The notes under the pieces were generated by a model. The model was not told the origin of the DNA. It did not search any database and worked only from the letters and a program-made list of their open reading frames with translations. A DNA stretch of 62,321 bases, counting the filler, from Candidatus Coatesbacteria bacterium (GTDB lineage: Bacteria > JAFGND01): the NCBI GenBank assembly GCA_016927185.1. It is 4 parts of 4 records of this genome, joined end to end, with 100 filler letters (N's around TTAATTAATTAA, not from the genome) between each part and the next. Parts side by side here need not be neighbours in the genome. Positions count along the whole stretch, not along the records: positions 1 to 30,420 come from JAFGND010000003.1; 3 more parts are not named here. One strand, written 5' to 3'. Positions 1 to 62,321 of the stretch are shown here, one piece after another (within the stretch, counting starts at the first letter, position 1; the number at the start of each line of letters is the position of its first letter). Position numbers and translations under genes: made by a program.

Positions 1-100
1 GTTTTCCATATAATTATTAAGGTAAGAAAATTATATTAACCTCACCCCGTCTTCCAGACTCCCCTCTCCTACAAGGAGAGGGGCTAGGGGTGAGGTTTAT
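1..100. repeat. REP/MITE-like palindromic element, family A, copy 1 (AT-rich leader plus nested hairpin)
   Basis: Outer arms AACCTCACCCC (38-48) / GGGGTGAGGTT (87-97); inner stem CCCCTCTCCT-aca-AGGAGAGGGG (61-83). Colinear with 49310-49409, 10 mismatches in 100 nt by manual alignment. Confidence 0.85.
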
Positions 101-338
101 TCCTAGCAGTCATTCTCTATCCTTTCCCCCAAGGAGAAGGAGGAAATGTATTTCATGAATTTTTCAGCAGCAGCCAGATAAATCATTACTTGTAAAGCAC
201 TTATAGAAATACCTTATTTGGGTATCACTCTTCAAATCGTTTGTATATGAAAGTCTGAAAACAAGCTAAAAATACTTGCAGAATACTGGGGCTGATATAG
301 CAGATTATAAAAAACAAGCAAGAGATAATACGATTCTT

Positions 339-1391
339 CTAAGTACTGTGCTTCACAAATACTTCCATCAGCTTCTTGAAGAAATCCTCTGGAATGAAGG
401 GGGATGCTTTCAAGGCAACTTCACTATCATTGTAATATTTCATAGTTTGCTTGCTTAAATCTTCCTGGTTTTCATCAGGTTCTTCATCTTCTGTTTCACC
501 TTCAACATCCTGCTCATCTTCGATTTCCTTTTCTATTCCAGAAAATTTCTTGTCATCAACAGGAAATTCTGAATACCTGATATGAAAATGATCAGCATGA
601 CCAACTCTATGTCTTACAATAGAGGATCTTGTTGATTTTTTACTCTTGGGATACTGGAAAACTCTTGCAAGTTTCTTTTCAGGCCATCCATCTTGTTTGG
701 CAAGTTCATAAAGCGGTTTCTGCAGTGAATAATCAAGAAGAATGAATTTCACTCTCTTGGTACTTACCAGAATATTAATAAAATCTAAACATAATCTTGC
801 ATCAATGGTTTCAGGAGTTGTTTTCACAAGCCTGTCATACTTTGGATTACCTTTTCTGTAAATAGTTGCATCATAATCAAATCCTTGTTGATGAGTGATA
901 TGACCTCTCATAATTCCACCACGCCTGTAAGAAATATCACAAATAAGCTGCGGATTTGCTTCAGGATGAAGTTTATGGAATTCCGCATTGTTCTTTTTGA
1001 TAAGATCTATTGTCCATGATGTTCCCCAGGAACGATTCTTGTCTCTTATAACGTATCCTGTTCCCTCAGTCAGCTGAACACCATTTCTCAGAGAACCAAG
1101 AAATACTACCTTCTTCTTTCCTTCCTCCTTCACATATTGAATCATTGTTCCAGGTTTTAGTTTTCCATCTATATTGCTGCCATTATATTTGGCAAGATTG
1201 GAATATGGTATTCCAAGTTTTCTTGAAATATCAATTAGATTGTCACCAGGTTTAATCTGGTAATATCCTTTTTTAGTTTCAGGTTCTTTCTTCCTCGCTT
1301 CAATAGTTGAAAATTTGAATATCATTAAGATTATTGCTGCCCTTATTAAGAAGCTTCTTATTAATATAAAAGTCCTTTTTTCATACATCAT
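339..1391 (-). CDS. LysM domain plus MepA-like (penicillin-insensitive murein endopeptidase, LAS zinc peptidase) protein
   Basis: N-terminal hydrophobic segment; LysM (YYQIKPGDNLIDISRKLGI...LKPG); LAS motifs HITHQQGFDYD and HADHFHIR; acidic C-terminal tail. Confidence 0.8.
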   Translation of the reverse strand: MMYEKRTFILIRSFLIRAAIILMIFKFSTIEARKKEPETKKGYYQIKPGDNLIDISRKLGIPYSNLAKYNGSNIDGKLKPGTMIQYVKEEGKKKVVFLGSLRNGVQLTEGTGYVIRDKNRSWGTSWTIDLIKKNNAEFHKLHPEANPQLICDISYRRGGIMRGHITHQQGFDYDATIYRKGNPKYDRLVKTTPETIDARLCLDFINILVSTKRVKFILLDYSLQKPLYELAKQDGWPEKKLARVFQYPKSKKSTRSSIVRHRVGHADHFHIRYSEFPVDDKKFSGIEKEIEDEQDVEGETEDEEPDENQEDLSKQTMKYYNDSEVALKASPFIPEDFFKKLMEVFVKHST

Positions 1392-1428
1392 TTTTCCTTC
1401 CTCAATTGTTGAACCAGTATTATATTTG

Positions 1429-1457
1429 TTGACAATTTTACAAGAATAAAATAGCCT
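1429..1457 (+). promoter_or_regulatory. Putative sigma70 promoter for the pilB operon
   Basis: TTGACA (1429-1434), 17-nt spacer, TAGCCT (1452-1457). Confidence 0.4.
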
Positions 1458-1595
1458 TATATTATAATATAATGATTCAGTAAAAATAAATCAAGACCTT
1501 GAAAACCTACATCCTTGATTAAATGAATTAAAAATTTCTTCTGTCATATCAAGTTTTTCTTGACAAGATAATACTGCCTTGATGAGAAGACTTTC

Positions 1596-3311
1596 ATGAA
1601 TAATATGTGGAACGAAATTCTGGACAAACTAGCAGAGGAAAAACTGCTTAACAAAGAACAAATCAATAGTACAAAATCATTGCATGAACAGAAAAAAACC
1701 AGCATAGGCATTATTCTAACTCAAGCTGGTTACATCTCTGAAAAAGACTTAACCAGTTTTCTCAGTGATTATTTCCATGTTCCTGCATTTGATGTGGAAA
1801 GCGCAGCACTTGAAGATGATTTGATTAACTTCCTGCCTTCACTTGTTGCCCAAAAATACCTTCTGATACCGATAAAAAGGGAAACCAAGGCTCTTCATGT
1901 AGTGATGGCTAATCCGGTTGACATCAATATCCTTGATGATATCCGATTTATCACAGACCTTGATATTATTCCTTATGTCGCATCAGAAGCATCTATTAAG
2001 CGTGTGCTTGACAAGCTCTTCGGCTCTGAAAAGCAACCAATATTCACAAAAGGATTTGAGGATGTTTTTCAAGATGATGGCGTTGCAGTAGAAGTTGAAA
2101 AAACTGAAGATGCTGTGGTGGACCTTGAAACAGCGACCAGTGATGCCCAGGATTCACCTGTTGTAAGTCTCGTGAATTCCATAATAAAAGAAGCAGTGAA
2201 GAGAGGTGCATCAGATATCCACATTGAACCATTTGATAAGCTTCTGAGGGTGAGATACAGGATTGATGGTACAGTTCAGATTGCAATGTGTCCTAATCCT
2301 ACCCATGCAGCTGGAATGGTAAGCAAGATTAAACTGATGAGCAATCTTGATATCACTGAAAAAAGACTTCCCCAGGATGGTCATGTTGGAGTGAATGTTG
2401 GAGGCAAAAAGGTAGATCTCAGAATAAGCACCTTGCCTATAAGATATGGAGAAAGTGTTGTCGTAAGAATAGCAGACAAATCAGCCATGGATATCAATAT
2501 TGATAATATTGGTATTGAAGGGAAACCTCTTGATGATTTCAAGAAAGCTCTTGGCAAGCCAAATGGAATGATACTTGTAACAGGACCTACCGGATCAGGA
2601 AAAACCGTTACATTATATAGTGCTATAGATTACCTAAATAAATCTGATGTAAAAATACTAACTGCTGAAGATCCTGTTGAGTATGATATAAAAGGAATAT
2701 GTCAGGTTAATGTCAGGGAGGATATTGGGTATAATTTTGCAAAAGCACTCAGGGCATTCTTGAGACAGGATCCTGATATCGTAATGGTGGGAGAAATACG
2801 TGACAAGGAAACCATAGATATTGCAATCAAAGCTTCACTGACAGGTCATCTTGTGCTATCAACTCTTCATACTAATAACACTGCTGCAACTATCATAAGA
2901 ATAAGAGATATGGATGTTCCAAATTATCTTATTTCTTCTTCTATTTCTTTGATTATTGCTCAAAGGCTTATGAGAAGACTTTGTCCTTATTGCTCTGAAG
3001 AAACAAATATTGACAAGGAGATATTCAGGGAAATGCGAATAAATCCTGATTCAGTTATCAAGGATGCTACTTTCAAGCGCGCAGTAGGTTGTGAATTATG
3101 TGATAATACTGGATATAAAGGCAGAACTGCAATATTTGAAATAATGACCATAGATAATGTAATACGTGAGCTGATAAACTCAAATGCTACTCAGGAACAG
3201 TTAATGCAGGCAGCAAAAAAAGAAGGAATGATTTCCCTCAGGGTAGATGCTTTGAGGAAATTGAAATCAGGTATTGTTGATTTGAATGAAGTTATAAGAT
3301 CAACCATATAG
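1596..3311 (+). CDS. pilB: Type IV pilus / T2SS assembly ATPase (PilB/GspE family)
   Basis: ASDIHIEP, EKRLPQDG, Walker A GPTGSGKT, TAEDPVEY, LRQDPDIVMVGEIRD, TGHLVLSTLHTN, zinc motif CPYC...CELC, GYKGRTAIFE. Confidence 0.85.
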   Translation: MNNMWNEILDKLAEEKLLNKEQINSTKSLHEQKKTSIGIILTQAGYISEKDLTSFLSDYFHVPAFDVESAALEDDLINFLPSLVAQKYLLIPIKRETKALHVVMANPVDINILDDIRFITDLDIIPYVASEASIKRVLDKLFGSEKQPIFTKGFEDVFQDDGVAVEVEKTEDAVVDLETATSDAQDSPVVSLVNSIIKEAVKRGASDIHIEPFDKLLRVRYRIDGTVQIAMCPNPTHAAGMVSKIKLMSNLDITEKRLPQDGHVGVNVGGKKVDLRISTLPIRYGESVVVRIADKSAMDINIDNIGIEGKPLDDFKKALGKPNGMILVTGPTGSGKTVTLYSAIDYLNKSDVKILTAEDPVEYDIKGICQVNVREDIGYNFAKALRAFLRQDPDIVMVGEIRDKETIDIAIKASLTGHLVLSTLHTNNTAATIIRIRDMDVPNYLISSSISLIIAQRLMRRLCPYCSEETNIDKEIFREMRINPDSVIKDATFKRAVGCELCDNTGYKGRTAIFEIMTIDNVIRELINSNATQEQLMQAAKKEGMISLRVDALRKLKSGIVDLNEVIRSTI

Positions 3312-3347
3312 TTAATCCGAGAAATTTGCTAAAGAGGGAAAGGAAAT

Positions 3348-4430
3348 ATGAAAGACGTTGAATTAAATATCAAACAGATAGCAAGTTCCCTAGAAGGAGC
3401 TGAGATCTTTTCAGGACTTACAAGAAGTGAAATTGCCTCCTTGTGCGCTGTTGCCCAAATACGCGAGTTTGAAGCAGGGGAAACGATAATCAGACAGGGA
3501 GATGTTGCAGACTGTTTCTATTATATAATTGAAGGACTTGTGGATGTCTATATTCAAGGCAAGAAACGTCTTCACTATATCCATTCCATTGAAGCGAGAG
3601 AGATTTTCGGGGAGATGGCATTGATATATGACACACCAAGAACAGCAACTGTAAAGGCAAGAACAAAAGTGACTGTTGCGATAATGTCAAAAGTTGCTTT
3701 CAATCAGTTTCTTGTGTGGTCTGGAGATGCAGGAATCAAGGTACTGAAGATAATAAACAAACGTATAATAAGTGCAGAAACAAAAGCTGCAAAAAAGATA
3801 ATACAGGTTCTTGATTCTTCTCTTTATTCTGTATTGAAACTTACTGAAGTCAGAGAATCCTATCATTCAGCACATGCAAACAGAATTCGTGAGTATACGC
3901 GCGTTCTTGCCCTCAAATATAAGGAAAATAATCAATTTGACTTGTCTTTGGATGATGAATTCATGGATATGTTGTATAAAGTAGCTCCTTTATATGATAT
4001 AGGGAAAGTAACTATAAAAGAAGAAATCTTGCTCAAGCCAACACCATTGACTGATGCAGAAAGAAAAATAATAAATACTCATGCAAAAGCCGGTGCAGAA
4101 GCTTTTGACAGGGCAAGATCTGAGATAGGACTTAGCACTTTTCTTGATATGGCTGTAGATGTTACTGCTTATCACCATGAAAGATGGGATGGAAAAGGAT
4201 ATCCTGAAGGATTGAAAGAAGGCGAAATTCCGCTATCTGCAAGACTTGTTGCTATTGCCGATGTTTATGATGCATTAACAAGTGACAGACCATACAGAAA
4301 AGCATTTACTCATGAAAAGGCCTGGAAAATGATTTCCGATGATAAGGGACATTTCGATCCTGCACTTCTTGAAATGCTTTCATTCCTTGAAGAGAGTTTC
4401 AAGAATATCAAGTCTATGTTTAGTGAGTAA
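3348..4430 (+). CDS. cNMP-binding domain plus HD-GYP domain protein (HD motif reads YD)
   Basis: FGEMALIYDTPRTATV cNMP cassette; PLYDIGK, HHERWDGKGYP, ADVYDALTSDRPYRKA. Confidence 0.85.
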   Translation: MKDVELNIKQIASSLEGAEIFSGLTRSEIASLCAVAQIREFEAGETIIRQGDVADCFYYIIEGLVDVYIQGKKRLHYIHSIEAREIFGEMALIYDTPRTATVKARTKVTVAIMSKVAFNQFLVWSGDAGIKVLKIINKRIISAETKAAKKIIQVLDSSLYSVLKLTEVRESYHSAHANRIREYTRVLALKYKENNQFDLSLDDEFMDMLYKVAPLYDIGKVTIKEEILLKPTPLTDAERKIINTHAKAGAEAFDRARSEIGLSTFLDMAVDVTAYHHERWDGKGYPEGLKEGEIPLSARLVAIADVYDALTSDRPYRKAFTHEKAWKMISDDKGHFDPALLEMLSFLEESFKNIKSMFSE

Positions 4431-4461
4431 AATCTGATTTTACGCTAAACACGGATCTATA

Positions 4462-5367
4462 ATGCTTAATGGAATCGACATCCTGAATCACAAAGGTGAA
4501 TACTTATCTTTTCTTGCTGCAATTTTTTGGGCAATAGCAATTATTTTTTTCAAAAAAAGTGGAGAAAAAGTTCATCCAATTGCACTCAATATCTTCAAGA
4601 ATTCATTTTCATTCATTCTTTTCATATTCACCATACTAATCATGAAGGAGGAACTGCTTATAAATCTTCCGCTGAGAGACTATATAATGCTTATGATAAG
4701 CGGAGTAATGGGAATTGCAATTGGAGACACCTTGTTTTTCAAGAGCCTGAACTATCTTGGAGCTGGACTTTCTTCAATTGTAATCTGCCTTTACAGTCCC
4801 TTTGTAATTGTGTTTTCAATCCTGCTACTACATGAAAGACTTACATTCCTCCAGATAATTGCAGCATTACTCATTATTTCTGCCATTTTTACTGCCACTT
4901 CATTGAAAAATGGGAATCAGTCAGTTCAAAGACATATAGTAAAAGGAATTATTTTGGGTGCACTATCAAATGCTTCAAATGCTCTTGGCATTGTCATGAT
5001 TAAACCACTTCTGAATAATATCCCCATTTTGTTTGCTACAGAAGTCAGATTACTGGGAGGCTTAATAGCTCTTTCTATCATATTATTGTTCATGGGTAAC
5101 AGGAAGGAGATAATTTCTTCATTGAAGATACGGGAAGGCATCATTTATACTATCTCAGGATCTTTTGTTGGTGCATATCTGGCAATGATGACATGGATCT
5201 CAGGCATGAAGTATACCCAGGCATCAATTGCCTCTCTTCTCAATCAGACAAGCAATGTTTTCATATTCATATTTGCAGCTATTTTTCTTAAAGAAAAAAT
5301 CAACACTAAAAGGGTAACAGGATTAGTCATGGCAGTAATCGGAGTTATTATACTGACCCTTTTTTAG
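4462..5367 (+). CDS. EamA/DMT family transporter
   Basis: About 10 hydrophobic helices in two repeats; LLHERL and FLKEKI EamA motifs. Confidence 0.85.
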   Translation: MLNGIDILNHKGEYLSFLAAIFWAIAIIFFKKSGEKVHPIALNIFKNSFSFILFIFTILIMKEELLINLPLRDYIMLMISGVMGIAIGDTLFFKSLNYLGAGLSSIVICLYSPFVIVFSILLLHERLTFLQIIAALLIISAIFTATSLKNGNQSVQRHIVKGIILGALSNASNALGIVMIKPLLNNIPILFATEVRLLGGLIALSIILLFMGNRKEIISSLKIREGIIYTISGSFVGAYLAMMTWISGMKYTQASIASLLNQTSNVFIFIFAAIFLKEKINTKRVTGLVMAVIGVIILTLF

Positions 5368-5389
5368 ACTTCATGATTCTTCTTTTATC

Positions 5390-5436
5390 TTGACAAAATA
5401 TATTTAAAGGAAACTAAAGGAAACGAAATGGTTTCC
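5390..5436 (+). promoter_or_regulatory. Putative -35 box and TetR-type operator
   Basis: TTGACA (5390-5395); GGAAAC at 5409 and 5419 with inverted GTTTCC at 5431, at the 5' end of the TetR gene. Confidence 0.4.
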
Positions 5437-6099
5437 AGAGTCTCACTATCTGAAAAAGAGAATCAGAATATCATGATGCATTCAGACACAAGAAGCAGAA
5501 TAATCCTGGAAGCCAGGATGCAATTTTTCACTTATGGCTTTTCCAAAGTAACTATTAATGAAATTATCGGGGAATTAGGCATTAGCAAAAAGACTATCTA
5601 CAAATATTTCCCAAGTAAGAAAGCTCTGTTATACGCAGCAATAGAAAGCAATTTCAGGGAAATTGAGGATAAGCTGACTGAGTTAGAAAATGACAAATCA
5701 CTAGATCCAATAGACAAAGTTATCAATGCTCTTCAGTACTTGACTTCAATGCTTTCTACTGTTAAACAACCTTACATGAAGGACATAATGAAGAGTGCAC
5801 CAGAAGCATGGGATTTGATTTCTGATTACAGAAAGAAAAGAATTTTTCCTGTATTCGAGAAATTTCTTCTTGAATGCTACAGGAGAAAAGCGATCAGGGA
5901 TGAAATAAACGGTGATTTACTTATAATGATATTTCTCAATTTCGCACAATATATACTGAATCCGCAAATTCTGAGTGAAATCCCCATGAGTATGCAGGAA
6001 ATATTTGAGAGTATTTATACAATACTGTTTGAAGGGATTCTGACAGATAATGCCAGAAGAAAATTCAAGAAAAAGCAATTATTCAAAAGGGATACATGA
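5428..6099 (+). CDS. TetR/AcrR family regulator (start may be 5473)
   Basis: GFSKVTINEIIGELGISKKTIYKYFPSKKAL helix-turn-helix. Confidence 0.9.
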   Translation: MVSRVSLSEKENQNIMMHSDTRSRIILEARMQFFTYGFSKVTINEIIGELGISKKTIYKYFPSKKALLYAAIESNFREIEDKLTELENDKSLDPIDKVINALQYLTSMLSTVKQPYMKDIMKSAPEAWDLISDYRKKRIFPVFEKFLLECYRRKAIRDEINGDLLIMIFLNFAQYILNPQILSEIPMSMQEIFESIYTILFEGILTDNARRKFKKKQLFKRDT

Positions 6100-7076
6100 A
6101 AATAAATCAATACATGAAATTTACTTGCCTTGCTATCATAATCATATTTGCGGGTTGTAGTTACAAAGATAACAAGGAGCAGATAATCGCTTCAGGAAAT
6201 TTCGAGGTTGTTGAAGTAAAGATTGCTTCAAAATCATCAGGAGAGATAAAGGATCTGTATTTCAATGAAGGAAGCAAGGTTAGATGCGGAGATACTCTTG
6301 CCGCTATAGATTGTTCATATAATGAAATAAGGCTTGGTAAAGCAGAAGCTGGAGTTGAACTTGCAAAATCACAATTAAGACTTATCCTGAAAGGAGTTAG
6401 GATAGAAGATATCAATCAGGCAAGAGAATCAGCAAATCAGGCTCAGGCTCAGGTATCACAAGCTTTGAGGGATTTTCAGAGAGCAAGATATCTTTATGAA
6501 TCCAACAGTGCGAGTTTGAAGCAGCTTCAGGATGCAGAAACACACTATCATGTTGCCATGGCTCAATTTAATGGAGCAAATCACCTTGTGAAGAAACTGA
6601 AGAGAGGTTCTCGCAAAGAGGAAATACAGGCAGCCCAGGCAAATGTAAAACAGCTGGAAAGCGAAGTCAATCTCCTTAAGAAACTGATAAATGACAGCAA
6701 GATAAAAGCTCCCATTAATGGAATAATTACGAATAAGCCTTATGAAAAAGGAGAGCTGGTTTCTGAAGGAATGGTGATTGCAACAATTGCCAGAATTGAT
6801 ACAGTAAAACTGACGATTTATGTTTCAGAAAGTGAACTGGGAAAGCTGAATCTTGGCAAGGAAGCAATCATAAGAGTTGACAGCCATCCAGGTAAGGATT
6901 TCAAGGGAAAAATTATCTATATTTCACCTACTTCCGAATTCACTCCTAAGACAATTCAGACAAAAGATGAGAGAATTAAACTGGTTTTTGCAGTAAAAAT
7001 AGAAGTACCTAATCCTGAAGAAATACTTAAGCCAGGAATGCCAGCCGATGCTTACATTAACACAAAAAGCAAATGA
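6096..7076 (+). CDS. HlyD-family membrane fusion protein (YbhG-like), lipoprotein
   Basis: Lipobox FAGC; coiled-coil hairpin; IKAPINGII; SEFTPKTIQTKDER...LKPGMPAD. Confidence 0.88.
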   Translation: MKINQYMKFTCLAIIIIFAGCSYKDNKEQIIASGNFEVVEVKIASKSSGEIKDLYFNEGSKVRCGDTLAAIDCSYNEIRLGKAEAGVELAKSQLRLILKGVRIEDINQARESANQAQAQVSQALRDFQRARYLYESNSASLKQLQDAETHYHVAMAQFNGANHLVKKLKRGSRKEEIQAAQANVKQLESEVNLLKKLINDSKIKAPINGIITNKPYEKGELVSEGMVIATIARIDTVKLTIYVSESELGKLNLGKEAIIRVDSHPGKDFKGKIIYISPTSEFTPKTIQTKDERIKLVFAVKIEVPNPEEILKPGMPADAYINTKSK

Positions 7077-8005
7077 CAGAAAAGATTATAGAAGTCACAA
7101 GGCTTTCAAAAAAATATGAAAACCTGATTGCGGTAAACAGTATCTCATTCGATATAAAAAAGGGAGAAATGTTTGGAATAGTAGGTCCAGATGGAGCAGG
7201 AAAGAGCACAATAATCAAAATATTGAGTTGCCTTTTGCCTTTTGATGAGGGAAAAGGAAGCATTTTTGGACTTGATATTTCATCCAATCAAAAAAAAATA
7301 AAAAAAAGAATCGGATACTTGTCACAACATTTCAGCCTCTATGGTGATCTGACTGTTGATGAGAACATAGAATTCTTTGCAGAGATAAACAATATAAAGA
7401 TGTTTGAAGAAAGAAAAAACAAGCTACTTGATTTTACAAAACTCACTGAATTCAGGAAAAGATTTGCAGAAAATCTTTCTGGAGGAATGAAACAAAAGCT
7501 TGCTCTCATATGCACACTTATACATACGCCTGAAGTTCTGCTTCTTGATGAGCCAACAACAGGAGTTGATCCGGTCTCAAGAAGGGATTTCTGGAAAATC
7601 CTGCAGGAGCTTCTGAAAACAGGAATGACTATAGTAGTAACAACCCCATATCTTGATGAAGCAGAACGCTGCAACAGGATTGCACTTCTTGATAATGGTA
7701 GAATAATGGCTCTTGATTCACTTGAAAAACTCAAGTTTTTGATTGAATCAAGAATTTATGAGGTGATCTGTTCTGAAATCAGAAGTGCTTTCAATATACT
7801 AAAATCTAAGCCATTTGTTACTGAGATACAAGCTTTCGGAGACAGGCTTAATGTAGCAGTATCACCAGATAACGAAAATGCTTCAGGAAAAATAAGGGAA
7901 AATCTTCAAGAAAATAAGATTAATATTATTGAAATCAATGAGATATCACCATCTCTCGAGAATATTTTCATACACCTCCTGACAACAAAAAACAATGAAC
8001 AATGA
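7073..8005 (+). CDS. ABC transporter ATP-binding protein
   Basis: GPDGAGKST, LSGGMKQ, LLLDEPTTGVDP. Confidence 0.92.
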   Translation: MTEKIIEVTRLSKKYENLIAVNSISFDIKKGEMFGIVGPDGAGKSTIIKILSCLLPFDEGKGSIFGLDISSNQKKIKKRIGYLSQHFSLYGDLTVDENIEFFAEINNIKMFEERKNKLLDFTKLTEFRKRFAENLSGGMKQKLALICTLIHTPEVLLLDEPTTGVDPVSRRDFWKILQELLKTGMTIVVTTPYLDEAERCNRIALLDNGRIMALDSLEKLKFLIESRIYEVICSEIRSAFNILKSKPFVTEIQAFGDRLNVAVSPDNENASGKIRENLQENKINIIEINEISPSLENIFIHLLTTKNNEQ

Positions 8006-8939
8006 AAGTGCAATTACAGTAAGAAATCTTTCAAAGAAATTCGGAAGTTTTATTGCTGTTGATGACATCAGTTTCGATGTCATGAAAGGTGAAATATTCG
8101 GATTTCTGGGAGCTAACGGAGCTGGAAAATCAACGACCATTAGAATGCTTATAGGTGTGCTCAGTATAGACAAGGGCGAAGTTATCGTTGGAGGATACGA
8201 TGTAGGGAGAAAGCCTGATACTGTTAAAGGAATAATCGGTTATATGTCTCAGAAATTCTCACTTTATACGGATCTCACTGTGGAAGAGAATTTGCATTTT
8301 TATGGAAGGACTTATGGTCTTGAAAAAGAAGAGATAAGCAAGAGAATATCTCAGGTATTAGCTACCATAAAACTCAATGGCAGGGAAAAGGCAAAAGCAG
8401 AAGAGCTCTCTGGTGGATTGAAACAAAGACTTGCTCTTGGTTGCTCTATAATACACAAACCTGAAATAATCTTCCTTGATGAACCTACAAGTGGAGTTGA
8501 CCCAATTTCAAGGAGAAATTTCTGGGAACTTATAAATAATCTTGTAGAAGATGGAACAACAGTTCTTGTCACTACCCACTTTCTTGAAGAAGCAGAATAC
8601 TGCAACAGGATTATGCTTATGCACTCTGGCAAACTGATCGCACAAGGGACGCCAAAACATCTGAAGCAAAATTCAATAAGGAATACAATTCTTGATATAG
8701 AAAGCAACAAGATTGTAGAAGCAATGGAATTATTGCAAAGACAGGATTGGATATCCGATGTTTCGATATTCGGAAGACATATACATATAAGTATAGATGA
8801 TGAAGAAAAAGCCAAGGAAAGAATTTATAAGCTATGTCAGTCAAGCAATATTGAAATAATCAATATCAGAAAGATAATGCCTTCATTAGAAGACGTATTT
8901 ATTCACCTTGTAGAGGAAAAAAATAGTCATGCATCATAG
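7995..8939 (+). CDS. ABC transporter ATP-binding protein
   Basis: GANGAGKST, LSGGLKQ, IFLDEPTSGVDP, TTH. Confidence 0.92.
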   Translation: MNNESAITVRNLSKKFGSFIAVDDISFDVMKGEIFGFLGANGAGKSTTIRMLIGVLSIDKGEVIVGGYDVGRKPDTVKGIIGYMSQKFSLYTDLTVEENLHFYGRTYGLEKEEISKRISQVLATIKLNGREKAKAEELSGGLKQRLALGCSIIHKPEIIFLDEPTSGVDPISRRNFWELINNLVEDGTTVLVTTHFLEEAEYCNRIMLMHSGKLIAQGTPKHLKQNSIRNTILDIESNKIVEAMELLQRQDWISDVSIFGRHIHISIDDEEKAKERIYKLCQSSNIEIINIRKIMPSLEDVFIHLVEEKNSHAS

Positions 8940-10056
8940 AATACTGGCAGTCTTGAAGAAAGAAATCAGGCAGATTTCAAGAGACAAGAGATCACTTGGT
9001 CTTCTTTTCTTCCTGCCTGCATTCATGCTTGTAATGTTTGGATATGCTCTCAACTTTGATGTCAAAAACATCCCTGTTGCCATTTGTGATAATGACAAAA
9101 GCGAAAAAAGCAAGGAATTCATAAGATACATCATTAACAATGAGTATTTCACATTCATGCATCTTCTGAAGAATGAAAAAGAAGCAGATAAACTACTCCA
9201 GACAGAAAAAGCCAAGGTAGTTATAATAATAAGCAAAGGTTTCTCCCAGAAAATCTTGTCTAGAACAGATACTTCTGTTCAGGTTCTGATTGATGGTTGC
9301 AATTCTACAACTGCATCAAATGCAATAGGTTATATAAATGCTATGTTTGCAGGTTTTCAAAACAAGATAATATCAAGGACTATTGATATAAATAGCAGTC
9401 AGACAATTGATTATGAACCAAGGGTATGGTACAATCCTGAGCTGAAAAGTGTGAATTTCCTGTTCCCTGGCTTGATTGCTTTCATTCTTGCAATAACTGC
9501 AGTCATATCAACATCTTTGTCAATAGTCCGTGAAAAAGAGCGTGGTTCAATGGAGCAGATCATAGTATCACCAGTCAGACCATGGGAACTGATAGTTGGT
9601 AAGACAATTCCTTATGTTTTCATCGCACTTGTTTCAACAAGCCTCATATTGACATCAGGTTACTTGCTATTTGACATATCAATAAAAGGGAGCTATCTTT
9701 TATTGCTGCTTGTTTCAATGTTGTTTCTTACAGGTTGCCTTGGGCAGGGGCTTCTTATATCCACATTCTCATCATCGCAGCAAGTAGCTTTCATGATTGC
9801 AGTCATCTCTACAATGCTGCCAACTTTCATACTTTCAGGTTTTGTTTTCCCCATAAGAAACATGCCATTGATAATACAAATTATAACCTATTTTATACCT
9901 GCAAAGTATTTCATTATAACATTGAGAAGTATTATTCTTAAGGGGGTAGGACTTGAGGCATTTTCAGAGCAGATATTATTCCTTTGTGGTTATGCTTCTT
10001 TCATGATAATTTTAAGTACATTAAGGCTTTCAAGCCAGCAGAAAAAAGGAATATGA
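8929..10056 (+). CDS. ABC-2 exporter permease (YbhS-like)
   Basis: WYNPELKS, REKERGSMEQ, LSGFVFPI; multiple TM helices. Confidence 0.88.
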   Translation: MHHRILAVLKKEIRQISRDKRSLGLLFFLPAFMLVMFGYALNFDVKNIPVAICDNDKSEKSKEFIRYIINNEYFTFMHLLKNEKEADKLLQTEKAKVVIIISKGFSQKILSRTDTSVQVLIDGCNSTTASNAIGYINAMFAGFQNKIISRTIDINSSQTIDYEPRVWYNPELKSVNFLFPGLIAFILAITAVISTSLSIVREKERGSMEQIIVSPVRPWELIVGKTIPYVFIALVSTSLILTSGYLLFDISIKGSYLLLLLVSMLFLTGCLGQGLLISTFSSSQQVAFMIAVISTMLPTFILSGFVFPIRNMPLIIQIITYFIPAKYFIITLRSIILKGVGLEAFSEQILFLCGYASFMIILSTLRLSSQQKKGI

Positions 10057-11183
10057 AAACTATACTGAACCTTATGAGGAAAGAATTCATACAATTCAAA
10101 AGAGACAAAAGAATGTTCTTGTTGAGTTTTTTCGCCCCTGTATTCCAGCTTTTGATACTTGCATATGCAGTAAATCTTGATGTAAAATCCATTCAGACAA
10201 TTGTTTGTGATATGGATAAAAGCGAGAAAAGCAGAGCTCTTTTATCCGAATTTTTCAGTTCCGGTTATTTTGACTGCATCGGATATACTGATAAATTGAA
10301 TGATGTTGATAAACATTTAAACAATAATAACGCTTCTATTGCGATTATTATACTATCTGGTTTCAGCAATAACCTCCTCTCAAAGAAGCAAGCAAAACTG
10401 CAGCTGATTATCGATGGTTCAGATTCAAATGCTGCTTCTATCGGTTTAAGCTATGCAACTATAATAATAACAAGGTTTTCAAGAAAAATATCAGCAGAAT
10501 ATAAAAATGCCGGGAAGAATTTTATGGAGAAAGGATTCACATTCTCTCCTGAGTTCAGAATCTGGTTTAATCCTGAGCTCAAGAGCAAGGATTTCATGAT
10601 CCCTGGAGTACTTGCCCTTCTTTTAATGGTTATGACCATGATTCTAACTTCACTTGCGATTGTTAAGGAAAAGGAATCAGGAACAATGGAACAGCTTATA
10701 GTTACCCCAATAAAACCTTATCATATAATTCTTGGAAAACTCCTGCCTTTTGCAGTTATTGGACTTATAGATGTAATCCTTGTGATATTCGTAGCAAGAT
10801 TCTGGTTTGACATACCATTAAAAGGAAGCTTCAGTTTGCTTTTGCTGCTTTGCTGTATCTTCCTTATGACAACACTTGGACTTGGTCTTCTCATATCAAC
10901 TTTTTCAAAGAATCAACAACAAGCAATGATAACAGCTATATTCTTCTTCATGGTTCCAATGGTTTTCCTGTCAGGTTTTGTTTTTCCAATTGAAAATATG
11001 CCTGATATAATACAATATATTACCTACCTTTTCCCATTGAGATATTTTTTTGTTATAATAAGGGGATTATTCCTTAAAGGCGCTGGAATAGCTGAACTCT
11101 GGGATGAAACAGTTGCATTGATAGTAATAGGGATAGTTATACTCTCTTTAAGCATTGCCAGATTTCACAAGAAACTGGAATAA
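10053..11183 (+). CDS. ABC-2 exporter permease (YbhR-like)
   Basis: ATG at 10053 overlaps the upstream TGA (ATGA); WFNPELKS, KEKESGTMEQL, LSGFVFPIENMP. Confidence 0.88.
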   Translation: MKTILNLMRKEFIQFKRDKRMFLLSFFAPVFQLLILAYAVNLDVKSIQTIVCDMDKSEKSRALLSEFFSSGYFDCIGYTDKLNDVDKHLNNNNASIAIIILSGFSNNLLSKKQAKLQLIIDGSDSNAASIGLSYATIIITRFSRKISAEYKNAGKNFMEKGFTFSPEFRIWFNPELKSKDFMIPGVLALLLMVMTMILTSLAIVKEKESGTMEQLIVTPIKPYHIILGKLLPFAVIGLIDVILVIFVARFWFDIPLKGSFSLLLLLCCIFLMTTLGLGLLISTFSKNQQQAMITAIFFFMVPMVFLSGFVFPIENMPDIIQYITYLFPLRYFFVIIRGLFLKGAGIAELWDETVALIVIGIVILSLSIARFHKKLE

Positions 11184-11218
11184 AAAAACCCGATCTTGCA
11201 GACCGGGTTTCTTTTTTT
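11182..11218. terminator. Bidirectional intrinsic terminator
   Basis: AAACCCGATC-ttgca-GACCGGGTTT hairpin flanked by A- and T-tracts, between convergent operons. Confidence 0.75.
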
Positions 11219-11233
11219 CAATTCAAATCCAGA

Positions 11234-12316
11234 CTAGAATTCAAATCCTATAGAAATTCTATGAGGATTATCCATAAGTTCTGGTGCAAGATATTTGAAG
11301 TGAGTGAAAGAATAATCTACTTTTACCATCTTTCCACTCATGTCAAACATCAGACCGAAACCTGCTGAAAAATCATAGTCTGTATTTCTGCTTCCGCTGC
11401 TGTCACCAAATTCGGATGTACTGCCTTGTTCGTCTTCCTTCTTTTCATCTTCATCGTCATAGGTTGATGAAGTAAGGCAATATCCTCCTCTTACAAAGAA
11501 CATGTTCTTGAATCTGAATTCAGTCCCGAGCATGTATTGTTCATGACTGTCAGCTGGATGAAGCAGTTCTAATGCAGTCAAAACCTCGAAATCATTATGA
11601 GGAGTTTTGTCCCTTAATGATTCCTTTGGCAAGTTCCATTCCTTCATTATACCAAGGCGGAATGTGATTGGCATTGCTGCGGAATAAGCATCTGAAAACT
11701 CCTCTTTATCAAGATAGTTGACATTTGCTCCGAAATCCTTGATTGCCATTCCAATCCTGATATCCTTGAATCCTACCTTATAGGTTGTGCCAAGATCTGC
11801 TGTCCATGACTGGCCGCTAACATCATCAAGATATTCAGCGACATATTTGAATGTCAATCCTACAGCAAACTTATCTGTCAAATGACGGGCATATGAAAGA
11901 CCAACCATCATATCAGTAGCCTTGAACTTTGTACCGTCACCTTCAGAATGGAATACTGTTCTTCTGTCCATTTCAGGCATATAAAGCATTGAAGCGCTTA
12001 TGCCGAAAACACCTATATTTTTTACATCGTAAATTGCACCTATGAAATCATAATTAATATCTGCAAAATATTTCAAATGCGTTGCTGTAAAAGAGAATTT
12101 TTTCTCTTTTTCATGAAGTTCTGCGATCCCGGCAGGATTCCAATATAAGGAAATTGCATCATCAGCAGAAGCTACATAAGCGCAACCCATTGCTGTTGCT
12201 CTGGCTCCCATTCCTATTTCCAAAAATTGCATGGCTTGTTGTCCCGATTTGCTAAATCCAAATACAACTGCAGGAATTAGTAGGAGAACAATAATACTTA
12301 ACATTACTTTCTTCAT
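11234..12316 (-). CDS. PorV/PorQ-like (UPF0164) outer-membrane beta-barrel
   Basis: Signal peptide; FLEIGMGARATAMG..Y.A.ADD....YWNPAG signature; amphipathic strands; C-terminal HRISIGFEF ending in Phe. Confidence 0.8.
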   Translation of the reverse strand: MKKVMLSIIVLLLIPAVVFGFSKSGQQAMQFLEIGMGARATAMGCAYVASADDAISLYWNPAGIAELHEKEKKFSFTATHLKYFADINYDFIGAIYDVKNIGVFGISASMLYMPEMDRRTVFHSEGDGTKFKATDMMVGLSYARHLTDKFAVGLTFKYVAEYLDDVSGQSWTADLGTTYKVGFKDIRIGMAIKDFGANVNYLDKEEFSDAYSAAMPITFRLGIMKEWNLPKESLRDKTPHNDFEVLTALELLHPADSHEQYMLGTEFRFKNMFFVRGGYCLTSSTYDDEDEKKEDEQGSTSEFGDSSGSRNTDYDFSAGFGLMFDMSGKMVKVDYSFTHFKYLAPELMDNPHRISIGFEF

Positions 12317-12331
12317 GTCCTCTCCTCCTTC

Positions 12332-14464
12332 CTATCTAATAATGACAATTTTGCCGACTTTTTTGCCGGGTGTATCACTTGACAACGACTCAACTGCCCA
12401 CAAATAAATGCCTGATGAAACTGCAATTTTATTCATATTCATTAGATCCCATTGAGCAACAGTATTCTTTGCCAATACTTCATCATGCTTGATTTTTCTT
12501 ATCAACTCTCCTGAGAGAGTAAAGATGCGTATTATGCATTTCTTTGGAAGATTGCAGAAAACAACTCTTCTTCCATATTCTGTGTATTCTGCTTCAAATC
12601 CGTCATTTCTATATTTCAGATCAGCTCTGTACGGATTTGGGAACACATATACATCTTCAATTGCTGTGGTATGTTCATTACCAGGGACAACAGCTGTCGC
12701 GTTCTCTGTTACTGAACATTCTAATGGATCAACTGACTGGTTTTCTCCCAGATTTTCATCTCCATAACCCCAATCATATGCAGTTACTGAGTAATAATAC
12801 TGGAAACCATTAAGCACTGGCTGATCAACCAGATAATATTTGCCATCTTTCATTGGTGGTTTGTTGGTTCCCCATTTTCCTTTATTCTTCTTGTTCTGGT
12901 AAGTATATTCTGTGTTCATTTCCATCTGATAGGTTGCCAGTAGCTGGAAATCGGTTAGCAAGCCTGTTCTTGAGCGCCAGACTCTATATCCCTTGAAGTC
13001 AGCTATATTCGTAATAGGGTCTTTTGATGATTCCGAAGAATTATCCCAGAAAATTTCCACCTTTTTGTTGCCACCATTTAATGCAAGTCCTGGTGCCTTA
13101 GGAGGTTGAGGACCTATATAATTATTATCATAAATATCTTTTGCCCATTTTGCGTTTTCAACAAGATGTAATCTGTTCAAGCCGCAAATAACAGCAACTG
13201 TAATGGCAAGTTTATCTCCCTTTTTGATGTCATTAAATTCTCCGTAGGAAATAAGAAATCTGGTGTCATCTGGTACCATCTGTTTTTCATTACTCCATTT
13301 CTCTTTTCCTTCTTCTGTCTTGGAACCTTCATCAAAAAAGTCATTCTGTCCATTGGATAGTCTTCTATATTTCTCTCCATCACCCATTGGTGATTCATCA
13401 TTATTGGCAGCACCAGAAGAATCAGATATCCACCAGTTCCAGCAAGTTACAAGCGAATCGCCTTTGAGGCCTACTGTTCCGTTTCCCTTGTTCTTTTCTT
13501 CCAAAGGATTGCCAACAACGAATGCCGAGATTAAAGTTGTGGTGTGCCATCCATCATTGTATTGAGATTCTCCTGTATACTCCCAGTAGCCTTTTGGCCA
13601 GTTGGGATCATTTGCTCCACCACCTGGATCAGCATCCTGGATTAAGCCTAACTTAAGCACTTTCTTGTTTCCGTAAGCATCGTTATATTCTTCCTGCCAG
13701 AAACCAGCTACGTCATCTTGTGCCGGACCATTATAGTTCGTATTCCAGTTCGGTCCTGTATCTGCATCAACATATAATCCAAGCCATCCCTTTGTCAAAA
13801 CAAATGAACTACCATCCTGGAAACCTTCATTCATTATTTCGAAGTGAACCAGAACAAAGTCATCATTAAATGAGTATGACCATGCATAAGATGACTGGAT
13901 AACCTTTACGCCCTGGGGCTGATGTTCTGCACCAGAGATATCCTGATCATCAAAGTATTCTGCTATAAAGTCCTGTTCTGATATTGCAGTTGAATCATAA
14001 AACTCTGATGACTGTCTTGTTGATTTTATCTTGATTGTGTCACCAGGATCTGTACCTGGATAAAATTCCTGGTAATCTGAATTAGATGAGTTCAACCATC
14101 CATCTAATCCAGTTGAAACCAAAGTTTCGCGTTTGCTTGCGGCTTCTTTTACAATAGAGCCAATCCATAATCCACTTTGAAACAAATACTCAAGATCTGA
14201 ATTTGCTGGGTATTCGCATGATGGATAATAAGGCATCGAGTTCTTGTCAGGATTTCCAACAAATCCCCAGTTTGTTACAGTAAGCCAGATATTACCAACA
14301 TCATGATATTGATAATCAGTCGTAGGGGCATCTCCCCCAACTCTATTATTAAACTTCCAGCTGAAAATTCCTTTTCCTGTAGTATATGGTGCGTTTCTAG
14401 CGGACAAAGGTAATGTTAGGAGAATTGTTATTAAAACAATTACTCCAATCAATTTATAAGTCAT
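12332..14464 (-). CDS. Large secreted protein: unknown N-terminal domain, FN3-like module, T9SS/FlgD-like CTD
   Basis: ATG at 14464 with GGAGGTG RBS; signal peptide; PPKAP...FWDNSSE...DFKGYRVWRS...YYYSVTAYD (FN3-like); C-terminal VFPNPY...IRIFTLSGELI...WD...SSGIY...GKIVIIR. Confidence 0.75.
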   Translation of the reverse strand: MTYKLIGVIVLITILLTLPLSARNAPYTTGKGIFSWKFNNRVGGDAPTTDYQYHDVGNIWLTVTNWGFVGNPDKNSMPYYPSCEYPANSDLEYLFQSGLWIGSIVKEAASKRETLVSTGLDGWLNSSNSDYQEFYPGTDPGDTIKIKSTRQSSEFYDSTAISEQDFIAEYFDDQDISGAEHQPQGVKVIQSSYAWSYSFNDDFVLVHFEIMNEGFQDGSSFVLTKGWLGLYVDADTGPNWNTNYNGPAQDDVAGFWQEEYNDAYGNKKVLKLGLIQDADPGGGANDPNWPKGYWEYTGESQYNDGWHTTTLISAFVVGNPLEEKNKGNGTVGLKGDSLVTCWNWWISDSSGAANNDESPMGDGEKYRRLSNGQNDFFDEGSKTEEGKEKWSNEKQMVPDDTRFLISYGEFNDIKKGDKLAITVAVICGLNRLHLVENAKWAKDIYDNNYIGPQPPKAPGLALNGGNKKVEIFWDNSSESSKDPITNIADFKGYRVWRSRTGLLTDFQLLATYQMEMNTEYTYQNKKNKGKWGTNKPPMKDGKYYLVDQPVLNGFQYYYSVTAYDWGYGDENLGENQSVDPLECSVTENATAVVPGNEHTTAIEDVYVFPNPYRADLKYRNDGFEAEYTEYGRRVVFCNLPKKCIIRIFTLSGELIRKIKHDEVLAKNTVAQWDLMNMNKIAVSSGIYLWAVESLSSDTPGKKVGKIVIIR

Positions 14465-14533
14465 ATTTACACCTCCATTTTGCCTTTTACTATTAAATAA
14501 GTTTAACAAACTCCCTCCCTTCATATATTTTAA

Positions 14534-15205
14534 TTATTTTATCAACTTCCAATCAACTATATAGGTGAACTGAAATGGATATGGCTTCCCACCAAATGTA
14601 TATGGCCTGAAAGTGGATGCCTTTATGGCAGTAATTGCAGCCTGATCACATTCATTGTCACCACTTGGTTTTATAATCTGTACTTTGTCAACCTTTCCGT
14701 CGCCTCCAACTGTTATCAATATAACAGTCTGCCCTTCAAATCCTCTTGCTGCTGCTGCAGCTGGGTATCTGGGTTTCACCTTGTTCAATATTCTTGCTTG
14801 TCCTTCAGAAGGTGGTACAAGCTTAGGTTTCTGCACAGGTGGTTTTGCGTCTTTCTTGTCATCACCTTTGTTCAGATCAACAGTGCTTTTAGAGCCCTGA
14901 TCGCTGATATCATCTGCTGAAATCTTCGGACCATCTCCTGTTACCTTAAGCTCAACATTCTGTTTAGGGATGTCTTTGACATCGATTTTTTCCTCCTCAG
15001 GTGGAGGCGGGATATTATAATCCTCAGTTTTCACATTCTCTATTGAGATACTTTTTCTCTGCATTGGAATATATGGTCTGGTTTCCATTGGAGGCCATAA
15101 AACCCAAGCAATTCCATGAATTGAGATTGAAACTAAAGCGGCAAGAAGAGCAATCCTGTTTCTTCTTTTCTTCAGTTTTTGATTTGCATTCATTTCCTCA
15201 TTCAT
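14534..15205 (-). CDS. tonB: Energy transducer TonB
   Basis: N-terminal TM with SxxxH (SISIHG); Pro-rich linker; KPRYPAAA...GFEG C-terminal domain. Confidence 0.85.
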   Translation of the reverse strand: MNEEMNANQKLKKRRNRIALLAALVSISIHGIAWVLWPPMETRPYIPMQRKSISIENVKTEDYNIPPPPEEEKIDVKDIPKQNVELKVTGDGPKISADDISDQGSKSTVDLNKGDDKKDAKPPVQKPKLVPPSEGQARILNKVKPRYPAAAAARGFEGQTVILITVGGDGKVDKVQIIKPSGDNECDQAAITAIKASTFRPYTFGGKPYPFQFTYIVDWKLIK

Positions 15206-15216
15206 AAGAACACCTC

Positions 15217-15648
15217 CTATTCGGGACCTTTTTTAGCATTACTTATAAAAAACACACGATTTGTGTGTGCTTTGCGCAACATTTCCAATACACTGTTAAC
15301 ATCTTTGTAAGGTGTCTTTTCATCTACATTCATTGCAACAGAAAGAGCTGGATTTTTATCTCTTTTCTTCTGCATTATGCCTAATACATCTTCATAATCT
15401 TTTATTTCAGCATCATTTATCACAGTCAATGCAGTTTTCTTTGCTCCAGCTAAAGGTGCCATCCAGATTCTTGCTGTATTCTCTCTTTCCGTTTTTGTAC
15501 CTTGTTCTGTATCAGGATAAACAACTTCTAGTCCTGCTTCATCCTTCAATATGGTTGTTGTCATGAAAAATATCAATAGCAAGAAAGCTATATCTGCCAT
15601 CGATGATGTTGGAATTTTTCCTGCAGATTTCTTCTTTTCAATTCTCAT
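15217..15648 (-). CDS. exbD: Biopolymer transport protein ExbD
   Basis: SMADIAFLLLIFFMTTT TM with the conserved Asp. Confidence 0.88.
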   Translation of the reverse strand: MRIEKKKSAGKIPTSSMADIAFLLLIFFMTTTILKDEAGLEVVYPDTEQGTKTERENTARIWMAPLAGAKKTALTVINDAEIKDYEDVLGIMQKKRDKNPALSVAMNVDEKTPYKDVNSVLEMLRKAHTNRVFFISNAKKGPE

Positions 15649-15654
15649 ATATCC

Positions 15655-16134
15655 TCACTCGATTTCTTCATCAAGAATTCTAATAGCATATTTCTGTATC
15701 CCTGCCATTTTCAGTTGATCAAGAACCTTTACCATTGGACCATATGGATCGTCAGGTTTGGTTCTAACCATGAAAACAGATTTTGGCTTTCTTTCAAGCC
15801 ACAATTTCACTTCTGTTCCTACTTCCTTTATAGGAAATACTCTTTTGTTTGGTATAGTGGCATCCTTAGATGCAAAAGTAATCATTTTCACTTTGAAATC
15901 ATTTGCAGCATCTGATCCGGTCATTACTATATCCAGTACTGCCATTTCAGATCTGTCTTCCAGTACTGCTGCTTTCTCTTGCGTTTCAGATGGTGGCAAG
16001 TCAAGCAAGATGCCACTTTCTATATCAAAAACTGTTGTTGCCAAAAAGAATATAAGCAACAGGAATGCTATATCTGAGGTTGAGGCTAAAGGTATATCTC
16101 CAGCCACCCGTTTAACTCTGTTTTTCATCAACAT
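15655..16134 (-). CDS. exbD: Biopolymer transport protein ExbD (second paralog)
   Basis: STSDIAFLLLIFFLATT; YGPMVKVLDQLK. Confidence 0.85.
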   Translation of the reverse strand: MLMKNRVKRVAGDIPLASTSDIAFLLLIFFLATTVFDIESGILLDLPPSETQEKAAVLEDRSEMAVLDIVMTGSDAANDFKVKMITFASKDATIPNKRVFPIKEVGTEVKLWLERKPKSVFMVRTKPDDPYGPMVKVLDQLKMAGIQKYAIRILDEEIE

Positions 16135-16150
16135 TTTATTATCCTATACC

Positions 16151-16948
16151 TTATTCTTCCTCTTCAGCACCACGAACAAGCAGTATTTCTTCCATATCAG
16201 AAGCTGCTTCTTCAATTGCTACTACAAATTTATCAATGCGAGATAGACACAAATTCTGTACTGCCTGTACAGGAATTGCTATCATCAAGCCTGCTGCTGT
16301 TGTAATCAATGCTTCTGAAATACCTGATGCAACAATCTGCGGTTTTACCTGACCTGCAAGAGCTATTGCATCAAAGGCATTTATCATACCAGAAACTGTT
16401 CCCAAAAATCCTATCAATGGTGCAATATTGACTACAGAAGAAAGAGCTACCAAGCCACGTTCAAGAAATGATAATTCAATTCCTGCTCTTGTTTCCATTG
16501 CTTTTGTTGCTGCATCCAGGCCAAGAAGTGTTGCCTTGTAAAGACCACTCTTGAATACTGCTGCAACAGGTCCGGGATATTTATCGCATACCTTGCCAGC
16601 TTTATCTACTGCAGCATCAAGTTCTATCGATTTGTCTAGCAATGTATCTTTTATCTCCTTGCGAAAAGCAGTTTGATCAATGTCCAGCATTACAAACAAA
16701 ACAATAAAACGTTCAATCGAAAATATCAAACCTACAATAGAGCAAATCAAGAGACCCCACATGAAGAATCCACCTTGTTGCCACAAGTCTCTCAAGGTTT
16801 TGGTTTTTGCTGCCGTTTTTTCTTCCTGCTTTTGTTCTTTCTTTTCAGTTGTAGCTTCTTTCTTAGGATCCTCAGCCAAAAGATTAGATGTAAACACCAT
16901 GAAAAGGCATAGCACAAGCATCCATGTTACCAGTTTCCACATCCTCAT
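16151..16948 (-). CDS. exbB: MotA/TolQ/ExbB proton channel protein
   Basis: ATG at 16948 with GGAGGT RBS; APLIGFLGTVSGMI, GISEALITTAAGL. Confidence 0.88.
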   Translation of the reverse strand: MRMWKLVTWMLVLCLFMVFTSNLLAEDPKKEATTEKKEQKQEEKTAAKTKTLRDLWQQGGFFMWGLLICSIVGLIFSIERFIVLFVMLDIDQTAFRKEIKDTLLDKSIELDAAVDKAGKVCDKYPGPVAAVFKSGLYKATLLGLDAATKAMETRAGIELSFLERGLVALSSVVNIAPLIGFLGTVSGMINAFDAIALAGQVKPQIVASGISEALITTAAGLMIAIPVQAVQNLCLSRIDKFVVAIEEAASDMEEILLVRGAEEEE

Positions 16949-17006
16949 TGTCTTAATACCTCCGTATATAAAGCCGCTGCACATGCAACGGCTACTTGTT
17001 TATCTT

Positions 17007-19745
17007 TTACCATTCTAAGCTCATACCTATCTGTAATTGACGACGACCCATGAAACGCATTGGATGCAGCTTATTCCATAAGAAGTCTTCCTGATATGCA
17101 TCAGTTGGATCCCAGGCTTTCCCAGTATTTGCATTGACTTCAGCAGTATTAGTCTGGTCAAAGATGTTATAACCTTCAAGGAATAAACGATAATTCATAC
17201 CAAGAAATGCAACACCTTTATAAACCATCATATTTACAATAGAAGTCCATGGCATTCTTCTTGAATTCTCTTCAGGATATTTCTCGCCTGTTGCAAATGT
17301 GCTAGGAGTATAAGGATAACCACTTCCATATTCCCATGAAAGTGATATGCCCCATAAATCAGGGAATTTGACACCTAAGACTTTAGGACGCATCCCCTTT
17401 TGTGCTGAAAGAGATAAATTCAAGTTAACTGTATGACGCTGATCCCAATCAAGAGCTTGCTCTTTTACAGGATTAGGCAGATTATTGTATGCATTGTCAT
17501 AACCCTGTCTGCTATCGCTACTATTACCCATTGCCCATGATAATGAGTATGAAATAAATCCTGCCACGTAATTGCTGTAACGTTTGTTTAATGATAACTC
17601 AAAACCACGAACGCTACCAAAGTCCCTGTTTACATATTCAGTATATGTAAATGGAGGATCAACAACTTTTTCTGTATCAATCAAGTCCTTGATATCCTTG
17701 TAAAAACCTGTCAATCCAATCATTACGTTTTCAGAGAACTGATGTTCAAGACCTGCTTCATATGAAGTGGTCTTTTCGGGACGCAGATTCGGATTTCCAA
17801 GCAATGGAACTGAACCTGTTATATCGCGACTTCTATAAAGAAGTGTGAAATCAGGAATTTCAGTGTAATGACCATACGCAAAACGCAAGATGTCATTTTC
17901 AGTTATGGGGTGGCTTACACCAACTCTTGGAGAAAGCGTCCACTGATATTCGTCTTCCAGTACTGGAACTTCCTGTCCTCCACTGGTTTCTGTCATTTTG
18001 GCAAGCTGTTTTCCAGGAGTATAAATATCAAAACGCAATCCTGCATTAACAATCATGCCTTCATATTCCATTTTATCCTGAAGATAATATGCACCTGCCC
18101 ATGGAGTACGGAAATAGAATTCCCTGTATTGTCCGTATTCCGGCCATTCACCGGGTACTTCTCTTCCAGGGGTAAATTGCATCAAGTCTACATATTTATA
18201 ATCAAGCTCATAATAGTTACCTTCTAAACCGGTACGCATTGTATGAGACCATGAATCTGTAGATTTTCCCTTGCTTTTCGTAAATTCCTTAGTTAAATCC
18301 CATCTTGCTGAATAAGTCGTTGAGATAGTTTTCAGCCATAATTCATTGTCTCCGGAACATTCAAAACCTTCAACTGATGAGAATGCTCTGCTTCCCTGAT
18401 CGGGCAGTATATATTCTGGAGGTATTTTTCCATCGACATCATAGATGAATTTTGTATTGAAACGACCCAGAATTACATTATAATAAGCAGAACCACTAGC
18501 CAGGCTATGTGTCCAGTTAATAGTCTGCTGATCACTCCAGCGTCTGCCTGTATAGGTATGAAGTGCAGCCCAGTATTCCTCGCTTGCATATCTACCATTT
18601 GGCAGTGAATCTCCTGGTTCATAGTGCTGTGTCCATAAATAACCAGCACCCTGGCTTGTTGGTCTATATGAGTTAAATGATTTGCGGTAACCAAGAGTTA
18701 ATGTATGTTTTGGAGTGAATTTCCAGAGTAATTTCGCATTACCAGAAGTTGTATTGTTTGCCCTGTCACCAACTGTGAAAGGACCTATTTTATATCTGTT
18801 TCTTGGATATGGATACATTGTCCATAAACGACCATCATTCCATTCTCCGGTGAAACTAGCGAAATAAGTGAAACGATCTGCAATGCCAATCTTCTTCATC
18901 CATGCACTTAAAAATGGGAATGGTCCTCCATCAGATATCTCAATTCTGTCTGAATTGTAATAATTATGTCCATTGTACATATCCTGTCCACCAAAACCGA
19001 AATCATCTGTCTGGAATGAAATCTCTCCATGATTTCTGTCTCCACCTGTCTTGGTGACAACATTCACTATACCAGATTGTGCATTTCCATACTCAGCACC
19101 GAATCCACCTGAAGAAACAGAGACTTCATTGATTGAGTTTGTACCCAATTCAAGATTTGTTCCTCCTGTTGTCTGTAATGGATCCTTGACGGACATTCCA
19201 TCAATCAGATAAGTAATTTCTCCTGCACGGCCACCACGCAAGCGAAGCTCTCCTCCCTGAGTTGTCGCTCCTGCTTGTTTGGAAACAACATCAGCAAGAT
19301 CTGTTACCATAGGCTGGTCTTTTATATCTTCATCACGAACTTGTCTTACTGTTTCTGTCCTGTCTTTTACAACCATCTTGGGTTTATAGACAACAATTTC
19401 ATGAATTGCAGAACCGGACCCTGCACTTCTCAATGTAAAATTGACTGTGACAGTACGGTCTGCTGAAACCTGAACTCCACTTTGTGATGATTTAGTTCTT
19501 TGTGGTGCTGTTGCTGTTACAGTATAAACTCCAACAGGAACACCAACTATAGAAAAACGTCCATTTGGACCGGTTATTGCTGCATCCTCATATTCACCTG
19601 ATTTAACAGAAACATAAGCACCGGCAACAGGTCCACTGCTATCAGTTACAACACCAGTTATTTTACCTTCACTACTGGCAAAAAGCAAGCCAGTTACAAA
19701 AATCGTAAGTCCAAAAACTATCAATAAGGACTTTCTAAAATTCAT
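17007..19745 (-). CDS. TonB-dependent outer-membrane receptor with N-terminal carboxypeptidase-regulatory-like domain
   Basis: GKITGVVTD N-domain; plug RGGRAGEITYLIDG and GGFGAEYGNAQSGIVNVVTK; GNPNLRPEKT; C-terminal aromatic residue (SLEW). Confidence 0.9.
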   Translation of the reverse strand: MNFRKSLLIVFGLTIFVTGLLFASSEGKITGVVTDSSGPVAGAYVSVKSGEYEDAAITGPNGRFSIVGVPVGVYTVTATAPQRTKSSQSGVQVSADRTVTVNFTLRSAGSGSAIHEIVVYKPKMVVKDRTETVRQVRDEDIKDQPMVTDLADVVSKQAGATTQGGELRLRGGRAGEITYLIDGMSVKDPLQTTGGTNLELGTNSINEVSVSSGGFGAEYGNAQSGIVNVVTKTGGDRNHGEISFQTDDFGFGGQDMYNGHNYYNSDRIEISDGGPFPFLSAWMKKIGIADRFTYFASFTGEWNDGRLWTMYPYPRNRYKIGPFTVGDRANNTTSGNAKLLWKFTPKHTLTLGYRKSFNSYRPTSQGAGYLWTQHYEPGDSLPNGRYASEEYWAALHTYTGRRWSDQQTINWTHSLASGSAYYNVILGRFNTKFIYDVDGKIPPEYILPDQGSRAFSSVEGFECSGDNELWLKTISTTYSARWDLTKEFTKSKGKSTDSWSHTMRTGLEGNYYELDYKYVDLMQFTPGREVPGEWPEYGQYREFYFRTPWAGAYYLQDKMEYEGMIVNAGLRFDIYTPGKQLAKMTETSGGQEVPVLEDEYQWTLSPRVGVSHPITENDILRFAYGHYTEIPDFTLLYRSRDITGSVPLLGNPNLRPEKTTSYEAGLEHQFSENVMIGLTGFYKDIKDLIDTEKVVDPPFTYTEYVNRDFGSVRGFELSLNKRYSNYVAGFISYSLSWAMGNSSDSRQGYDNAYNNLPNPVKEQALDWDQRHTVNLNLSLSAQKGMRPKVLGVKFPDLWGISLSWEYGSGYPYTPSTFATGEKYPEENSRRMPWTSIVNMMVYKGVAFLGMNYRLFLEGYNIFDQTNTAEVNANTGKAWDPTDAYQEDFLWNKLHPMRFMGRRQLQIGMSLEW

Positions 19746-19975
19746 AATCTCCCCTTTCTACCTGAGTTAAACACCATAATAATGTCAGGTTCAGGCAACA
19801 CCTCCTAATTCTATAATATTCATTTTTTCCACAAATATTCCAGGCAATATAGTTTGCCTTTCTGAATTAAACTCTGTCGGATAAGGGAAAAAAATTAAGC
19901 TTTAATGTCAACTATTTTCTGAATTATTTTTAAGAATCTATTGACAAATTGCCTAAAGCCATTTTACGTACTGCC

Positions 19976-20734
19976 ATGAGAAAAATAAAAAAAATCACCG
20001 TCTATATATTATATAAGTTGAAATTATCTAATCCAATCTTCATATTCTTAGTGCTGGTATTTGTATCATGCACAAAAACAGGTAATATTAGTTTAGACAG
20101 AAACTATATTGAAACCTTCAAGCCATGGAAATCATTTTCTGCTGAAGGGAATATTACCTATAGAATAAAGAAGAACACATATGGTGCAAGTTATAATCTT
20201 GTTTACATAGAAAAAAAGGGAGTGAGATTAGACTTCATAGAATCATTGACTGGAACACTGCTTGCCAAATCTGTTATTAAAATAGATTCATTATTATTAT
20301 ATATGCCTTTTGATAAATCCTGCTTCATTATTCCTGTAAAAGAGCAATTGATAAGAAAGATTTCAGGTTTGCCAGTAAACGAATATGATATTAAATTACT
20401 GGTATCAGGATGTATAATAGATAAAAATGCAGAAAACATTACAATAATGAAAGATAATATCAGCTGGAAAATCAATGAAGATGTTTATACAATGGATATA
20501 AGAAACGGTTTTCCATCACTACTATCCAAGAAAACAAAAAACAAGCTGGTTTATCTGCTCAAATTCAAAGGTGTTCTGGAAAAGGTTGATTTCTTCATTC
20601 CCAGGTCATTCAGGATAGAATTTCCTGCTGAACAAATTATTGCAGAGATAAAGATAGATAAACTTGAGGCAAAGAAACTAGATGAGTCTTTACTGAAAAC
20701 AAAAATACCAGGAAATATCAAAATATATAGGTAG
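19976..20734 (+). CDS. Putative lipoprotein, LolB/DUF4292-like (start uncertain)
   Basis: Lipobox-like VFVSC; beta-rich body; ISGLPV motif. Confidence 0.5.
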   Translation: MRKIKKITVYILYKLKLSNPIFIFLVLVFVSCTKTGNISLDRNYIETFKPWKSFSAEGNITYRIKKNTYGASYNLVYIEKKGVRLDFIESLTGTLLAKSVIKIDSLLLYMPFDKSCFIIPVKEQLIRKISGLPVNEYDIKLLVSGCIIDKNAENITIMKDNISWKINEDVYTMDIRNGFPSLLSKKTKNKLVYLLKFKGVLEKVDFFIPRSFRIEFPAEQIIAEIKIDKLEAKKLDESLLKTKIPGNIKIYR

Positions 20735-20785
20735 TATAGAATGCCTGCCTTGACAAACTTATCTGAAAATAAAAGATAGGCATTT

Positions 20786-21394
20786 ATGGATTATGAACAT
20801 TTTTGTATAGTTCTGAGCGGACCTTCAGGAGTAGGCAAGACAACTATATCAAGAAGGCTTCTGGAAATGGATGACAATCTAGCTCTTTCAATAAGCTTTA
20901 CAACAAGAAAATGCAAAGCAGGCGAGATTGAAGGACTTCACTATTTTTTTGTAGATGAAGATAAATTCGAATATCTTATTGCGTCAAGAGCTTTGCTTGA
21001 ATATACTTATGTATACGGGAATTATTATGGCACTGCAAGGGAGACACTTGAATGCTTTTTTGAAAAAGGAAAGGATGTAATTCTTGATATAGATTTTGAA
21101 GGGGCTTTGAATTTCAAGAGAATCCTGGGGCCTCGTTCCTTGCTCATATACTTGCTTCCCCCTACCCTTCTTGAACTGAAGAAAAGGCTTGAAAACAGAA
21201 TGAGGGAAGATGAAAAAGAGATTTCGAAGAGATTCTCTGAATTCAAAGACGAGTTCAAGTATTTTCCTTTATATGATTACTGGATTATTAATGATGATCT
21301 TGAATCTGCTGTAAATGATATTTCTAACATAATAAACTGTGAAAGAATGAGGATCAAGAGACTGGTGAATCTGCCAGAGGGATTTTTCAAGTAA
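20786..21394 (+). CDS. gmk: Guanylate kinase
   Basis: GPSGVGKTT, SFTTR, GEIEGLHYFF, GNYYGT, LDIDFEGA. Confidence 0.95.
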   Translation: MDYEHFCIVLSGPSGVGKTTISRRLLEMDDNLALSISFTTRKCKAGEIEGLHYFFVDEDKFEYLIASRALLEYTYVYGNYYGTARETLECFFEKGKDVILDIDFEGALNFKRILGPRSLLIYLLPPTLLELKKRLENRMREDEKEISKRFSEFKDEFKYFPLYDYWIINDDLESAVNDISNIINCERMRIKRLVNLPEGFFK

Positions 21395-22788
21395 TGGCTG
21401 AACAAACAAGAAAACAGTTAGAACCAAATAGCCTGGATGCCGAGAAAGCTATACTGGGAGCAATGCTTCTTGACAGGGAAGCGATAAGCAAGGTTTTGGA
21501 GAAACTCACTCAAAAGAGTTTTTACTTTTCTGCTCATAAGGAAATATTTGAAGTAGCATCAGAGCTTCATGACAAGGGGATAGAAGTTGATATTATTACT
21601 GTAGGACAGGCTCTTCAGGACAAGAATATACTTGATAAAACTGGAGGATTGGAGTATCTGACAGAAATTTCCAATATGCCTGTAACTTCTTCCAATTTAA
21701 GAGATTATATACAAATTGCCGAAGAAAAGGAATTATACAGAAACCTTATACATGATTCAAGTGAGGTTATGAAAAAGGCACTGAATCAAGAAGTTCCAGT
21801 AGAGGAGCTTCTTGAGGAAGCTGAAAAAAACATATTCGGATTAGCTGAAAGAAGATTCAGGACAGGTTTTGTACCAATAGAGAAACTTATAGGTCCAACT
21901 CTTGAAGATATAGAAAGACACACCTTTTCTGAACACAAGTTAAGTGGTATTCCGACAGGATTCAATGGACTGGATAACCTGCTTGGGGGATTGCAGAATG
22001 CAAACCTTATAGTAATAGGAGCAAGACCTGGAGGTGGGAAAACAGCTTTTGCTTTGAATATTGCTTTGAATGCAAGTCTTATTAATCATCCTGTTGGTGT
22101 CTTCTCTCTTGAAATGTCATCACAGCAACTGCTAAAAAGATTGCTTTCTGCTCATTCAAGAGTGAGTATTTTCGATCTTCAGAGAGGTGAAGTTCATCAT
22201 GAAAAACTGGAGATCGTTCATGGTGCAGTCAATGAACTTGTGAAAACACCTGTTTTCATTGATGATACTTTCGATTTGACGCTTCTTGAAATGAAAAGCA
22301 AGGCAAGAATTCTTAAAGCCGAAAAAAATGTTAAATTACTAATAGTTGATTATCTTCAGCTATTGACTCCTTCCAATCCCAAAGGTGACAAAGCAAGATA
22401 TCAGGAAATAGGAGAAATGACAAGAGCTTTAAAGGGTCTGTCAAAAGAGCTTAATATCCCGATTGTTGCCCTGTCACAGCTTAGCAGGGAAACAGAGAAA
22501 CTTGAACGTCCCCCCAAATTATCTGATTTAAGGGAATCTGGTTCTATTGAACAGGATGCAGATGTAGTGATTTTTCTTCATATGGAAAGTACAAGAAAAA
22601 AGAAAACAGAAGGCTCTGAAGAGGAGGAAGAAATCGAAGAAGTAATGGACAATTATCTTGTTCCAATACAGATTATAGTAGCAAAACAGAGAAATGGTCC
22701 TACTGGAACAATAAAGCTGATTTTCAACAAACAATGCTCCAGATTTGATCAAATATTACAGGGAAGTGAAGATGAACCAGCTTTCTAG
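21394..22788 (+). CDS. dnaB: Replicative DNA helicase
   Basis: ARPGGGKT, FSLEMS, VDYLQL, LSQLSR, SDLRESGSIEQDAD, AKQRNGPTG; TAATG coupling to gmk. Confidence 0.95.
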   Translation: MAEQTRKQLEPNSLDAEKAILGAMLLDREAISKVLEKLTQKSFYFSAHKEIFEVASELHDKGIEVDIITVGQALQDKNILDKTGGLEYLTEISNMPVTSSNLRDYIQIAEEKELYRNLIHDSSEVMKKALNQEVPVEELLEEAEKNIFGLAERRFRTGFVPIEKLIGPTLEDIERHTFSEHKLSGIPTGFNGLDNLLGGLQNANLIVIGARPGGGKTAFALNIALNASLINHPVGVFSLEMSSQQLLKRLLSAHSRVSIFDLQRGEVHHEKLEIVHGAVNELVKTPVFIDDTFDLTLLEMKSKARILKAEKNVKLLIVDYLQLLTPSNPKGDKARYQEIGEMTRALKGLSKELNIPIVALSQLSRETEKLERPPKLSDLRESGSIEQDADVVIFLHMESTRKKKTEGSEEEEEIEEVMDNYLVPIQIIVAKQRNGPTGTIKLIFNKQCSRFDQILQGSEDEPAF

Positions 22789-24328
22789 AAAGACAAGATT
22801 GTTTTTTCTTTTAATTATCATCCTTAATTCATCATGTCTTAGTGGTGGCAAGAAAAGTGAAGAGAGGAGTTTGGATAAAAACCCAAATAAAAGGAAGTAT
22901 AATATGGAAATTGATGATGTTCTTGCAGGGAGATGGTATACAGCTAATCCGAAAGACTTGAAAGAGGAGCTTCAGAAATATCTGGATGGAACTGATACAA
23001 TTTCATTCAATAATGAGGTTAAAATCGGTCTTGTTCCGCATGCAGGACTTATATATTCAGGACCAGTTGCTGCATATACTTATAAGGCAGCAAGCAAAAG
23101 AAAAATAGATACAGTAATAATTCTGGGCTTCTTTCACAGGATTTTCTATGACAAGATCTTTCTGCTGCCTGGCGGTATTGTCAAGACACCTTTGGGAGAT
23201 ATAGAAATTGATGAAGATATTTCCGGAAAAATCAGCAAGATCTGTTCTAAATTTGCTTATGACAGCTCCGTTTTAAGGAAATTGAACTCTGAGGGTGAGA
23301 ATTCCCTTGAGCTTAATTTTCCTTTCATTAAGCATGTATTTCCAGATGCAAAAATAGTCCCGATATATTATGCCCAGAATGATTATCAAACACTTATTGA
23401 ATCAGCAAATGCAATTGCCACCATCCTGAAAGAAAGCAATAAGGAAATTCTCTTGATAGTCAGCTCAGATCTTTCCCATTTCAACAATTCAAAAGTAGCT
23501 GATTCACTTGACAATATTACCCTGGAAGGTATATTATCTGAAGACCCCAAAGTATGGAATATAAAATGTGCCAATTCGCAGGGTGCTTGTGGCAAGGATC
23601 CTATAACAGTAGCAAAACTGATATCCCAGTTGCTGGGATACAAGTCGCTATTACTCAAGCATTCCCATAGTGGTAAAGTGAGTGGAGATAATTCTCAGGT
23701 AGTTGGTTATGGAAGCATAATATGGACTGGTGAAAAATTGGAAAAAAAGACTGCTGAAAAAGGAGCTATAGAGGTTTCAGATGAACTGAAAACCAGGATG
23801 CTGTCTTATGTAAGGAAAAGCATAAATGAATATGTCAAGAATGGAAAGAAAATAAAGATAGACGACCAGGAAGATATCTGGAACAAAAATCTTGGATTGT
23901 TTGTAACCTTGAAAAAGGCTGGAAATCTTAGAGGTTGTATTGGTTATATAGAAGGTTATCAGGCACTGAGAAATTCCCTGGTGGATCTTTCCATAGCAGC
24001 ATCTACAAAAGACCCAAGATTCGAACCAATCAACAAGGATGAGATAGACTCTCTTCATATAGAGATTTCCATTTTATCCCCGATATATGATGTAAATGAT
24101 GTAAAAGAAATAAAAGTGGGACGCGATGGAATAATTATAAAGAAAGGATTTTACCAGGGTTTGCTGCTTCCACAAGTTGCAACTGAATATGGATGGGATC
24201 TTGAGACATTTCTGGAGCATACTTGTGAGAAAGCAGGATTATCATCTGATTCATGGAAGGATAAGAAAACTCAAATAAAACGTTTTTCCGCAACAATTTT
24301 TCAGGAAAAAGAAGGAGGAAAAAAATGA
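22772..24328 (+). CDS. MEMO1 (AmmeMemoRadiSam B) plus AMMECR1 (AmmeMemoRadiSam A) fusion with lipoprotein-type signal
   Basis: Signal ending LNSSC; AGRWY, PHAGLIYSG, SSDLSH, CG, VVGYG (MEMO); FVTL...LRGCIG, DPRF, LLLPQVA, KAGL (AMMECR1). Confidence 0.85.
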   Translation: MNQLSRKTRLFFLLIIILNSSCLSGGKKSEERSLDKNPNKRKYNMEIDDVLAGRWYTANPKDLKEELQKYLDGTDTISFNNEVKIGLVPHAGLIYSGPVAAYTYKAASKRKIDTVIILGFFHRIFYDKIFLLPGGIVKTPLGDIEIDEDISGKISKICSKFAYDSSVLRKLNSEGENSLELNFPFIKHVFPDAKIVPIYYAQNDYQTLIESANAIATILKESNKEILLIVSSDLSHFNNSKVADSLDNITLEGILSEDPKVWNIKCANSQGACGKDPITVAKLISQLLGYKSLLLKHSHSGKVSGDNSQVVGYGSIIWTGEKLEKKTAEKGAIEVSDELKTRMLSYVRKSINEYVKNGKKIKIDDQEDIWNKNLGLFVTLKKAGNLRGCIGYIEGYQALRNSLVDLSIAASTKDPRFEPINKDEIDSLHIEISILSPIYDVNDVKEIKVGRDGIIIKKGFYQGLLLPQVATEYGWDLETFLEHTCEKAGLSSDSWKDKKTQIKRFSATIFQEKEGGKK

Positions 24329-24519
24329 TTACCAAAGACATGCCAATAACCAGGATAATTCAACAATACCCGGAGACAAGAGCAGTTTTTGCAGGATATA
24401 ATCTGGGTTGCCTTGGGTGTCTTGCTGCTAGTGGAGAGTCTCTTGAACAAGGTCTTGCTGTTCATGGACTTAACGTAGAAAAGGTACTTAAAGATCTTAA
24501 TGAAGCAATAAAGAAGTAA
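24325..24519 (+). CDS. DUF1858 / hybrid-cluster-associated CxxC redox domain protein
   Basis: ITKDM.I...YPET..VF...GCLGC...ESLEQG..VHG; GGAGG RBS. Confidence 0.8.
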   Translation: MITKDMPITRIIQQYPETRAVFAGYNLGCLGCLAASGESLEQGLAVHGLNVEKVLKDLNEAIKK

Positions 24520-24534
24520 GCAAAGGAGTAAAAA

Positions 24535-24732
24535 ATGATTACAAAAGATATGTCGATATCACAGATATTGCAGGAACATCCTGAAACTGTAAATGTATTC
24601 GCCAAGTTCAATCTAGGATGTATTGGCTGCTGGGCATCCAGGTATGAGACACTTGAACAGGGAATTCTCGCTCATGGGGCAGATCTTGATGTTGTTTTAA
24701 AAGAACTGAATGATTCAATAGAAAAAAAATAG
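24535..24732 (+). CDS. DUF1858 / CxxC domain protein (tandem paralog)
   Basis: GCIGC...ETLEQG...HG; 36/64 identical to the upstream copy by manual alignment. Confidence 0.8.
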   Translation: MITKDMSISQILQEHPETVNVFAKFNLGCIGCWASRYETLEQGILAHGADLDVVLKELNDSIEKK

Positions 24733-24733
24733 T

Positions 24734-26116
24734 TTGCGATTCTTTTTCAGTTTTTTCTTGCTGAGTTTCCTGGCATCAGGTTTGCTTTATGGATCTTTGC
24801 CACAAATTATTGATTGGCAAAGCTTTATACCAGATTCATTGAGAGTTGGAGATAATTTCAAACTGTTCAGGACAGATACTCTCAAATATGGAGAGAATAT
24901 ATATCATATAGGACAATTCCTTCATGATAAGGATAAGTGCAGGAATGTTGTCATTGTAAGGCAAGTCGGTAATCAATTCATTCAGTTTTTCAATACATTG
25001 ACAATGGAAAACGGGATGTATAAAAAAATGATTAATTTCCAGGCAGCGGATCTTGATGGAGACAAGTTACCTGAGCTAATCGGAGCCGTATATATTAATG
25101 AGGAAGGAACAGGTTCTTTCAATGCCCTTGTAATCTGGAAATATTTACAGGGAAGATTCAGGCAGGTTTTCAAGACTGAGGATTTCCTTCTGGAAGGAGC
25201 ACTTGTTGATTTCCAGGTTGATGATTTCAATGACGATGGCAAATCTGAAATCTATATCGGAATTCTGAATTCAAGAAGAGGCTTTCTCTCACCATATATA
25301 TTCTCATTTAATGATGACCTGGATGATTATCTTCAAATATGGCCTCAAAAAGAGCTTAGCTTGGGAGAGTTCGGTTCTGTTATTTTCAATGATTATGACA
25401 AGGATGGGACTAAAGAGCTGCTAGTATCCCAGCTAGTTTCGCTGGGAACAGGAGATCATTCACCTTCCAAAAAGCTTTTCTTCAAGGAATTACAGGTCTA
25501 CAGATGGAGAGATCAGGAGCTGTATCTGTTATCTGATTTGACTTGCATATCAAGGAATTATGAATTCATTTTCAACAAGCTCCTCTCAAGGGAGCAAAGA
25601 GTTTCGGCAGTTCCTTCTTCACTCAGCCATCTCTTTCTTAATACATCAGACGTAGAAGAGCTTTTTAAATTGCTTCCAAAAGATGCCGTAATTGCTGATG
25701 CTGTATGGTTTACCAAAGAAATGCCTCCTTCAGAAGTCTATTGCTTTAACGACTCACTTATTACAAGCAGATATCCATCTTATACTCCTTTTCTAAAGTT
25801 GAGTTCAGGAGAAATTGGAGTAGTGTTCTTCATGCATGATGTTTCTATAAAGGATACTCCATTAATAGATGATAAGGCTTATCTTAATTCAGAGGGGTAT
25901 TACTTATATGTAAGGGTTTTCAGAAGGAGAATGCAGTTCTGGGAAATGGTATGGGAGAGTCCTCAACTGGCAACAGGAAAAATGTTTACTGATATGTATT
26001 TCTATAGACTTAATATGAATGGAAACAAAATAGAAGTAACTTTCCGAAGCCTTGATGGAAGAACTAGAAATGTCTCTTCTGTTTATCCCCTTCCTCTGCT
26101 TAAGGAATTCAATTAA
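24734..26116 (+). CDS. Secreted FG-GAP/VCBS-repeat protein
   Basis: Signal peptide; ADLDGDKLPELI, DDFNDDGKSEIYI, NDYDKDGTKELLV calcium-binding motifs. Confidence 0.65.
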   Translation: MRFFFSFFLLSFLASGLLYGSLPQIIDWQSFIPDSLRVGDNFKLFRTDTLKYGENIYHIGQFLHDKDKCRNVVIVRQVGNQFIQFFNTLTMENGMYKKMINFQAADLDGDKLPELIGAVYINEEGTGSFNALVIWKYLQGRFRQVFKTEDFLLEGALVDFQVDDFNDDGKSEIYIGILNSRRGFLSPYIFSFNDDLDDYLQIWPQKELSLGEFGSVIFNDYDKDGTKELLVSQLVSLGTGDHSPSKKLFFKELQVYRWRDQELYLLSDLTCISRNYEFIFNKLLSREQRVSAVPSSLSHLFLNTSDVEELFKLLPKDAVIADAVWFTKEMPPSEVYCFNDSLITSRYPSYTPFLKLSSGEIGVVFFMHDVSIKDTPLIDDKAYLNSEGYYLYVRVFRRRMQFWEMVWESPQLATGKMFTDMYFYRLNMNGNKIEVTFRSLDGRTRNVSSVYPLPLLKEFN

Positions 26117-26196
26117 CAATATTGGATTTAATGCTTTACATAAATACTCTTAATATGAAAACTGACAATATTAACTAATTACTTAAGGAGTTTTAC

Positions 26197-28023
26197 ATGC
26201 TTCGAAATAATAATATTGTAATTTTTCTTGTTTTTGTTTTTCTTCTAATTTCATGCTCTGCAAAGAATGATAACCAGAAAAAGGATATTAAGAAAGATGA
26301 TTCTGTGAAAAAAGATGCTGAAACTGAATTGACAATGAAATACTACAAGGATGCAGAACTTGATTTTGATGATCCTATGCCAAGAGGCAAGGGAGAGCTT
26401 AAGAAAGAAGATATATCAAAGGTAGAGCAATGGATTTTCTTTTTCAAGGATTCTCAGCTGCATAAGATAGAAGTTCATAATGCATATGGCAAACTGGATG
26501 ATGCTCACGGATTCTCAACCTGGAAGTTCGAATATGATGAAAAAAAGAGAATAAAAAAATCTTCTTTTTATGATAAATATGACAGACCGGTAAAAAACAG
26601 GAGAGGAGTCTACTCTGTATCATACAAGTATCCCGATGAAAAGACAAGAATTGAAATGTACATGGATAAAAAAGGTGAATTGATGAGAGATATTGAGCTG
26701 AGCGTCGGAAGCAAATTCACCCTCGGAAATGATGGTAAACCTATTGAACAGTTTTATCTTGGCTACAAGGAGCAAGTTGTTCTCAATTTATATAAGATTG
26801 GGGGACAGAAATTCACAAGAGACAGTAGTGGAAAGATAATAAAAGTTGAGTTTCTTGATTTGGAAGGAAAACCGATTGCCAGATATATGGACAAGGCAGC
26901 CAGTTTTGAAATCAAGTATGATGAAAGAGGAAATGCTATAGAGAGGAGATACTTCGACGAGAAGGGAAAACTTGTTGAAAGCTTAGAGGGATTTGCAGTT
27001 GCCAGACAGGAATTTGACGAATTCAATAATCCCCAGAAACTGGTAGTCTATGATGCAAAGGAGCAGATAAAGTTCCAGACAAAGACAGAATCAAATAAAT
27101 ATGGCCAGCCAAGCTGGAAGGCATATTTCGACAAGAACGACAAACCAATTCCATACAAGGGAAAGATACACAAGGAAAAATACACTTATAACGATCATGG
27201 TCAGGAATTGACTATATCATTCTTTGATGTAACTGATAAACCTGCAACGGATCAGAATGGTGTTCATAAGGTCATGAACAAGTATGATGAGAAAGGTAAT
27301 CTTCTTGAAAGAAGTTACTTCAATCTAGAAGGAAATCTGAAGGCATTGAAGGATGGAATTGCAAGTACGGTATATACTTACGATGATGATGGAAATGTAA
27401 CTTCAAAGAAATATCTGAATGAAGAGAATAAGCTGATTGAGGATACGGAAGGCATTGCACTTTACAAGTATAAAAGAGACAAATTTGGAATGCCTGTTGA
27501 GGAATTCTACTTCAATAAGGATGAGAAACCTGTAAAGAACTCATTCTTCATTTATGGTGTGAGGAACAAATTTGATGAAGATGGTAATATAATAGAAGAA
27601 TACAATCTGGATGAGAAAGGTCAACTGATGGCTAATAAAAGCGGCTTCTATTCATACAAGAATGTATTCGACAAAGAAGGAAACCGAACCGAAAGAACTG
27701 GTTATGACAAGGATGGAAAGATAGCTGCCAATCCTGAAGGAATTGCAACCCTGAAGATAAAATATAATGAACAGGGCAAGCCTCTTGAAGTAGGGGCATA
27801 TGGAATTGATGGAAAGCTTGTAAACCCGAAAAGCAGACCTGCAGTTGAGAAATATATCTATGGGGTGACTGGAGTCAACTGGATTGAACAGTCTTTTTTT
27901 GATGCTGAAGGAAATCCCACTGAATTCAAGGGAGTTCATAAGATAAAGCTTGTTAAACAGGGAGACAAGGAAGGTTATGTTCCATATGACAAGAGTGGCA
28001 AGCCAGTAATGATGAAACAATGA
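26197..28023 (+). CDS. Lipoprotein built of ~32-aa YD-like repeats
   Basis: Lipobox LLISC; repeats (Y/F)DExGNxxExxY(F)xxxGK with 32-residue period over the C-terminal two thirds. Confidence 0.75.
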   Translation: MLRNNNIVIFLVFVFLLISCSAKNDNQKKDIKKDDSVKKDAETELTMKYYKDAELDFDDPMPRGKGELKKEDISKVEQWIFFFKDSQLHKIEVHNAYGKLDDAHGFSTWKFEYDEKKRIKKSSFYDKYDRPVKNRRGVYSVSYKYPDEKTRIEMYMDKKGELMRDIELSVGSKFTLGNDGKPIEQFYLGYKEQVVLNLYKIGGQKFTRDSSGKIIKVEFLDLEGKPIARYMDKAASFEIKYDERGNAIERRYFDEKGKLVESLEGFAVARQEFDEFNNPQKLVVYDAKEQIKFQTKTESNKYGQPSWKAYFDKNDKPIPYKGKIHKEKYTYNDHGQELTISFFDVTDKPATDQNGVHKVMNKYDEKGNLLERSYFNLEGNLKALKDGIASTVYTYDDDGNVTSKKYLNEENKLIEDTEGIALYKYKRDKFGMPVEEFYFNKDEKPVKNSFFIYGVRNKFDEDGNIIEEYNLDEKGQLMANKSGFYSYKNVFDKEGNRTERTGYDKDGKIAANPEGIATLKIKYNEQGKPLEVGAYGIDGKLVNPKSRPAVEKYIYGVTGVNWIEQSFFDAEGNPTEFKGVHKIKLVKQGDKEGYVPYDKSGKPVMMKQ

Positions 28024-28565
28024 GTAAACCTTGCAGATACAGTATTGAAATAGAAGCAAGCGGAAAATGGACAGAATATTGCCATGCAATATATTCACTC
28101 AAGGATGACAAGAGGAGAGACTGGGAGTATATAAGAAGAAAAGACGAAATCTCTACAGTAGCAATTTTCGCTTATTTTGATACAAAAGACAGGTTTCTTC
28201 TCATCAAGCAATACAGACCATCACTTGATAAATGGACTATTGAGTTCCCTGCCGGATTGGTTGGCAAGGAAGAGACTATTGAAGCAGGTGCATTGAGAGA
28301 GCTTTTTGAAGAAACCGGATATAGCGGGAAAATAGAGAAAATAACCCCCCAATTATGCAATACCCCAGGTTTAAGTGATGAAACTGTTCAACTGGTTTAC
28401 GTGAAAGTTTTTGAAGGAAAGAGAGAGAAGCAATGTCTTGAGGAAGAAGAGCTTATCGAGGTTATAGAGCTTGATAAGAAAGACGTTACATCTTTCATTG
28501 AATCTTCTATCAAGTCTGGATATATAATTGATGCGAAAGTCTGGGCTTTCCTGACGTCAATCTGA
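28020..28565 (+). CDS. NUDIX hydrolase (ADP-ribose pyrophosphatase-like)
   Basis: KQYRP, EFPAGLV...ALRELFEETGY Nudix box. Confidence 0.85.
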   Translation: MSKPCRYSIEIEASGKWTEYCHAIYSLKDDKRRDWEYIRRKDEISTVAIFAYFDTKDRFLLIKQYRPSLDKWTIEFPAGLVGKEETIEAGALRELFEETGYSGKIEKITPQLCNTPGLSDETVQLVYVKVFEGKREKQCLEEEELIEVIELDKKDVTSFIESSIKSGYIIDAKVWAFLTSI

Positions 28566-28576
28566 AAGGAGATACT

Positions 28577-28999
28577 ATGCAATACAAGAAATTCAATGAT
28601 GTTTATGTACTGAGACTTGAAAAAGGTGAGGAAGTACATACTGAGCTAAAAAAATTCGCAATGGAGAATAATTTCAAGGGTGGATATATCTTTGGAATAG
28701 GTGCTCTTATTGATATAAAAATAGGTTACTATAGCCTTGAAACCCAGGAATATGTAACAAGAGATTTCAAGAACGGAATGGAAGTCACTGGGCTTATGGG
28801 GAATCTGAGCGTGCTTAATAATGAACCGTTTTTTCATTTGCATGTGAATCTTGGAGATGAGAATTTCAGCTTGTATGGAGGACACCTTGTATCTGGCACG
28901 GTTTCAATAACGCTTGAACTTATATTCAGACCTTTTGATGATGAATTAACAAGGGCATTTTATGAAGTGGAGAAATTCAATCTTCTGAAACTGAGATGA
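28577..28999 (+). CDS. PPC/DUF296 domain protein
   Basis: LRLEKGEE, GIGAL, FHLHVNLG, GGHL. Confidence 0.85.
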   Translation: MQYKKFNDVYVLRLEKGEEVHTELKKFAMENNFKGGYIFGIGALIDIKIGYYSLETQEYVTRDFKNGMEVTGLMGNLSVLNNEPFFHLHVNLGDENFSLYGGHLVSGTVSITLELIFRPFDDELTRAFYEVEKFNLLKLR

Positions 29000-29610
29000 A
29001 ATACAAAATAGTCTTATTTCTTGTAATTCTAATTTCAGCTTTTTCCTGCTCTATGCGAAAGAAACCGGTTGATCAAGGCAAAAAGGAAATATCACAAACA
29101 AGAAAAGACGATATCATCCCTTCAAAAATCAATGCAGTGAAATCAGTGAAGTATTCAACAAAAAAGGGAAAAGATGAGAAAAGGGATTTTGAAATCCACA
29201 TATTGCAAAAAGATGCTTCTCTGGAAGGAATTGTCAGGGAAAAAGGAAATGAAATTTGCAGTTTCAAAATAAGTCAGGCAGAAACAAGCAAGCCAATTGC
29301 AATCAAGATTATCAGGAATGAAAAGCAGTATGATTTTTCAAGGATTGCAGAACATGACATGGTCATTTCAAAACTTCTTGATTTAATAAGCAAGGAATCA
29401 CTTCATGACTATATAGAAAAAAACAAGAAGGGAAGGGATATGGTTATGTCTCCTTCTGGTCCTCTTAACTGCATATTCATTAAAGCAGATTTTATTTCTG
29501 ATAAATCTAGAATCTACTTCAGTTCAAAGGCTCCACTATTGGGAATAGTAGCAATAAGTGATGATGATTACTTGCTGGAATGGGCTGGAAGTGAAACAGA
29601 AGAGAATTGA
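28996..29610 (+). CDS. Hypothetical lipoprotein
   Basis: Signal ending AFSC; ATGA coupling to the upstream gene. Confidence 0.6.
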   Translation: MKYKIVLFLVILISAFSCSMRKKPVDQGKKEISQTRKDDIIPSKINAVKSVKYSTKKGKDEKRDFEIHILQKDASLEGIVREKGNEICSFKISQAETSKPIAIKIIRNEKQYDFSRIAEHDMVISKLLDLISKESLHDYIEKNKKGRDMVMSPSGPLNCIFIKADFISDKSRIYFSSKAPLLGIVAISDDDYLLEWAGSETEEN

Positions 29611-29630
29611 ATCTTTTGAAAGGAGTTCTT

Positions 29631-30125
29631 ATGCCAGAGGATTTTAAACAGGATAATTTCAGGCAGAGACAGGAAACCGATGATGATAAATTCAAAAGTG
29701 ATATTCCTGATCCTGAAGAAGTTTATAATCCTAAATATCACAAGAAAAATTCAGGTTATGATAATATTGGCATTTATCCAGATAATGAAGAAAGAAATAT
29801 GTCCATGTTAACGCATCTGGCAGGTTTTGCAATGTACATATTCCCTGCAGCAGGCAATATAATCGGTCCACTTCTTGTCTGGCTATCACAGAAAGACAAA
29901 TCTGAATTCATAAACCAGCATGGAAAGGCAGCCTTGAATTTCCAGATTTCATTCACTATATATTATACCATAACTGCCTTGTTAGCCTTGTTTTCTTTCG
30001 GAATTTTATTTTTTCTTCCTGGAATAGTATGGATATTTCATACAATATACATGATATTGATGGCTATAAAGGCAAAGAATGGTGAGGAAACAAGCTGTCC
30101 ATTTTCTTTTCCATTCCTGAAGTAA
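29631..30125 (+). CDS. DUF4870 membrane protein
   Basis: ATG at 29631 after AGGAG; HLAG...GPLLVWL..KD.S.FI..HGK.ALNFQIS. Confidence 0.8.
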   Translation: MPEDFKQDNFRQRQETDDDKFKSDIPDPEEVYNPKYHKKNSGYDNIGIYPDNEERNMSMLTHLAGFAMYIFPAAGNIIGPLLVWLSQKDKSEFINQHGKAALNFQISFTIYYTITALLALFSFGILFFLPGIVWIFHTIYMILMAIKAKNGEETSCPFSFPFLK

Positions 30126-30375
30126 GTTAAAGACTGCGTTTTACACTTACTTCTAGCTGTAAATTCAAGCTGGTAATTCCAGTTTTCACTTTATTTTCTT
30201 GCCTGAGTTTCTTTATCAAATCTTTCCCTTGAAAATTAGAAATTCGATTTTATAAGTTAAAATTCTCTATTTCTTTCTCCTTCAATGTACATTAACAGAT
30301 GATTACAAGAGCTATTCCCTAAGTGAAGATGAGGGATAGAGATCGAAGCCCTCACCATAAGCTCCTCCTGAATAG

Positions 30376-30420
30376 AAACCTCACCCTATTTATCCCCTCT
30401 TTGTATGAACCTCACCCCTA
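30376..30420 (-). repeat. REP-like family A, partial copy 3 at contig end
   Basis: Reverse complement TAGGGGTGAGGTTCATACAAAGAGGGGATAAATAGGGTGAGGTTT resembles 49394-49436; the contig breaks inside it. Confidence 0.7.
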
Positions 30421-30520
30421 NNNNNNNNNNNNNNNNNNNNNNNNNNNNNNNNNNNNNNNNNNNNTTAATTAATTAANNNNNNNNNNNNNNNNNNNNNNNN
30501 NNNNNNNNNNNNNNNNNNNN
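30421..30520. other. Artificial contig spacer
   Basis: 44 N + TTAATTAATTAA (six-frame stop) + 44 N. Confidence 0.97.
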
Positions 30521-31662
30521 GAATAGATTGCACCTGAAGATGGCAGGGAGATGGACAAACGGGAGGAAAACGGATTGGGAGACGCTGATAGTGATTTTTC
30601 TGGAAGATTGGAAGCAGATTCATTTTCCTTGAAACCACTGTAACCGTATGTTTCCAAGGCATAAAGATAATAATCGCCACTACCGATATAAACAACCCCT
30701 TCTGAAACAAATGGAGATGAGACTACAACAGCACCAGTTTCATATTTCCATAACAACGATCCATCTGAAATTCTTACTGCATAAACATGCCAGTCATTAC
30801 TTCCAAAATAAACAACTCCATCTGAGACACAAGGTGAAGTATCAATACGATAGTCTGCCTTAAATACCCATTTCAGGCTTCCGTTTGTGGCATTAAGTGC
30901 ATACAGGTAACTATCCCAACCTCCAAAATAAACAACCCCTTCTGAGACACAGGGAGAGGATCTTACAAGATAACTTGTCTGGTATCTCCACTTTAAACTC
31001 CCATCTGAGCTGTTTAATGCATAGAGATAATGATCGTCGCTTCCTATATAAACAACTCCGTTAACTATACAGGGAGAGGATTCAATCCAGTTTCCAGTCT
31101 TATATCTCCATTTAAGAGTTGCATCTGGGCAATTTATCGCATAAATATAACTATCATGACTCCCAACAAAAACTACTCCATCTGAGACACGAGGAGTAGT
31201 TTCAACAGCACTACCTGTTTGATATCTCCATTTTAATGTACCATCTGAGCTGTTGATTGCAAAAACGTATCCATAATCATTTCCTATATAGACTACTCCA
31301 TCTGAAATACAAGGAGATGAGTCTATATCATTAACTGTTCTGTACCTCCATTTAAGACTTCCGTTTGAACAGTTCACTGCGTAAAGAAATGAATCCTCGC
31401 TTCCAAAGAAAACAACTCCTCCTGAAACGCATGGAGTAGAGGTTACATACCAGGCAGCCTGGTATTTCCAGATGAAGCTTCCATCTATGCAATGCAACGC
31501 ATATAAATTATGATCATTGCTTCCAACATAAACATTTCTGTTTGCAACACAAGGTGACGACCAGATTTCCCTGGTTGTCCTGTATCTCCATATCAAATCC
31601 CCTGGTGCTGATATAAGAAGACTTGATAATATAAATATTAAAGTAACTAATAAAGTTTTCAT
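30521..31662 (-). CDS. Secreted PQQ/BamB-like 8-blade beta-propeller with short CTD (3' end cut by the gap)
   Basis: Signal peptide; eight 40-aa repeats W.Y.T....SSPCVSxGVVYxGSxD..LYA.N..DG.LK; ends in SPNPFSSRLSISLPSSGAIY at the gap. Confidence 0.85.
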
Positions 31663-31673
31663 TTAACTCTCCT

Positions 31674-32948
31674 TTACCTTACCTTCACAACCCTCTTGCA
31701 TTCCTTATCACTCTTCACTATATATACTCCCTCTTTCCATTTGCTTGTATCAAGAAAGTGCTTGCCTTTATTCAATTTAATAATTAATTGTCCAGTCAAT
31801 GAATAGACTGCCCCTGAAGATTGCAAGAAAATAGATAAACGTGAGGAGAAGGGGTTAGGAGAAACTGAGAAGGATTTGGCTGGAATATAAGAAGCTGATT
31901 TATTATCCTTGAAACCAGTATATCCATAAGTCTCTATAGCATAAATAAAACCATCATCACTACCAATAAAAACAACTCCTTCTGAAACACAAGGTGAAGA
32001 TCTGACTGCCTTGCCTGTCTGATATCTCCAATTAAGTGTTCCTTGAGAAGAATTAATTGCATAAAGATAATGATCATCACTTCCTATATAAGCAATTCCT
32101 TTTGAAATACAAGGCGAAGAGTAAACTGGCAATCCAGTCTGGTATTTCCATTTAAGAGCTCCTTGTGAGCTGTTTATTGCATAAAGATTACTATCACCAC
32201 TTCCTATATAAACCACTCCATTTACAACGCAAGGAGAGGAGTGAATATAATCACCAGTTTTATATCTCCAATTAAGACTTCCATCAGAAGCTTCGATTGC
32301 ATAAAGATAATTATCATCACTTCCAATAAAAACGACACCATCTGATACAAATGGGGAAGATTGTATCCATTTATCTGTTTTATAACTCCATTTAACATTT
32401 CCATCTGTGCTGTTTATTGCGTAAATATAAGTATCACAACTGCCTATATAAATAACACCATCTGAAATAATAGGAGATGAACAGATGTTGTTACATGTCT
32501 GATATTTCCATTTGAGTGTTCCGTCACTATTGTTTAGCGAATAAAGAAAGCAATCATAACTACCTATATAAACAACTCCTTCTGATACACATGGTGAAGA
32601 TATGACTGAGCAAGATGTCTGATATCTCCATTTCAGAGTTCCATCAGAAATGTTTATTGCATAAAGACTATTATCCTCACTACCAATATAGACAATTCCT
32701 TGTGAGACACAAGGTGAAGAATATGAAATAGATCTTCCTGTCTTATATTTCCACTTAATTGTACCAGACGAGTAGTTTATTGCATAGATATAATTATCCC
32801 AGCTACCAACATAAACAACTCCATCTGAGACACAAGGAGAGGAGTAAACTGGTAGCTTGGTTTGATACTTCCATATCAAATCACCTGGATTTGAAAAAAG
32901 CAGATTAGAAAAAGACAATAAAACTATAAATAATACAAATGTTTTCAT
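31674..32948 (-). CDS. Secreted PQQ/BamB-like 8-blade beta-propeller with short T9SS-like CTD (paralog)
   Basis: Same 40-aa repeats; CTD SPNPFSSRL...YSLTGQLI...EGVYIVK...KRVVKVR. Confidence 0.87.
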   Translation of the reverse strand: MKTFVLFIVLLSFSNLLFSNPGDLIWKYQTKLPVYSSPCVSDGVVYVGSWDNYIYAINYSSGTIKWKYKTGRSISYSSPCVSQGIVYIGSEDNSLYAINISDGTLKWRYQTSCSVISSPCVSEGVVYIGSYDCFLYSLNNSDGTLKWKYQTCNNICSSPIISDGVIYIGSCDTYIYAINSTDGNVKWSYKTDKWIQSSPFVSDGVVFIGSDDNYLYAIEASDGSLNWRYKTGDYIHSSPCVVNGVVYIGSGDSNLYAINSSQGALKWKYQTGLPVYSSPCISKGIAYIGSDDHYLYAINSSQGTLNWRYQTGKAVRSSPCVSEGVVFIGSDDGFIYAIETYGYTGFKDNKSASYIPAKSFSVSPNPFSSRLSIFLQSSGAVYSLTGQLIIKLNKGKHFLDTSKWKEGVYIVKSDKECKRVVKVR

Positions 32949-32972
32949 TTCAACCTTCCTTTCTGTTTATCT

Positions 32973-33521
32973 CTAGCTCATCACTACAATCTTCCTTACA
33001 TCCCTTCTCTCATGATTTGCAATAAGTTCTATTATATATACTCCTGAAGAGAGGTTAAGTTTGTTATTTATCACTGTTATGTATCTGCCTTGTTTCCTGT
33101 TTCCTTCAAAGATCTTCCCGATAAATCTTCCAGTAATATCATAGCAGTTCAGCTCTACCTGAGAATCATCAGACAGTTCATACTTTATATATGAGCTGGT
33201 TCTCTCTAGTAAAGGATTAGGATAAATGCTAAGAATCCTGCTCTTCTTTGGGGGGACTTCTGAAACTGCTGTCCTGTTATCCGAAAATCCTGTCTTTTGT
33301 TCATATTCTACCAGAAGCTTTATCGTGCATATTGCCTTTATTGATTTTGTATTCCAGAATGGTTCTATCTCTATCCTGTAATGCTTTACATCAATATTTG
33401 TGAAACCAAGATTGATGTTGGGAGTAAGATATCTGTTTGAAATCCCTGAGTATGAAAGCTGCTCAGAACCCAGATTTATTTCTGAAAATAGTACAATTAT
33501 AATGATAATATAATAGAACAT
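32973..33521 (-). CDS. Small secreted protein with a T9SS type-A-like CTD; N-part resembles the start of an M1 aminopeptidase
   Basis: Signal peptide; IDVKHYRIEIEP...IKAICTI; CTD IYPNPL...IKYEL...YDITGRFI...LSSGVYII...RKIVVMS. GTG at 33527 is an alternative start. Confidence 0.65.
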   Translation of the reverse strand: MFYYIIIIIVLFSEINLGSEQLSYSGISNRYLTPNINLGFTNIDVKHYRIEIEPFWNTKSIKAICTIKLLVEYEQKTGFSDNRTAVSEVPPKKSRILSIYPNPLLERTSSYIKYELSDDSQVELNCYDITGRFIGKIFEGNRKQGRYITVINNKLNLSSGVYIIELIANHERRDVRKIVVMS

Positions 33522-33649
33522 TTTCACTGTTTAATACTTTGTACCTTTACTGATTAGTAATTGTCAAGCAAAAACTTTTTGGCAGGACAGACAAATATTC
33601 AGGAAATCATGAACTGACTTTTCAATTTCAATCTCATGGATGAAAAACA

Positions 33650-33677
33650 TTGACTTTTTTTGATAAATCCTTATATT
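33650..33677 (+). promoter_or_regulatory. Putative sigma70 promoter
   Basis: TTGACT (33650-33655), 16 nt, TATATT (33672-33677), upstream of RBS AGGGAG and ATG 33722. Confidence 0.45.
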
Positions 33678-33721
33678 AACTTCATGATTTAAATTATCAC
33701 TTCTAAATGAAGGGAGAAAAC

Positions 33722-34351
33722 ATGAAAAAATCCAATTATCTAATCCTGCTGATAGTTCTTATAACAGGATCAATGCTTGTTTATAATTGCGGAGAAGATA
33801 CAACTGATGATGGAACAGGTACAGGGACTGGTACGGGAACAGCAACTGGTACAGGTACGGGAACTGGAACAGGCACTGGCACAGGGACAGGTTGCGACAA
33901 GACCGCAAGTGAGCTTATACCTGAAGACAATGAGCTCAGCGGATGGACACGCGATGGAGAAATGCAGCATGCAAAGAACCAGAGTGAACTGGAAGAGATT
34001 ATAGACGGTGAAGCTCCCATATATATGGAACATGGCTTCAAGGAACTTGCACAGCAGAATTTCAAGGGAACATTCAACCAGGAAACTGCAGATCTTGAAG
34101 TCTGGGTGTATGACCAGGGAACAAGGACTAATGCAACTTCTCTTTATAATGATATTGATCACCAGGGTTGCACTGAATGGACAGATGAAAATGCAGGGGA
34201 AGAGGCAAGATACAACCAGAATACAGGCAATTCAATACTGGAGTTCCATCAGGAACAATTCTATATAAAAGTAATCCTGAATGGATACGACAATGAAGAA
34301 GCATTGAATGTAATAAAGCTATTTGCCAAAAATATCTCTAGTAAGTTTTAA
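33722..34351 (+). CDS. Lipoprotein with Gly-Thr linker, DUF6599-like
   Basis: Signal ending VYNC; (GT)n tract; LEEIIDGEAPIYM..GF..L and EVWVYDQG...A..LY motifs. Confidence 0.65.
   Translation: MKKSNYLILLIVLITGSMLVYNCGEDTTDDGTGTGTGTGTATGTGTGTGTGTGTGTGCDKTASELIPEDNELSGWTRDGEMQHAKNQSELEEIIDGEAPIYMEHGFKELAQQNFKGTFNQETADLEVWVYDQGTRTNATSLYNDIDHQGCTEWTDENAGEEARYNQNTGNSILEFHQEQFYIKVILNGYDNEEALNVIKLFAKNISSKF
33812..33892 (+). repeat. Coding Gly-Thr dipeptide repeat (27 codons)
   Basis: GGN-ACN hexamer repeats with varied third positions. Confidence 0.9.
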
Positions 34352-34361
34352 GGAGGATATT

Positions 34362-35276
34362 ATGACAGATATGAACAGAAGGGATTTCCTGAAGATAGGA
34401 GCAACTGCAGGAGTTGCAATGGGATTGGGAATTCCCAGCCTGCTTAAGGCAGCATCAACTTATGATCTGGCAGTTGTTACAGGAAAAGCAGAAGATGCAG
34501 TAAACAAAGCCGTAAAGTTACTTGGAGGGTGGTCTGCATTCATAAGCTCTGGTGAGAAAGTGCTTATAAAACCGAACATCTCGTTCCCGCAGGATCCTTC
34601 GGTAGGTGCAACAACAAGTCCTGAAGTGATTGCGGCGGTAGTCAAGGGATGCCTTTCAGCTGGTGCCAGCAAGATAATAATTGCGGACTATCCATTGAGA
34701 AGCCCAGAAGCATGTTTTCAGAAATCCAAAATAGAGCAGATAACTGCATTGTCTAATAAAGTGATGGCTTTCCCCTCAACAAGACAAAGCATGTACGAAG
34801 AATATGAAGTGAAAAATGGCAAGTCGCTTAAAAGCGTGGAAATGCTTAAGATGTACAATAAATGCGAAAGAATGATACTTGTGCCTACCGCCAAGTCTCA
34901 TAGTGCTTCAGGAGTGAGTTTTACCTTGAAGGGGAATATGGGATTGATATGGAACAGGCATACATTCCACAGGGATCTTGATTTGTCGCAAGCAATTGCG
35001 GATTTATATTCCATTATTAATGTGACACTCGTTATAATGGATGCAACGAGAGCATTGATGACAGGAGGACCCGGTGGACCTGGTCAATTGAAAAAACTTG
35101 ATACTATAATTGCTGGAACTGATCCCATTGCTGTTGATTCATACACAACAAGCCTTGTTCCATGGTACGGAAAATCATTAACAGGTGCTAATGTTCCTCA
35201 TATCTATAAAGCTTATCAATTTGGTTATGGCAAGATAGATACAAGGAAAATGAATATCGCCAAGTCAACTGCATAA
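34362..35276 (+). CDS. Tat-exported DUF362 family protein
   Basis: ATG at 34362 after AGGAGG; NRRDFLK Tat motif; VLIKPN, ATTSPE, KSH, LKGNMG, GPGGPG, DPIAVD. Confidence 0.85.
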   Translation: MTDMNRRDFLKIGATAGVAMGLGIPSLLKAASTYDLAVVTGKAEDAVNKAVKLLGGWSAFISSGEKVLIKPNISFPQDPSVGATTSPEVIAAVVKGCLSAGASKIIIADYPLRSPEACFQKSKIEQITALSNKVMAFPSTRQSMYEEYEVKNGKSLKSVEMLKMYNKCERMILVPTAKSHSASGVSFTLKGNMGLIWNRHTFHRDLDLSQAIADLYSIINVTLVIMDATRALMTGGPGGPGQLKKLDTIIAGTDPIAVDSYTTSLVPWYGKSLTGANVPHIYKAYQFGYGKIDTRKMNIAKSTA

Positions 35277-35288
35277 TGATTATAATTC

Positions 35289-35317
35289 AGAAATCCCTGT
35301 TTATAACAGGGATTTCT
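35289..35317. terminator. Hairpin terminator between convergent genes
   Basis: AGAAATCCCTGTT-tat-AACAGGGATTTCT, perfect 13-bp stem. Confidence 0.7.
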
Positions 35318-35320
35318 ATA

Positions 35321-35770
35321 TTAGTGTCCATGATAGTTGTTTCTAACTCTCTCTGAAAGTATCCTTATCAAGCTTTTCAGGATTTTTACGGTAAGTTTTG
35401 GATTTTCCTCTTCAAGCATCTTGAATGCATCATTGCTTAGAAACAGGAGATCTGCTTTCCAAATGGCAACAACGCTTGCAGATCTTGTATGGCCATTTAT
35501 CATTGCCATCTCCCCTACTATTGCTCCCCTGTTAAGGAAAGATATAGTTTCAGGCTCATCAGTGTCTATTCCTTTTATCACTTGAAGTCTTCCATTCTGG
35601 AGAAAGAACAATCCTGTTGATTTCTGCCCTTCCCTGAAAAGGAACTGACCTTCTTCCACAGTAATCCATGTAAGGAAACCAGAGAAAACGGATAGTTCAT
35701 CATCATCCAGATACTGGAAAATAGGCAAATGCTTTATAAACACGATCATTTCTGATGAAGTAGGTTTCAT
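35321..35770 (-). CDS. Stand-alone cyclic-nucleotide-binding domain protein
   Basis: LFREGQ, VGEMAMINGHTRSASV; no HTH. Confidence 0.85.
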   Translation of the reverse strand: MKPTSSEMIVFIKHLPIFQYLDDDELSVFSGFLTWITVEEGQFLFREGQKSTGLFFLQNGRLQVIKGIDTDEPETISFLNRGAIVGEMAMINGHTRSASVVAIWKADLLFLSNDAFKMLEEENPKLTVKILKSLIRILSERVRNNYHGH

Positions 35771-36861
35771 TTATTCTCCCTTTCACTACATCTCAATCCT
35801 CTCGGACTGAAGCATTTGTTGCATGATATACACTTTGATTTTATAGCTGCCTCCTTGAATTTTTTAACAAGGTCTGGTTCCCTGATGAATGGCCTGCAAA
35901 GGCTTATGAAGTCAGCTTCTCCAGATCTAAGCACCTGATCCATGAATGCAAGCGTCCTGAAACCACCTGCCACAGCAAGAGGTATGGAGATATTTTTCTT
36001 TATGAATGCTGCCTGCTTCCTGAAGTATCCTTCGTCAATAAGGCTGTTTATGTTCTGCCTTATTGTTGGTATTGTTGATTCAGACATCCCTCCTGATATT
36101 TCAACAAAATCAAGACCAGCTTCTTCCATAAGTTTTATTGTTTCAAGTGATTGCTCGAGTTTCAATCCATCTTCCCTGAAATCCTCGCAATTAACCTTGG
36201 CAGATACAATGAACTTGCCTTTGATTTCTTTCCTTATGCCTTTTATTATATTAATGATTATCCTGCTTCTTTTCTCCTGATTGCCACCATATTCATCAGT
36301 TCTGATGTTTGTATAAGGAGACATGAACTGGCTTAGCAAGTATCCATGTGCAGCATGAAGCTGGATTCCATGAAAACCAGCTTGCTTGCATCTCTTAGCA
36401 GCATCAATGAAAGCTCTTATAACCATTTCAATTTCCTCAATGTTCATTGCTTTTGGTTCTGTTTTATAGACACTATCATTTACTGCAGAAGATGACCAAA
36501 CAGGACCTGGATTTACCTTAGCTCTTACCTGCCTTCCCCCATGAACTATCTGACATAAGAAAAGTGATTTCCCTTTCCTTATTGTTTCAGTAACTGGTTT
36601 CCAGAAAGGGATGAGCTCATCGCTGTAAATCCCAGCTTGTCCGTTTGTTGATTTCCCATTCGGTAAAACATAAGCATAGCCTGATATTATGATACCAATT
36701 TCTGAATTTCTCAGCTCATCATATAATTCAACCATTATTGCTGTTGGTTTCCCAACTTCATCTGACATATATTCGCAAGCAGCAGATTTAACTAATCTGT
36801 TGATTGCAGTGAATCTCTTGAAAGTGACTGGATTGAAGATAATCATTTCATTCAAAAGCAA
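35767..36861 (-). CDS. NADH:flavin oxidoreductase (old yellow enzyme family)
   Basis: QIVHGGRQ, AGFHGIQLHAAHGYLLSQFMSP..N.RTDEYGG, CRPFIREP, CISCNKC. Confidence 0.9.
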   Translation of the reverse strand: MLLNEMIIFNPVTFKRFTAINRLVKSAACEYMSDEVGKPTAIMVELYDELRNSEIGIIISGYAYVLPNGKSTNGQAGIYSDELIPFWKPVTETIRKGKSLFLCQIVHGGRQVRAKVNPGPVWSSSAVNDSVYKTEPKAMNIEEIEMVIRAFIDAAKRCKQAGFHGIQLHAAHGYLLSQFMSPYTNIRTDEYGGNQEKRSRIIINIIKGIRKEIKGKFIVSAKVNCEDFREDGLKLEQSLETIKLMEEAGLDFVEISGGMSESTIPTIRQNINSLIDEGYFRKQAAFIKKNISIPLAVAGGFRTLAFMDQVLRSGEADFISLCRPFIREPDLVKKFKEAAIKSKCISCNKCFSPRGLRCSERENK

Positions 36862-36974
36862 AAACCTTATTAGATTTGATTTTAGTCAAGAGCTGAATTC
36901 ATGAATAATGGAAAAATCTTGACATAATGCAAATACTATATAACAAGATGATACAGTCTAAAACAAGGAGTTTT

Positions 36975-37478
36975 ATGGAGACAGTCTTGAATAACAATCT
37001 AGAGATTTTCAAGTACTTAACTGAAAATGAAATAAAAAGTCTGGCTGGAGTTTTTAAACTCAGGACATATCAGTCTGGAGAAATAGTTTTCAGGGAAGGA
37101 GATGCAGGGGAATCTCTTTTCATTGTTCTGAATGGAAAAATAAAAATACTGGGGCAGAAAGAGCTTTATAATGATGAAGAAGCAAAAAATGAATCTCAGG
37201 AAATACTGCTGAATGAAATTCTCAAAGGGAGAACCTTTGGTGAAATGGCATTGCTTGACAAGAAGCCAAGATGCGCATCTGCTATTGCAGCAGTTACTTC
37301 AGAGGTTCTTGAGCTGACAAGAGCTGACTTCATAAATCTTTCGGATAGCAATCCAGTAATATCCAATAAAATATACAGAGCACTCGGTGAGCTACTCTCG
37401 CTAAAGGCAAGAAAGATAACGGAGGCATTCAAGTCAGATCTTACCAAATACTTGAAGGAATTCCTTCTCTGGATATAA
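36975..37478 (+). CDS. Stand-alone cyclic-nucleotide-binding domain protein
   Basis: ATG at 36975 after AGGAG; VFREGDAG, FGEMALLDKKPRCASA. Confidence 0.85.
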   Translation: METVLNNNLEIFKYLTENEIKSLAGVFKLRTYQSGEIVFREGDAGESLFIVLNGKIKILGQKELYNDEEAKNESQEILLNEILKGRTFGEMALLDKKPRCASAIAAVTSEVLELTRADFINLSDSNPVISNKIYRALGELLSLKARKITEAFKSDLTKYLKEFLLWI

Positions 37479-37570
37479 TGATGCACTTTGTAAATCTAAC
37501 CCAAATTTCTTGACAAAAAAGTAATACAAAATTGATGAGCAGAGGTTAATGCTTGAGAGAAGGAAATTGA

Positions 37571-38356
37571 TTGAAAGAAAGTAATACTGAATTTCAGGGA
37601 AGAAGATTATATATAATGCTCCCTGCATATAACGAAGAAAAGGCTCTTCCCCTTTTGTTCGATGAAATCAAGAAGCTGCCTGAAAACCTTAGAATCAAAG
37701 TAGTAGTCATTGATGATGGAAGTTCTGACACAACTTATTCTATCTGTGATGGAGCAAGGGAATACCTTGATATCTTTGTCATAAGACATGAAGTTAACAA
37801 GGGGCTTGGTAAAACAATGTATGATGGTATGAAATGGCTTTCTGAGCAAGACATAAATGACAAAACAAAGAAAGAAGGAGAGCCTGTGGCAATAACCCTG
37901 GATGCAGATAACACTCAACCTATTGAAAAAATACCGGATCTTCTGGGAAAGATAGATGAAGGTTATGATCTTGTAATTGCATCGAGATTTCAGAAAGGAG
38001 CAAGGGTTACAGGTCTGAATACTTACAGAAGATTTCTCTCATGGGTAGCCAGCTTTATATTCAGAATTCTTTTTCCTAATGGAGCAAGGGATTATACTTG
38101 CGGTTACAGAGCCTATAGATTAAGCACTATAAAACTTGCATTTGAAAAATATGGAGAAAATTTCATAAATCAGCCTGGTTTTGATTGCATGGCTGACATT
38201 CTCATAAAAATAGGCTTTCTTGAAGTAAATATTGGAGAAATACCGTTTTTCCTGCATTATGAAAGAAAACCTACTGGCAGCAAGATGAAAGTTTTAAGGA
38301 CTATTTATCATACACTGAGTATATTAATAAAAAGACGTTTCGGAAACATGAGTTGA
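37571..38356 (+). CDS. GT2 glycosyltransferase (DPM1-like)
   Basis: PAYNEE, IDDGSSD, NKGLG, LDAD, ASRF, DYTCGYRAY. Confidence 0.9.
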   Translation: MKESNTEFQGRRLYIMLPAYNEEKALPLLFDEIKKLPENLRIKVVVIDDGSSDTTYSICDGAREYLDIFVIRHEVNKGLGKTMYDGMKWLSEQDINDKTKKEGEPVAITLDADNTQPIEKIPDLLGKIDEGYDLVIASRFQKGARVTGLNTYRRFLSWVASFIFRILFPNGARDYTCGYRAYRLSTIKLAFEKYGENFINQPGFDCMADILIKIGFLEVNIGEIPFFLHYERKPTGSKMKVLRTIYHTLSILIKRRFGNMS

Positions 38357-38363
38357 TACTGAT

Positions 38364-40286
38364 GTGAAAAAGCTTTATGCGTTTACTGGCAGAATCCTGA
38401 GGATAGATTTAAGCAGTAAAAAAATTCATATTCAGCCTACTTCTGATTATCTCCCTGAATGGATTGGCGGTAGAGGAATTGCCACTAAAATAGCATGGGA
38501 TGAAATTTCGAAGGGAACTGAATTATATGAGGAAAACTCCCCTCTCATCTTCATGGTAGGTCCTTTATGTGGAACAATTGCCCCTTTTTCTGGAAGAACA
38601 ACATTATGCGGTCTTGCCCCTCAGGGATATCCAGTTCCATGGTTTACTCGCTCCTCCTTTGGGGGTCACTTTGGAGCTGAACTTAAATATGCAGGCTACG
38701 ATGGTATCGTGATAAAAGGGATCAGCAAGAATCCAGTTTTTCTATACATAAATAACGATGTTGTTGAGATTAACTATGCAGATACTCTCTGGGGATTGGG
38801 TATTTATGAAACCCAGCAAATCCTGATGAAGAAATATGGTGATAAATGCAGAGTCGTTGCAATTGGACAAGCTGGTGAAAACAGGGTAAGAATAGCTGTT
38901 CTAGCTACAGAGACAGAAAGTGCTTCTGGCCAGGGTGGTTTTGGAGCATTGATGGGAAGTAAAAACCTGAAAGCGATTGTTATAAGAGGAACAAGAGAAC
39001 TGCTTACAGCGAATAAAGAAAGGTTTCAGGTTTTCTGCAGAAAGTTAAGGGAGGAAGCTCACGGTTCACATGGCTGGCCGCATACTCCTAAACTGGATCC
39101 TGAAATGAAGAATAAATATGGTCAGCGTTTCCAGGCATGTACACAACAGTGTCATATCCCCTGTTATGATGCTCGCTATTACACAAAAGTCCCTTCGGTT
39201 TTATGCAAGGGAAGGAAACTGTCTGGGCAGGTTGATTGCATTGCAGGGCTTTTTCCGGGAACTGCAAACCAGTTCTATAACTGGAATCTGGGCTTCGAAG
39301 CTGGATTTGAAGCTGGCAGACTATGCAATGATATGGGAATCAATCATTGGGAGATACTTGTCGGTCTTGTTCCATGGCTTAAAGAATGCAAAGAAAAGAA
39401 TATGATAAAAGACATTGATGGAATGGAGATAAATTTCTCAGATATATATTTCTGGAAGCATTTGATAGAAAACATTACATTCAGGAAAGGAATGGGAGAT
39501 ATACTGGCTGAAGGAGGAAGAAGAGCTGCTGAAATCCTGAATCTGGGAATAGATGTAATGAAGGATTATTATCCAGCATGGGGATATGCCGGACATTGGG
39601 ATGGACATGGGGATAGAATAAATCATATATTCTTCCCCTTCTGGATAGTAGCGGCAATCCAGTGGGCAGTTGATACAAGGGATCCCATTTCTTCAGGTCA
39701 TGGTTATGTACAGAATGTAATGGGATGGTCTCCAGTTTGTTCCCCTGAATATGGATTAAGCTGGGAGAGAATTAAGGAAATTGGAGAGAAAATCTATGGC
39801 ACTTCATTGAGTACTGATCCACTCAGCTCATATGAAGCAAAAGCTTTTCCTGCGGTTTTTCATGGCTATAGAAGTGTTTACAAAGATTCATTACCTGTTG
39901 ATGATCAGGTTTTCCCAAGAATTTTCTCGCGATATACAGAAGATAATATTTCAAGGATTGAGCTTCCTGATGGTGAAATAGTTGAAGGAACTAGCTTTGA
40001 ACACAGGTTATTCACTCTTGCTACTGGGATTGAAATGGAAGAAAGCGAATTTCAGAGCTGTGCTTCAGAAATACTTGATCTGGACAGGATGCTTCAGGCA
40101 AGAAATTATAACAGAAGCAGGAAGGATGATGAATTACTCATTCCTTACTATGAAAAGGAGGAATACAGGATCAATCCCTTGATTGGTTATAAGATGAAAA
40201 TGGATGGCAGCAAATTCAGGAAAGTGTTAGATGAATATTATACTCTGAAAGGGTGGGATTTAAAAACTGGAGTTCCTATTAAATGA
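38364..40286 (+). CDS. Aldehyde:ferredoxin oxidoreductase family (W/Mo-bis-pterin) enzyme, divergent
   Basis: GRILRIDLS, IGGRG, GG.FGAELKYAGYDGIVIKG, IGQAGEN, GGFGALMGSKNLKAI, EYY..KGWD..TGVP. Confidence 0.88.
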   Translation: MKKLYAFTGRILRIDLSSKKIHIQPTSDYLPEWIGGRGIATKIAWDEISKGTELYEENSPLIFMVGPLCGTIAPFSGRTTLCGLAPQGYPVPWFTRSSFGGHFGAELKYAGYDGIVIKGISKNPVFLYINNDVVEINYADTLWGLGIYETQQILMKKYGDKCRVVAIGQAGENRVRIAVLATETESASGQGGFGALMGSKNLKAIVIRGTRELLTANKERFQVFCRKLREEAHGSHGWPHTPKLDPEMKNKYGQRFQACTQQCHIPCYDARYYTKVPSVLCKGRKLSGQVDCIAGLFPGTANQFYNWNLGFEAGFEAGRLCNDMGINHWEILVGLVPWLKECKEKNMIKDIDGMEINFSDIYFWKHLIENITFRKGMGDILAEGGRRAAEILNLGIDVMKDYYPAWGYAGHWDGHGDRINHIFFPFWIVAAIQWAVDTRDPISSGHGYVQNVMGWSPVCSPEYGLSWERIKEIGEKIYGTSLSTDPLSSYEAKAFPAVFHGYRSVYKDSLPVDDQVFPRIFSRYTEDNISRIELPDGEIVEGTSFEHRLFTLATGIEMEESEFQSCASEILDLDRMLQARNYNRSRKDDELLIPYYEKEEYRINPLIGYKMKMDGSKFRKVLDEYYTLKGWDLKTGVPIK

Positions 40287-40312
40287 ATACTTGCTTCGCT
40301 TTTTCTTTTTTA

Positions 40313-40729
40313 CTATTTCTCGAAATTATTCGTGAAATGCACAGTTATAGCCGTATCTAAACCTGTCGGTTGAAACTTGATGTTATAATAGTATTTCTCT
40401 ACTTCCTTAAGAAACTCATTGTTTTGAATATCTGACTGAATTACAACCTTGTCAATATTTCCTTTAGAAGCAATTTTAAGATAGATTTTCATATATCCAT
40501 GTAAATGTGATTCATCATTATATTTCTTATAAATCTTATGAACTTCCTTTGTATGTTCAATCAATAAAGGTTTCAAGTTTTCCTTAACACTATTCTCTGT
40601 TAGCTCATACTTTCTGACAGACTTTGAAATAGAATCATAGTCAATTTTTTTATCTGGAGTTTTTTTTGATTGACCGCAAGAAGCAATAAATAAACAAATA
40701 GCAATTAAATAAATATGTAATAATTTCAT
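40313..40729 (-). CDS. Small lipoprotein with TonB-C-like (AgmX/PglI-type) domain
   Basis: Lipobox IASC; IY..Y....HLHG...I.L.I...G.I..V.I.SD......F.P pattern. Confidence 0.55.
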   Translation of the reverse strand: MKLLHIYLIAICLFIASCGQSKKTPDKKIDYDSISKSVRKYELTENSVKENLKPLLIEHTKEVHKIYKKYNDESHLHGYMKIYLKIASKGNIDKVVIQSDIQNNEFLKEVEKYYYNIKFQPTGLDTAITVHFTNNFEK

Positions 40730-40787
40730 GCAAAAGAACTTATAATTGGCTATAACAAAGTCAAGTTGTTTTTAAAGGAGAGAGATT

Positions 40788-41657
40788 ATGAAGTTTTACT
40801 GGATCTTGTTACTGTTTTTTTCTCTTGTTCTGTCTTCATGCTCAAAGGATGCCAAAAAAGCAAGCTATAAAGAATTAAAAAGCAAGATTGGAGGCAAGAT
40901 TCTTGCACAAGTTGAAAACAACGAATTGACCGAAGGAATGCTTAAACTGATGGTAAAAAATGCTGCCCCTGAAAGAACTTATGAAAGCCTAAGCGATGAA
41001 GAAAAGAAGGAATTCATAGAGAACTGGATTAATGTCCAGCTTCTCTGCCTGGAAGCAAGATCAGGAGAAATACCAAAATCTGCAGAATTCCAGTTTCAGG
41101 ATCTTCTTCAATATGAAGGACTTATGGCAAGATTGTTCATTAGCAGGCAGATTGAGGGAACAGACGTAACTGATAAAGATATCGAAAAATTCTATAATGA
41201 CAATAAAGAAAAGAAATTCACTGTCAAGGAAACGATAAAGCATATGCAGAGAGTATTCGTAAGAGACAGTACCAAAGCTTTAAAAACCCTTGAGAAAATC
41301 AAGGACAAGGATTTCAAATCCTTGATACCAGAGGATCATGATGATATAAATTTCAGTAAAAGCAAGGGAGATGCAGGATGGTCTGATATGAGCAAGACCA
41401 TGACGGATTATGGTGCATCTGCTGGTCAAGCAATCTGGCAGCTTGCAAAGGGAGAGATTTCAAAGGAACCAATAAAGGTAATTAATGGTTACATAATAGT
41501 CAAATGTATTGATCTAAAGGAAAAAGGCTCACTTTTATCATTATCTGAGGTCAAACAAAGTCTGAAATATACATTAATTGAAGAGGCAAGAAAGAAGAAG
41601 ATTGATGAGATAATGAAAAATCTTAATGACAAGTATAAACCCAAAAGAAATTTTTAG
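40788..41657 (+). CDS. PpiC/PrsA-like lipoprotein foldase
   Basis: Lipobox LSSC; ILAQVE; VTDKDIEKFYNDNKE; SKGDAGW; GEISKEPI...GYII. Confidence 0.7.
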   Translation: MKFYWILLLFFSLVLSSCSKDAKKASYKELKSKIGGKILAQVENNELTEGMLKLMVKNAAPERTYESLSDEEKKEFIENWINVQLLCLEARSGEIPKSAEFQFQDLLQYEGLMARLFISRQIEGTDVTDKDIEKFYNDNKEKKFTVKETIKHMQRVFVRDSTKALKTLEKIKDKDFKSLIPEDHDDINFSKSKGDAGWSDMSKTMTDYGASAGQAIWQLAKGEISKEPIKVINGYIIVKCIDLKEKGSLLSLSEVKQSLKYTLIEEARKKKIDEIMKNLNDKYKPKRNF

Positions 41658-41722
41658 TCTGGAATAATTTCAAAATTATTGGATAATTTTAGTAAGAATC
41701 AACTTTAAGGAAAGGAAGAAAG

Positions 41723-44218
41723 ATGACTACTAAAATTATCCTCCTGATTATCATGCTTACTAGCATGCTATTGGCAAAATCAGAGAATACTATCACAGAA
41801 GGATCTCTTATCACAACTGATCAATCTGGAAAAACCTACAATTTACCATTGAAACATACTTCAGTCAAGGGAAGAATAAGTGGTTTCATTTCTGAAGTCA
41901 ATGTAACCCAGCAATTCGAGAATCCCTATGATAAAACAATCGAAGCAGTATATGTATTTCCCCTTCCTCATACTGCTGCAGTCAATCAGATGACAATGAA
42001 GATTGGTGACAGAATAATAAAAGGAGTAATAAAGAAAAGGGAAGAAGCAAAGCAGATTTATGAAAATGCTAAAAGACAGGGAAAGACAACAAGTCTTCTA
42101 GAGCAAGAAAGAGCTAATATCTTCACGCAAAGTGTTGCAAACATTCATCCAGGTGACAAGATAGAAATAATAATAACTTATTTCTATGCATTACCTTATG
42201 AAGATGGCAATTATACCTTTGAATTTCCAATGGTTGTCGGTCCAAGATATATACCTGCAGGACAACCTGATATGATTACTTCCAGCGATCCAAAGTACAT
42301 ACCAACAACATCAGAATCTCAGAAAGGACATGGCTGGGGCAAGGACAATAACAGAGTTCCAGATGCATCAAGGATAACACCACAATACCTGAAACCAAGT
42401 GAGCGTTCATCACATGATATTGATGTTGAGATAGAACTTGATGCTGGAATGCCAGTGGAAGGATTCAAATCCATTAATCACAAAATACAGAAGGAAGAGC
42501 AAACTGACGGAAAAATGAGAGTAATCCTGGCTAATGATGATAAAATACCTAACAAGGACTTCATTATAAAATATTCTACTGCAGGAGATAAACTGAAAAC
42601 AGCATGCCTAAGCGCATTTGATGGGAAAGAAGGTTATTTCATGCTCATTGTTCAGCCAAAGAAGGATTACAAATCGTCAGAGTATATTCCAAGAGATCTC
42701 ATTTTCCTTGTTGATGCAAGTGGAAGTATGTCAGGAAGTCCTATTGAGCAATCCAAGGCAGTAATGAGATCATCTATTTCAAAAATGCACCCGAAAGACA
42801 GATTCCAGATAATAGTTTTCGCAAATGAGCCGGTGTCAATGTCAAAAGGTCTTCTGGAAAACACTAAATATAATAGAGAAAAGGCTCTGGAATACATTAA
42901 TAGTATACATGGATCTGGTGGTACTGAAATGTTGAAAGGTGTCCAGGCAGCTCTCAGTGTCCAGAAACATCCCAGAAGAAGAGCATTCATATTCCTGCTT
43001 ACGGATGGTTATATTGGCAATGAATCAGAGATTATTTCAGCTACCAAATCAAATATAAGTGATGCAAGGATGTTCGTTCTCGGTGTCGGTTCAAGTGTGA
43101 ACAAGGCATTCCTGGATGATGTTTCAGAGGCGGGAAAAGGAAAAACAGAATATATCAGTCTTAATGAAAAACCAGAAGAAGCAGCTGAGAAATTCTATAA
43201 ATCAATAGGAAATCCAGTCTTGATGGATATTCAAGTTGATTTCAGGAACAGGATAGTATTCGACAAGTATCCTTCAATCATTCCGGATCTTTTCAAGGAT
43301 CAACCAATAGTTCTGTTTGGACGTTATACAAAACCTGGAGAAACAAATATACGTATCAAGGGCAGGATAGGTGCTTCTCCATACTCCCAGGAACTAGACG
43401 TTGTCTTGAATGACAGCAATACTCATCCAAGCATTTCTTCAATATGGGCAAGGAATGCCATACAGTACAAAGACAGAATGATGCAAAAGAATATCGGTGA
43501 CAGAAACAAGCTAACAAGCGAAATAACGGATCTTGCATTAAAGTATCGTTTGATGTCAGCATTTACGTCATTTGTAGCAGTAGAAGAACAGATCAGAAGA
43601 GATACTAATGGTGAAATAATCACTGTTCCTATTCCTGTTCCCATGCCTGATGGTGTTAGCTACAAGGGAGTTTTCGGAGAAGAAGGAGAATGCGATGACG
43701 AATGCAAAGAAAGTTATGGCAGAACTTCTACCGGAGCAGGAATGAGTTATATGAAAAAATCATCAGCTTTACCTTATGTTTCCAAACCAGCCTCAAGGGA
43801 AATCTGTAAAATTGAGACTTCAATAAGTCAAAATCAGAAAATTAAAGACACCGACAAATCACAGAGAGCATCCTGCTTAATCAGCAACATACAGGTATCA
43901 AATCTGAAGATTTTTGACAATTTGTCGAATTCATTAAGTAATGAAAATGAAAAGACAAAAATGCAGACTCTTATCAACAGGAATATTATCAAACTCAGGA
44001 ATCTGCTAAACAAATGGGCTGTAAAGAATACCCAAAACTTGAACTGCAAGATTTCAGTGACTGTTTCAATAGGTGCAGATGGTCAGATAAAAGTCTCTAC
44101 TATTTCGAATAAGCTTCCTGCTACCCTAGTGAAACTAATTGAAAACGAAATAAAGAAATGGAAATTCGCCTCAATAAAGACCGATTCAAAGGTTAGTTTC
44201 CAGATTGAAATAAACTAA
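41723..44218 (+). CDS. Secreted VIT plus VWA domain protein with C-terminal TonB-C-like domain
   Basis: VIT (LPLKHTSV...QQFENP...EAVYVFPLP); MIDAS DASGSM, GGTE, LTDG; LMSAFTSFVAVE; C-terminal ...IKKWKF. Confidence 0.85.
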   Translation: MTTKIILLIIMLTSMLLAKSENTITEGSLITTDQSGKTYNLPLKHTSVKGRISGFISEVNVTQQFENPYDKTIEAVYVFPLPHTAAVNQMTMKIGDRIIKGVIKKREEAKQIYENAKRQGKTTSLLEQERANIFTQSVANIHPGDKIEIIITYFYALPYEDGNYTFEFPMVVGPRYIPAGQPDMITSSDPKYIPTTSESQKGHGWGKDNNRVPDASRITPQYLKPSERSSHDIDVEIELDAGMPVEGFKSINHKIQKEEQTDGKMRVILANDDKIPNKDFIIKYSTAGDKLKTACLSAFDGKEGYFMLIVQPKKDYKSSEYIPRDLIFLVDASGSMSGSPIEQSKAVMRSSISKMHPKDRFQIIVFANEPVSMSKGLLENTKYNREKALEYINSIHGSGGTEMLKGVQAALSVQKHPRRRAFIFLLTDGYIGNESEIISATKSNISDARMFVLGVGSSVNKAFLDDVSEAGKGKTEYISLNEKPEEAAEKFYKSIGNPVLMDIQVDFRNRIVFDKYPSIIPDLFKDQPIVLFGRYTKPGETNIRIKGRIGASPYSQELDVVLNDSNTHPSISSIWARNAIQYKDRMMQKNIGDRNKLTSEITDLALKYRLMSAFTSFVAVEEQIRRDTNGEIITVPIPVPMPDGVSYKGVFGEEGECDDECKESYGRTSTGAGMSYMKKSSALPYVSKPASREICKIETSISQNQKIKDTDKSQRASCLISNIQVSNLKIFDNLSNSLSNENEKTKMQTLINRNIIKLRNLLNKWAVKNTQNLNCKISVTVSIGADGQIKVSTISNKLPATLVKLIENEIKKWKFASIKTDSKVSFQIEIN

Positions 44219-44231
44219 TCTCTCCTGATTG

Positions 44232-44260
44232 AATAGAGCCTGTCATTCAGGCTCTATTTT
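44232..44260. terminator. Bidirectional intrinsic terminator
   Basis: AATAGAGCCTG-tcatt-CAGGCTCTATT followed by a T-tract. Confidence 0.75.
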
Positions 44261-45951
44261 TATTTTGTGAATCCCTTCTTGAGCTCTTCAATTACATAAG
44301 TATCTATGGATCTGCATTTACACTCGATTTCAGAGAGAATTTGTTCTGATCTGGATAGAATATCATTCTTGAATTTTTCATCAGTTATGCCAGGGATATT
44401 TATCAGAACATTGTAATAAGCACCTCTTGCTGATGCATATGCTGTAAGTCCCGCAACTCCGCTATCTGATAGCTGATTAGGATTTCCTTTCTTGATAAGA
44501 ATCTCCACCAGCTTGAGTATTTCAAGAGTTTTTTCAAGAACTGAGAATGGAATCAAGGTTGCTTCCATGGTAGCTTTCTCTATTGCATCAGCCTTGAAGC
44601 ATCTCTCCTCGTCATTATTTTCAGGCAGAGAAAAGCAGCTGAATAATTTATTGAATGAAGCTGTATCCTCGTCAACCTTACTCAAGAAAAAATCCTTCAA
44701 TTCCTGGGTAACAGGTGCTATTTCACCCATCTCTTTCTTCACACTCTTGAACCTCTTCTTGGAAAATGTCAGATTAGCAACCATTGAAGAAAGGGCACTT
44801 GATAGTGCACCACATAAAGCAGCAACACTTCCCCCTCCTGGAGCAGGTGTATCAATTGAAACTTCATCTGCAAATTTACTGACATTAAGACTTGTGAGTT
44901 TGCCTGTATCACAAGTAATTGAATATTCTATTATCTTCTCTTTAGGAACGAATGAAGCAATGTCTCTCAATCCAAGGGAACGGATTGCTGTTTCTATTAT
45001 CTTGCTTTCAGGAACACCTTCGGACTGCCCCTGTTTTCTCAAGAAATATTTCCCGGCATCTATCATTGCCTTTCTTGGAATAAGTCCTACAATTTCAGAA
45101 CCTGTTACTCTTACTCCTCGCTCTATTGCAAGTTCACTTACCTTGTCAAAGACTATATGAACAGGAGTTATCTTATAATTAGTCAGATTCATGGTAACCT
45201 GAGCCATATCATTACTTGAAAGATACCATCCGCCTGCCTTGCAATTAGAGAAGAGACCTGGAATCAGGATTTTATTGCCATTCTCATCTTTCTGGAATTT
45301 CCCATCTTCATTCTTTGCAAAATATCCCTTTTCCCTTATCCTGCTTGCAATCCATTTTGCGTGAGCTTCATCAGAAGTATTGAGATTTATATTATATGCA
45401 ATAAGAAATTCTCTTGCACCTATAGCTACAGTTCCAAATGTTGGAATAAACTTTGCTGGACCGAAATCGGGTTTCCATTCATCAGTTATAATCCTTGATG
45501 AAAGAGCTTCATATTCCCCTTCCCTGACTACTGCCAGATTCCTTCTTTTCTCACATGATGCTGCATGTTCATATAAATAAACTGGGAGTGACAATTCCTC
45601 CCCTACTCTCTTGCCCAGTATCCTTGCTAATTCAGCACATTCTTCCATTGTTATTCCGGAAATAGGTACGAATGGACATACGTCACAAGCTCCAAATCGA
45701 GGATGAGCACCTTTATGACATCTCATATCAATCACTTCTGAGGCTTTTTTGATAGCCTTGAATGCGGCTTCGACCACTGCTTCAGGATTTCCAACAAAAG
45801 TCACTACTGTCCTGTTTGTATCGGGACCTGGATCAACATCAAGCAGCACTGCTCCTTCAGTCTGGACTATTTCACAAGTAATCTTCTCTAAAATCGCCTT
45901 GTCCCGTCCTTCTGAAAAATTCGGAACACATTCAACCAATATCTGACTCAT
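44260..45951 (-). CDS. ftcD: Bifunctional glutamate formimidoyltransferase / formimidoyl-THF cyclodeaminase
   Basis: VECVPNFSEGR, HKGAHPRFGACDVCPF, GAREFLIAYN; cyclodeaminase PAPGGGSVAA, GNPNQLSD. Confidence 0.92.
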   Translation of the reverse strand: MSQILVECVPNFSEGRDKAILEKITCEIVQTEGAVLLDVDPGPDTNRTVVTFVGNPEAVVEAAFKAIKKASEVIDMRCHKGAHPRFGACDVCPFVPISGITMEECAELARILGKRVGEELSLPVYLYEHAASCEKRRNLAVVREGEYEALSSRIITDEWKPDFGPAKFIPTFGTVAIGAREFLIAYNINLNTSDEAHAKWIASRIREKGYFAKNEDGKFQKDENGNKILIPGLFSNCKAGGWYLSSNDMAQVTMNLTNYKITPVHIVFDKVSELAIERGVRVTGSEIVGLIPRKAMIDAGKYFLRKQGQSEGVPESKIIETAIRSLGLRDIASFVPKEKIIEYSITCDTGKLTSLNVSKFADEVSIDTPAPGGGSVAALCGALSSALSSMVANLTFSKKRFKSVKKEMGEIAPVTQELKDFFLSKVDEDTASFNKLFSCFSLPENNDEERCFKADAIEKATMEATLIPFSVLEKTLEILKLVEILIKKGNPNQLSDSGVAGLTAYASARGAYYNVLINIPGITDEKFKNDILSRSEQILSEIECKCRSIDTYVIEELKKGFTK

Positions 45952-46031
45952 TTCTTACTCCTTGATTTATTAACTGTTGCCAAATCTTGAATATTTTAAA
46001 GATAAGGCAACCAATTTTAATTCAAAACAAG

Positions 46032-46823
46032 ATGTCTACTTATAAAGGAATAGTACTAAAGAAGAGTCTGGGACAGAATTTTCTGTTCAGCAGCAGTATC
46101 CTGAGGAAGATGGCAAGAATTATCCTTGATAATGCAAGCATTAGTCAACCAATCCTTGAGATAGGGTCTGGAAGCGGTAATTTGACTATGGAGCTTCTTG
46201 CATATAATCATGAAGTTGTAGCTATAGAGATTGATGAAAGATGGTGCAAATACCTTCGTGGCAAGCACATTGATAATCTTCATATAATTCATGGCGATTT
46301 CATGCAGATTACGCTTGATTATATTATTAGATGGAATTCAGAAAAGTGGGTTTTAACAGGAAATATACCATATCATCTTTCAGGAAGTATTCTGGAAAAA
46401 ATAGTAATGAGCAAGGATTTATTCAGTCATATTTTCCTTCTTCTTCCCTCCCCGATATCAAACAGAATATCTGCAAGTATATGTACGAAGGATAGAAGCA
46501 GATTGAGTGTATTAGTTCAAACTGCATTCGAGATAAAGACAGAAATGAAAATTCCTTCATCAAGTTTCAGACCAATACCTGATATTGATTCAAAATTAAT
46601 CAGATTGACACCACTGAAAAATAATCTGTCAGAAAATATTGACTGGGCGGGTTACAGGGATTTCATAAAACTTGCTTTTTCATCGAAAAGAAAGACTCTT
46701 CGTTCAATATTCAGCAAGATGAACATGGAATTCGATTATAAGACATTTGCATCCTGCAGGGCTGAAGAACTTAGTATTGAACAATTCCTGCATCTTTTTG
46801 AATCTTATCTTGAAGGAAAATAA
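46032..46823 (+). CDS. rsmA: 16S rRNA adenine dimethyltransferase
   Basis: KKSLGQNFL, LEIGSGSG, AIEID, GNIPY, SFRP.PDIDS, KRKTL, RAEELS. Confidence 0.85.
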   Translation: MSTYKGIVLKKSLGQNFLFSSSILRKMARIILDNASISQPILEIGSGSGNLTMELLAYNHEVVAIEIDERWCKYLRGKHIDNLHIIHGDFMQITLDYIIRWNSEKWVLTGNIPYHLSGSILEKIVMSKDLFSHIFLLLPSPISNRISASICTKDRSRLSVLVQTAFEIKTEMKIPSSSFRPIPDIDSKLIRLTPLKNNLSENIDWAGYRDFIKLAFSSKRKTLRSIFSKMNMEFDYKTFASCRAEELSIEQFLHLFESYLEGK

Positions 46824-46824
46824 T

Positions 46825-47322
46825 CTACTTTCCTGCATCCTGCTTTAATTCATAAATCTCTTTTTGCAGTTTATCTATTATCGGGAAAAAGAAAGATATC
46901 ATTGCAAATCCAAATAAAACTCCTGTAAAAGATCTCCATAATGTTGGACTGCTGTATCCTTTTATCATGAATAAGCTTATCCCATCAACTGGCATTACAA
47001 TAAAAAACACTATCAATATTATGAGAGGGATTTTCTTGAATTTTTCAAATCCTATTAGAGATCCAATAACGCTTGTGAAAAGCATCGAAAGATATAAAGA
47101 AAAACATCTTGTGCAAAGTCCGATTTTATGACCTAGTAAATAGAGGCTTCTATCAGTTCTTTGATGACAGAAAGGTGCTAATATTTTACCTGCCAATACG
47201 GAACATTGTCCAAGACCAGGAAAAGCTGATATTATTGCCATTATTATTATCAAGATGAATCCAATCTGGAAAATCAAGATCCAGTAGTTTTTTTCGATAT
47301 ACTTTTTTAATTCTAATTTCAT
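46825..47322 (-). CDS. DUF2085 membrane protein
   Basis: CHQ...RS, CTRC...Y, P..DG, R..TG..FG. Confidence 0.75.
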   Translation of the reverse strand: MKLELKKYIEKNYWILIFQIGFILIIIMAIISAFPGLGQCSVLAGKILAPFCHQRTDRSLYLLGHKIGLCTRCFSLYLSMLFTSVIGSLIGFEKFKKIPLIILIVFFIVMPVDGISLFMIKGYSSPTLWRSFTGVLFGFAMISFFFPIIDKLQKEIYELKQDAGK

Positions 47323-47362
47323 CGTTTAGAAATCCGTCACTTTAAAAAGCATTAAGTTTCCT

Positions 47363-47394
47363 GAAAAAGAAAGCATCTCAAGCAAGATGCTTTC
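47363..47394 (-). terminator. Intrinsic terminator downstream of lat
   Basis: GAAAGCATCT-caagca-AGATGCTTTC stem with a U-tract on the minus strand. Confidence 0.6.
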
Positions 47395-47402
47395 CTCTGT
47401 CT

Positions 47403-48731
47403 CTATAATTCCTGAAGGGATTTCTTAAGGATATCCATAGCAATATCAACATATTCTGGCTTGAAATCAAGCGGTGTTCTGAATCTTATAGATTTCAATC
47501 CACATGGTAATATTATTGCTCCATTATTGAAAATAAGCTTAACCAGATTATCTCTGATGGAAGTTTCAGGAAGATCAAAAGATATGAACATTCCTCTTCC
47601 CCTTACTTCAGAAATCCTTTCATCATTTATTTTCAACAGGTTTTCCTGTATATAATTACCTGTTTCTTTGGCGTTTTTAAGGAGTTCATCCTCCACTATT
47701 ATCTCTATCATTCGCTTGCTTCTAAGCATATCAACAAGATTTCCGCCCCATGTCGAGTTAATTCTGCTATGCTCCTTGAATACATTGTTCGGGACATTAT
47801 CTATTCTGCCAGTGCTTGCAATACCGCAAATTTGAGATTTCTTACCAAAAGCAAATATGTCTGGAATTACCCCTATATCCTGGAAAGCCCACCAGGATCC
47901 AGTGATACCCATTCCAGTTTGAACTTCATCGAATATTAAAAGGAATTCGTTTTCGTCAGCAAGATCTCTCAGTTCCTGAAGAAATTCCTTTCTGAAATGC
48001 CTGTCTCCACCTTCAGCCTGAATTGGCTCTATAAGGAGAGCTGCGATGTCCTGTCTGTGAGCCAGGCAAAGAGATTTTATCTTGTCAACAACAATCTGCT
48101 CGGTTTTCTTGACTTTGCTTATTGATTCTTCAGTAATCGGGAAATGAAGCCATGGAGATGGGAGTCTAGGCCAGTGAAATTTAGGAAAATAGATATATTT
48201 CCTTGGGTCTGCCGTATTCGTTAGACTCAATGTATATCCAGTTCTTCCATGAAATGCATGTTCGAAGTGAATTATCTGATGTCCTCGCTCCCCTTTCCCT
48301 TTTGAGAGATTGAGCCGGACCTTCCAGTCAAATGCTGCTTTCAAAGCGTTCTCTACAGCAAGAGCTCCTCCATCTATAAAAAACAGATGGTTGAATTCTT
48401 CTGGAATTGTATGAGAAGCAAAAGTTTCTACGAATTCAGCAAAACAAGTTGTATAGGCATCTGAGTTGCTTATCTTGTTCAAGGCTACCCTACCAAGTTT
48501 TTCAATGAATTCCTGAGTTGCCAACTTGGGGTGATTCATGCCTAAAGGACAACTTGCAAAATATGAGAACAGGTCAAGAAAAGGTTTCCCTGTTTTTGAG
48601 CAATAAATGTATGCTCCCTGACTTTTCTCAAGATCCACTACCATGTTTAATCCATCTGCCAAGATATAGCGGGACAGTACAGAATGTACATCTTCCGGCT
48701 TGACAGAACATTTCTTGAATTCCTTTGACAT
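47403..48731 (-). CDS. lat: L-lysine 6-aminotransferase (class III PLP enzyme)
   Basis: FFIDGGALAVENALKAAFDWK, AFHGRTGYTLSLTNT, EPIQAEGGD, FDEVQTG, FGKK, RINSTWGGN. Confidence 0.88.
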   Translation of the reverse strand: MSKEFKKCSVKPEDVHSVLSRYILADGLNMVVDLEKSQGAYIYCSKTGKPFLDLFSYFASCPLGMNHPKLATQEFIEKLGRVALNKISNSDAYTTCFAEFVETFASHTIPEEFNHLFFIDGGALAVENALKAAFDWKVRLNLSKGKGERGHQIIHFEHAFHGRTGYTLSLTNTADPRKYIYFPKFHWPRLPSPWLHFPITEESISKVKKTEQIVVDKIKSLCLAHRQDIAALLIEPIQAEGGDRHFRKEFLQELRDLADENEFLLIFDEVQTGMGITGSWWAFQDIGVIPDIFAFGKKSQICGIASTGRIDNVPNNVFKEHSRINSTWGGNLVDMLRSKRMIEIIVEDELLKNAKETGNYIQENLLKINDERISEVRGRGMFISFDLPETSIRDNLVKLIFNNGAIILPCGLKSIRFRTPLDFKPEYVDIAMDILKKSLQEL

Positions 48732-49014
48732 AGTCACCACCTTCTTTCAATGTTAGTCTTAATATCAAATCCTATAGAAGGCTTTTTTTTGTCAAATCTT
48801 ATGTTTTGAATGTTATTTCAAGGAGGTTCTTTTTAAAATCAGTTTCTCTTTCCATTTCAGGGAAATCTGTCTCTTTCAAGACAGACTCCCTGGTTATGGA
48901 AATAGAGGCTTTCCTTATTCATTAGTTATTCATATATTTTCATATAAAAGAGCTTATCTGTATCAATCATTTCGAAACATATTTTTTGAAATGGATACTT
49001 AGAACGTTCACATA

Positions 49015-49114
49015 NNNNNNNNNNNNNNNNNNNNNNNNNNNNNNNNNNNNNNNNNNNNTTAATTAATTAANNNNNNNNNNNNNNNNNNNNNNNNNNNNNN
49101 NNNNNNNNNNNNNN
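49015..49114. other. Artificial contig spacer
   Basis: 44 N + TTAATTAATTAA + 44 N. Confidence 0.97.
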
Positions 49115-49309
49115 TAATTACATTACTTTTACCATAAAAGTATACAAAAGTATATAAAAGTAGTAACTTTTGAGACCTTTTCTTTATAATTATATAGTGA
49201 AGTTAATATCTCCTGTATCCATCAATAAACAATAGTGAGAAGCTATGTTTTATATAATTCCTCTTTTTCATATTAAAAAGAGATGCTTCCTAGTAAATCA
49301 TCAGGTCTG

Positions 49310-49436
49310 GTTTTCCATATAATTATTTCAGGGAAAAAATTATATAAACCTCACCCCGTCTTCCAGACTCCCCTCTCCTTGCAGGAGAGGGGCTAGGGGT
49401 GAGGTTTATGCAAAGAGGGGTCAGGGGGCGAGGTTT
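49310..49436. repeat. REP/MITE-like family A, copy 2 with 3' extension
   Basis: Same nested hairpin as 1-100 (loop TGC instead of ACA), plus GCAAAGAGGGGTCAGGGGGCGAGGTTT. Confidence 0.85.
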
Positions 49437-49578
49437 GCACTAGATAACTCAGTCCATCAGTCTTTGGTTATATATTAAGAAATATATAAAAACCTCTTGA
49501 CATTTGCATGTCTAAAACAGGCATGGCTAAATATGTTTTGTTTAAACCCCAGCAATTTATTGATGGAAAGGGGGATTT

Positions 49579-50910
49579 ATGAATGATCCTAAAGCACTTA
49601 TAGAACTGGTGCTGAAAGAGTCAAAAGCTGAGGAAACTGAGGTGATTTATCAGGAAACTGAAAATGCATTGACAAGATTCTCTAACAATGTAATTACCCA
49701 GAATGTCTCAGGAACTTTGGCATCAGTATCAATCAGAACCGTGAAAAACGGCAAGACAGCAAGGGTGGAAACCAACAAGCTCGATAAGGAAGGTTTGAAA
49801 GAGGCAATCAAACAGGCATTGAAGGCAACTGAGATTTCAAAAGCAGATCCCGAACTTCAGAAAATGGAAAGTCTCCATAAATACAAGACTATCAAGTCAT
49901 ACTGCGAAAAAACTGCAAACATGACACCTCTTGAAAGAGCAGAAGCTGTTGAAAAAGCAGCCAAGGCAAGTTCTAAAGTTGGTTTCAATGCTGCAGGTAT
50001 TTTCTCATCAGGGAAAGTGAAAATCATTCTGGCAAATTCGAAAGGTCTTTTCCTTGAGCAAGCAACCTCTCAAGCTGATTTCGATTTAACTGTTGTAACT
50101 GAAAATTCAGAGGGCTGGGCTCAAAACACAAGCTTTACAATAGATAATATCTGTATTGATGAAGTAGTCAATACTGCAATAGAAAAAGCCGAAAAGAGCA
50201 GATTTCCTCAGGCGCATCCTCCCGGAAAATATACTGTTATAATGGAACATGCTGCTGTTGCTGATTTACTTCTTTTCATGAACTGGATAGGTTTTTCAAC
50301 AAAAGCAATTCAGGAAAAAAGATCATATTTCGCAAACAAACTGAACAAGAAAATATTCGGCAACAACATAACCATTATTGATGATGCTTTCAACAAGGAT
50401 GCTCCAGGTATCCCATTCGATTTCGAGGGAATTCCGAGAGAACAGGTGAGGCTTATTGAAAAAGGCGTATTCAAGAACATGCTATATGACAGAAGGACTG
50501 CAAAAAAGGATGGCAAGAAAAGCACCGGACATGGGCTTCCAGAACCTAATCTACAGGGACCATTTGCCCTCAATCTCTGCATAGAGCCAGGAAATTCTTC
50601 TGTAAAGGAAATGATAGCAAGCACTGATAAAGGAATACTTGTAACTCATTTGCATTATACGAACATCCTGAATCCAGCCGATTTGACACTTACAGGCATG
50701 ACAAGAGATGGTACATTCCTCATAGAGAAAGGCAAGATAAAGCATCCAGTAAGGAACTATCGCTTCACTGAATCACTCATAAATGTATTCAACAATGTGG
50801 AATTACTGAGCAAGGACAGGAAATACGTCTCTGGTTTCTTCTTCGGAGGAGCATTGGTGCCTGCATTGAAAGTAAAAGGTTTTAATTTCTCAAGTGCAAC
50901 AGAATTTTAA
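49579..50910 (+). CDS. TldD/PmbA family protein (PmbA/TldE-like subunit)
   Basis: LTRFSNN, PGKYTVIME, PFDFEG, STGHG, LTGMTRDG; lacks HExxxH. Confidence 0.85.
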   Translation: MNDPKALIELVLKESKAEETEVIYQETENALTRFSNNVITQNVSGTLASVSIRTVKNGKTARVETNKLDKEGLKEAIKQALKATEISKADPELQKMESLHKYKTIKSYCEKTANMTPLERAEAVEKAAKASSKVGFNAAGIFSSGKVKIILANSKGLFLEQATSQADFDLTVVTENSEGWAQNTSFTIDNICIDEVVNTAIEKAEKSRFPQAHPPGKYTVIMEHAAVADLLLFMNWIGFSTKAIQEKRSYFANKLNKKIFGNNITIIDDAFNKDAPGIPFDFEGIPREQVRLIEKGVFKNMLYDRRTAKKDGKKSTGHGLPEPNLQGPFALNLCIEPGNSSVKEMIASTDKGILVTHLHYTNILNPADLTLTGMTRDGTFLIEKGKIKHPVRNYRFTESLINVFNNVELLSKDRKYVSGFFFGGALVPALKVKGFNFSSATEF

Positions 50911-50921
50911 GGAGGCTGATA

Positions 50922-52379
50922 ATGAAAGAATTAGCTTGTTTAGCCATAGATACTGTACGCTCCAGGGGAGCAACTTACGGTGATATAAGGATAATTTATG
51001 ACAGAAGCCAGACTGTTGCAACAAGAAATGGTCAGGTTTCAAGCATTGGCAAGGAAGAGACTTACGGATTTGGCATACGCGTAATCGCAAATGGTTCATG
51101 GGGTTTTGCTTATTCCTCTAAAGTAAGCAAAGATGAGATTGCAAGGGTAGCAAAACAGGCAGTTGATATTGCAGTTGCATCATCGAAAGTGATGAAGGAT
51201 CCTGTAAAACTTGCCCCTGAACCTGCTTATGAAACCAGATGGCAGAGTCCCTATATAATAAATCCATTTGATGTCAGGGATGAAACAAAACTCGATATGC
51301 TCATGAAAATTGATGAGATCCTTCGCAAGAACAAAAAGATAGTTGCAGCAGAAACATTCATGGATTTCATAGAGGAAACACAGTATTTCATGAGTACTGA
51401 AGGAAGCTGGATAATACAGAATCTTCTCCGTTCCGGTGCTGGATACTCAGCAACTGCCGTAGGTAATAATGATCAGCAGGAAAGAAGTTTCACTCCTGTT
51501 TTCAAGCAGACTGGATACGAAATGATTGGTAACATAGGATTGCTGGAAAATGCAGAAAGAGTGAGGGAAGAAGCAGTTGAACTTCTTACTTGCCCGGATC
51601 TTCCAAATGGAAAGAAGACACTCATTATTACAGGGGATCAGCTGGCTCTTCAGATACATGAGAGTGTCGGTCATGCAACTGAATTAGACAGAGTGCTTGG
51701 ATTTGAAGCCAATTATGCAGGACGCAGCTTTGCCACTCCAGAGAAAATGGGAAATTTCATATATGGAAGCAATATTGTTAATATTGTTGCTGATGCAACG
51801 CTTCCTACTGGACTGGGAACTTACGGATTTGATGACGACGGAGTTGCAGCACAACGCTGGCATATAATTCAGAATGGAATTCTGCAAAGCTACATGATTA
51901 ACAGGGAAACAGCTCCAATGATCGGACTGAACCGCTCTAAAGGAGCTAACAGGGCAGAAGGCTTCCGCCATATTCCAATAACAAGAATGACAAACCTTTC
52001 ACTGCTTCCTGGAGACTGGGAAGTTGATGACATGATAAAAGAAACAAAAGATGGCATTCTCATGGACAAGAATCGCTGCTGGTCAATTGATCAACACAGG
52101 CTTAACTTCCAGTTCGGTGTGGAATACGCATATGAAATCAAGAACGGCAAGAAAGGAAAAGTCTTCAAGAATGCCAATTATCAGGGAATAACTCCACATT
52201 TCTGGGCAACATGCGATGCAATAGCAAAAGAGAAATACTGGGTTCCAATAGGTGTTCCAAACTGCGGGAAGGGACAGCCCGGTCAGCGTGCAGAAATGTC
52301 ACATGGCTGTTCATACGCAAGATTTAAGAATGTTGAAGTTGGAGTTTCTATAAAAGGAGCAAAAAACAAGGAAATATAA
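50922..52379 (+). CDS. tldD: TldD metalloprotease
   Basis: GFGIRV...GSWGF, IHESVGH, FDDDGV, PITRMTN, NCGKGQP. Confidence 0.88.
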   Translation: MKELACLAIDTVRSRGATYGDIRIIYDRSQTVATRNGQVSSIGKEETYGFGIRVIANGSWGFAYSSKVSKDEIARVAKQAVDIAVASSKVMKDPVKLAPEPAYETRWQSPYIINPFDVRDETKLDMLMKIDEILRKNKKIVAAETFMDFIEETQYFMSTEGSWIIQNLLRSGAGYSATAVGNNDQQERSFTPVFKQTGYEMIGNIGLLENAERVREEAVELLTCPDLPNGKKTLIITGDQLALQIHESVGHATELDRVLGFEANYAGRSFATPEKMGNFIYGSNIVNIVADATLPTGLGTYGFDDDGVAAQRWHIIQNGILQSYMINRETAPMIGLNRSKGANRAEGFRHIPITRMTNLSLLPGDWEVDDMIKETKDGILMDKNRCWSIDQHRLNFQFGVEYAYEIKNGKKGKVFKNANYQGITPHFWATCDAIAKEKYWVPIGVPNCGKGQPGQRAEMSHGCSYARFKNVEVGVSIKGAKNKEI

Positions 52380-52385
52380 AATGAA

Positions 52386-52415
52386 AAGACTGCTTGCAAA
52401 AGCAGTCTTCTTCTT
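52386..52415. terminator. Hairpin terminator
   Basis: AAGACTGCTT-gcaa-AAGCAGTCTT between convergent genes. Confidence 0.65.
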
Positions 52416-52442
52416 CATAATCCAGGCTTTACTTTAAGTAAA

Positions 52443-53258
52443 TTACTCCAGTGGCTTCAAGCCTTCCTTTTCCCTAAGTTCATTGCCAATTCTTTTCACA
52501 TCTCTTATTATCTTTTCCGCTACATCCCATTCCAGTTCACATCTTGAGTAATATCTCAAGTACTTTTTTTGGGTTACTTCTTTGTCAAAATGGATGATAT
52601 TAAAACCTCTTCTGCAATAGAAAGGTGGATCTGCCTCTTCATGCCAGCCTTCCAATGGCAGAATAACTTCATCATTTACTTTGGGATTGAGATTAAATTC
52701 TGGAGTATCTGGTCCATAATATTGAGGACAAACCATGACTCCCTCTTCCTGAACCTCATTGAAATACCTTACTAAAAGCCTGTTGTTACTGTTGAGTCTT
52801 TTTGGAAGAATATTCTTGCCCCAGTATGTTTCAAGTACTTCCAGAGTTATCAGTGTTTCATAATTCCTGAAAGACGTGTAGAGGTCAGGATTTTTCCCTG
52901 ATTTTATCTTGACAGGCTTTTTTTCAATTGATATGACTTTTGCCCTGCAAAGGATTTCTGCACTGGAAATTTCCCAGACCAGGTAATATTCCTTGAAATT
53001 GACAGCATAAGAAAATCTTTGGTTTGGTATTTTATAACCAGCTTTCAGGCAGATTTCCTGCTTTACCGGACTGAAAGTATTTGGATATCGTGGATGGTGC
53101 TTCAACAATCCATATCTTCCCCGCAAATAATCTTTCAATCCCTTGATCTGGCTTTCATACCACTTCTTGTATGGTTCTTCTGCTGATTTATTATCCTTAG
53201 CTGAATCTGCAAACAAGGGAAGCAGGGACAAAAGAATAATATAAAGCATTTTTTTCAT
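52443..53258 (-). CDS. Secreted hypothetical protein (paralog A)
   Basis: Signal peptide; AAGGAG RBS; shares motifs with 53271-54029. Confidence 0.75.
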   Translation of the reverse strand: MKKMLYIILLSLLPLFADSAKDNKSAEEPYKKWYESQIKGLKDYLRGRYGLLKHHPRYPNTFSPVKQEICLKAGYKIPNQRFSYAVNFKEYYLVWEISSAEILCRAKVISIEKKPVKIKSGKNPDLYTSFRNYETLITLEVLETYWGKNILPKRLNSNNRLLVRYFNEVQEEGVMVCPQYYGPDTPEFNLNPKVNDEVILPLEGWHEEADPPFYCRRGFNIIHFDKEVTQKKYLRYYSRCELEWDVAEKIIRDVKRIGNELREKEGLKPLE

Positions 53259-53270
53259 TAAATCTCCTTA

Positions 53271-54029
53271 TTAAAGAGGCTTCAAGCCTTCCTTTTTCCG
53301 AAGTTCATTGCCAGTCATCTTTATATCCGTTATTATCTTCTCTATTTTCATGAATGGAGTTTCCCTGTCGAAAAAACTTATATCCTTGCATTTCAGGATT
53401 TTACCAGACTTTTCAGAATTTACTATAAGATCATAAGACCAGCCAAAAAACAATCCAATATTCTTTTCATAATGATGCAGGGGAAGAAGTATTTCATCAT
53501 TTACACAAGGGGTTGTATCAATCATTCCTTGAGTTCTTGTTCTCCATTTTTCAACATTTAATCCGAAGCGAATCTTTTTCAAACTTTTTTCTTTCTTGAG
53601 TTTCTCTTTCCCCCAGTATATTTCCAGAATCTCAGCAGTACAGATAATATTAGCATAAGACATTCTTTCATGATTTTTCAATATCACTTCAATTGGCTTG
53701 ATTTTATCAATTGATATAATTCTTGCCCTGCAAAGGACTATGCTGTAGCATAATTTCACGGTTAGTAGATCTTCATAGTGAAAAGAATTGATCCCTGAGC
53801 GCTCTGGTTCCATGAAGCCCAGCTTCTTTCTGATTATGCCATTTACAGGTATGAAAGTATTCATTTGCTCATTTATTCTTTCCATTCCCCTTTTTTCATC
53901 CAGTCTGGCTTCTTTTCTTTTTGCTTCAAACTGTCTCCTGCATGTATCAAGCCATTCTTTGTAAGCCATTTCAGCATTCAGAAGGAAAGGTAAAAGAATC
54001 AGAAGCAGTAATAGAAGCTTGATATTCAT
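53271..54029 (-). CDS. Secreted hypothetical protein (paralog B)
   Basis: Signal peptide; LCRARIISI, EIYWGK, VNDEILLPL, GNELRKKEGLKPL. Confidence 0.75.
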   Translation of the reverse strand: MNIKLLLLLLILLPFLLNAEMAYKEWLDTCRRQFEAKRKEARLDEKRGMERINEQMNTFIPVNGIIRKKLGFMEPERSGINSFHYEDLLTVKLCYSIVLCRARIISIDKIKPIEVILKNHERMSYANIICTAEILEIYWGKEKLKKEKSLKKIRFGLNVEKWRTRTQGMIDTTPCVNDEILLPLHHYEKNIGLFFGWSYDLIVNSEKSGKILKCKDISFFDRETPFMKIEKIITDIKMTGNELRKKEGLKPL

Positions 54030-54119
54030 AATATATCCTTTTCAAGAAGTTCTTCAACCTGCAAGATTCTGCTTTTGCTTAATAGGGTGGAGTTTAAATT
54101 TAATGCGTAAAAGCTTGAT

Positions 54120-54151
54120 AAAAGCAAATCATGATTTGATTTTTATGTCAA
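54120..54151 (-). promoter_or_regulatory. Palindromic operator beside a -35 box
   Basis: AAAAG-CAAATCATGATTTG-ATTTT (perfect 14-bp core at 54125-54138), next to minus-strand TTGACA (54146-54151). Confidence 0.45.
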
Positions 54152-54262
54152 GTGAATAATATTGAACGGTTAATCTAGCCCCAAAGAGATATGGACTGAC
54201 TTATGAGGAAGCTATATCAAATTGTCATCCCTGTACAAAACCACTATCATCTATATAGAAAT

Positions 54263-54376
54263 TGTCATCCTGAATTCATTTCAGGATCTATTTCCTTACT
54301 TTTATTGAGATGCTTAAGCAAGTTCAGCATGACAGGAAGGAGGTTGTTTGTAATCCTGAACTTGATTAATGTGTCT
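54263..54376. repeat. REP-like element, family B (GTCATCCTGAA type)
   Basis: TGTCATCCTGAATTCATTTCAGGATCT (54263-54289) and inverted AGATGCTTAAGCAAGTTCAGCATGACA (54308-54334); degenerate third unit at 54349-54376. Confidence 0.75.
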
Positions 54377-54387
54377 GACAAAACATA

Positions 54388-55584
54388 TTATTTAATCTTT
54401 ACAATCTTCTTGCATTCTTTCCCAGCCTTCACTATATAAACTCCCTCTCTCCATTTACTTGTATCAAGAGAATGCTTGCCTTTATCTAATTTCATTATTA
54501 GTTGACCGGCCAGGGAATAGATTGAACCTGAGGAAAGCAGGGAGAGAGACAAGCGGGAAGAGAAGGGGTTGGGTGAGATAGAGAGGGAGTGGGAGGGAAG
54601 GGAGGAAGAGGAGTTGTAGTTATTAAAACCAGTAAAATTAACAGGATTGATTTTTACGCAAGTAACTGGTTGTGTATGACCTGAAAATGTTCTTAAGCAG
54701 GTTCCATTAGACATATCCCAGAATTTTATATTATTGTCGCTACCTCCAGAAATCGCATATTTCCCATCAGGTGAAAAGTCTAAGGAATTACAGCTGCTGC
54801 CATGATTGAAAGTAAGAATGCAGCTTCGTTCAGGCCATTTCCAGTACTTTATCTCACCTGAATATGAGCCAGCTAAAATATAGTTGTTGTCCTTAGGATT
54901 GAAGCACAAAGCACCAACTGTATTATCGTATCTATAGATAGTTACATTCATTCCATTGTCTACTCTCCAATATTTAAGTTTCATGTCATTAGAACCGGAT
55001 ATGAAATGATAACCATCTAACGAAAAATCCAGTTTGCGAATAGCTCCATCATTACCTGTGAAAGTTCTTATGCAAGCACCATCTGAAACTCTCCAGTACT
55101 TTATTGCCTTTTCTGTAATCCAAGAACCAGAGAGCATATATTGACCATCAGGACTAAATACTACCGTTTCTATTTCATCTTTATGACCAACAAATACACG
55201 GATAAGGGAACCATCCGTTAAAGACCACAAATATGCGTTTAAAGAAAAACCTCCAGATAGGCAAAAAGTACCTTCTGGATTTATGTCGTCTGTTATCACT
55301 CCACCAGGATGATCTATATTAAGTTTTATTTCCCCTGTTCTCAGATCCCAATAGAATAACTTACTATCTACTCCACCTGTTAAAGCATAGAATCCATCTG
55401 GACTTATTGCTGCACATGCTACTTGATTACTGTGATTAGCAAATGTCAATATGCAAGTACCATCTGAAATTTTCCAGTACTTTGCTGTATGATCTGCACT
55501 TGTTGATATAAAATATCCTTCCGAAGATAAGAAATTTGTTGAAATAAGAATAACTGAAGTAATCACCAATAATATTTTTTTCAT
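54388..55584 (-). CDS. Secreted WD40-repeat beta-propeller with short T9SS-like CTD
   Basis: Signal peptide; GH...FSPDG.Y..SGS.D..IK.W repeats; CTD SPNPFSSRL...KECKKIVKIK. Confidence 0.88.
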   Translation of the reverse strand: MKKILLVITSVILISTNFLSSEGYFISTSADHTAKYWKISDGTCILTFANHSNQVACAAISPDGFYALTGGVDSKLFYWDLRTGEIKLNIDHPGGVITDDINPEGTFCLSGGFSLNAYLWSLTDGSLIRVFVGHKDEIETVVFSPDGQYMLSGSWITEKAIKYWRVSDGACIRTFTGNDGAIRKLDFSLDGYHFISGSNDMKLKYWRVDNGMNVTIYRYDNTVGALCFNPKDNNYILAGSYSGEIKYWKWPERSCILTFNHGSSCNSLDFSPDGKYAISGGSDNNIKFWDMSNGTCLRTFSGHTQPVTCVKINPVNFTGFNNYNSSSSLPSHSLSISPNPFSSRLSLSLLSSGSIYSLAGQLIMKLDKGKHSLDTSKWREGVYIVKAGKECKKIVKIK

Positions 55585-55593
55585 TTTAACCTC

Positions 55594-55776
55594 CTATTTA
55601 TTGCTTTTTATTGAGCATTCCCCTGTTGCATTTGAAGTAAATAAACTGATATAGGAAGATTGCCATTGAGAAGCAAATGGACAAGGATCCCCTGGACTGC
55701 AACCATAAATACCGATACAATAACCGCAGTAATTGGCTTCATCGTTTTTTCTGCCCCCAAAGCTTGTATCTTTTAT
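55594..55776 (-). CDS. Unlisted 60-aa Cys-rich ORF with ATA start (or decayed gene)
   Basis: AGGGAGGT RBS then ATA; IKDTSFGGRKNDEANYCGYCIGIYGCSPGDPCPFASQWQSSYISLFTSNATGECSIKSNK; its TAG overlaps the WD40 gene RBS. Confidence 0.3.
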   Translation of the reverse strand: MKDTSFGGRKNDEANYCGYCIGIYGCSPGDPCPFASQWQSSYISLFTSNATGECSIKSNK

Positions 55777-55877
55777 AATTACCTCCCTATTAATACTTAT
55801 AAAGCCTTATTCATTCAGCATTTCTAAGACTTTTTTGAAATTTAATAATATATAACTTCTCATTTTTTCCATATAGT

Positions 55878-55916
<39 letters not shown>

Positions 55917-55920
55917 ATAA

Positions 55921-56020
55921 NNNNNNNNNNNNNNNNNNNNNNNNNNNNNNNNNNNNNNNNNNNNTTAATTAATTAANNNNNNNNNNNNNNNNNNNNNNNN
56001 NNNNNNNNNNNNNNNNNNNN
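55921..56020. other. Artificial contig spacer
   Basis: 44 N + TTAATTAATTAA + 44 N. Confidence 0.97.
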
Positions 56021-56021
56021 A

Positions 56022-56552
56022 CATTTTTCTGCAACAGATAAACAGACTGAGAAAGACAATAAGAAACAAGATACTTCTTTATGCAAAGCTGATGAGCTTA
56101 AAGTGGTTGAATATTCCATTATCAGTAATAATATGGGAGATAAGAATTTACTATCCTTCAGTCAAAAAATCTGGTCAACAGAAACACCTATCAAAAATAA
56201 ACTTTTTCTGAAGTTTATTAAAGATAGGAATTACTATCTTGCTGAAGATCCAAGATTAGTTGAAATAAAGGAAAATCCTGATATGATATGTTTGAATATT
56301 TCTGGTATTGATGCTGATAATATTTGCTTGTGGTTGAATGCCAGACTACCTAAACCTGAAGAATGCAGAAGTATATTGAGCAAAGCAAGGCAAGAAGAAG
56401 ATTTCAAGGGACTTTTTTTCTGGTGCAGGGAAGGCAAAGAATACTTTCTTTTTAATCCCAAAACTAATTCTATATCAAAGGTTTATCCTGATTTGCAGTA
56501 TAAAAAATATACTTTCCTGCCAGTATGGGAGAAGAAACCAGATGTTCAATAG
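56022..56552 (+). CDS. 5'-truncated protein with degenerate FGE/SUMF1-like domain
   Basis: Frame is open from the gap; STETPIKN..F.KF and NISGIDADNICLWLNARLPKPEE resemble the FGE EVTN and VSW.DA..YC.W...RLPTE.E motifs. Confidence 0.5.
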   Translation, partial: HFSATDKQTEKDNKKQDTSLCKADELKVVEYSIISNNMGDKNLLSFSQKIWSTETPIKNKLFLKFIKDRNYYLAEDPRLVEIKENPDMICLNISGIDADNICLWLNARLPKPEECRSILSKARQEEDFKGLFFWCREGKEYFLFNPKTNSISKVYPDLQYKKYTFLPVWEKKPDVQ

Positions 56553-58287
56553 GGATCTTATAGAAGATATAAAGGAAAGAACCAGTATTGTAGAGGTCAT
56601 TGCTAATTATGTAAGATTAACTGCAAGCGGGAAGAATTACAAAGCCCTTTGTCCCTTTCATACTGAGAAAACACCTTCCTTTGTTGTTTCTGAGGAAAAG
56701 GGTTTATGGCATTGCTTTGGATGCAATAAGGGGGGTAATGTCTTTGATTTCCTTATGGAAATTGAACATATAAACTTCCCGGAAGCAGTGAATGTCCTTG
56801 CAAACCGACTTGGAATCAAAATCACGAGAACTGATAAGTTTGAAGATAATAACTGGATTTATGAGATTAATAATGAAGCTTCTGATTATTTCAGGAGACA
56901 GCTTCTCGAAAATCATAAGGTTCTGGATTATCTGATAAAAACAAGGAAACTTGAACCAAAATGGATTGATACTTTTCAGCTAGGTTTCGCTTCATCAGGA
57001 TGGAGAAATCTTCTGGATTTATTGCAGCGAAAAAAGATATCCATGGATAACATACTGAAATCTGGTTTAGTCTCCATAAAGGATAATCAGGTTTTTGATA
57101 GGTTTCGCCAGCAGATCATTTTTCCAATTACAAACAGAGACGGACAGGTTATTGCATTTGCTGGAAGAAGATACGAGACTGAGGAAGGTGCAAAATACTT
57201 TAATTCTTCAGATTCAAAGTGGTTTCAGAAAGGTAATATTCTATATGGATGGTACCAGGCAAAAAAAACCATTAGTGAAAAAAGAAGTTTGTTTATTACA
57301 GAAGGTTATTTTGATGTAATAAAAATGCACCAAACAAGTTTCAGAAACACTGTAGCTCCAATGGGAACAGGGCTTACCAGGAATCAGGTCAGGATAACTT
57401 CAGGGTACTCGGATGAAACAATACTCCTTTTTGATGGTGACAGTGCTGGTTTGAAAGCTACATTAAGAGCCATAAACTTGTTCCTTGAAAATGGAATCTC
57501 ACCGAAAGTTGTTCCGATGCCTGAAAATGAGGATCCTGATTCTCTTGCAGACAGGGATCTTGATGAACTTAAAGGGTGTATTAGCAACAGGATAAACTGG
57601 CTGCATTTTCTCATGAAATTATCTGAAAACGCTTACTCCAAAGCAGATCCTGACAAAAAAACGAAAATAATAAACAGGTTCAGGAAAGTGATTAGTTTAC
57701 TGCCAGATCCCATCGCCCAAGAAATATACTGGAATGAAATCAAGGAAAACTACGGCATAAACAGGGACTGGATTCAGGAAAAAAGCATTGTTACAAAAGC
57801 ATCTTATAGAGAGGAAGATAAGAAGGAATCTCTTGAAATGATTTATGAGGAATTCCTGTTAATGTTTTGTAAAAATCCTGATTGGCAAATGATTGTAAAT
57901 ACCATTCCTTCAGACAGAATTCTTTCACCATTATACAGGAGACTATATGATTTCCTGATTTTACAGCATTTCGGGGAAGGAGGTATTTCATTCAATGAAC
58001 TTAATCCTGAAGAGAAAAGCACGATTACGAAGATAATCGTCAAAGAGAGGGATTTGCAGGATACAATATCCATATGGTCTATAAGCGTAAAAATCGTGTA
58101 TCTTTTTTTGATGAATGAAATTGAGACATTGAGAAAAGAGAAAATGACTAGTGAACTTGCATCAAGAATGAGAATACTTCAGAAGGCTTTGCAGATAATA
58201 AGACCCATGAGATTCAAGGTAGATATTGATAAAGTAGAAGAATTGAAGTCAACGATTGATAAAATAAACCTCTTGATAAACAACTAG
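56542..58287 (+). CDS. dnaG: DNA primase
   Basis: CPFHTEKTPSF...CFGC zinc finger; DRFR..IIFPI; AFAGR; KYFNS; TEGYFDV; FDGDSAG; DPD. Confidence 0.95.
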   Translation: MFNRDLIEDIKERTSIVEVIANYVRLTASGKNYKALCPFHTEKTPSFVVSEEKGLWHCFGCNKGGNVFDFLMEIEHINFPEAVNVLANRLGIKITRTDKFEDNNWIYEINNEASDYFRRQLLENHKVLDYLIKTRKLEPKWIDTFQLGFASSGWRNLLDLLQRKKISMDNILKSGLVSIKDNQVFDRFRQQIIFPITNRDGQVIAFAGRRYETEEGAKYFNSSDSKWFQKGNILYGWYQAKKTISEKRSLFITEGYFDVIKMHQTSFRNTVAPMGTGLTRNQVRITSGYSDETILLFDGDSAGLKATLRAINLFLENGISPKVVPMPENEDPDSLADRDLDELKGCISNRINWLHFLMKLSENAYSKADPDKKTKIINRFRKVISLLPDPIAQEIYWNEIKENYGINRDWIQEKSIVTKASYREEDKKESLEMIYEEFLLMFCKNPDWQMIVNTIPSDRILSPLYRRLYDFLILQHFGEGGISFNELNPEEKSTITKIIVKERDLQDTISIWSISVKIVYLFLMNEIETLRKEKMTSELASRMRILQKALQIIRPMRFKVDIDKVEELKSTIDKINLLINN

Positions 58288-59414
58288 GGGATTTTCAATA
58301 TATCAGATATTGCATTAGCTGCTCTTTGAATAGCACCTTTTTCTCCGACGGCAATATTAATTCTTTCCAGCTTCTTCTTGAAATCATTTAGCTCCTTTTC
58401 AGAAGACAAGATGAAAGATATTTTTCCAGCTACTTCTTCAGTATTCCATGTCTGTATATACTCAGGTATAATTTTCTCATTTACAAGGAGATTACTCATT
58501 GCAATATAAGGCACTTTTATCATTGTTTTTATCAGATAATAGTTAAGAGTATTCATTTTATAAAAAACAAAATTAGGGGTCTTGAAAAGAGAAGTTTCAA
58601 GGCTAGCTGTTCCAGATGCTACTAGAACGAAACTGCTGTATTTCATAACTGAATATGTCTTGTTCTTGACAAATGTTATGAAATCAGGTAGTTCAGGAAG
58701 CTCTTTTTCGGAAACACCCTCAGCTAATGCAATTATGCAATGTATTTTCTTGATTCTTTCCCTGACCATAGTTGCGATTTCAATGAATGGGTTAAGAAGT
58801 CTGGAAAATTCCTGTTTCCTGCTTCCTGGAAGCAAGCCTATTATCTTGCTTGATTTATCTATATTAAGGGAACTCCTTAACTCTTCTTCAGTTACATCAG
58901 CAACCAGATTATCTTTTGCTGGATAACCTATATACTTTATCTTATTGAATTCCATGCTTTTATAAAAATCAACTTCAAACTGGAAAAACAGTAATATCAA
59001 GTCAATATGCGGGAAAAGTTTTCTTGCTCTTTCCTTTTTCCAGGCCCAGAATTGTGGAGAAACATAATATATTAATTTACAATTACTTGCATATTTCTTG
59101 ATTTTTTTTGCTAAACTAACATTGAAGCCAGGATAATCAACTAGAATTACAAGATCAGGCTTCCAGTCTCCAAGAAAATTCAATATTCTTTTCTTCAAGG
59201 CAAAGAAAAATGGCAGTTTTACTGCAACTTCAACAAAACCCATGACTTCAAGACTTTCAAGGCTTTCAATCAAATCAGCTCCCTGAGTCTGCATCTGTCT
59301 TCCACCAATTCCTTTAATCTCAAGATTACTGAAGTTTTTTTTAAGACCTTTTATTAGTTCAGCAGCATGCTTATCCCCAGAGCTTTCCCCAGCACTAATG
59401 AAAATCCGGGTCAT
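58284..59414 (-). CDS. lpxB: Lipid-A-disaccharide synthase
   Basis: AGESSGD, VDYPGFN, YYVSPQFWAW, LLPGSR, SGTASLE. Confidence 0.93.
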   Translation of the reverse strand: MTRIFISAGESSGDKHAAELIKGLKKNFSNLEIKGIGGRQMQTQGADLIESLESLEVMGFVEVAVKLPFFFALKKRILNFLGDWKPDLVILVDYPGFNVSLAKKIKKYASNCKLIYYVSPQFWAWKKERARKLFPHIDLILLFFQFEVDFYKSMEFNKIKYIGYPAKDNLVADVTEEELRSSLNIDKSSKIIGLLPGSRKQEFSRLLNPFIEIATMVRERIKKIHCIIALAEGVSEKELPELPDFITFVKNKTYSVMKYSSFVLVASGTASLETSLFKTPNFVFYKMNTLNYYLIKTMIKVPYIAMSNLLVNEKIIPEYIQTWNTEEVAGKISFILSSEKELNDFKKKLERINIAVGEKGAIQRAANAISDILKIP

Positions 59415-61069
59415 GATGTTTTTTTGGAATTATTTGTTATAAACCCTCTTGCCTGGAATGCAACTGGGCTTTTGGGAAATCTCAGAATTATTTCTTCAGC
59501 CAGCTTGAGAGATTGTGATATGTTAATACCCGCTTCTTGCTGAAGTATTGACCATAGAATTTGAGGTGTCCATTCAGCATCATTGAGGGTAGATTTTTTT
59601 TCAATGATAAGATCAATCCATTCCCTATTCATACTTGATCGTGATAGTTCTTTATCCATTATCATCAATGCAGGACCTAATGATAAAGAAGACATCCTGT
59701 TTTCTTCTATGATATTTCTGCTCAGTGCAAGCAATTTCCTGTGTTCAAGCCTGTAAGTAAGCTGGAGGATTTCTGTAAGTATTTCTTTTGAACCCTGCAT
59801 GTCATTTTCCAGTGTGTAAATCCTGAGAAGCGATTTGTTAGCCTGATCCGTTTGTGGAAATGAATTCATTACTTGTTTCCAGCAAACAAGTGCGTTTTCA
59901 TAATCCTTTTTTATGCAATTGATTTCCCCTTTCAGCATGAATTTCCATTCTTTAGGAAGAAATTCAACATACTTTACTGCATTGTCATAATCATTTATTG
60001 CAATCCTTGAAGCAATATAATAGAAGCCAAGAGGTTTCGGAACTGGATAGGGTGAAATAACATTATCTGGGATGTATCCCTGAAATGCTCCAGGAGACGG
60101 TATTTTATTAAATTTCTTCTCATAATACAGACTTTCTGCAAGATATGAATAAGTATATCCAAGAGCAGTATGAACTCTATATTCCTTGTTTATCCAGTCT
60201 AGCGATGCTTGAGACAGACTTGTTAAAGCGTTATATTTCTTTTGATTAGAAAGGATTTTCATTTTCAATAATATTAACTCCCATTTCTCGTATTTCTCCT
60301 GCTTTCTTTCAAGTCCTTTGTCTATTATTTCAATTGCCTCATTCTCATTACCTGCTTCTGCCATCTGTCTTGCCAGATAAGATGCTGTCAAGCCGCCTTC
60401 TACTGTAGTTAGCTTGATTGCAGAGGAATAATCCCTGTCCATTACATATATCTTGAGTAGCAATCTCAGAAGATAGTATTTCCTGTTGGGTTCATCCTTT
60501 ATCTTTCTTTCTATCACTGGCTTAACTGCTTGCCTGACTTCCTTTTTCTGAGACAAGTCCAGGATAATTTTTTCTATCTCATCTTTGGCGATTGGATTGC
60601 TTGAAAGGAAAACAGCATATTCTATTGCACTTTTTACGTATTCTCCTGTTAAATAATATAATCTTGCAATTTCTGAGGAAAAGACTTCGTTTCTTTTGGA
60701 TACTTTCCTGAAAGCAAGATAGATCTCTATAGCTTCCTTATTTGCGCTGTTGCTTGATAGATATTTAGCTACTGTTTTTGCATTGTTATATTCATTAACT
60801 GGATAATGTCTTGCTAAATAGGAAATTGCAGGTTTTATACCCTCTGTATCCCATATCATATCAGCATAATAGATGTGCCAGCCTTGATTGTTCTCTTTAT
60901 GCTTGTCAAGGAAGTCCATTATTAATTTTTCTTTGTGATTTTTTTTCCCAGAATCCCTGATTTTCAACCATAAAGTATTATCATCAGGATTTTTCAGGAG
61001 ATCCTTGAACAAATCCTGAAGGTTGTCTTCAGATGAAAACAAGATTATCAGAAAAACAAGAAAATACAA
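59411..61069 (-). CDS. TPR-like alpha-helical repeat protein
   Basis: Helical repeats; KQVMNSFPQT..A and EIILRFPKSP.A TPR-type motifs. Confidence 0.6.
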   Translation of the reverse strand: MYFLVFLIILFSSEDNLQDLFKDLLKNPDDNTLWLKIRDSGKKNHKEKLIMDFLDKHKENNQGWHIYYADMIWDTEGIKPAISYLARHYPVNEYNNAKTVAKYLSSNSANKEAIEIYLAFRKVSKRNEVFSSEIARLYYLTGEYVKSAIEYAVFLSSNPIAKDEIEKIILDLSQKKEVRQAVKPVIERKIKDEPNRKYYLLRLLLKIYVMDRDYSSAIKLTTVEGGLTASYLARQMAEAGNENEAIEIIDKGLERKQEKYEKWELILLKMKILSNQKKYNALTSLSQASLDWINKEYRVHTALGYTYSYLAESLYYEKKFNKIPSPGAFQGYIPDNVISPYPVPKPLGFYYIASRIAINDYDNAVKYVEFLPKEWKFMLKGEINCIKKDYENALVCWKQVMNSFPQTDQANKSLLRIYTLENDMQGSKEILTEILQLTYRLEHRKLLALSRNIIEENRMSSLSLGPALMIMDKELSRSSMNREWIDLIIEKKSTLNDAEWTPQILWSILQQEAGINISQSLKLAEEIILRFPKSPVAFQARGFITNNSKKTS

Positions 61070-61072
61070 TAT

Positions 61073-61459
61073 TTATCTTAATCCTTTTTGATCTATATAG
61101 TTATTCAATGCCTCAATAACTTCCTCGAATTTGAATGGTTTTGATATCAAGCTATCTACTCCAGCTTCTTTTATCTGCATCATATCTATTTGAATGCTCC
61201 AGCCAGTCAGCAGGAACACCCCAGTTGATGGAGAATGCTGCTTGATCCATCTGGCAACCTCAAGTCCTGATAAGTTAGGCATTGAAAGGTCTGAGATTAC
61301 GACATCATACTTTTTCGTTTTTAAAAGATCTATTCCTGAGTTACCATCATATGCAAAATCAACCTGATAACCATATTCCACAAGCATATCCTTGAAAACC
61401 ATGCAAATATCTTCCTCGTCATCAAGGATAAGTATTTTTACAATTCTGTTTTTTGTCAT
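61073..61459 (-). CDS. Single-domain response regulator
   Basis: ILILDDE, SDLSMPNLSG, LLTG, KPF. Confidence 0.92.
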   Translation of the reverse strand: MTKNRIVKILILDDEEDICMVFKDMLVEYGYQVDFAYDGNSGIDLLKTKKYDVVISDLSMPNLSGLEVARWIKQHSPSTGVFLLTGWSIQIDMMQIKEAGVDSLISKPFKFEEVIEALNNYIDQKGLR

Positions 61460-61494
61460 AAAGCCATTTTGTCATAAAAACAAAAAAATGTCAA

Positions 61495-62277
61495 TTATTT
61501 ACTTTTTTTCTCAAGTTTTTCTGACATCTTGAGGGCTTCCTGTGCCTTATCGAATTTCTTCAACATTGCATAATTAATAGTAAGATATTTCCAGATAATG
61601 GGATTATTTCCCTGCATCTTTGCTGCTTTTTCAAAATATGAAAGTGATTTATTGAAATGTTTTTTCTTGAAGAAAGCTAATCCCATGCTGAATATGAAAT
61701 CATTTGAGTTGCCAATCTTATTAATTTGTTCAAAATCAGATTCTGCTTTTTTCATATTGTCAGCATAAAGATATGCAAGTCCCCTGAAAAAGAGATAACG
61801 CTGTTTTATGTATGGATCATATTCATGTTGACTGGAGGTTTTTTCTGGTATCTTTATATAAAGCCATGGAAGGAAAATATTCAACTCCGATTGACTATGA
61901 GGTGCAGCAACAAGGAGTAAACCCATTGGCTGTAATGCTATTAACGGTTCATCTTTGTTGTTTTTTCTCAAGTATGTATCAAGATTGAAATGAACATAAT
62001 AATAAGCTGCAGGAAGATATTCCTGATTATGCCTTATCTTGAATAATCCAATAGATTCCCTGAAATCTATATCCGGTCTGAAATCCTTTACATCAGATAT
62101 ATACGGAAGAACAAACAGACCTTTTGATCCTTCTCTTGTCAATATTATCTGCCCCTTATAAACTGAGCTTCTCAAATAATCCTTTCCAAAATCAAAGGGA
62201 TATTTATAATTAGATAAATTATTGCTATACATAGATATAGAAGATATAATTAAAGTATATGATAATATTATTAACAT
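61495..62277 (-). CDS. Secreted TPR-containing hypothetical protein
   Basis: Hydrophobic N-terminus; C-terminal TPRs (FFRGLAY...AESDF; SMGLAFF...YFEKA). Confidence 0.6.
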   Translation of the reverse strand: MLIILSYTLIISSISMYSNNLSNYKYPFDFGKDYLRSSVYKGQIILTREGSKGLFVLPYISDVKDFRPDIDFRESIGLFKIRHNQEYLPAAYYYVHFNLDTYLRKNNKDEPLIALQPMGLLLVAAPHSQSELNIFLPWLYIKIPEKTSSQHEYDPYIKQRYLFFRGLAYLYADNMKKAESDFEQINKIGNSNDFIFSMGLAFFKKKHFNKSLSYFEKAAKMQGNNPIIWKYLTINYAMLKKFDKAQEALKMSEKLEKKSK

Positions 62278-62321
62278 AATTGATTTATTTATAATGACTT
62301 TAGAGGATAATTTTATAGAAA

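Follow-up and report, generated by a model that had tools for sequence, protein, structure and literature searches.

Seven co-oriented genes on the minus strand of a Candidatus Coatesbacteria genome (GCA_016927185.1; positions 11234-19745 of the window, the whole stretch of 62,321 nucleotides that was analysed) form an operon whose products are a TonB-dependent receptor, ExbB, two ExbD, TonB, a secreted protein of 710 amino acids (hereafter P730) and an outer-membrane barrel of the PorV/PorQ family. We lean towards the idea that this operon builds an outer-membrane unit for the capture and import of nutrients, in which the barrel would keep P730 at the cell surface, close to the receptor. An earlier note on this DNA had described the operon and proposed a related role; its observation is confirmed as a whole, its interpretation is partly supported.

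The ORF check of the stretch recovers all the seven genes listed in that note, intact and tightly spaced (22, 16, 6, 11, 69 and 15 nt). The single terminator that it placed at the end of the operon is also there, as a hairpin with a T run. This bidirectional intrinsic terminator (11178-11214, no strand assigned) has its hairpin between an A run and the T run; the 15-bp stem-loop (11182-11214) has a dG of -18.7 kcal/mol and a z-score of -3.86, and none of 200 shuffled sequences folds as well. A simple consensus scan did not pick it up. The terminator separates the P730/receptor operon from a convergent ABC-2 transporter operon. On the other side, the intergenic region at 19746-19948 (minus strand) carries the ribosome-binding site of the receptor gene, as read from the sequence. 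No Rfam family was matched on the contig of the operon. Contigs from independent DNA runs span the junction between the genes of the barrel and of P730, and likewise the TonB/ExbD/ExbD/ExbB junctions, which shows that this part of the gene order is not an artefact of one assembly; near-identical DNA recurs in sequencing runs of several studies.

The receptor gene (17007-19745, minus strand) codes for a protein of 912 residues which comprises a signal peptide, a CarboxypepD_reg-type N-terminal extension (residues 29-106, 59.5 bits), a plug (127-225; PF07715, 35.8 bits for a cut-off of 23.9) and a barrel (363-861; PF00593, 102.7 bits for a cut-off of 27). According to these matches, the combination of a plug and a 22-strand-type barrel is that of a TonB-dependent transporter. 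A candidate TonB box, HEIVVY (residues 114-119), lines up with EVVVVG, the consensus of the family, a match at the level of the motif only, and the receptor family retains this TonB-box-like element downstream of the N-terminal extension. The SusC/RagA model TIGR04056 (cut-off 368.25 bits) is absent from the receptor's matches at E<=0.01, and the NCBIfam receptor models give only partial, sub-threshold matches; the receptor of a relative (L046) matches TIGR04056 over its first 207 positions only, with 73.6 bits. No SusD family of Pfam or NCBIfam is hit by any of the seven operon products.

The energiser genes follow on the same strand: ExbB (MotA/TolQ/ExbB proton channel, 277 aa, 16151-16984; PF01618, MotA_ExbB, 99.3 bits), two ExbD paralogues of 159 aa (15655-16134; PF02472, 59.1 bits) and 143 aa (15217-15648; PF02472, 61.9 bits), which match each other only at E ~4e-9, and TonB (223 aa, 14534-15205), with a C-terminal TonB_C domain (PF03544, 64.9 bits; TIGR01352, 55.2 bits). 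All the Pfam models are above their curated cut-offs. The motor had been called dedicated. Its four genes do lie in the operon, but the dedication is doubtful: the genome has five Plug-domain receptors and this sole ExbB/ExbD set with TonB adjoining, and Ton genes occur in none of the 79 related loci (taken from the best 80 of 599 confirmed stretches). Counting those of the operon, the genome has three TonB_C genes and only two MotA/ExbB-family genes. This motor is probably the general Ton system of the cell, and not private to the receptor of the operon.

P730 is encoded at 12332-14464 (minus strand). Its long reading frame (12332-14524) has an ATG at 14464 with a Shine-Dalgarno sequence, GGAGGT, 6 nt upstream, and no GGAGGT-like site ahead of the ATG at 14524. 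From these signals, translation most likely starts at 14464; this start and an identical database copy (P0004) both give 710 residues, the length of about 710 that had been announced. Residue numbers are counted here from the upstream ATG, 14524. The protein has a signal or transmembrane helix (residues 22-40), and its full length matches no Pfam or NCBIfam model. It is a member of a large unnamed family (2,218 cluster representatives at E<=1e-30), whose named relatives are all annotated as "hypothetical protein".

The structure model of P730 (pLDDT 74, pTM 0.70) has three parts. Residues 66-471 (13112-14329, minus strand) form a super-sandwich which resembles galactose mutarotase and the N-domain of glucoamylase: VIA-align returns 1lf6_A (Z 20.2, rmsd 2.8, 233 residues aligned) and 1ulv_A (Z 19.6), followed by the N-domains of GH65, GH94 and GH116 and by a stand-alone GH174 fucanase, while the Foldseek TM is just 0.27. 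Its conserved polar residues are N85, C103, E104, S182, Q184, D185 and D192. This fold is also found in non-sugar settings, such as the periplasmic domain of YidC. The second part (residues 475-600; 12725-13102, minus strand) is a beta-sandwich with FN3 matches in Foldseek, and bears the family motif DF(E/K)GYR(I/V)(Y/W)RS. The third part (residues 620-730; 12335-12667, minus strand) is a C-terminal domain of the T9SS sorting type. The last 122 residues match the C-terminus of PorZ (E 1e-9) and that of PorU (E 3.4e-5), the only PDB match of the family profile is the PorU tail 6za2_A (E 0.034), and the motifs PNPY, G..Y and K are invariant. The T9SS-like C-terminal domain of the earlier note is therefore real, but divergent, since it remains below the cut-offs of PF18962 (Por_Secre_tail, 18.0 bits for 27) and TIGR04183 (12.1 bits for 23); by these local matches and motifs it is a divergent relative of the type A sorting domain, closest to the tails of PorZ and PorU. 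P730 is not PorZ itself: only the last ~92 positions of the PorZ model NF052228 are matched (37.5 bits, cut-off 260), a full-length match being absent, and the N-terminal fold is a super-sandwich, not propellers.

The last gene (11234-12316, minus strand) encodes a 14-strand-type barrel of 360 aa, which scores 188.5 bits over the full length of the PorV/PorQ family model NF033709 (cut-off 90). It is neither PorV proper (NF033710, 72.2 bits, cut-off 250), nor PorQ proper (NF033711, 101.4 bits, cut-off 220), nor PorV2 (NF052325, 79.9 bits, cut-off 325), being below all three equivalog cut-offs. Its profile matches the solved PorV 6h3i_F (E 4.6e-27), in line with the PorV-like identity given in the earlier note, and this homology led us to reject a generic FadL channel.

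Co-folding of the P730 tail with the barrel, one part of the three-protein model that the earlier note had proposed, gives a predicted interface with scores of 0.86, 0.87 and 0.86, against 0.00 for the best of three controls; at least 78% of the contacts are common to the runs, and the partner pLDDT is at least 75. The mark used is reached by 116 of 157 solved complexes and by 2 of 215 mismatched pairs. The tail is thus predicted to dock in the operon's own barrel, with high confidence against the controls, although complexes of PorV with cargo have been solved (6h3i and the 8gl series), so that this pass may reflect memory of them, or likeness to them, rather than the binding of this pair.

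In the attachment complex of Porphyromonas gingivalis, PorQ carries PorZ and PorV carries PorU, and the tails of both surface proteins are retained. It is by analogy with these two pairs that we infer that the tail of P730 stays in its barrel. A co-fold looks the same whether the binding is transient or permanent, and PorV itself is described as a substrate-binding shuttle in PMC12578637. It could then be that the barrel is merely a cargo-specific shuttle, which takes P730 from SprA to PorU, where the protein loses its tail and then, as ordinary cargo does, is either released or attached to lipopolysaccharide, the genes being neighbours of the receptor gene through a common substrate and not through one protein complex. 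The two PorU sortases of the genome and the usual type A motifs of the tail agree with this. We consider it unlikely, however: the tail of P730 resembles the retained ones more closely than it does the general cargo model, most loci show translational coupling between the genes of the barrel and of the receptor, and a private shuttle seems unnecessary since contig C75 already carries a housekeeping PorV-like gene, which scores 161.8 bits with the PorV model.

The genome search suggested in the earlier note finds the SprA translocon and the two PorU, all above cut-off in the profile search. Besides the gene on C75, separate genes code for a PorQ-like protein (contig C26) and a PorZ-like protein (C32); those on C75 and C26 are better PorV-like and PorQ-like matches than the barrel of the operon. 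P730 and its barrel are therefore an extra, private pair. None of the five other PorV-family genes of the genome adjoins a receptor gene. The same search did not find genes for a PorL/M/N-type T9SS motor or ring, for which the models are Bacteroidota-trained: the GldL, GldM and GldN models have no match in this genome (93% complete), their controls being silent in every reference genome, and GldK gives FGE-domain matches only. Among 60 other genomes sampled, SprA is present in all 10 that have matches to the N-domain of P730, compared with 20 of 60 overall.

The lack of detected PorL/M/N, and the Ton genes inside the operon, are what one would expect if the receptor-like barrel worked outwards or in biogenesis, in a Ton-energised export or assembly of P730 or other T9SS cargo, an alternative already raised in the earlier note. 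The models would be Oar of Myxococcus xanthus, a TonB-dependent transporter required for the secretion of the protease PopC according to PMC6434023, and PorF of P. gingivalis (PG0534), tabulated among the T9SS components as of TonB-dependent receptor type, with role unknown, in the extracts of PMC5445135 and PMC8754138. Beyond the Oar/PopC precedent, this proposal gained no support here, and we regard it as highly improbable: the genome has SprA as a dedicated translocon, the receptor does not depart from ordinary importers in its plug, candidate TonB box and N-terminal extension, and none of the related loci contains Ton genes. Many of the Bacteroidota among these loci have complete T9SS motors.

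The neighbourhood survey proposed in the earlier note bears out the association of the three genes. The related loci were located with the FN3-domain motif, and 40 of the 79 have at least 9 kb of flank on each side. In 34 of these 40, receptor (T) and barrel (V) homologues accompany the P730 homologue (P) on one strand, in the orders P-T-V (26 loci), T-V-P (4), T-P-V (3), which is that of the window, and V-P-T (1); in the other six, the receptor is at the edge of the fetched DNA (3), only the barrel is found (2), or neither (1). The trio is spread from Bacteroidota to Zixibacteria, WOR-3 and Gemmatimonadota, and some genomes contain several copies of the module. Receptor and barrel genes adjoin in 42 loci, with a gap of -11 to +4 nt in 26 of them. 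Over 42 loci and the window, the patristic distances correlate (receptor-P730 r 0.92, receptor-barrel 0.90, barrel-P730 0.79), as the co-phylogeny idea of the earlier note would have it, and L018 and L021 are the window's nearest neighbours in all three trees; the comparison covers the three families themselves, and shared species descent alone could give such correlations. Members of the P730 family also occur away from the module: 6 of the 12 regions fetched around P730 paralogues in five other genomes contain neither a receptor nor a barrel. We found no description of the module in the literature.

Related loci usually encode further proteins. A conserved lipoprotein, with FN3 and a GATase1-like fold and not the SusD fold, is encoded in 51-53 of the 79, and most also encode an NHL-repeat protein; both are missing from the operon. 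The name SusD-free, used in the earlier note, is therefore literally true, but it hides the fact that a non-SusD lipoprotein is usual elsewhere. These two proteins could be the true surface partners of the receptor. A divergent lipoprotein homologue of 689 aa is encoded on contig C20 (HMM E 1.5e-22), and the loci L018 and L021 have the trio with no Ton genes in between. It may be, in this light, that the operon is a reduced remnant, from which the lipoprotein and NHL-repeat subunits were lost or displaced and into which a rearrangement brought Ton genes, so that seven genes are co-transcribed yet do not make a full machine. This appears improbable to us, considering that the seven frames are intact and tightly spaced, that near-identical DNA recurs across studies, and that the lipoprotein gene is also detached, several genes away, in L018 and L021.

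In the import unit that we favour, P730 would leave the cell through Sec and then through the cell's type IX secretion system; its PorZ/PorU-like tail would stay lodged in the operon's own barrel, which would keep the super-sandwich and FN3 domains at the cell surface. There, P730 may bind or trim a substrate, for which a glycan or glycoconjugate is the likeliest candidate, and hand it to the adjacent receptor, which would import it, driven by the co-transcribed ExbB-ExbD-ExbD-TonB motor.

Bacteroidota take up large nutrients mainly through TonB-dependent transporters with surface partners, and those partners that are known are, to our knowledge, lipoproteins. Tentatively, and with less confidence than for the import unit, we suggest that PorV-family barrels might be modular sockets which plug T9SS-secreted proteins onto TonB-dependent transporters in the FCB superphylum. 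The module would then stand, in many phyla, as an ancient counterpart to the SusC/SusD utilisome that does without a lipoprotein, and the window would hold its minimal form, one transcript that covers receptor, socket, partner and motor. If this is true, a partner delivered by the T9SS and held by a PorV-like barrel is a second way to build uptake machines, PorV paralogues gain a role outside secretion proper, and it helps to explain how nutrients are captured in phyla known almost only from metagenomes, such as Zixibacteria, WOR-3, Marinimicrobia, Ignavibacteria and Gemmatimonadota.

Several known systems resemble parts of this arrangement. The module shares with SusC/SusD (RagA/RagB) utilisomes the TonB-dependent transporter, its CarboxypepD_reg-type extension and EVVVVG-like candidate TonB box, the co-encoded surface protein of carbohydrate-binding type and the multiple copies in some genomes. 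The operon differs in having no SusD-family gene and a receptor that falls short of TIGR04056, and P730 has, in place of a lipid anchor, a T9SS-type tail and a private PorV-like barrel; the lipoprotein of related loci does not have the SusD fold either. The PorQ-PorZ and PorV-PorU pairs also associate a barrel of the PorV/PorQ family with a surface protein, and have the tails nearest to that of P730, whose binding in the barrel is predicted. Beyond the tail, no domain is shared, P730 having neither propellers nor a C25 peptidase; the genome has separate genes resembling all four proteins, and the P730/barrel pair is tied to a TonB-dependent receptor, contrary to the attachment complex.

Oar has a carboxypeptidase-regulatory-like N-terminal domain. 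As a TonB-dependent barrel with a functional link to a secreted protein (PMC6434023), it can be set beside the receptor by description, but its system lacks a T9SS, a PorV-like barrel and a CTD. As described in PMC12578637, BamG, of the Bacteroidota BAM, is a 14-strand barrel of the FadL/PorV superfamily which acts as a fixed platform for a surface-exposed protein, BamH, beside a larger barrel. In that account, the hold on BamH, a lipoprotein, is through its N-terminus and not through a T9SS tail, and the larger barrel is BamA in place of a transporter; by its scores, the barrel of the window goes with the PorV/PorQ family, not with BamG. The DNA-utilisation locus ddbABCDEF of Bacteroides thetaiotaomicron comprises a SusD-less TonB-dependent transporter, a non-SusD surface partner and secreted enzymes (PMC12478041, excerpt). 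These are points of likeness, but the partner, DdbD, is a DUF5689 lipoprotein unlike P730, and the excerpt mentions no PorV-like barrel and no T9SS tails. The operon contains no nuclease-like gene, whereas weak matches to nuclease families are found near the Bacteroidota form of the module.

Seven ORFs follow one another on the minus strand from 19745 to 11234, with intergenic gaps of 6 to 69 nt, and six of them are identified by family scans above curated cut-offs: a TonB-dependent receptor of 912 aa (17007–19745), with a CarboxypepD_reg-type N-terminal extension, a plug and a barrel; ExbB; two ExbD paralogues, whose mutual match is only E about 4e-9; TonB; and a PorV/PorQ-family barrel of 360 aa (11234–12316; NF033709, 188.5 bits for a cut-off of 90). 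The remaining ORF (12332–14464) codes for the secreted protein that we call P730. A strong hairpin (dG −18.7 kcal/mol, z −3.86), bordered by an A run and a T run, closes the operon at its 3' end. This bidirectional terminator is common to the operon and to a convergent, efflux-type ABC-2 transporter operon (5428–11183), which encodes a TetR regulator, an HlyD-type adaptor, two ABC ATPases and two ABC-2 permeases. A consensus scan of the sequence returned promoter-like sites no more often than in shuffles, and the same scan overlooked the terminator. An Rfam search of the contig matched no family, and hence gave no riboswitch clue to the ligand.

Bases 1–30420 of the window are a single contig (C59) and the remainder is made up of further contigs, with runs of N between them (30421–30520, 49015–49114 and 55921–56020), so that only 1–30420 is contiguous with the operon. 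Contigs from independent DNA runs, two of which are biogas-fermenter metagenomes of one study, span the stretch, mostly at 95–99% identity or better, and bridge the barrel/P730 and TonB/ExbD/ExbD/ExbB junctions. There is no RNA run among the sequencing runs listed for the stretch, and the one RNA run compared with it yielded no contigs.

The P730 ORF has two candidate starts, at 14524 and 14464, of which only the ATG at 14464 has a ribosome-binding site, with GGAGGT lying 6 nt before it; an identical database copy is 710 aa long. We number residues from the upstream ATG. The whole protein matches nothing in Pfam and NCBIfam, and phmmer finds no paralogue of it in the genome. The structure predicted from 36 relatives (pLDDT 74, pTM 0.70) comprises a signal or membrane helix, a super-sandwich of roughly 400 residues (66–471), an FN3-like domain and a C-terminal beta-sandwich. 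Foldseek against the PDB gives low TM scores only (the best, 0.27, for a GH116 N-domain and FN3 arrays). Naming the fold required an exhaustive VIA search, in which the super-sandwich resembles the N-domains of glucoamylase and glucodextranase (1lf6_A, Z 20.2, rmsd 2.8 over 233 residues; 1ulv_A, Z 19.6). GH65, GH94 and GH116 N-domains, aldose epimerases and the stand-alone GH174 fucanase align with it as well. P730 belongs to a large family that has no name: cluster representatives number 13,637 at E ≤ 1e-3, 6,956 at 1e-10 and 2,218 at 1e-30, all source names given for the 184 word-indexed relatives are "hypothetical protein", and the 30 nearest Atlas clusters are all hypothetical proteins without a family.

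The last 122 residues of P730 match the PorZ and PorU models at their C-termini (E 1e-9 and 3.4e-5, respectively), whereas matches to general T9SS cargo models are below the cut-offs; the one PDB match of the family profile is the tail of PorU (E 0.034). A search of the genome (a bin of 2.99 Mb in 109 contigs, 93% complete) for T9SS genes, proposed in the earlier note, succeeds in part. It finds SprA (406 bits over one frame), two PorU (561 and 557 bits), a PorV-like gene (C75:17162-18112), a PorQ-like gene (C26:6026-6889) and a PorZ-like gene on contig C32, the SprA, PorU and PorZ-like set lying at C3:12888-17366, C32:23070-26288 and C12:20078-23218. For PorK/L/M/N, the GldK/L/M/N models and Pfam GldM_1st, which were trained on Bacteroidota, give nothing convincing, and they are silent in all reference genomes too, so that this result does not speak for absence of these genes; the GldK model picks up FGE-sulfatase domains only. 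The genome also encodes many proteins with cargo tails. In 60 comparison genomes, which are kin at the domain level only, any match to P730 occurs in 18, of which 17 have SprA; matches to its N-terminal domain occur in 10, all of which have SprA, vs 20 of the 60 overall. These genomes are kin and not independent, and the co-occurrence of P730 with SprA is only a supportive count.

The earlier note proposed that the PorV-like barrel holds the tail of P730 at the cell surface. The barrel is a clear homologue of PorV (6h3i_F, E 4.6e-27), as that note had assumed, and the interface is predicted by a controlled co-fold of barrel residues 21–360 with tail residues 605–730, each with its own alignment: the scores are 0.86, 0.87 and 0.86, vs 0.00 for the best of three controls. 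The runs have at least 78% of their contacts in common, with a partner pLDDT of at least 75, and the mark is attained by 116 of 157 solved complexes and by 2 of 215 mismatched pairs. PorV–cargo complexes have already been solved, so this result may reflect likeness to those structures. The barrel and the tail thus resemble a PorV–tail pair, and their binding is predicted. None of the five other PorV-family genes of the genome adjoins a receptor gene, which suggests that the barrel and the tail protein of the operon are an additional, private pair.

On balance, we favor the reading that the operon is an import unit, which is the best supported. P730 would be exported via Sec and then the T9SS, and its tail would stay lodged in the private PorV/PorQ-type barrel; the tails of PorZ and PorU are likewise retained, on PorQ and PorV, respectively. 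P730 would then bind or trim a glycan-like substrate and pass it to the receptor, energized by the Ton motor. It may also be, with a distinctly lower probability, that the barrel is merely a cargo-specific shuttle. In 12 regions around P730 paralogues, from five other genomes, receptor and barrel are both present in five, the receptor only in one and neither in six; the last six indicate that the super-sandwich/FN3/tail architecture also occurs in free-standing cargo. In one of these genomes (L139–L142, on contigs C6, C1 and C5 of genome G019), the paralogues are single or paired, the pairs being placed end to end or separated by a few kb, and neither a receptor nor a PorV-like barrel is encoded within about 8 kb.

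The trio formed by the receptor, P730 and the barrel recurs in other genomes. A scan of one genome per species gave at least 599 confirmed relatives of P730, and we analyzed the loci of the best 79. They come from Bacteroidota (Flavobacteriales, Chitinophagales, Cytophagia), Rhodothermales, Ignavibacteria, Calditrichota, Marinimicrobia/Fidelibacterota, WOR-3, Gemmatimonadota, Eisenbacteria and Stahlbacteria, and 78 of these best 79 have an intact P730 homologue. Among the species recovered by the scan are the cultured carriers Acidiluteibacter ferrifornacis S-15 and Rubrivirga sp. IMCC43871. The presence of the trio was scored with profiles built from the first matches. The earlier note mentioned such triads in FCB-affiliated lineages. 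On the same strand, a receptor and a PorV-like barrel of the types seen in the window are found in 34 of the 40 loci that have 9 kb or more on each side; among the other six, the receptor falls at the extreme end of the retrieved DNA in three, only the barrel is present in two, and neither in one. Both occur in 12 of the 38 loci with shorter flanks. With T for the receptor, P for P730 and V for the barrel, the gene orders in the 40 full-flank loci are P-x-x-T-V (26), T-V-x-P (4) and T-P-V, as in the window (3). The receptor gene adjoins the barrel gene in 42 related loci, with a gap of −11 to +4 nt in 26 of them. A six-gene Bacteroidota form of the module is observed in loci L046 and L033.

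The co-phylogeny check suggested in the earlier note gives correlated distances. Over 42 loci and the window, the patristic distances of the three families correlate pairwise (r 0.90, 0.92 and 0.79), and the nearest neighbors of the window are L018 and L021 in all three trees. This fits descent as a unit, or a shared species history, the comparison being confined to the three families. In L018 (5503–6903) and L021, a gene for a 466-aa BamG/FadL-like barrel (NF053685, 65.8 bits, below the cut-off) lies just upstream of the receptor gene; it has no counterpart in the window.

The earlier note described the system as SusD-free. This is literally true, but 51–53 of the 79 related loci (including L023:11745-13136 and L046:14372-15799) encode a conserved lipoprotein of 400–520 aa, from an unnamed family and of a fold that is presumably unlike that of SusD. 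A lipobox-like motif is present in 35 of 45 family members, and in the model (pLDDT 87) two FN3/Ig domains accompany one that is GATase1/ThuA-like (5xb7_A, Z 16.6, rmsd 2.9 over 190 residues). In other lineages, the lipoprotein could be the receptor cap, rather than the tail protein. An NHL-repeat protein is also matched in related loci (31 and 11 loci by two queries), as is a further tail-bearing protein (44–45 loci). All three are missing from the operon of the window, and we consider it improbable that the operon is what reduction has left of a larger machine. Elsewhere in the genome (C20:649-2718), a divergent lipoprotein homologue of 689 aa (E 1.5e-22) lies beside a tail-bearing beta-propeller protein. 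Ignavibacteria and Bacteroidota loci encode a tail-bearing protein beside the P730 homologue (L033:12021-13916 and L046:12135-14321); one such protein has a weak CBM56 match (28.7 bits) and the other matches an ExeM/NucH nuclease model in the N-terminal part of the model, which may be read as mixed hints on the substrate.

The earlier note called the motor dedicated, which it probably is not. The genome has five Plug-domain receptors, two MotA/ExbB genes and three TonB_C genes. The second ExbB-like gene (C5:1178-8939) has two ExbD-like neighbors and, upstream, genes for a 568-aa protein of unknown type and a 1,452-aa TPR/YbgF-like protein; neither a TonB nor a TolA gene is adjacent, so the ExbB–ExbD–TonB cluster of the window is the only complete one, and it probably serves all five receptors. 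The C5 genes may make up a Tol-like system or some other 5:2 motor system. No homologue of ExbB, ExbD or TonB is found in the 79 related loci (the best 79 of at least 599), which suggests that the embedding of Ton genes in the operon is particular to the host lineage. On another contig (C53:48139-50337), an unusually long TonB/TolA-like protein of 732 aa ends in a TonB_C domain; its N-terminal half is rich in repeats, and it also has a long, charged linker and a membrane helix in mid-protein.

The import reading is to be set against an outward or biogenesis role for the receptor-like barrel, akin to the TonB-energized export raised in the earlier note. This would rest on analogy to Oar/PopC (PMC6434023) and to PorF/PG0534 (PMC5445135 and PMC8754138), and we regard it as very unlikely. 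All parts of the module are from known families, and their combination appears to be new: full-text searches on PorV with TonB-dependent receptors or transporters, on T9SS with SusD outside Bacteroidota and on PorV in the relevant phyla, subscription journals being outside this scope, gave no description of it. The literature that joins "PorV-like" and "TonB-dependent transporter" concerns the BAM complex of Bacteroidota, in which the FadL-like barrel BamG anchors a surface lipoprotein (PMC12578637). The ddb DNA-utilization locus is likewise SusD-less, yet it is a different system: the partner is DUF5689 and the available sections of the paper mention no PorV-like barrel (PMC12478041), so that we ruled it out as the same system.

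No database protein is more than 49% identical to the DnaB of the genome, an indication that the host is a deep, poorly sampled lineage. The same contig also carries a single ORF of 527 aa (22745–24328) that combines a Memo-like domain with an AMMECR1 domain, and two neighboring large ORFs (24734–28023; 460 and 608 aa) with weak FG-GAP and RHS-repeat matches.
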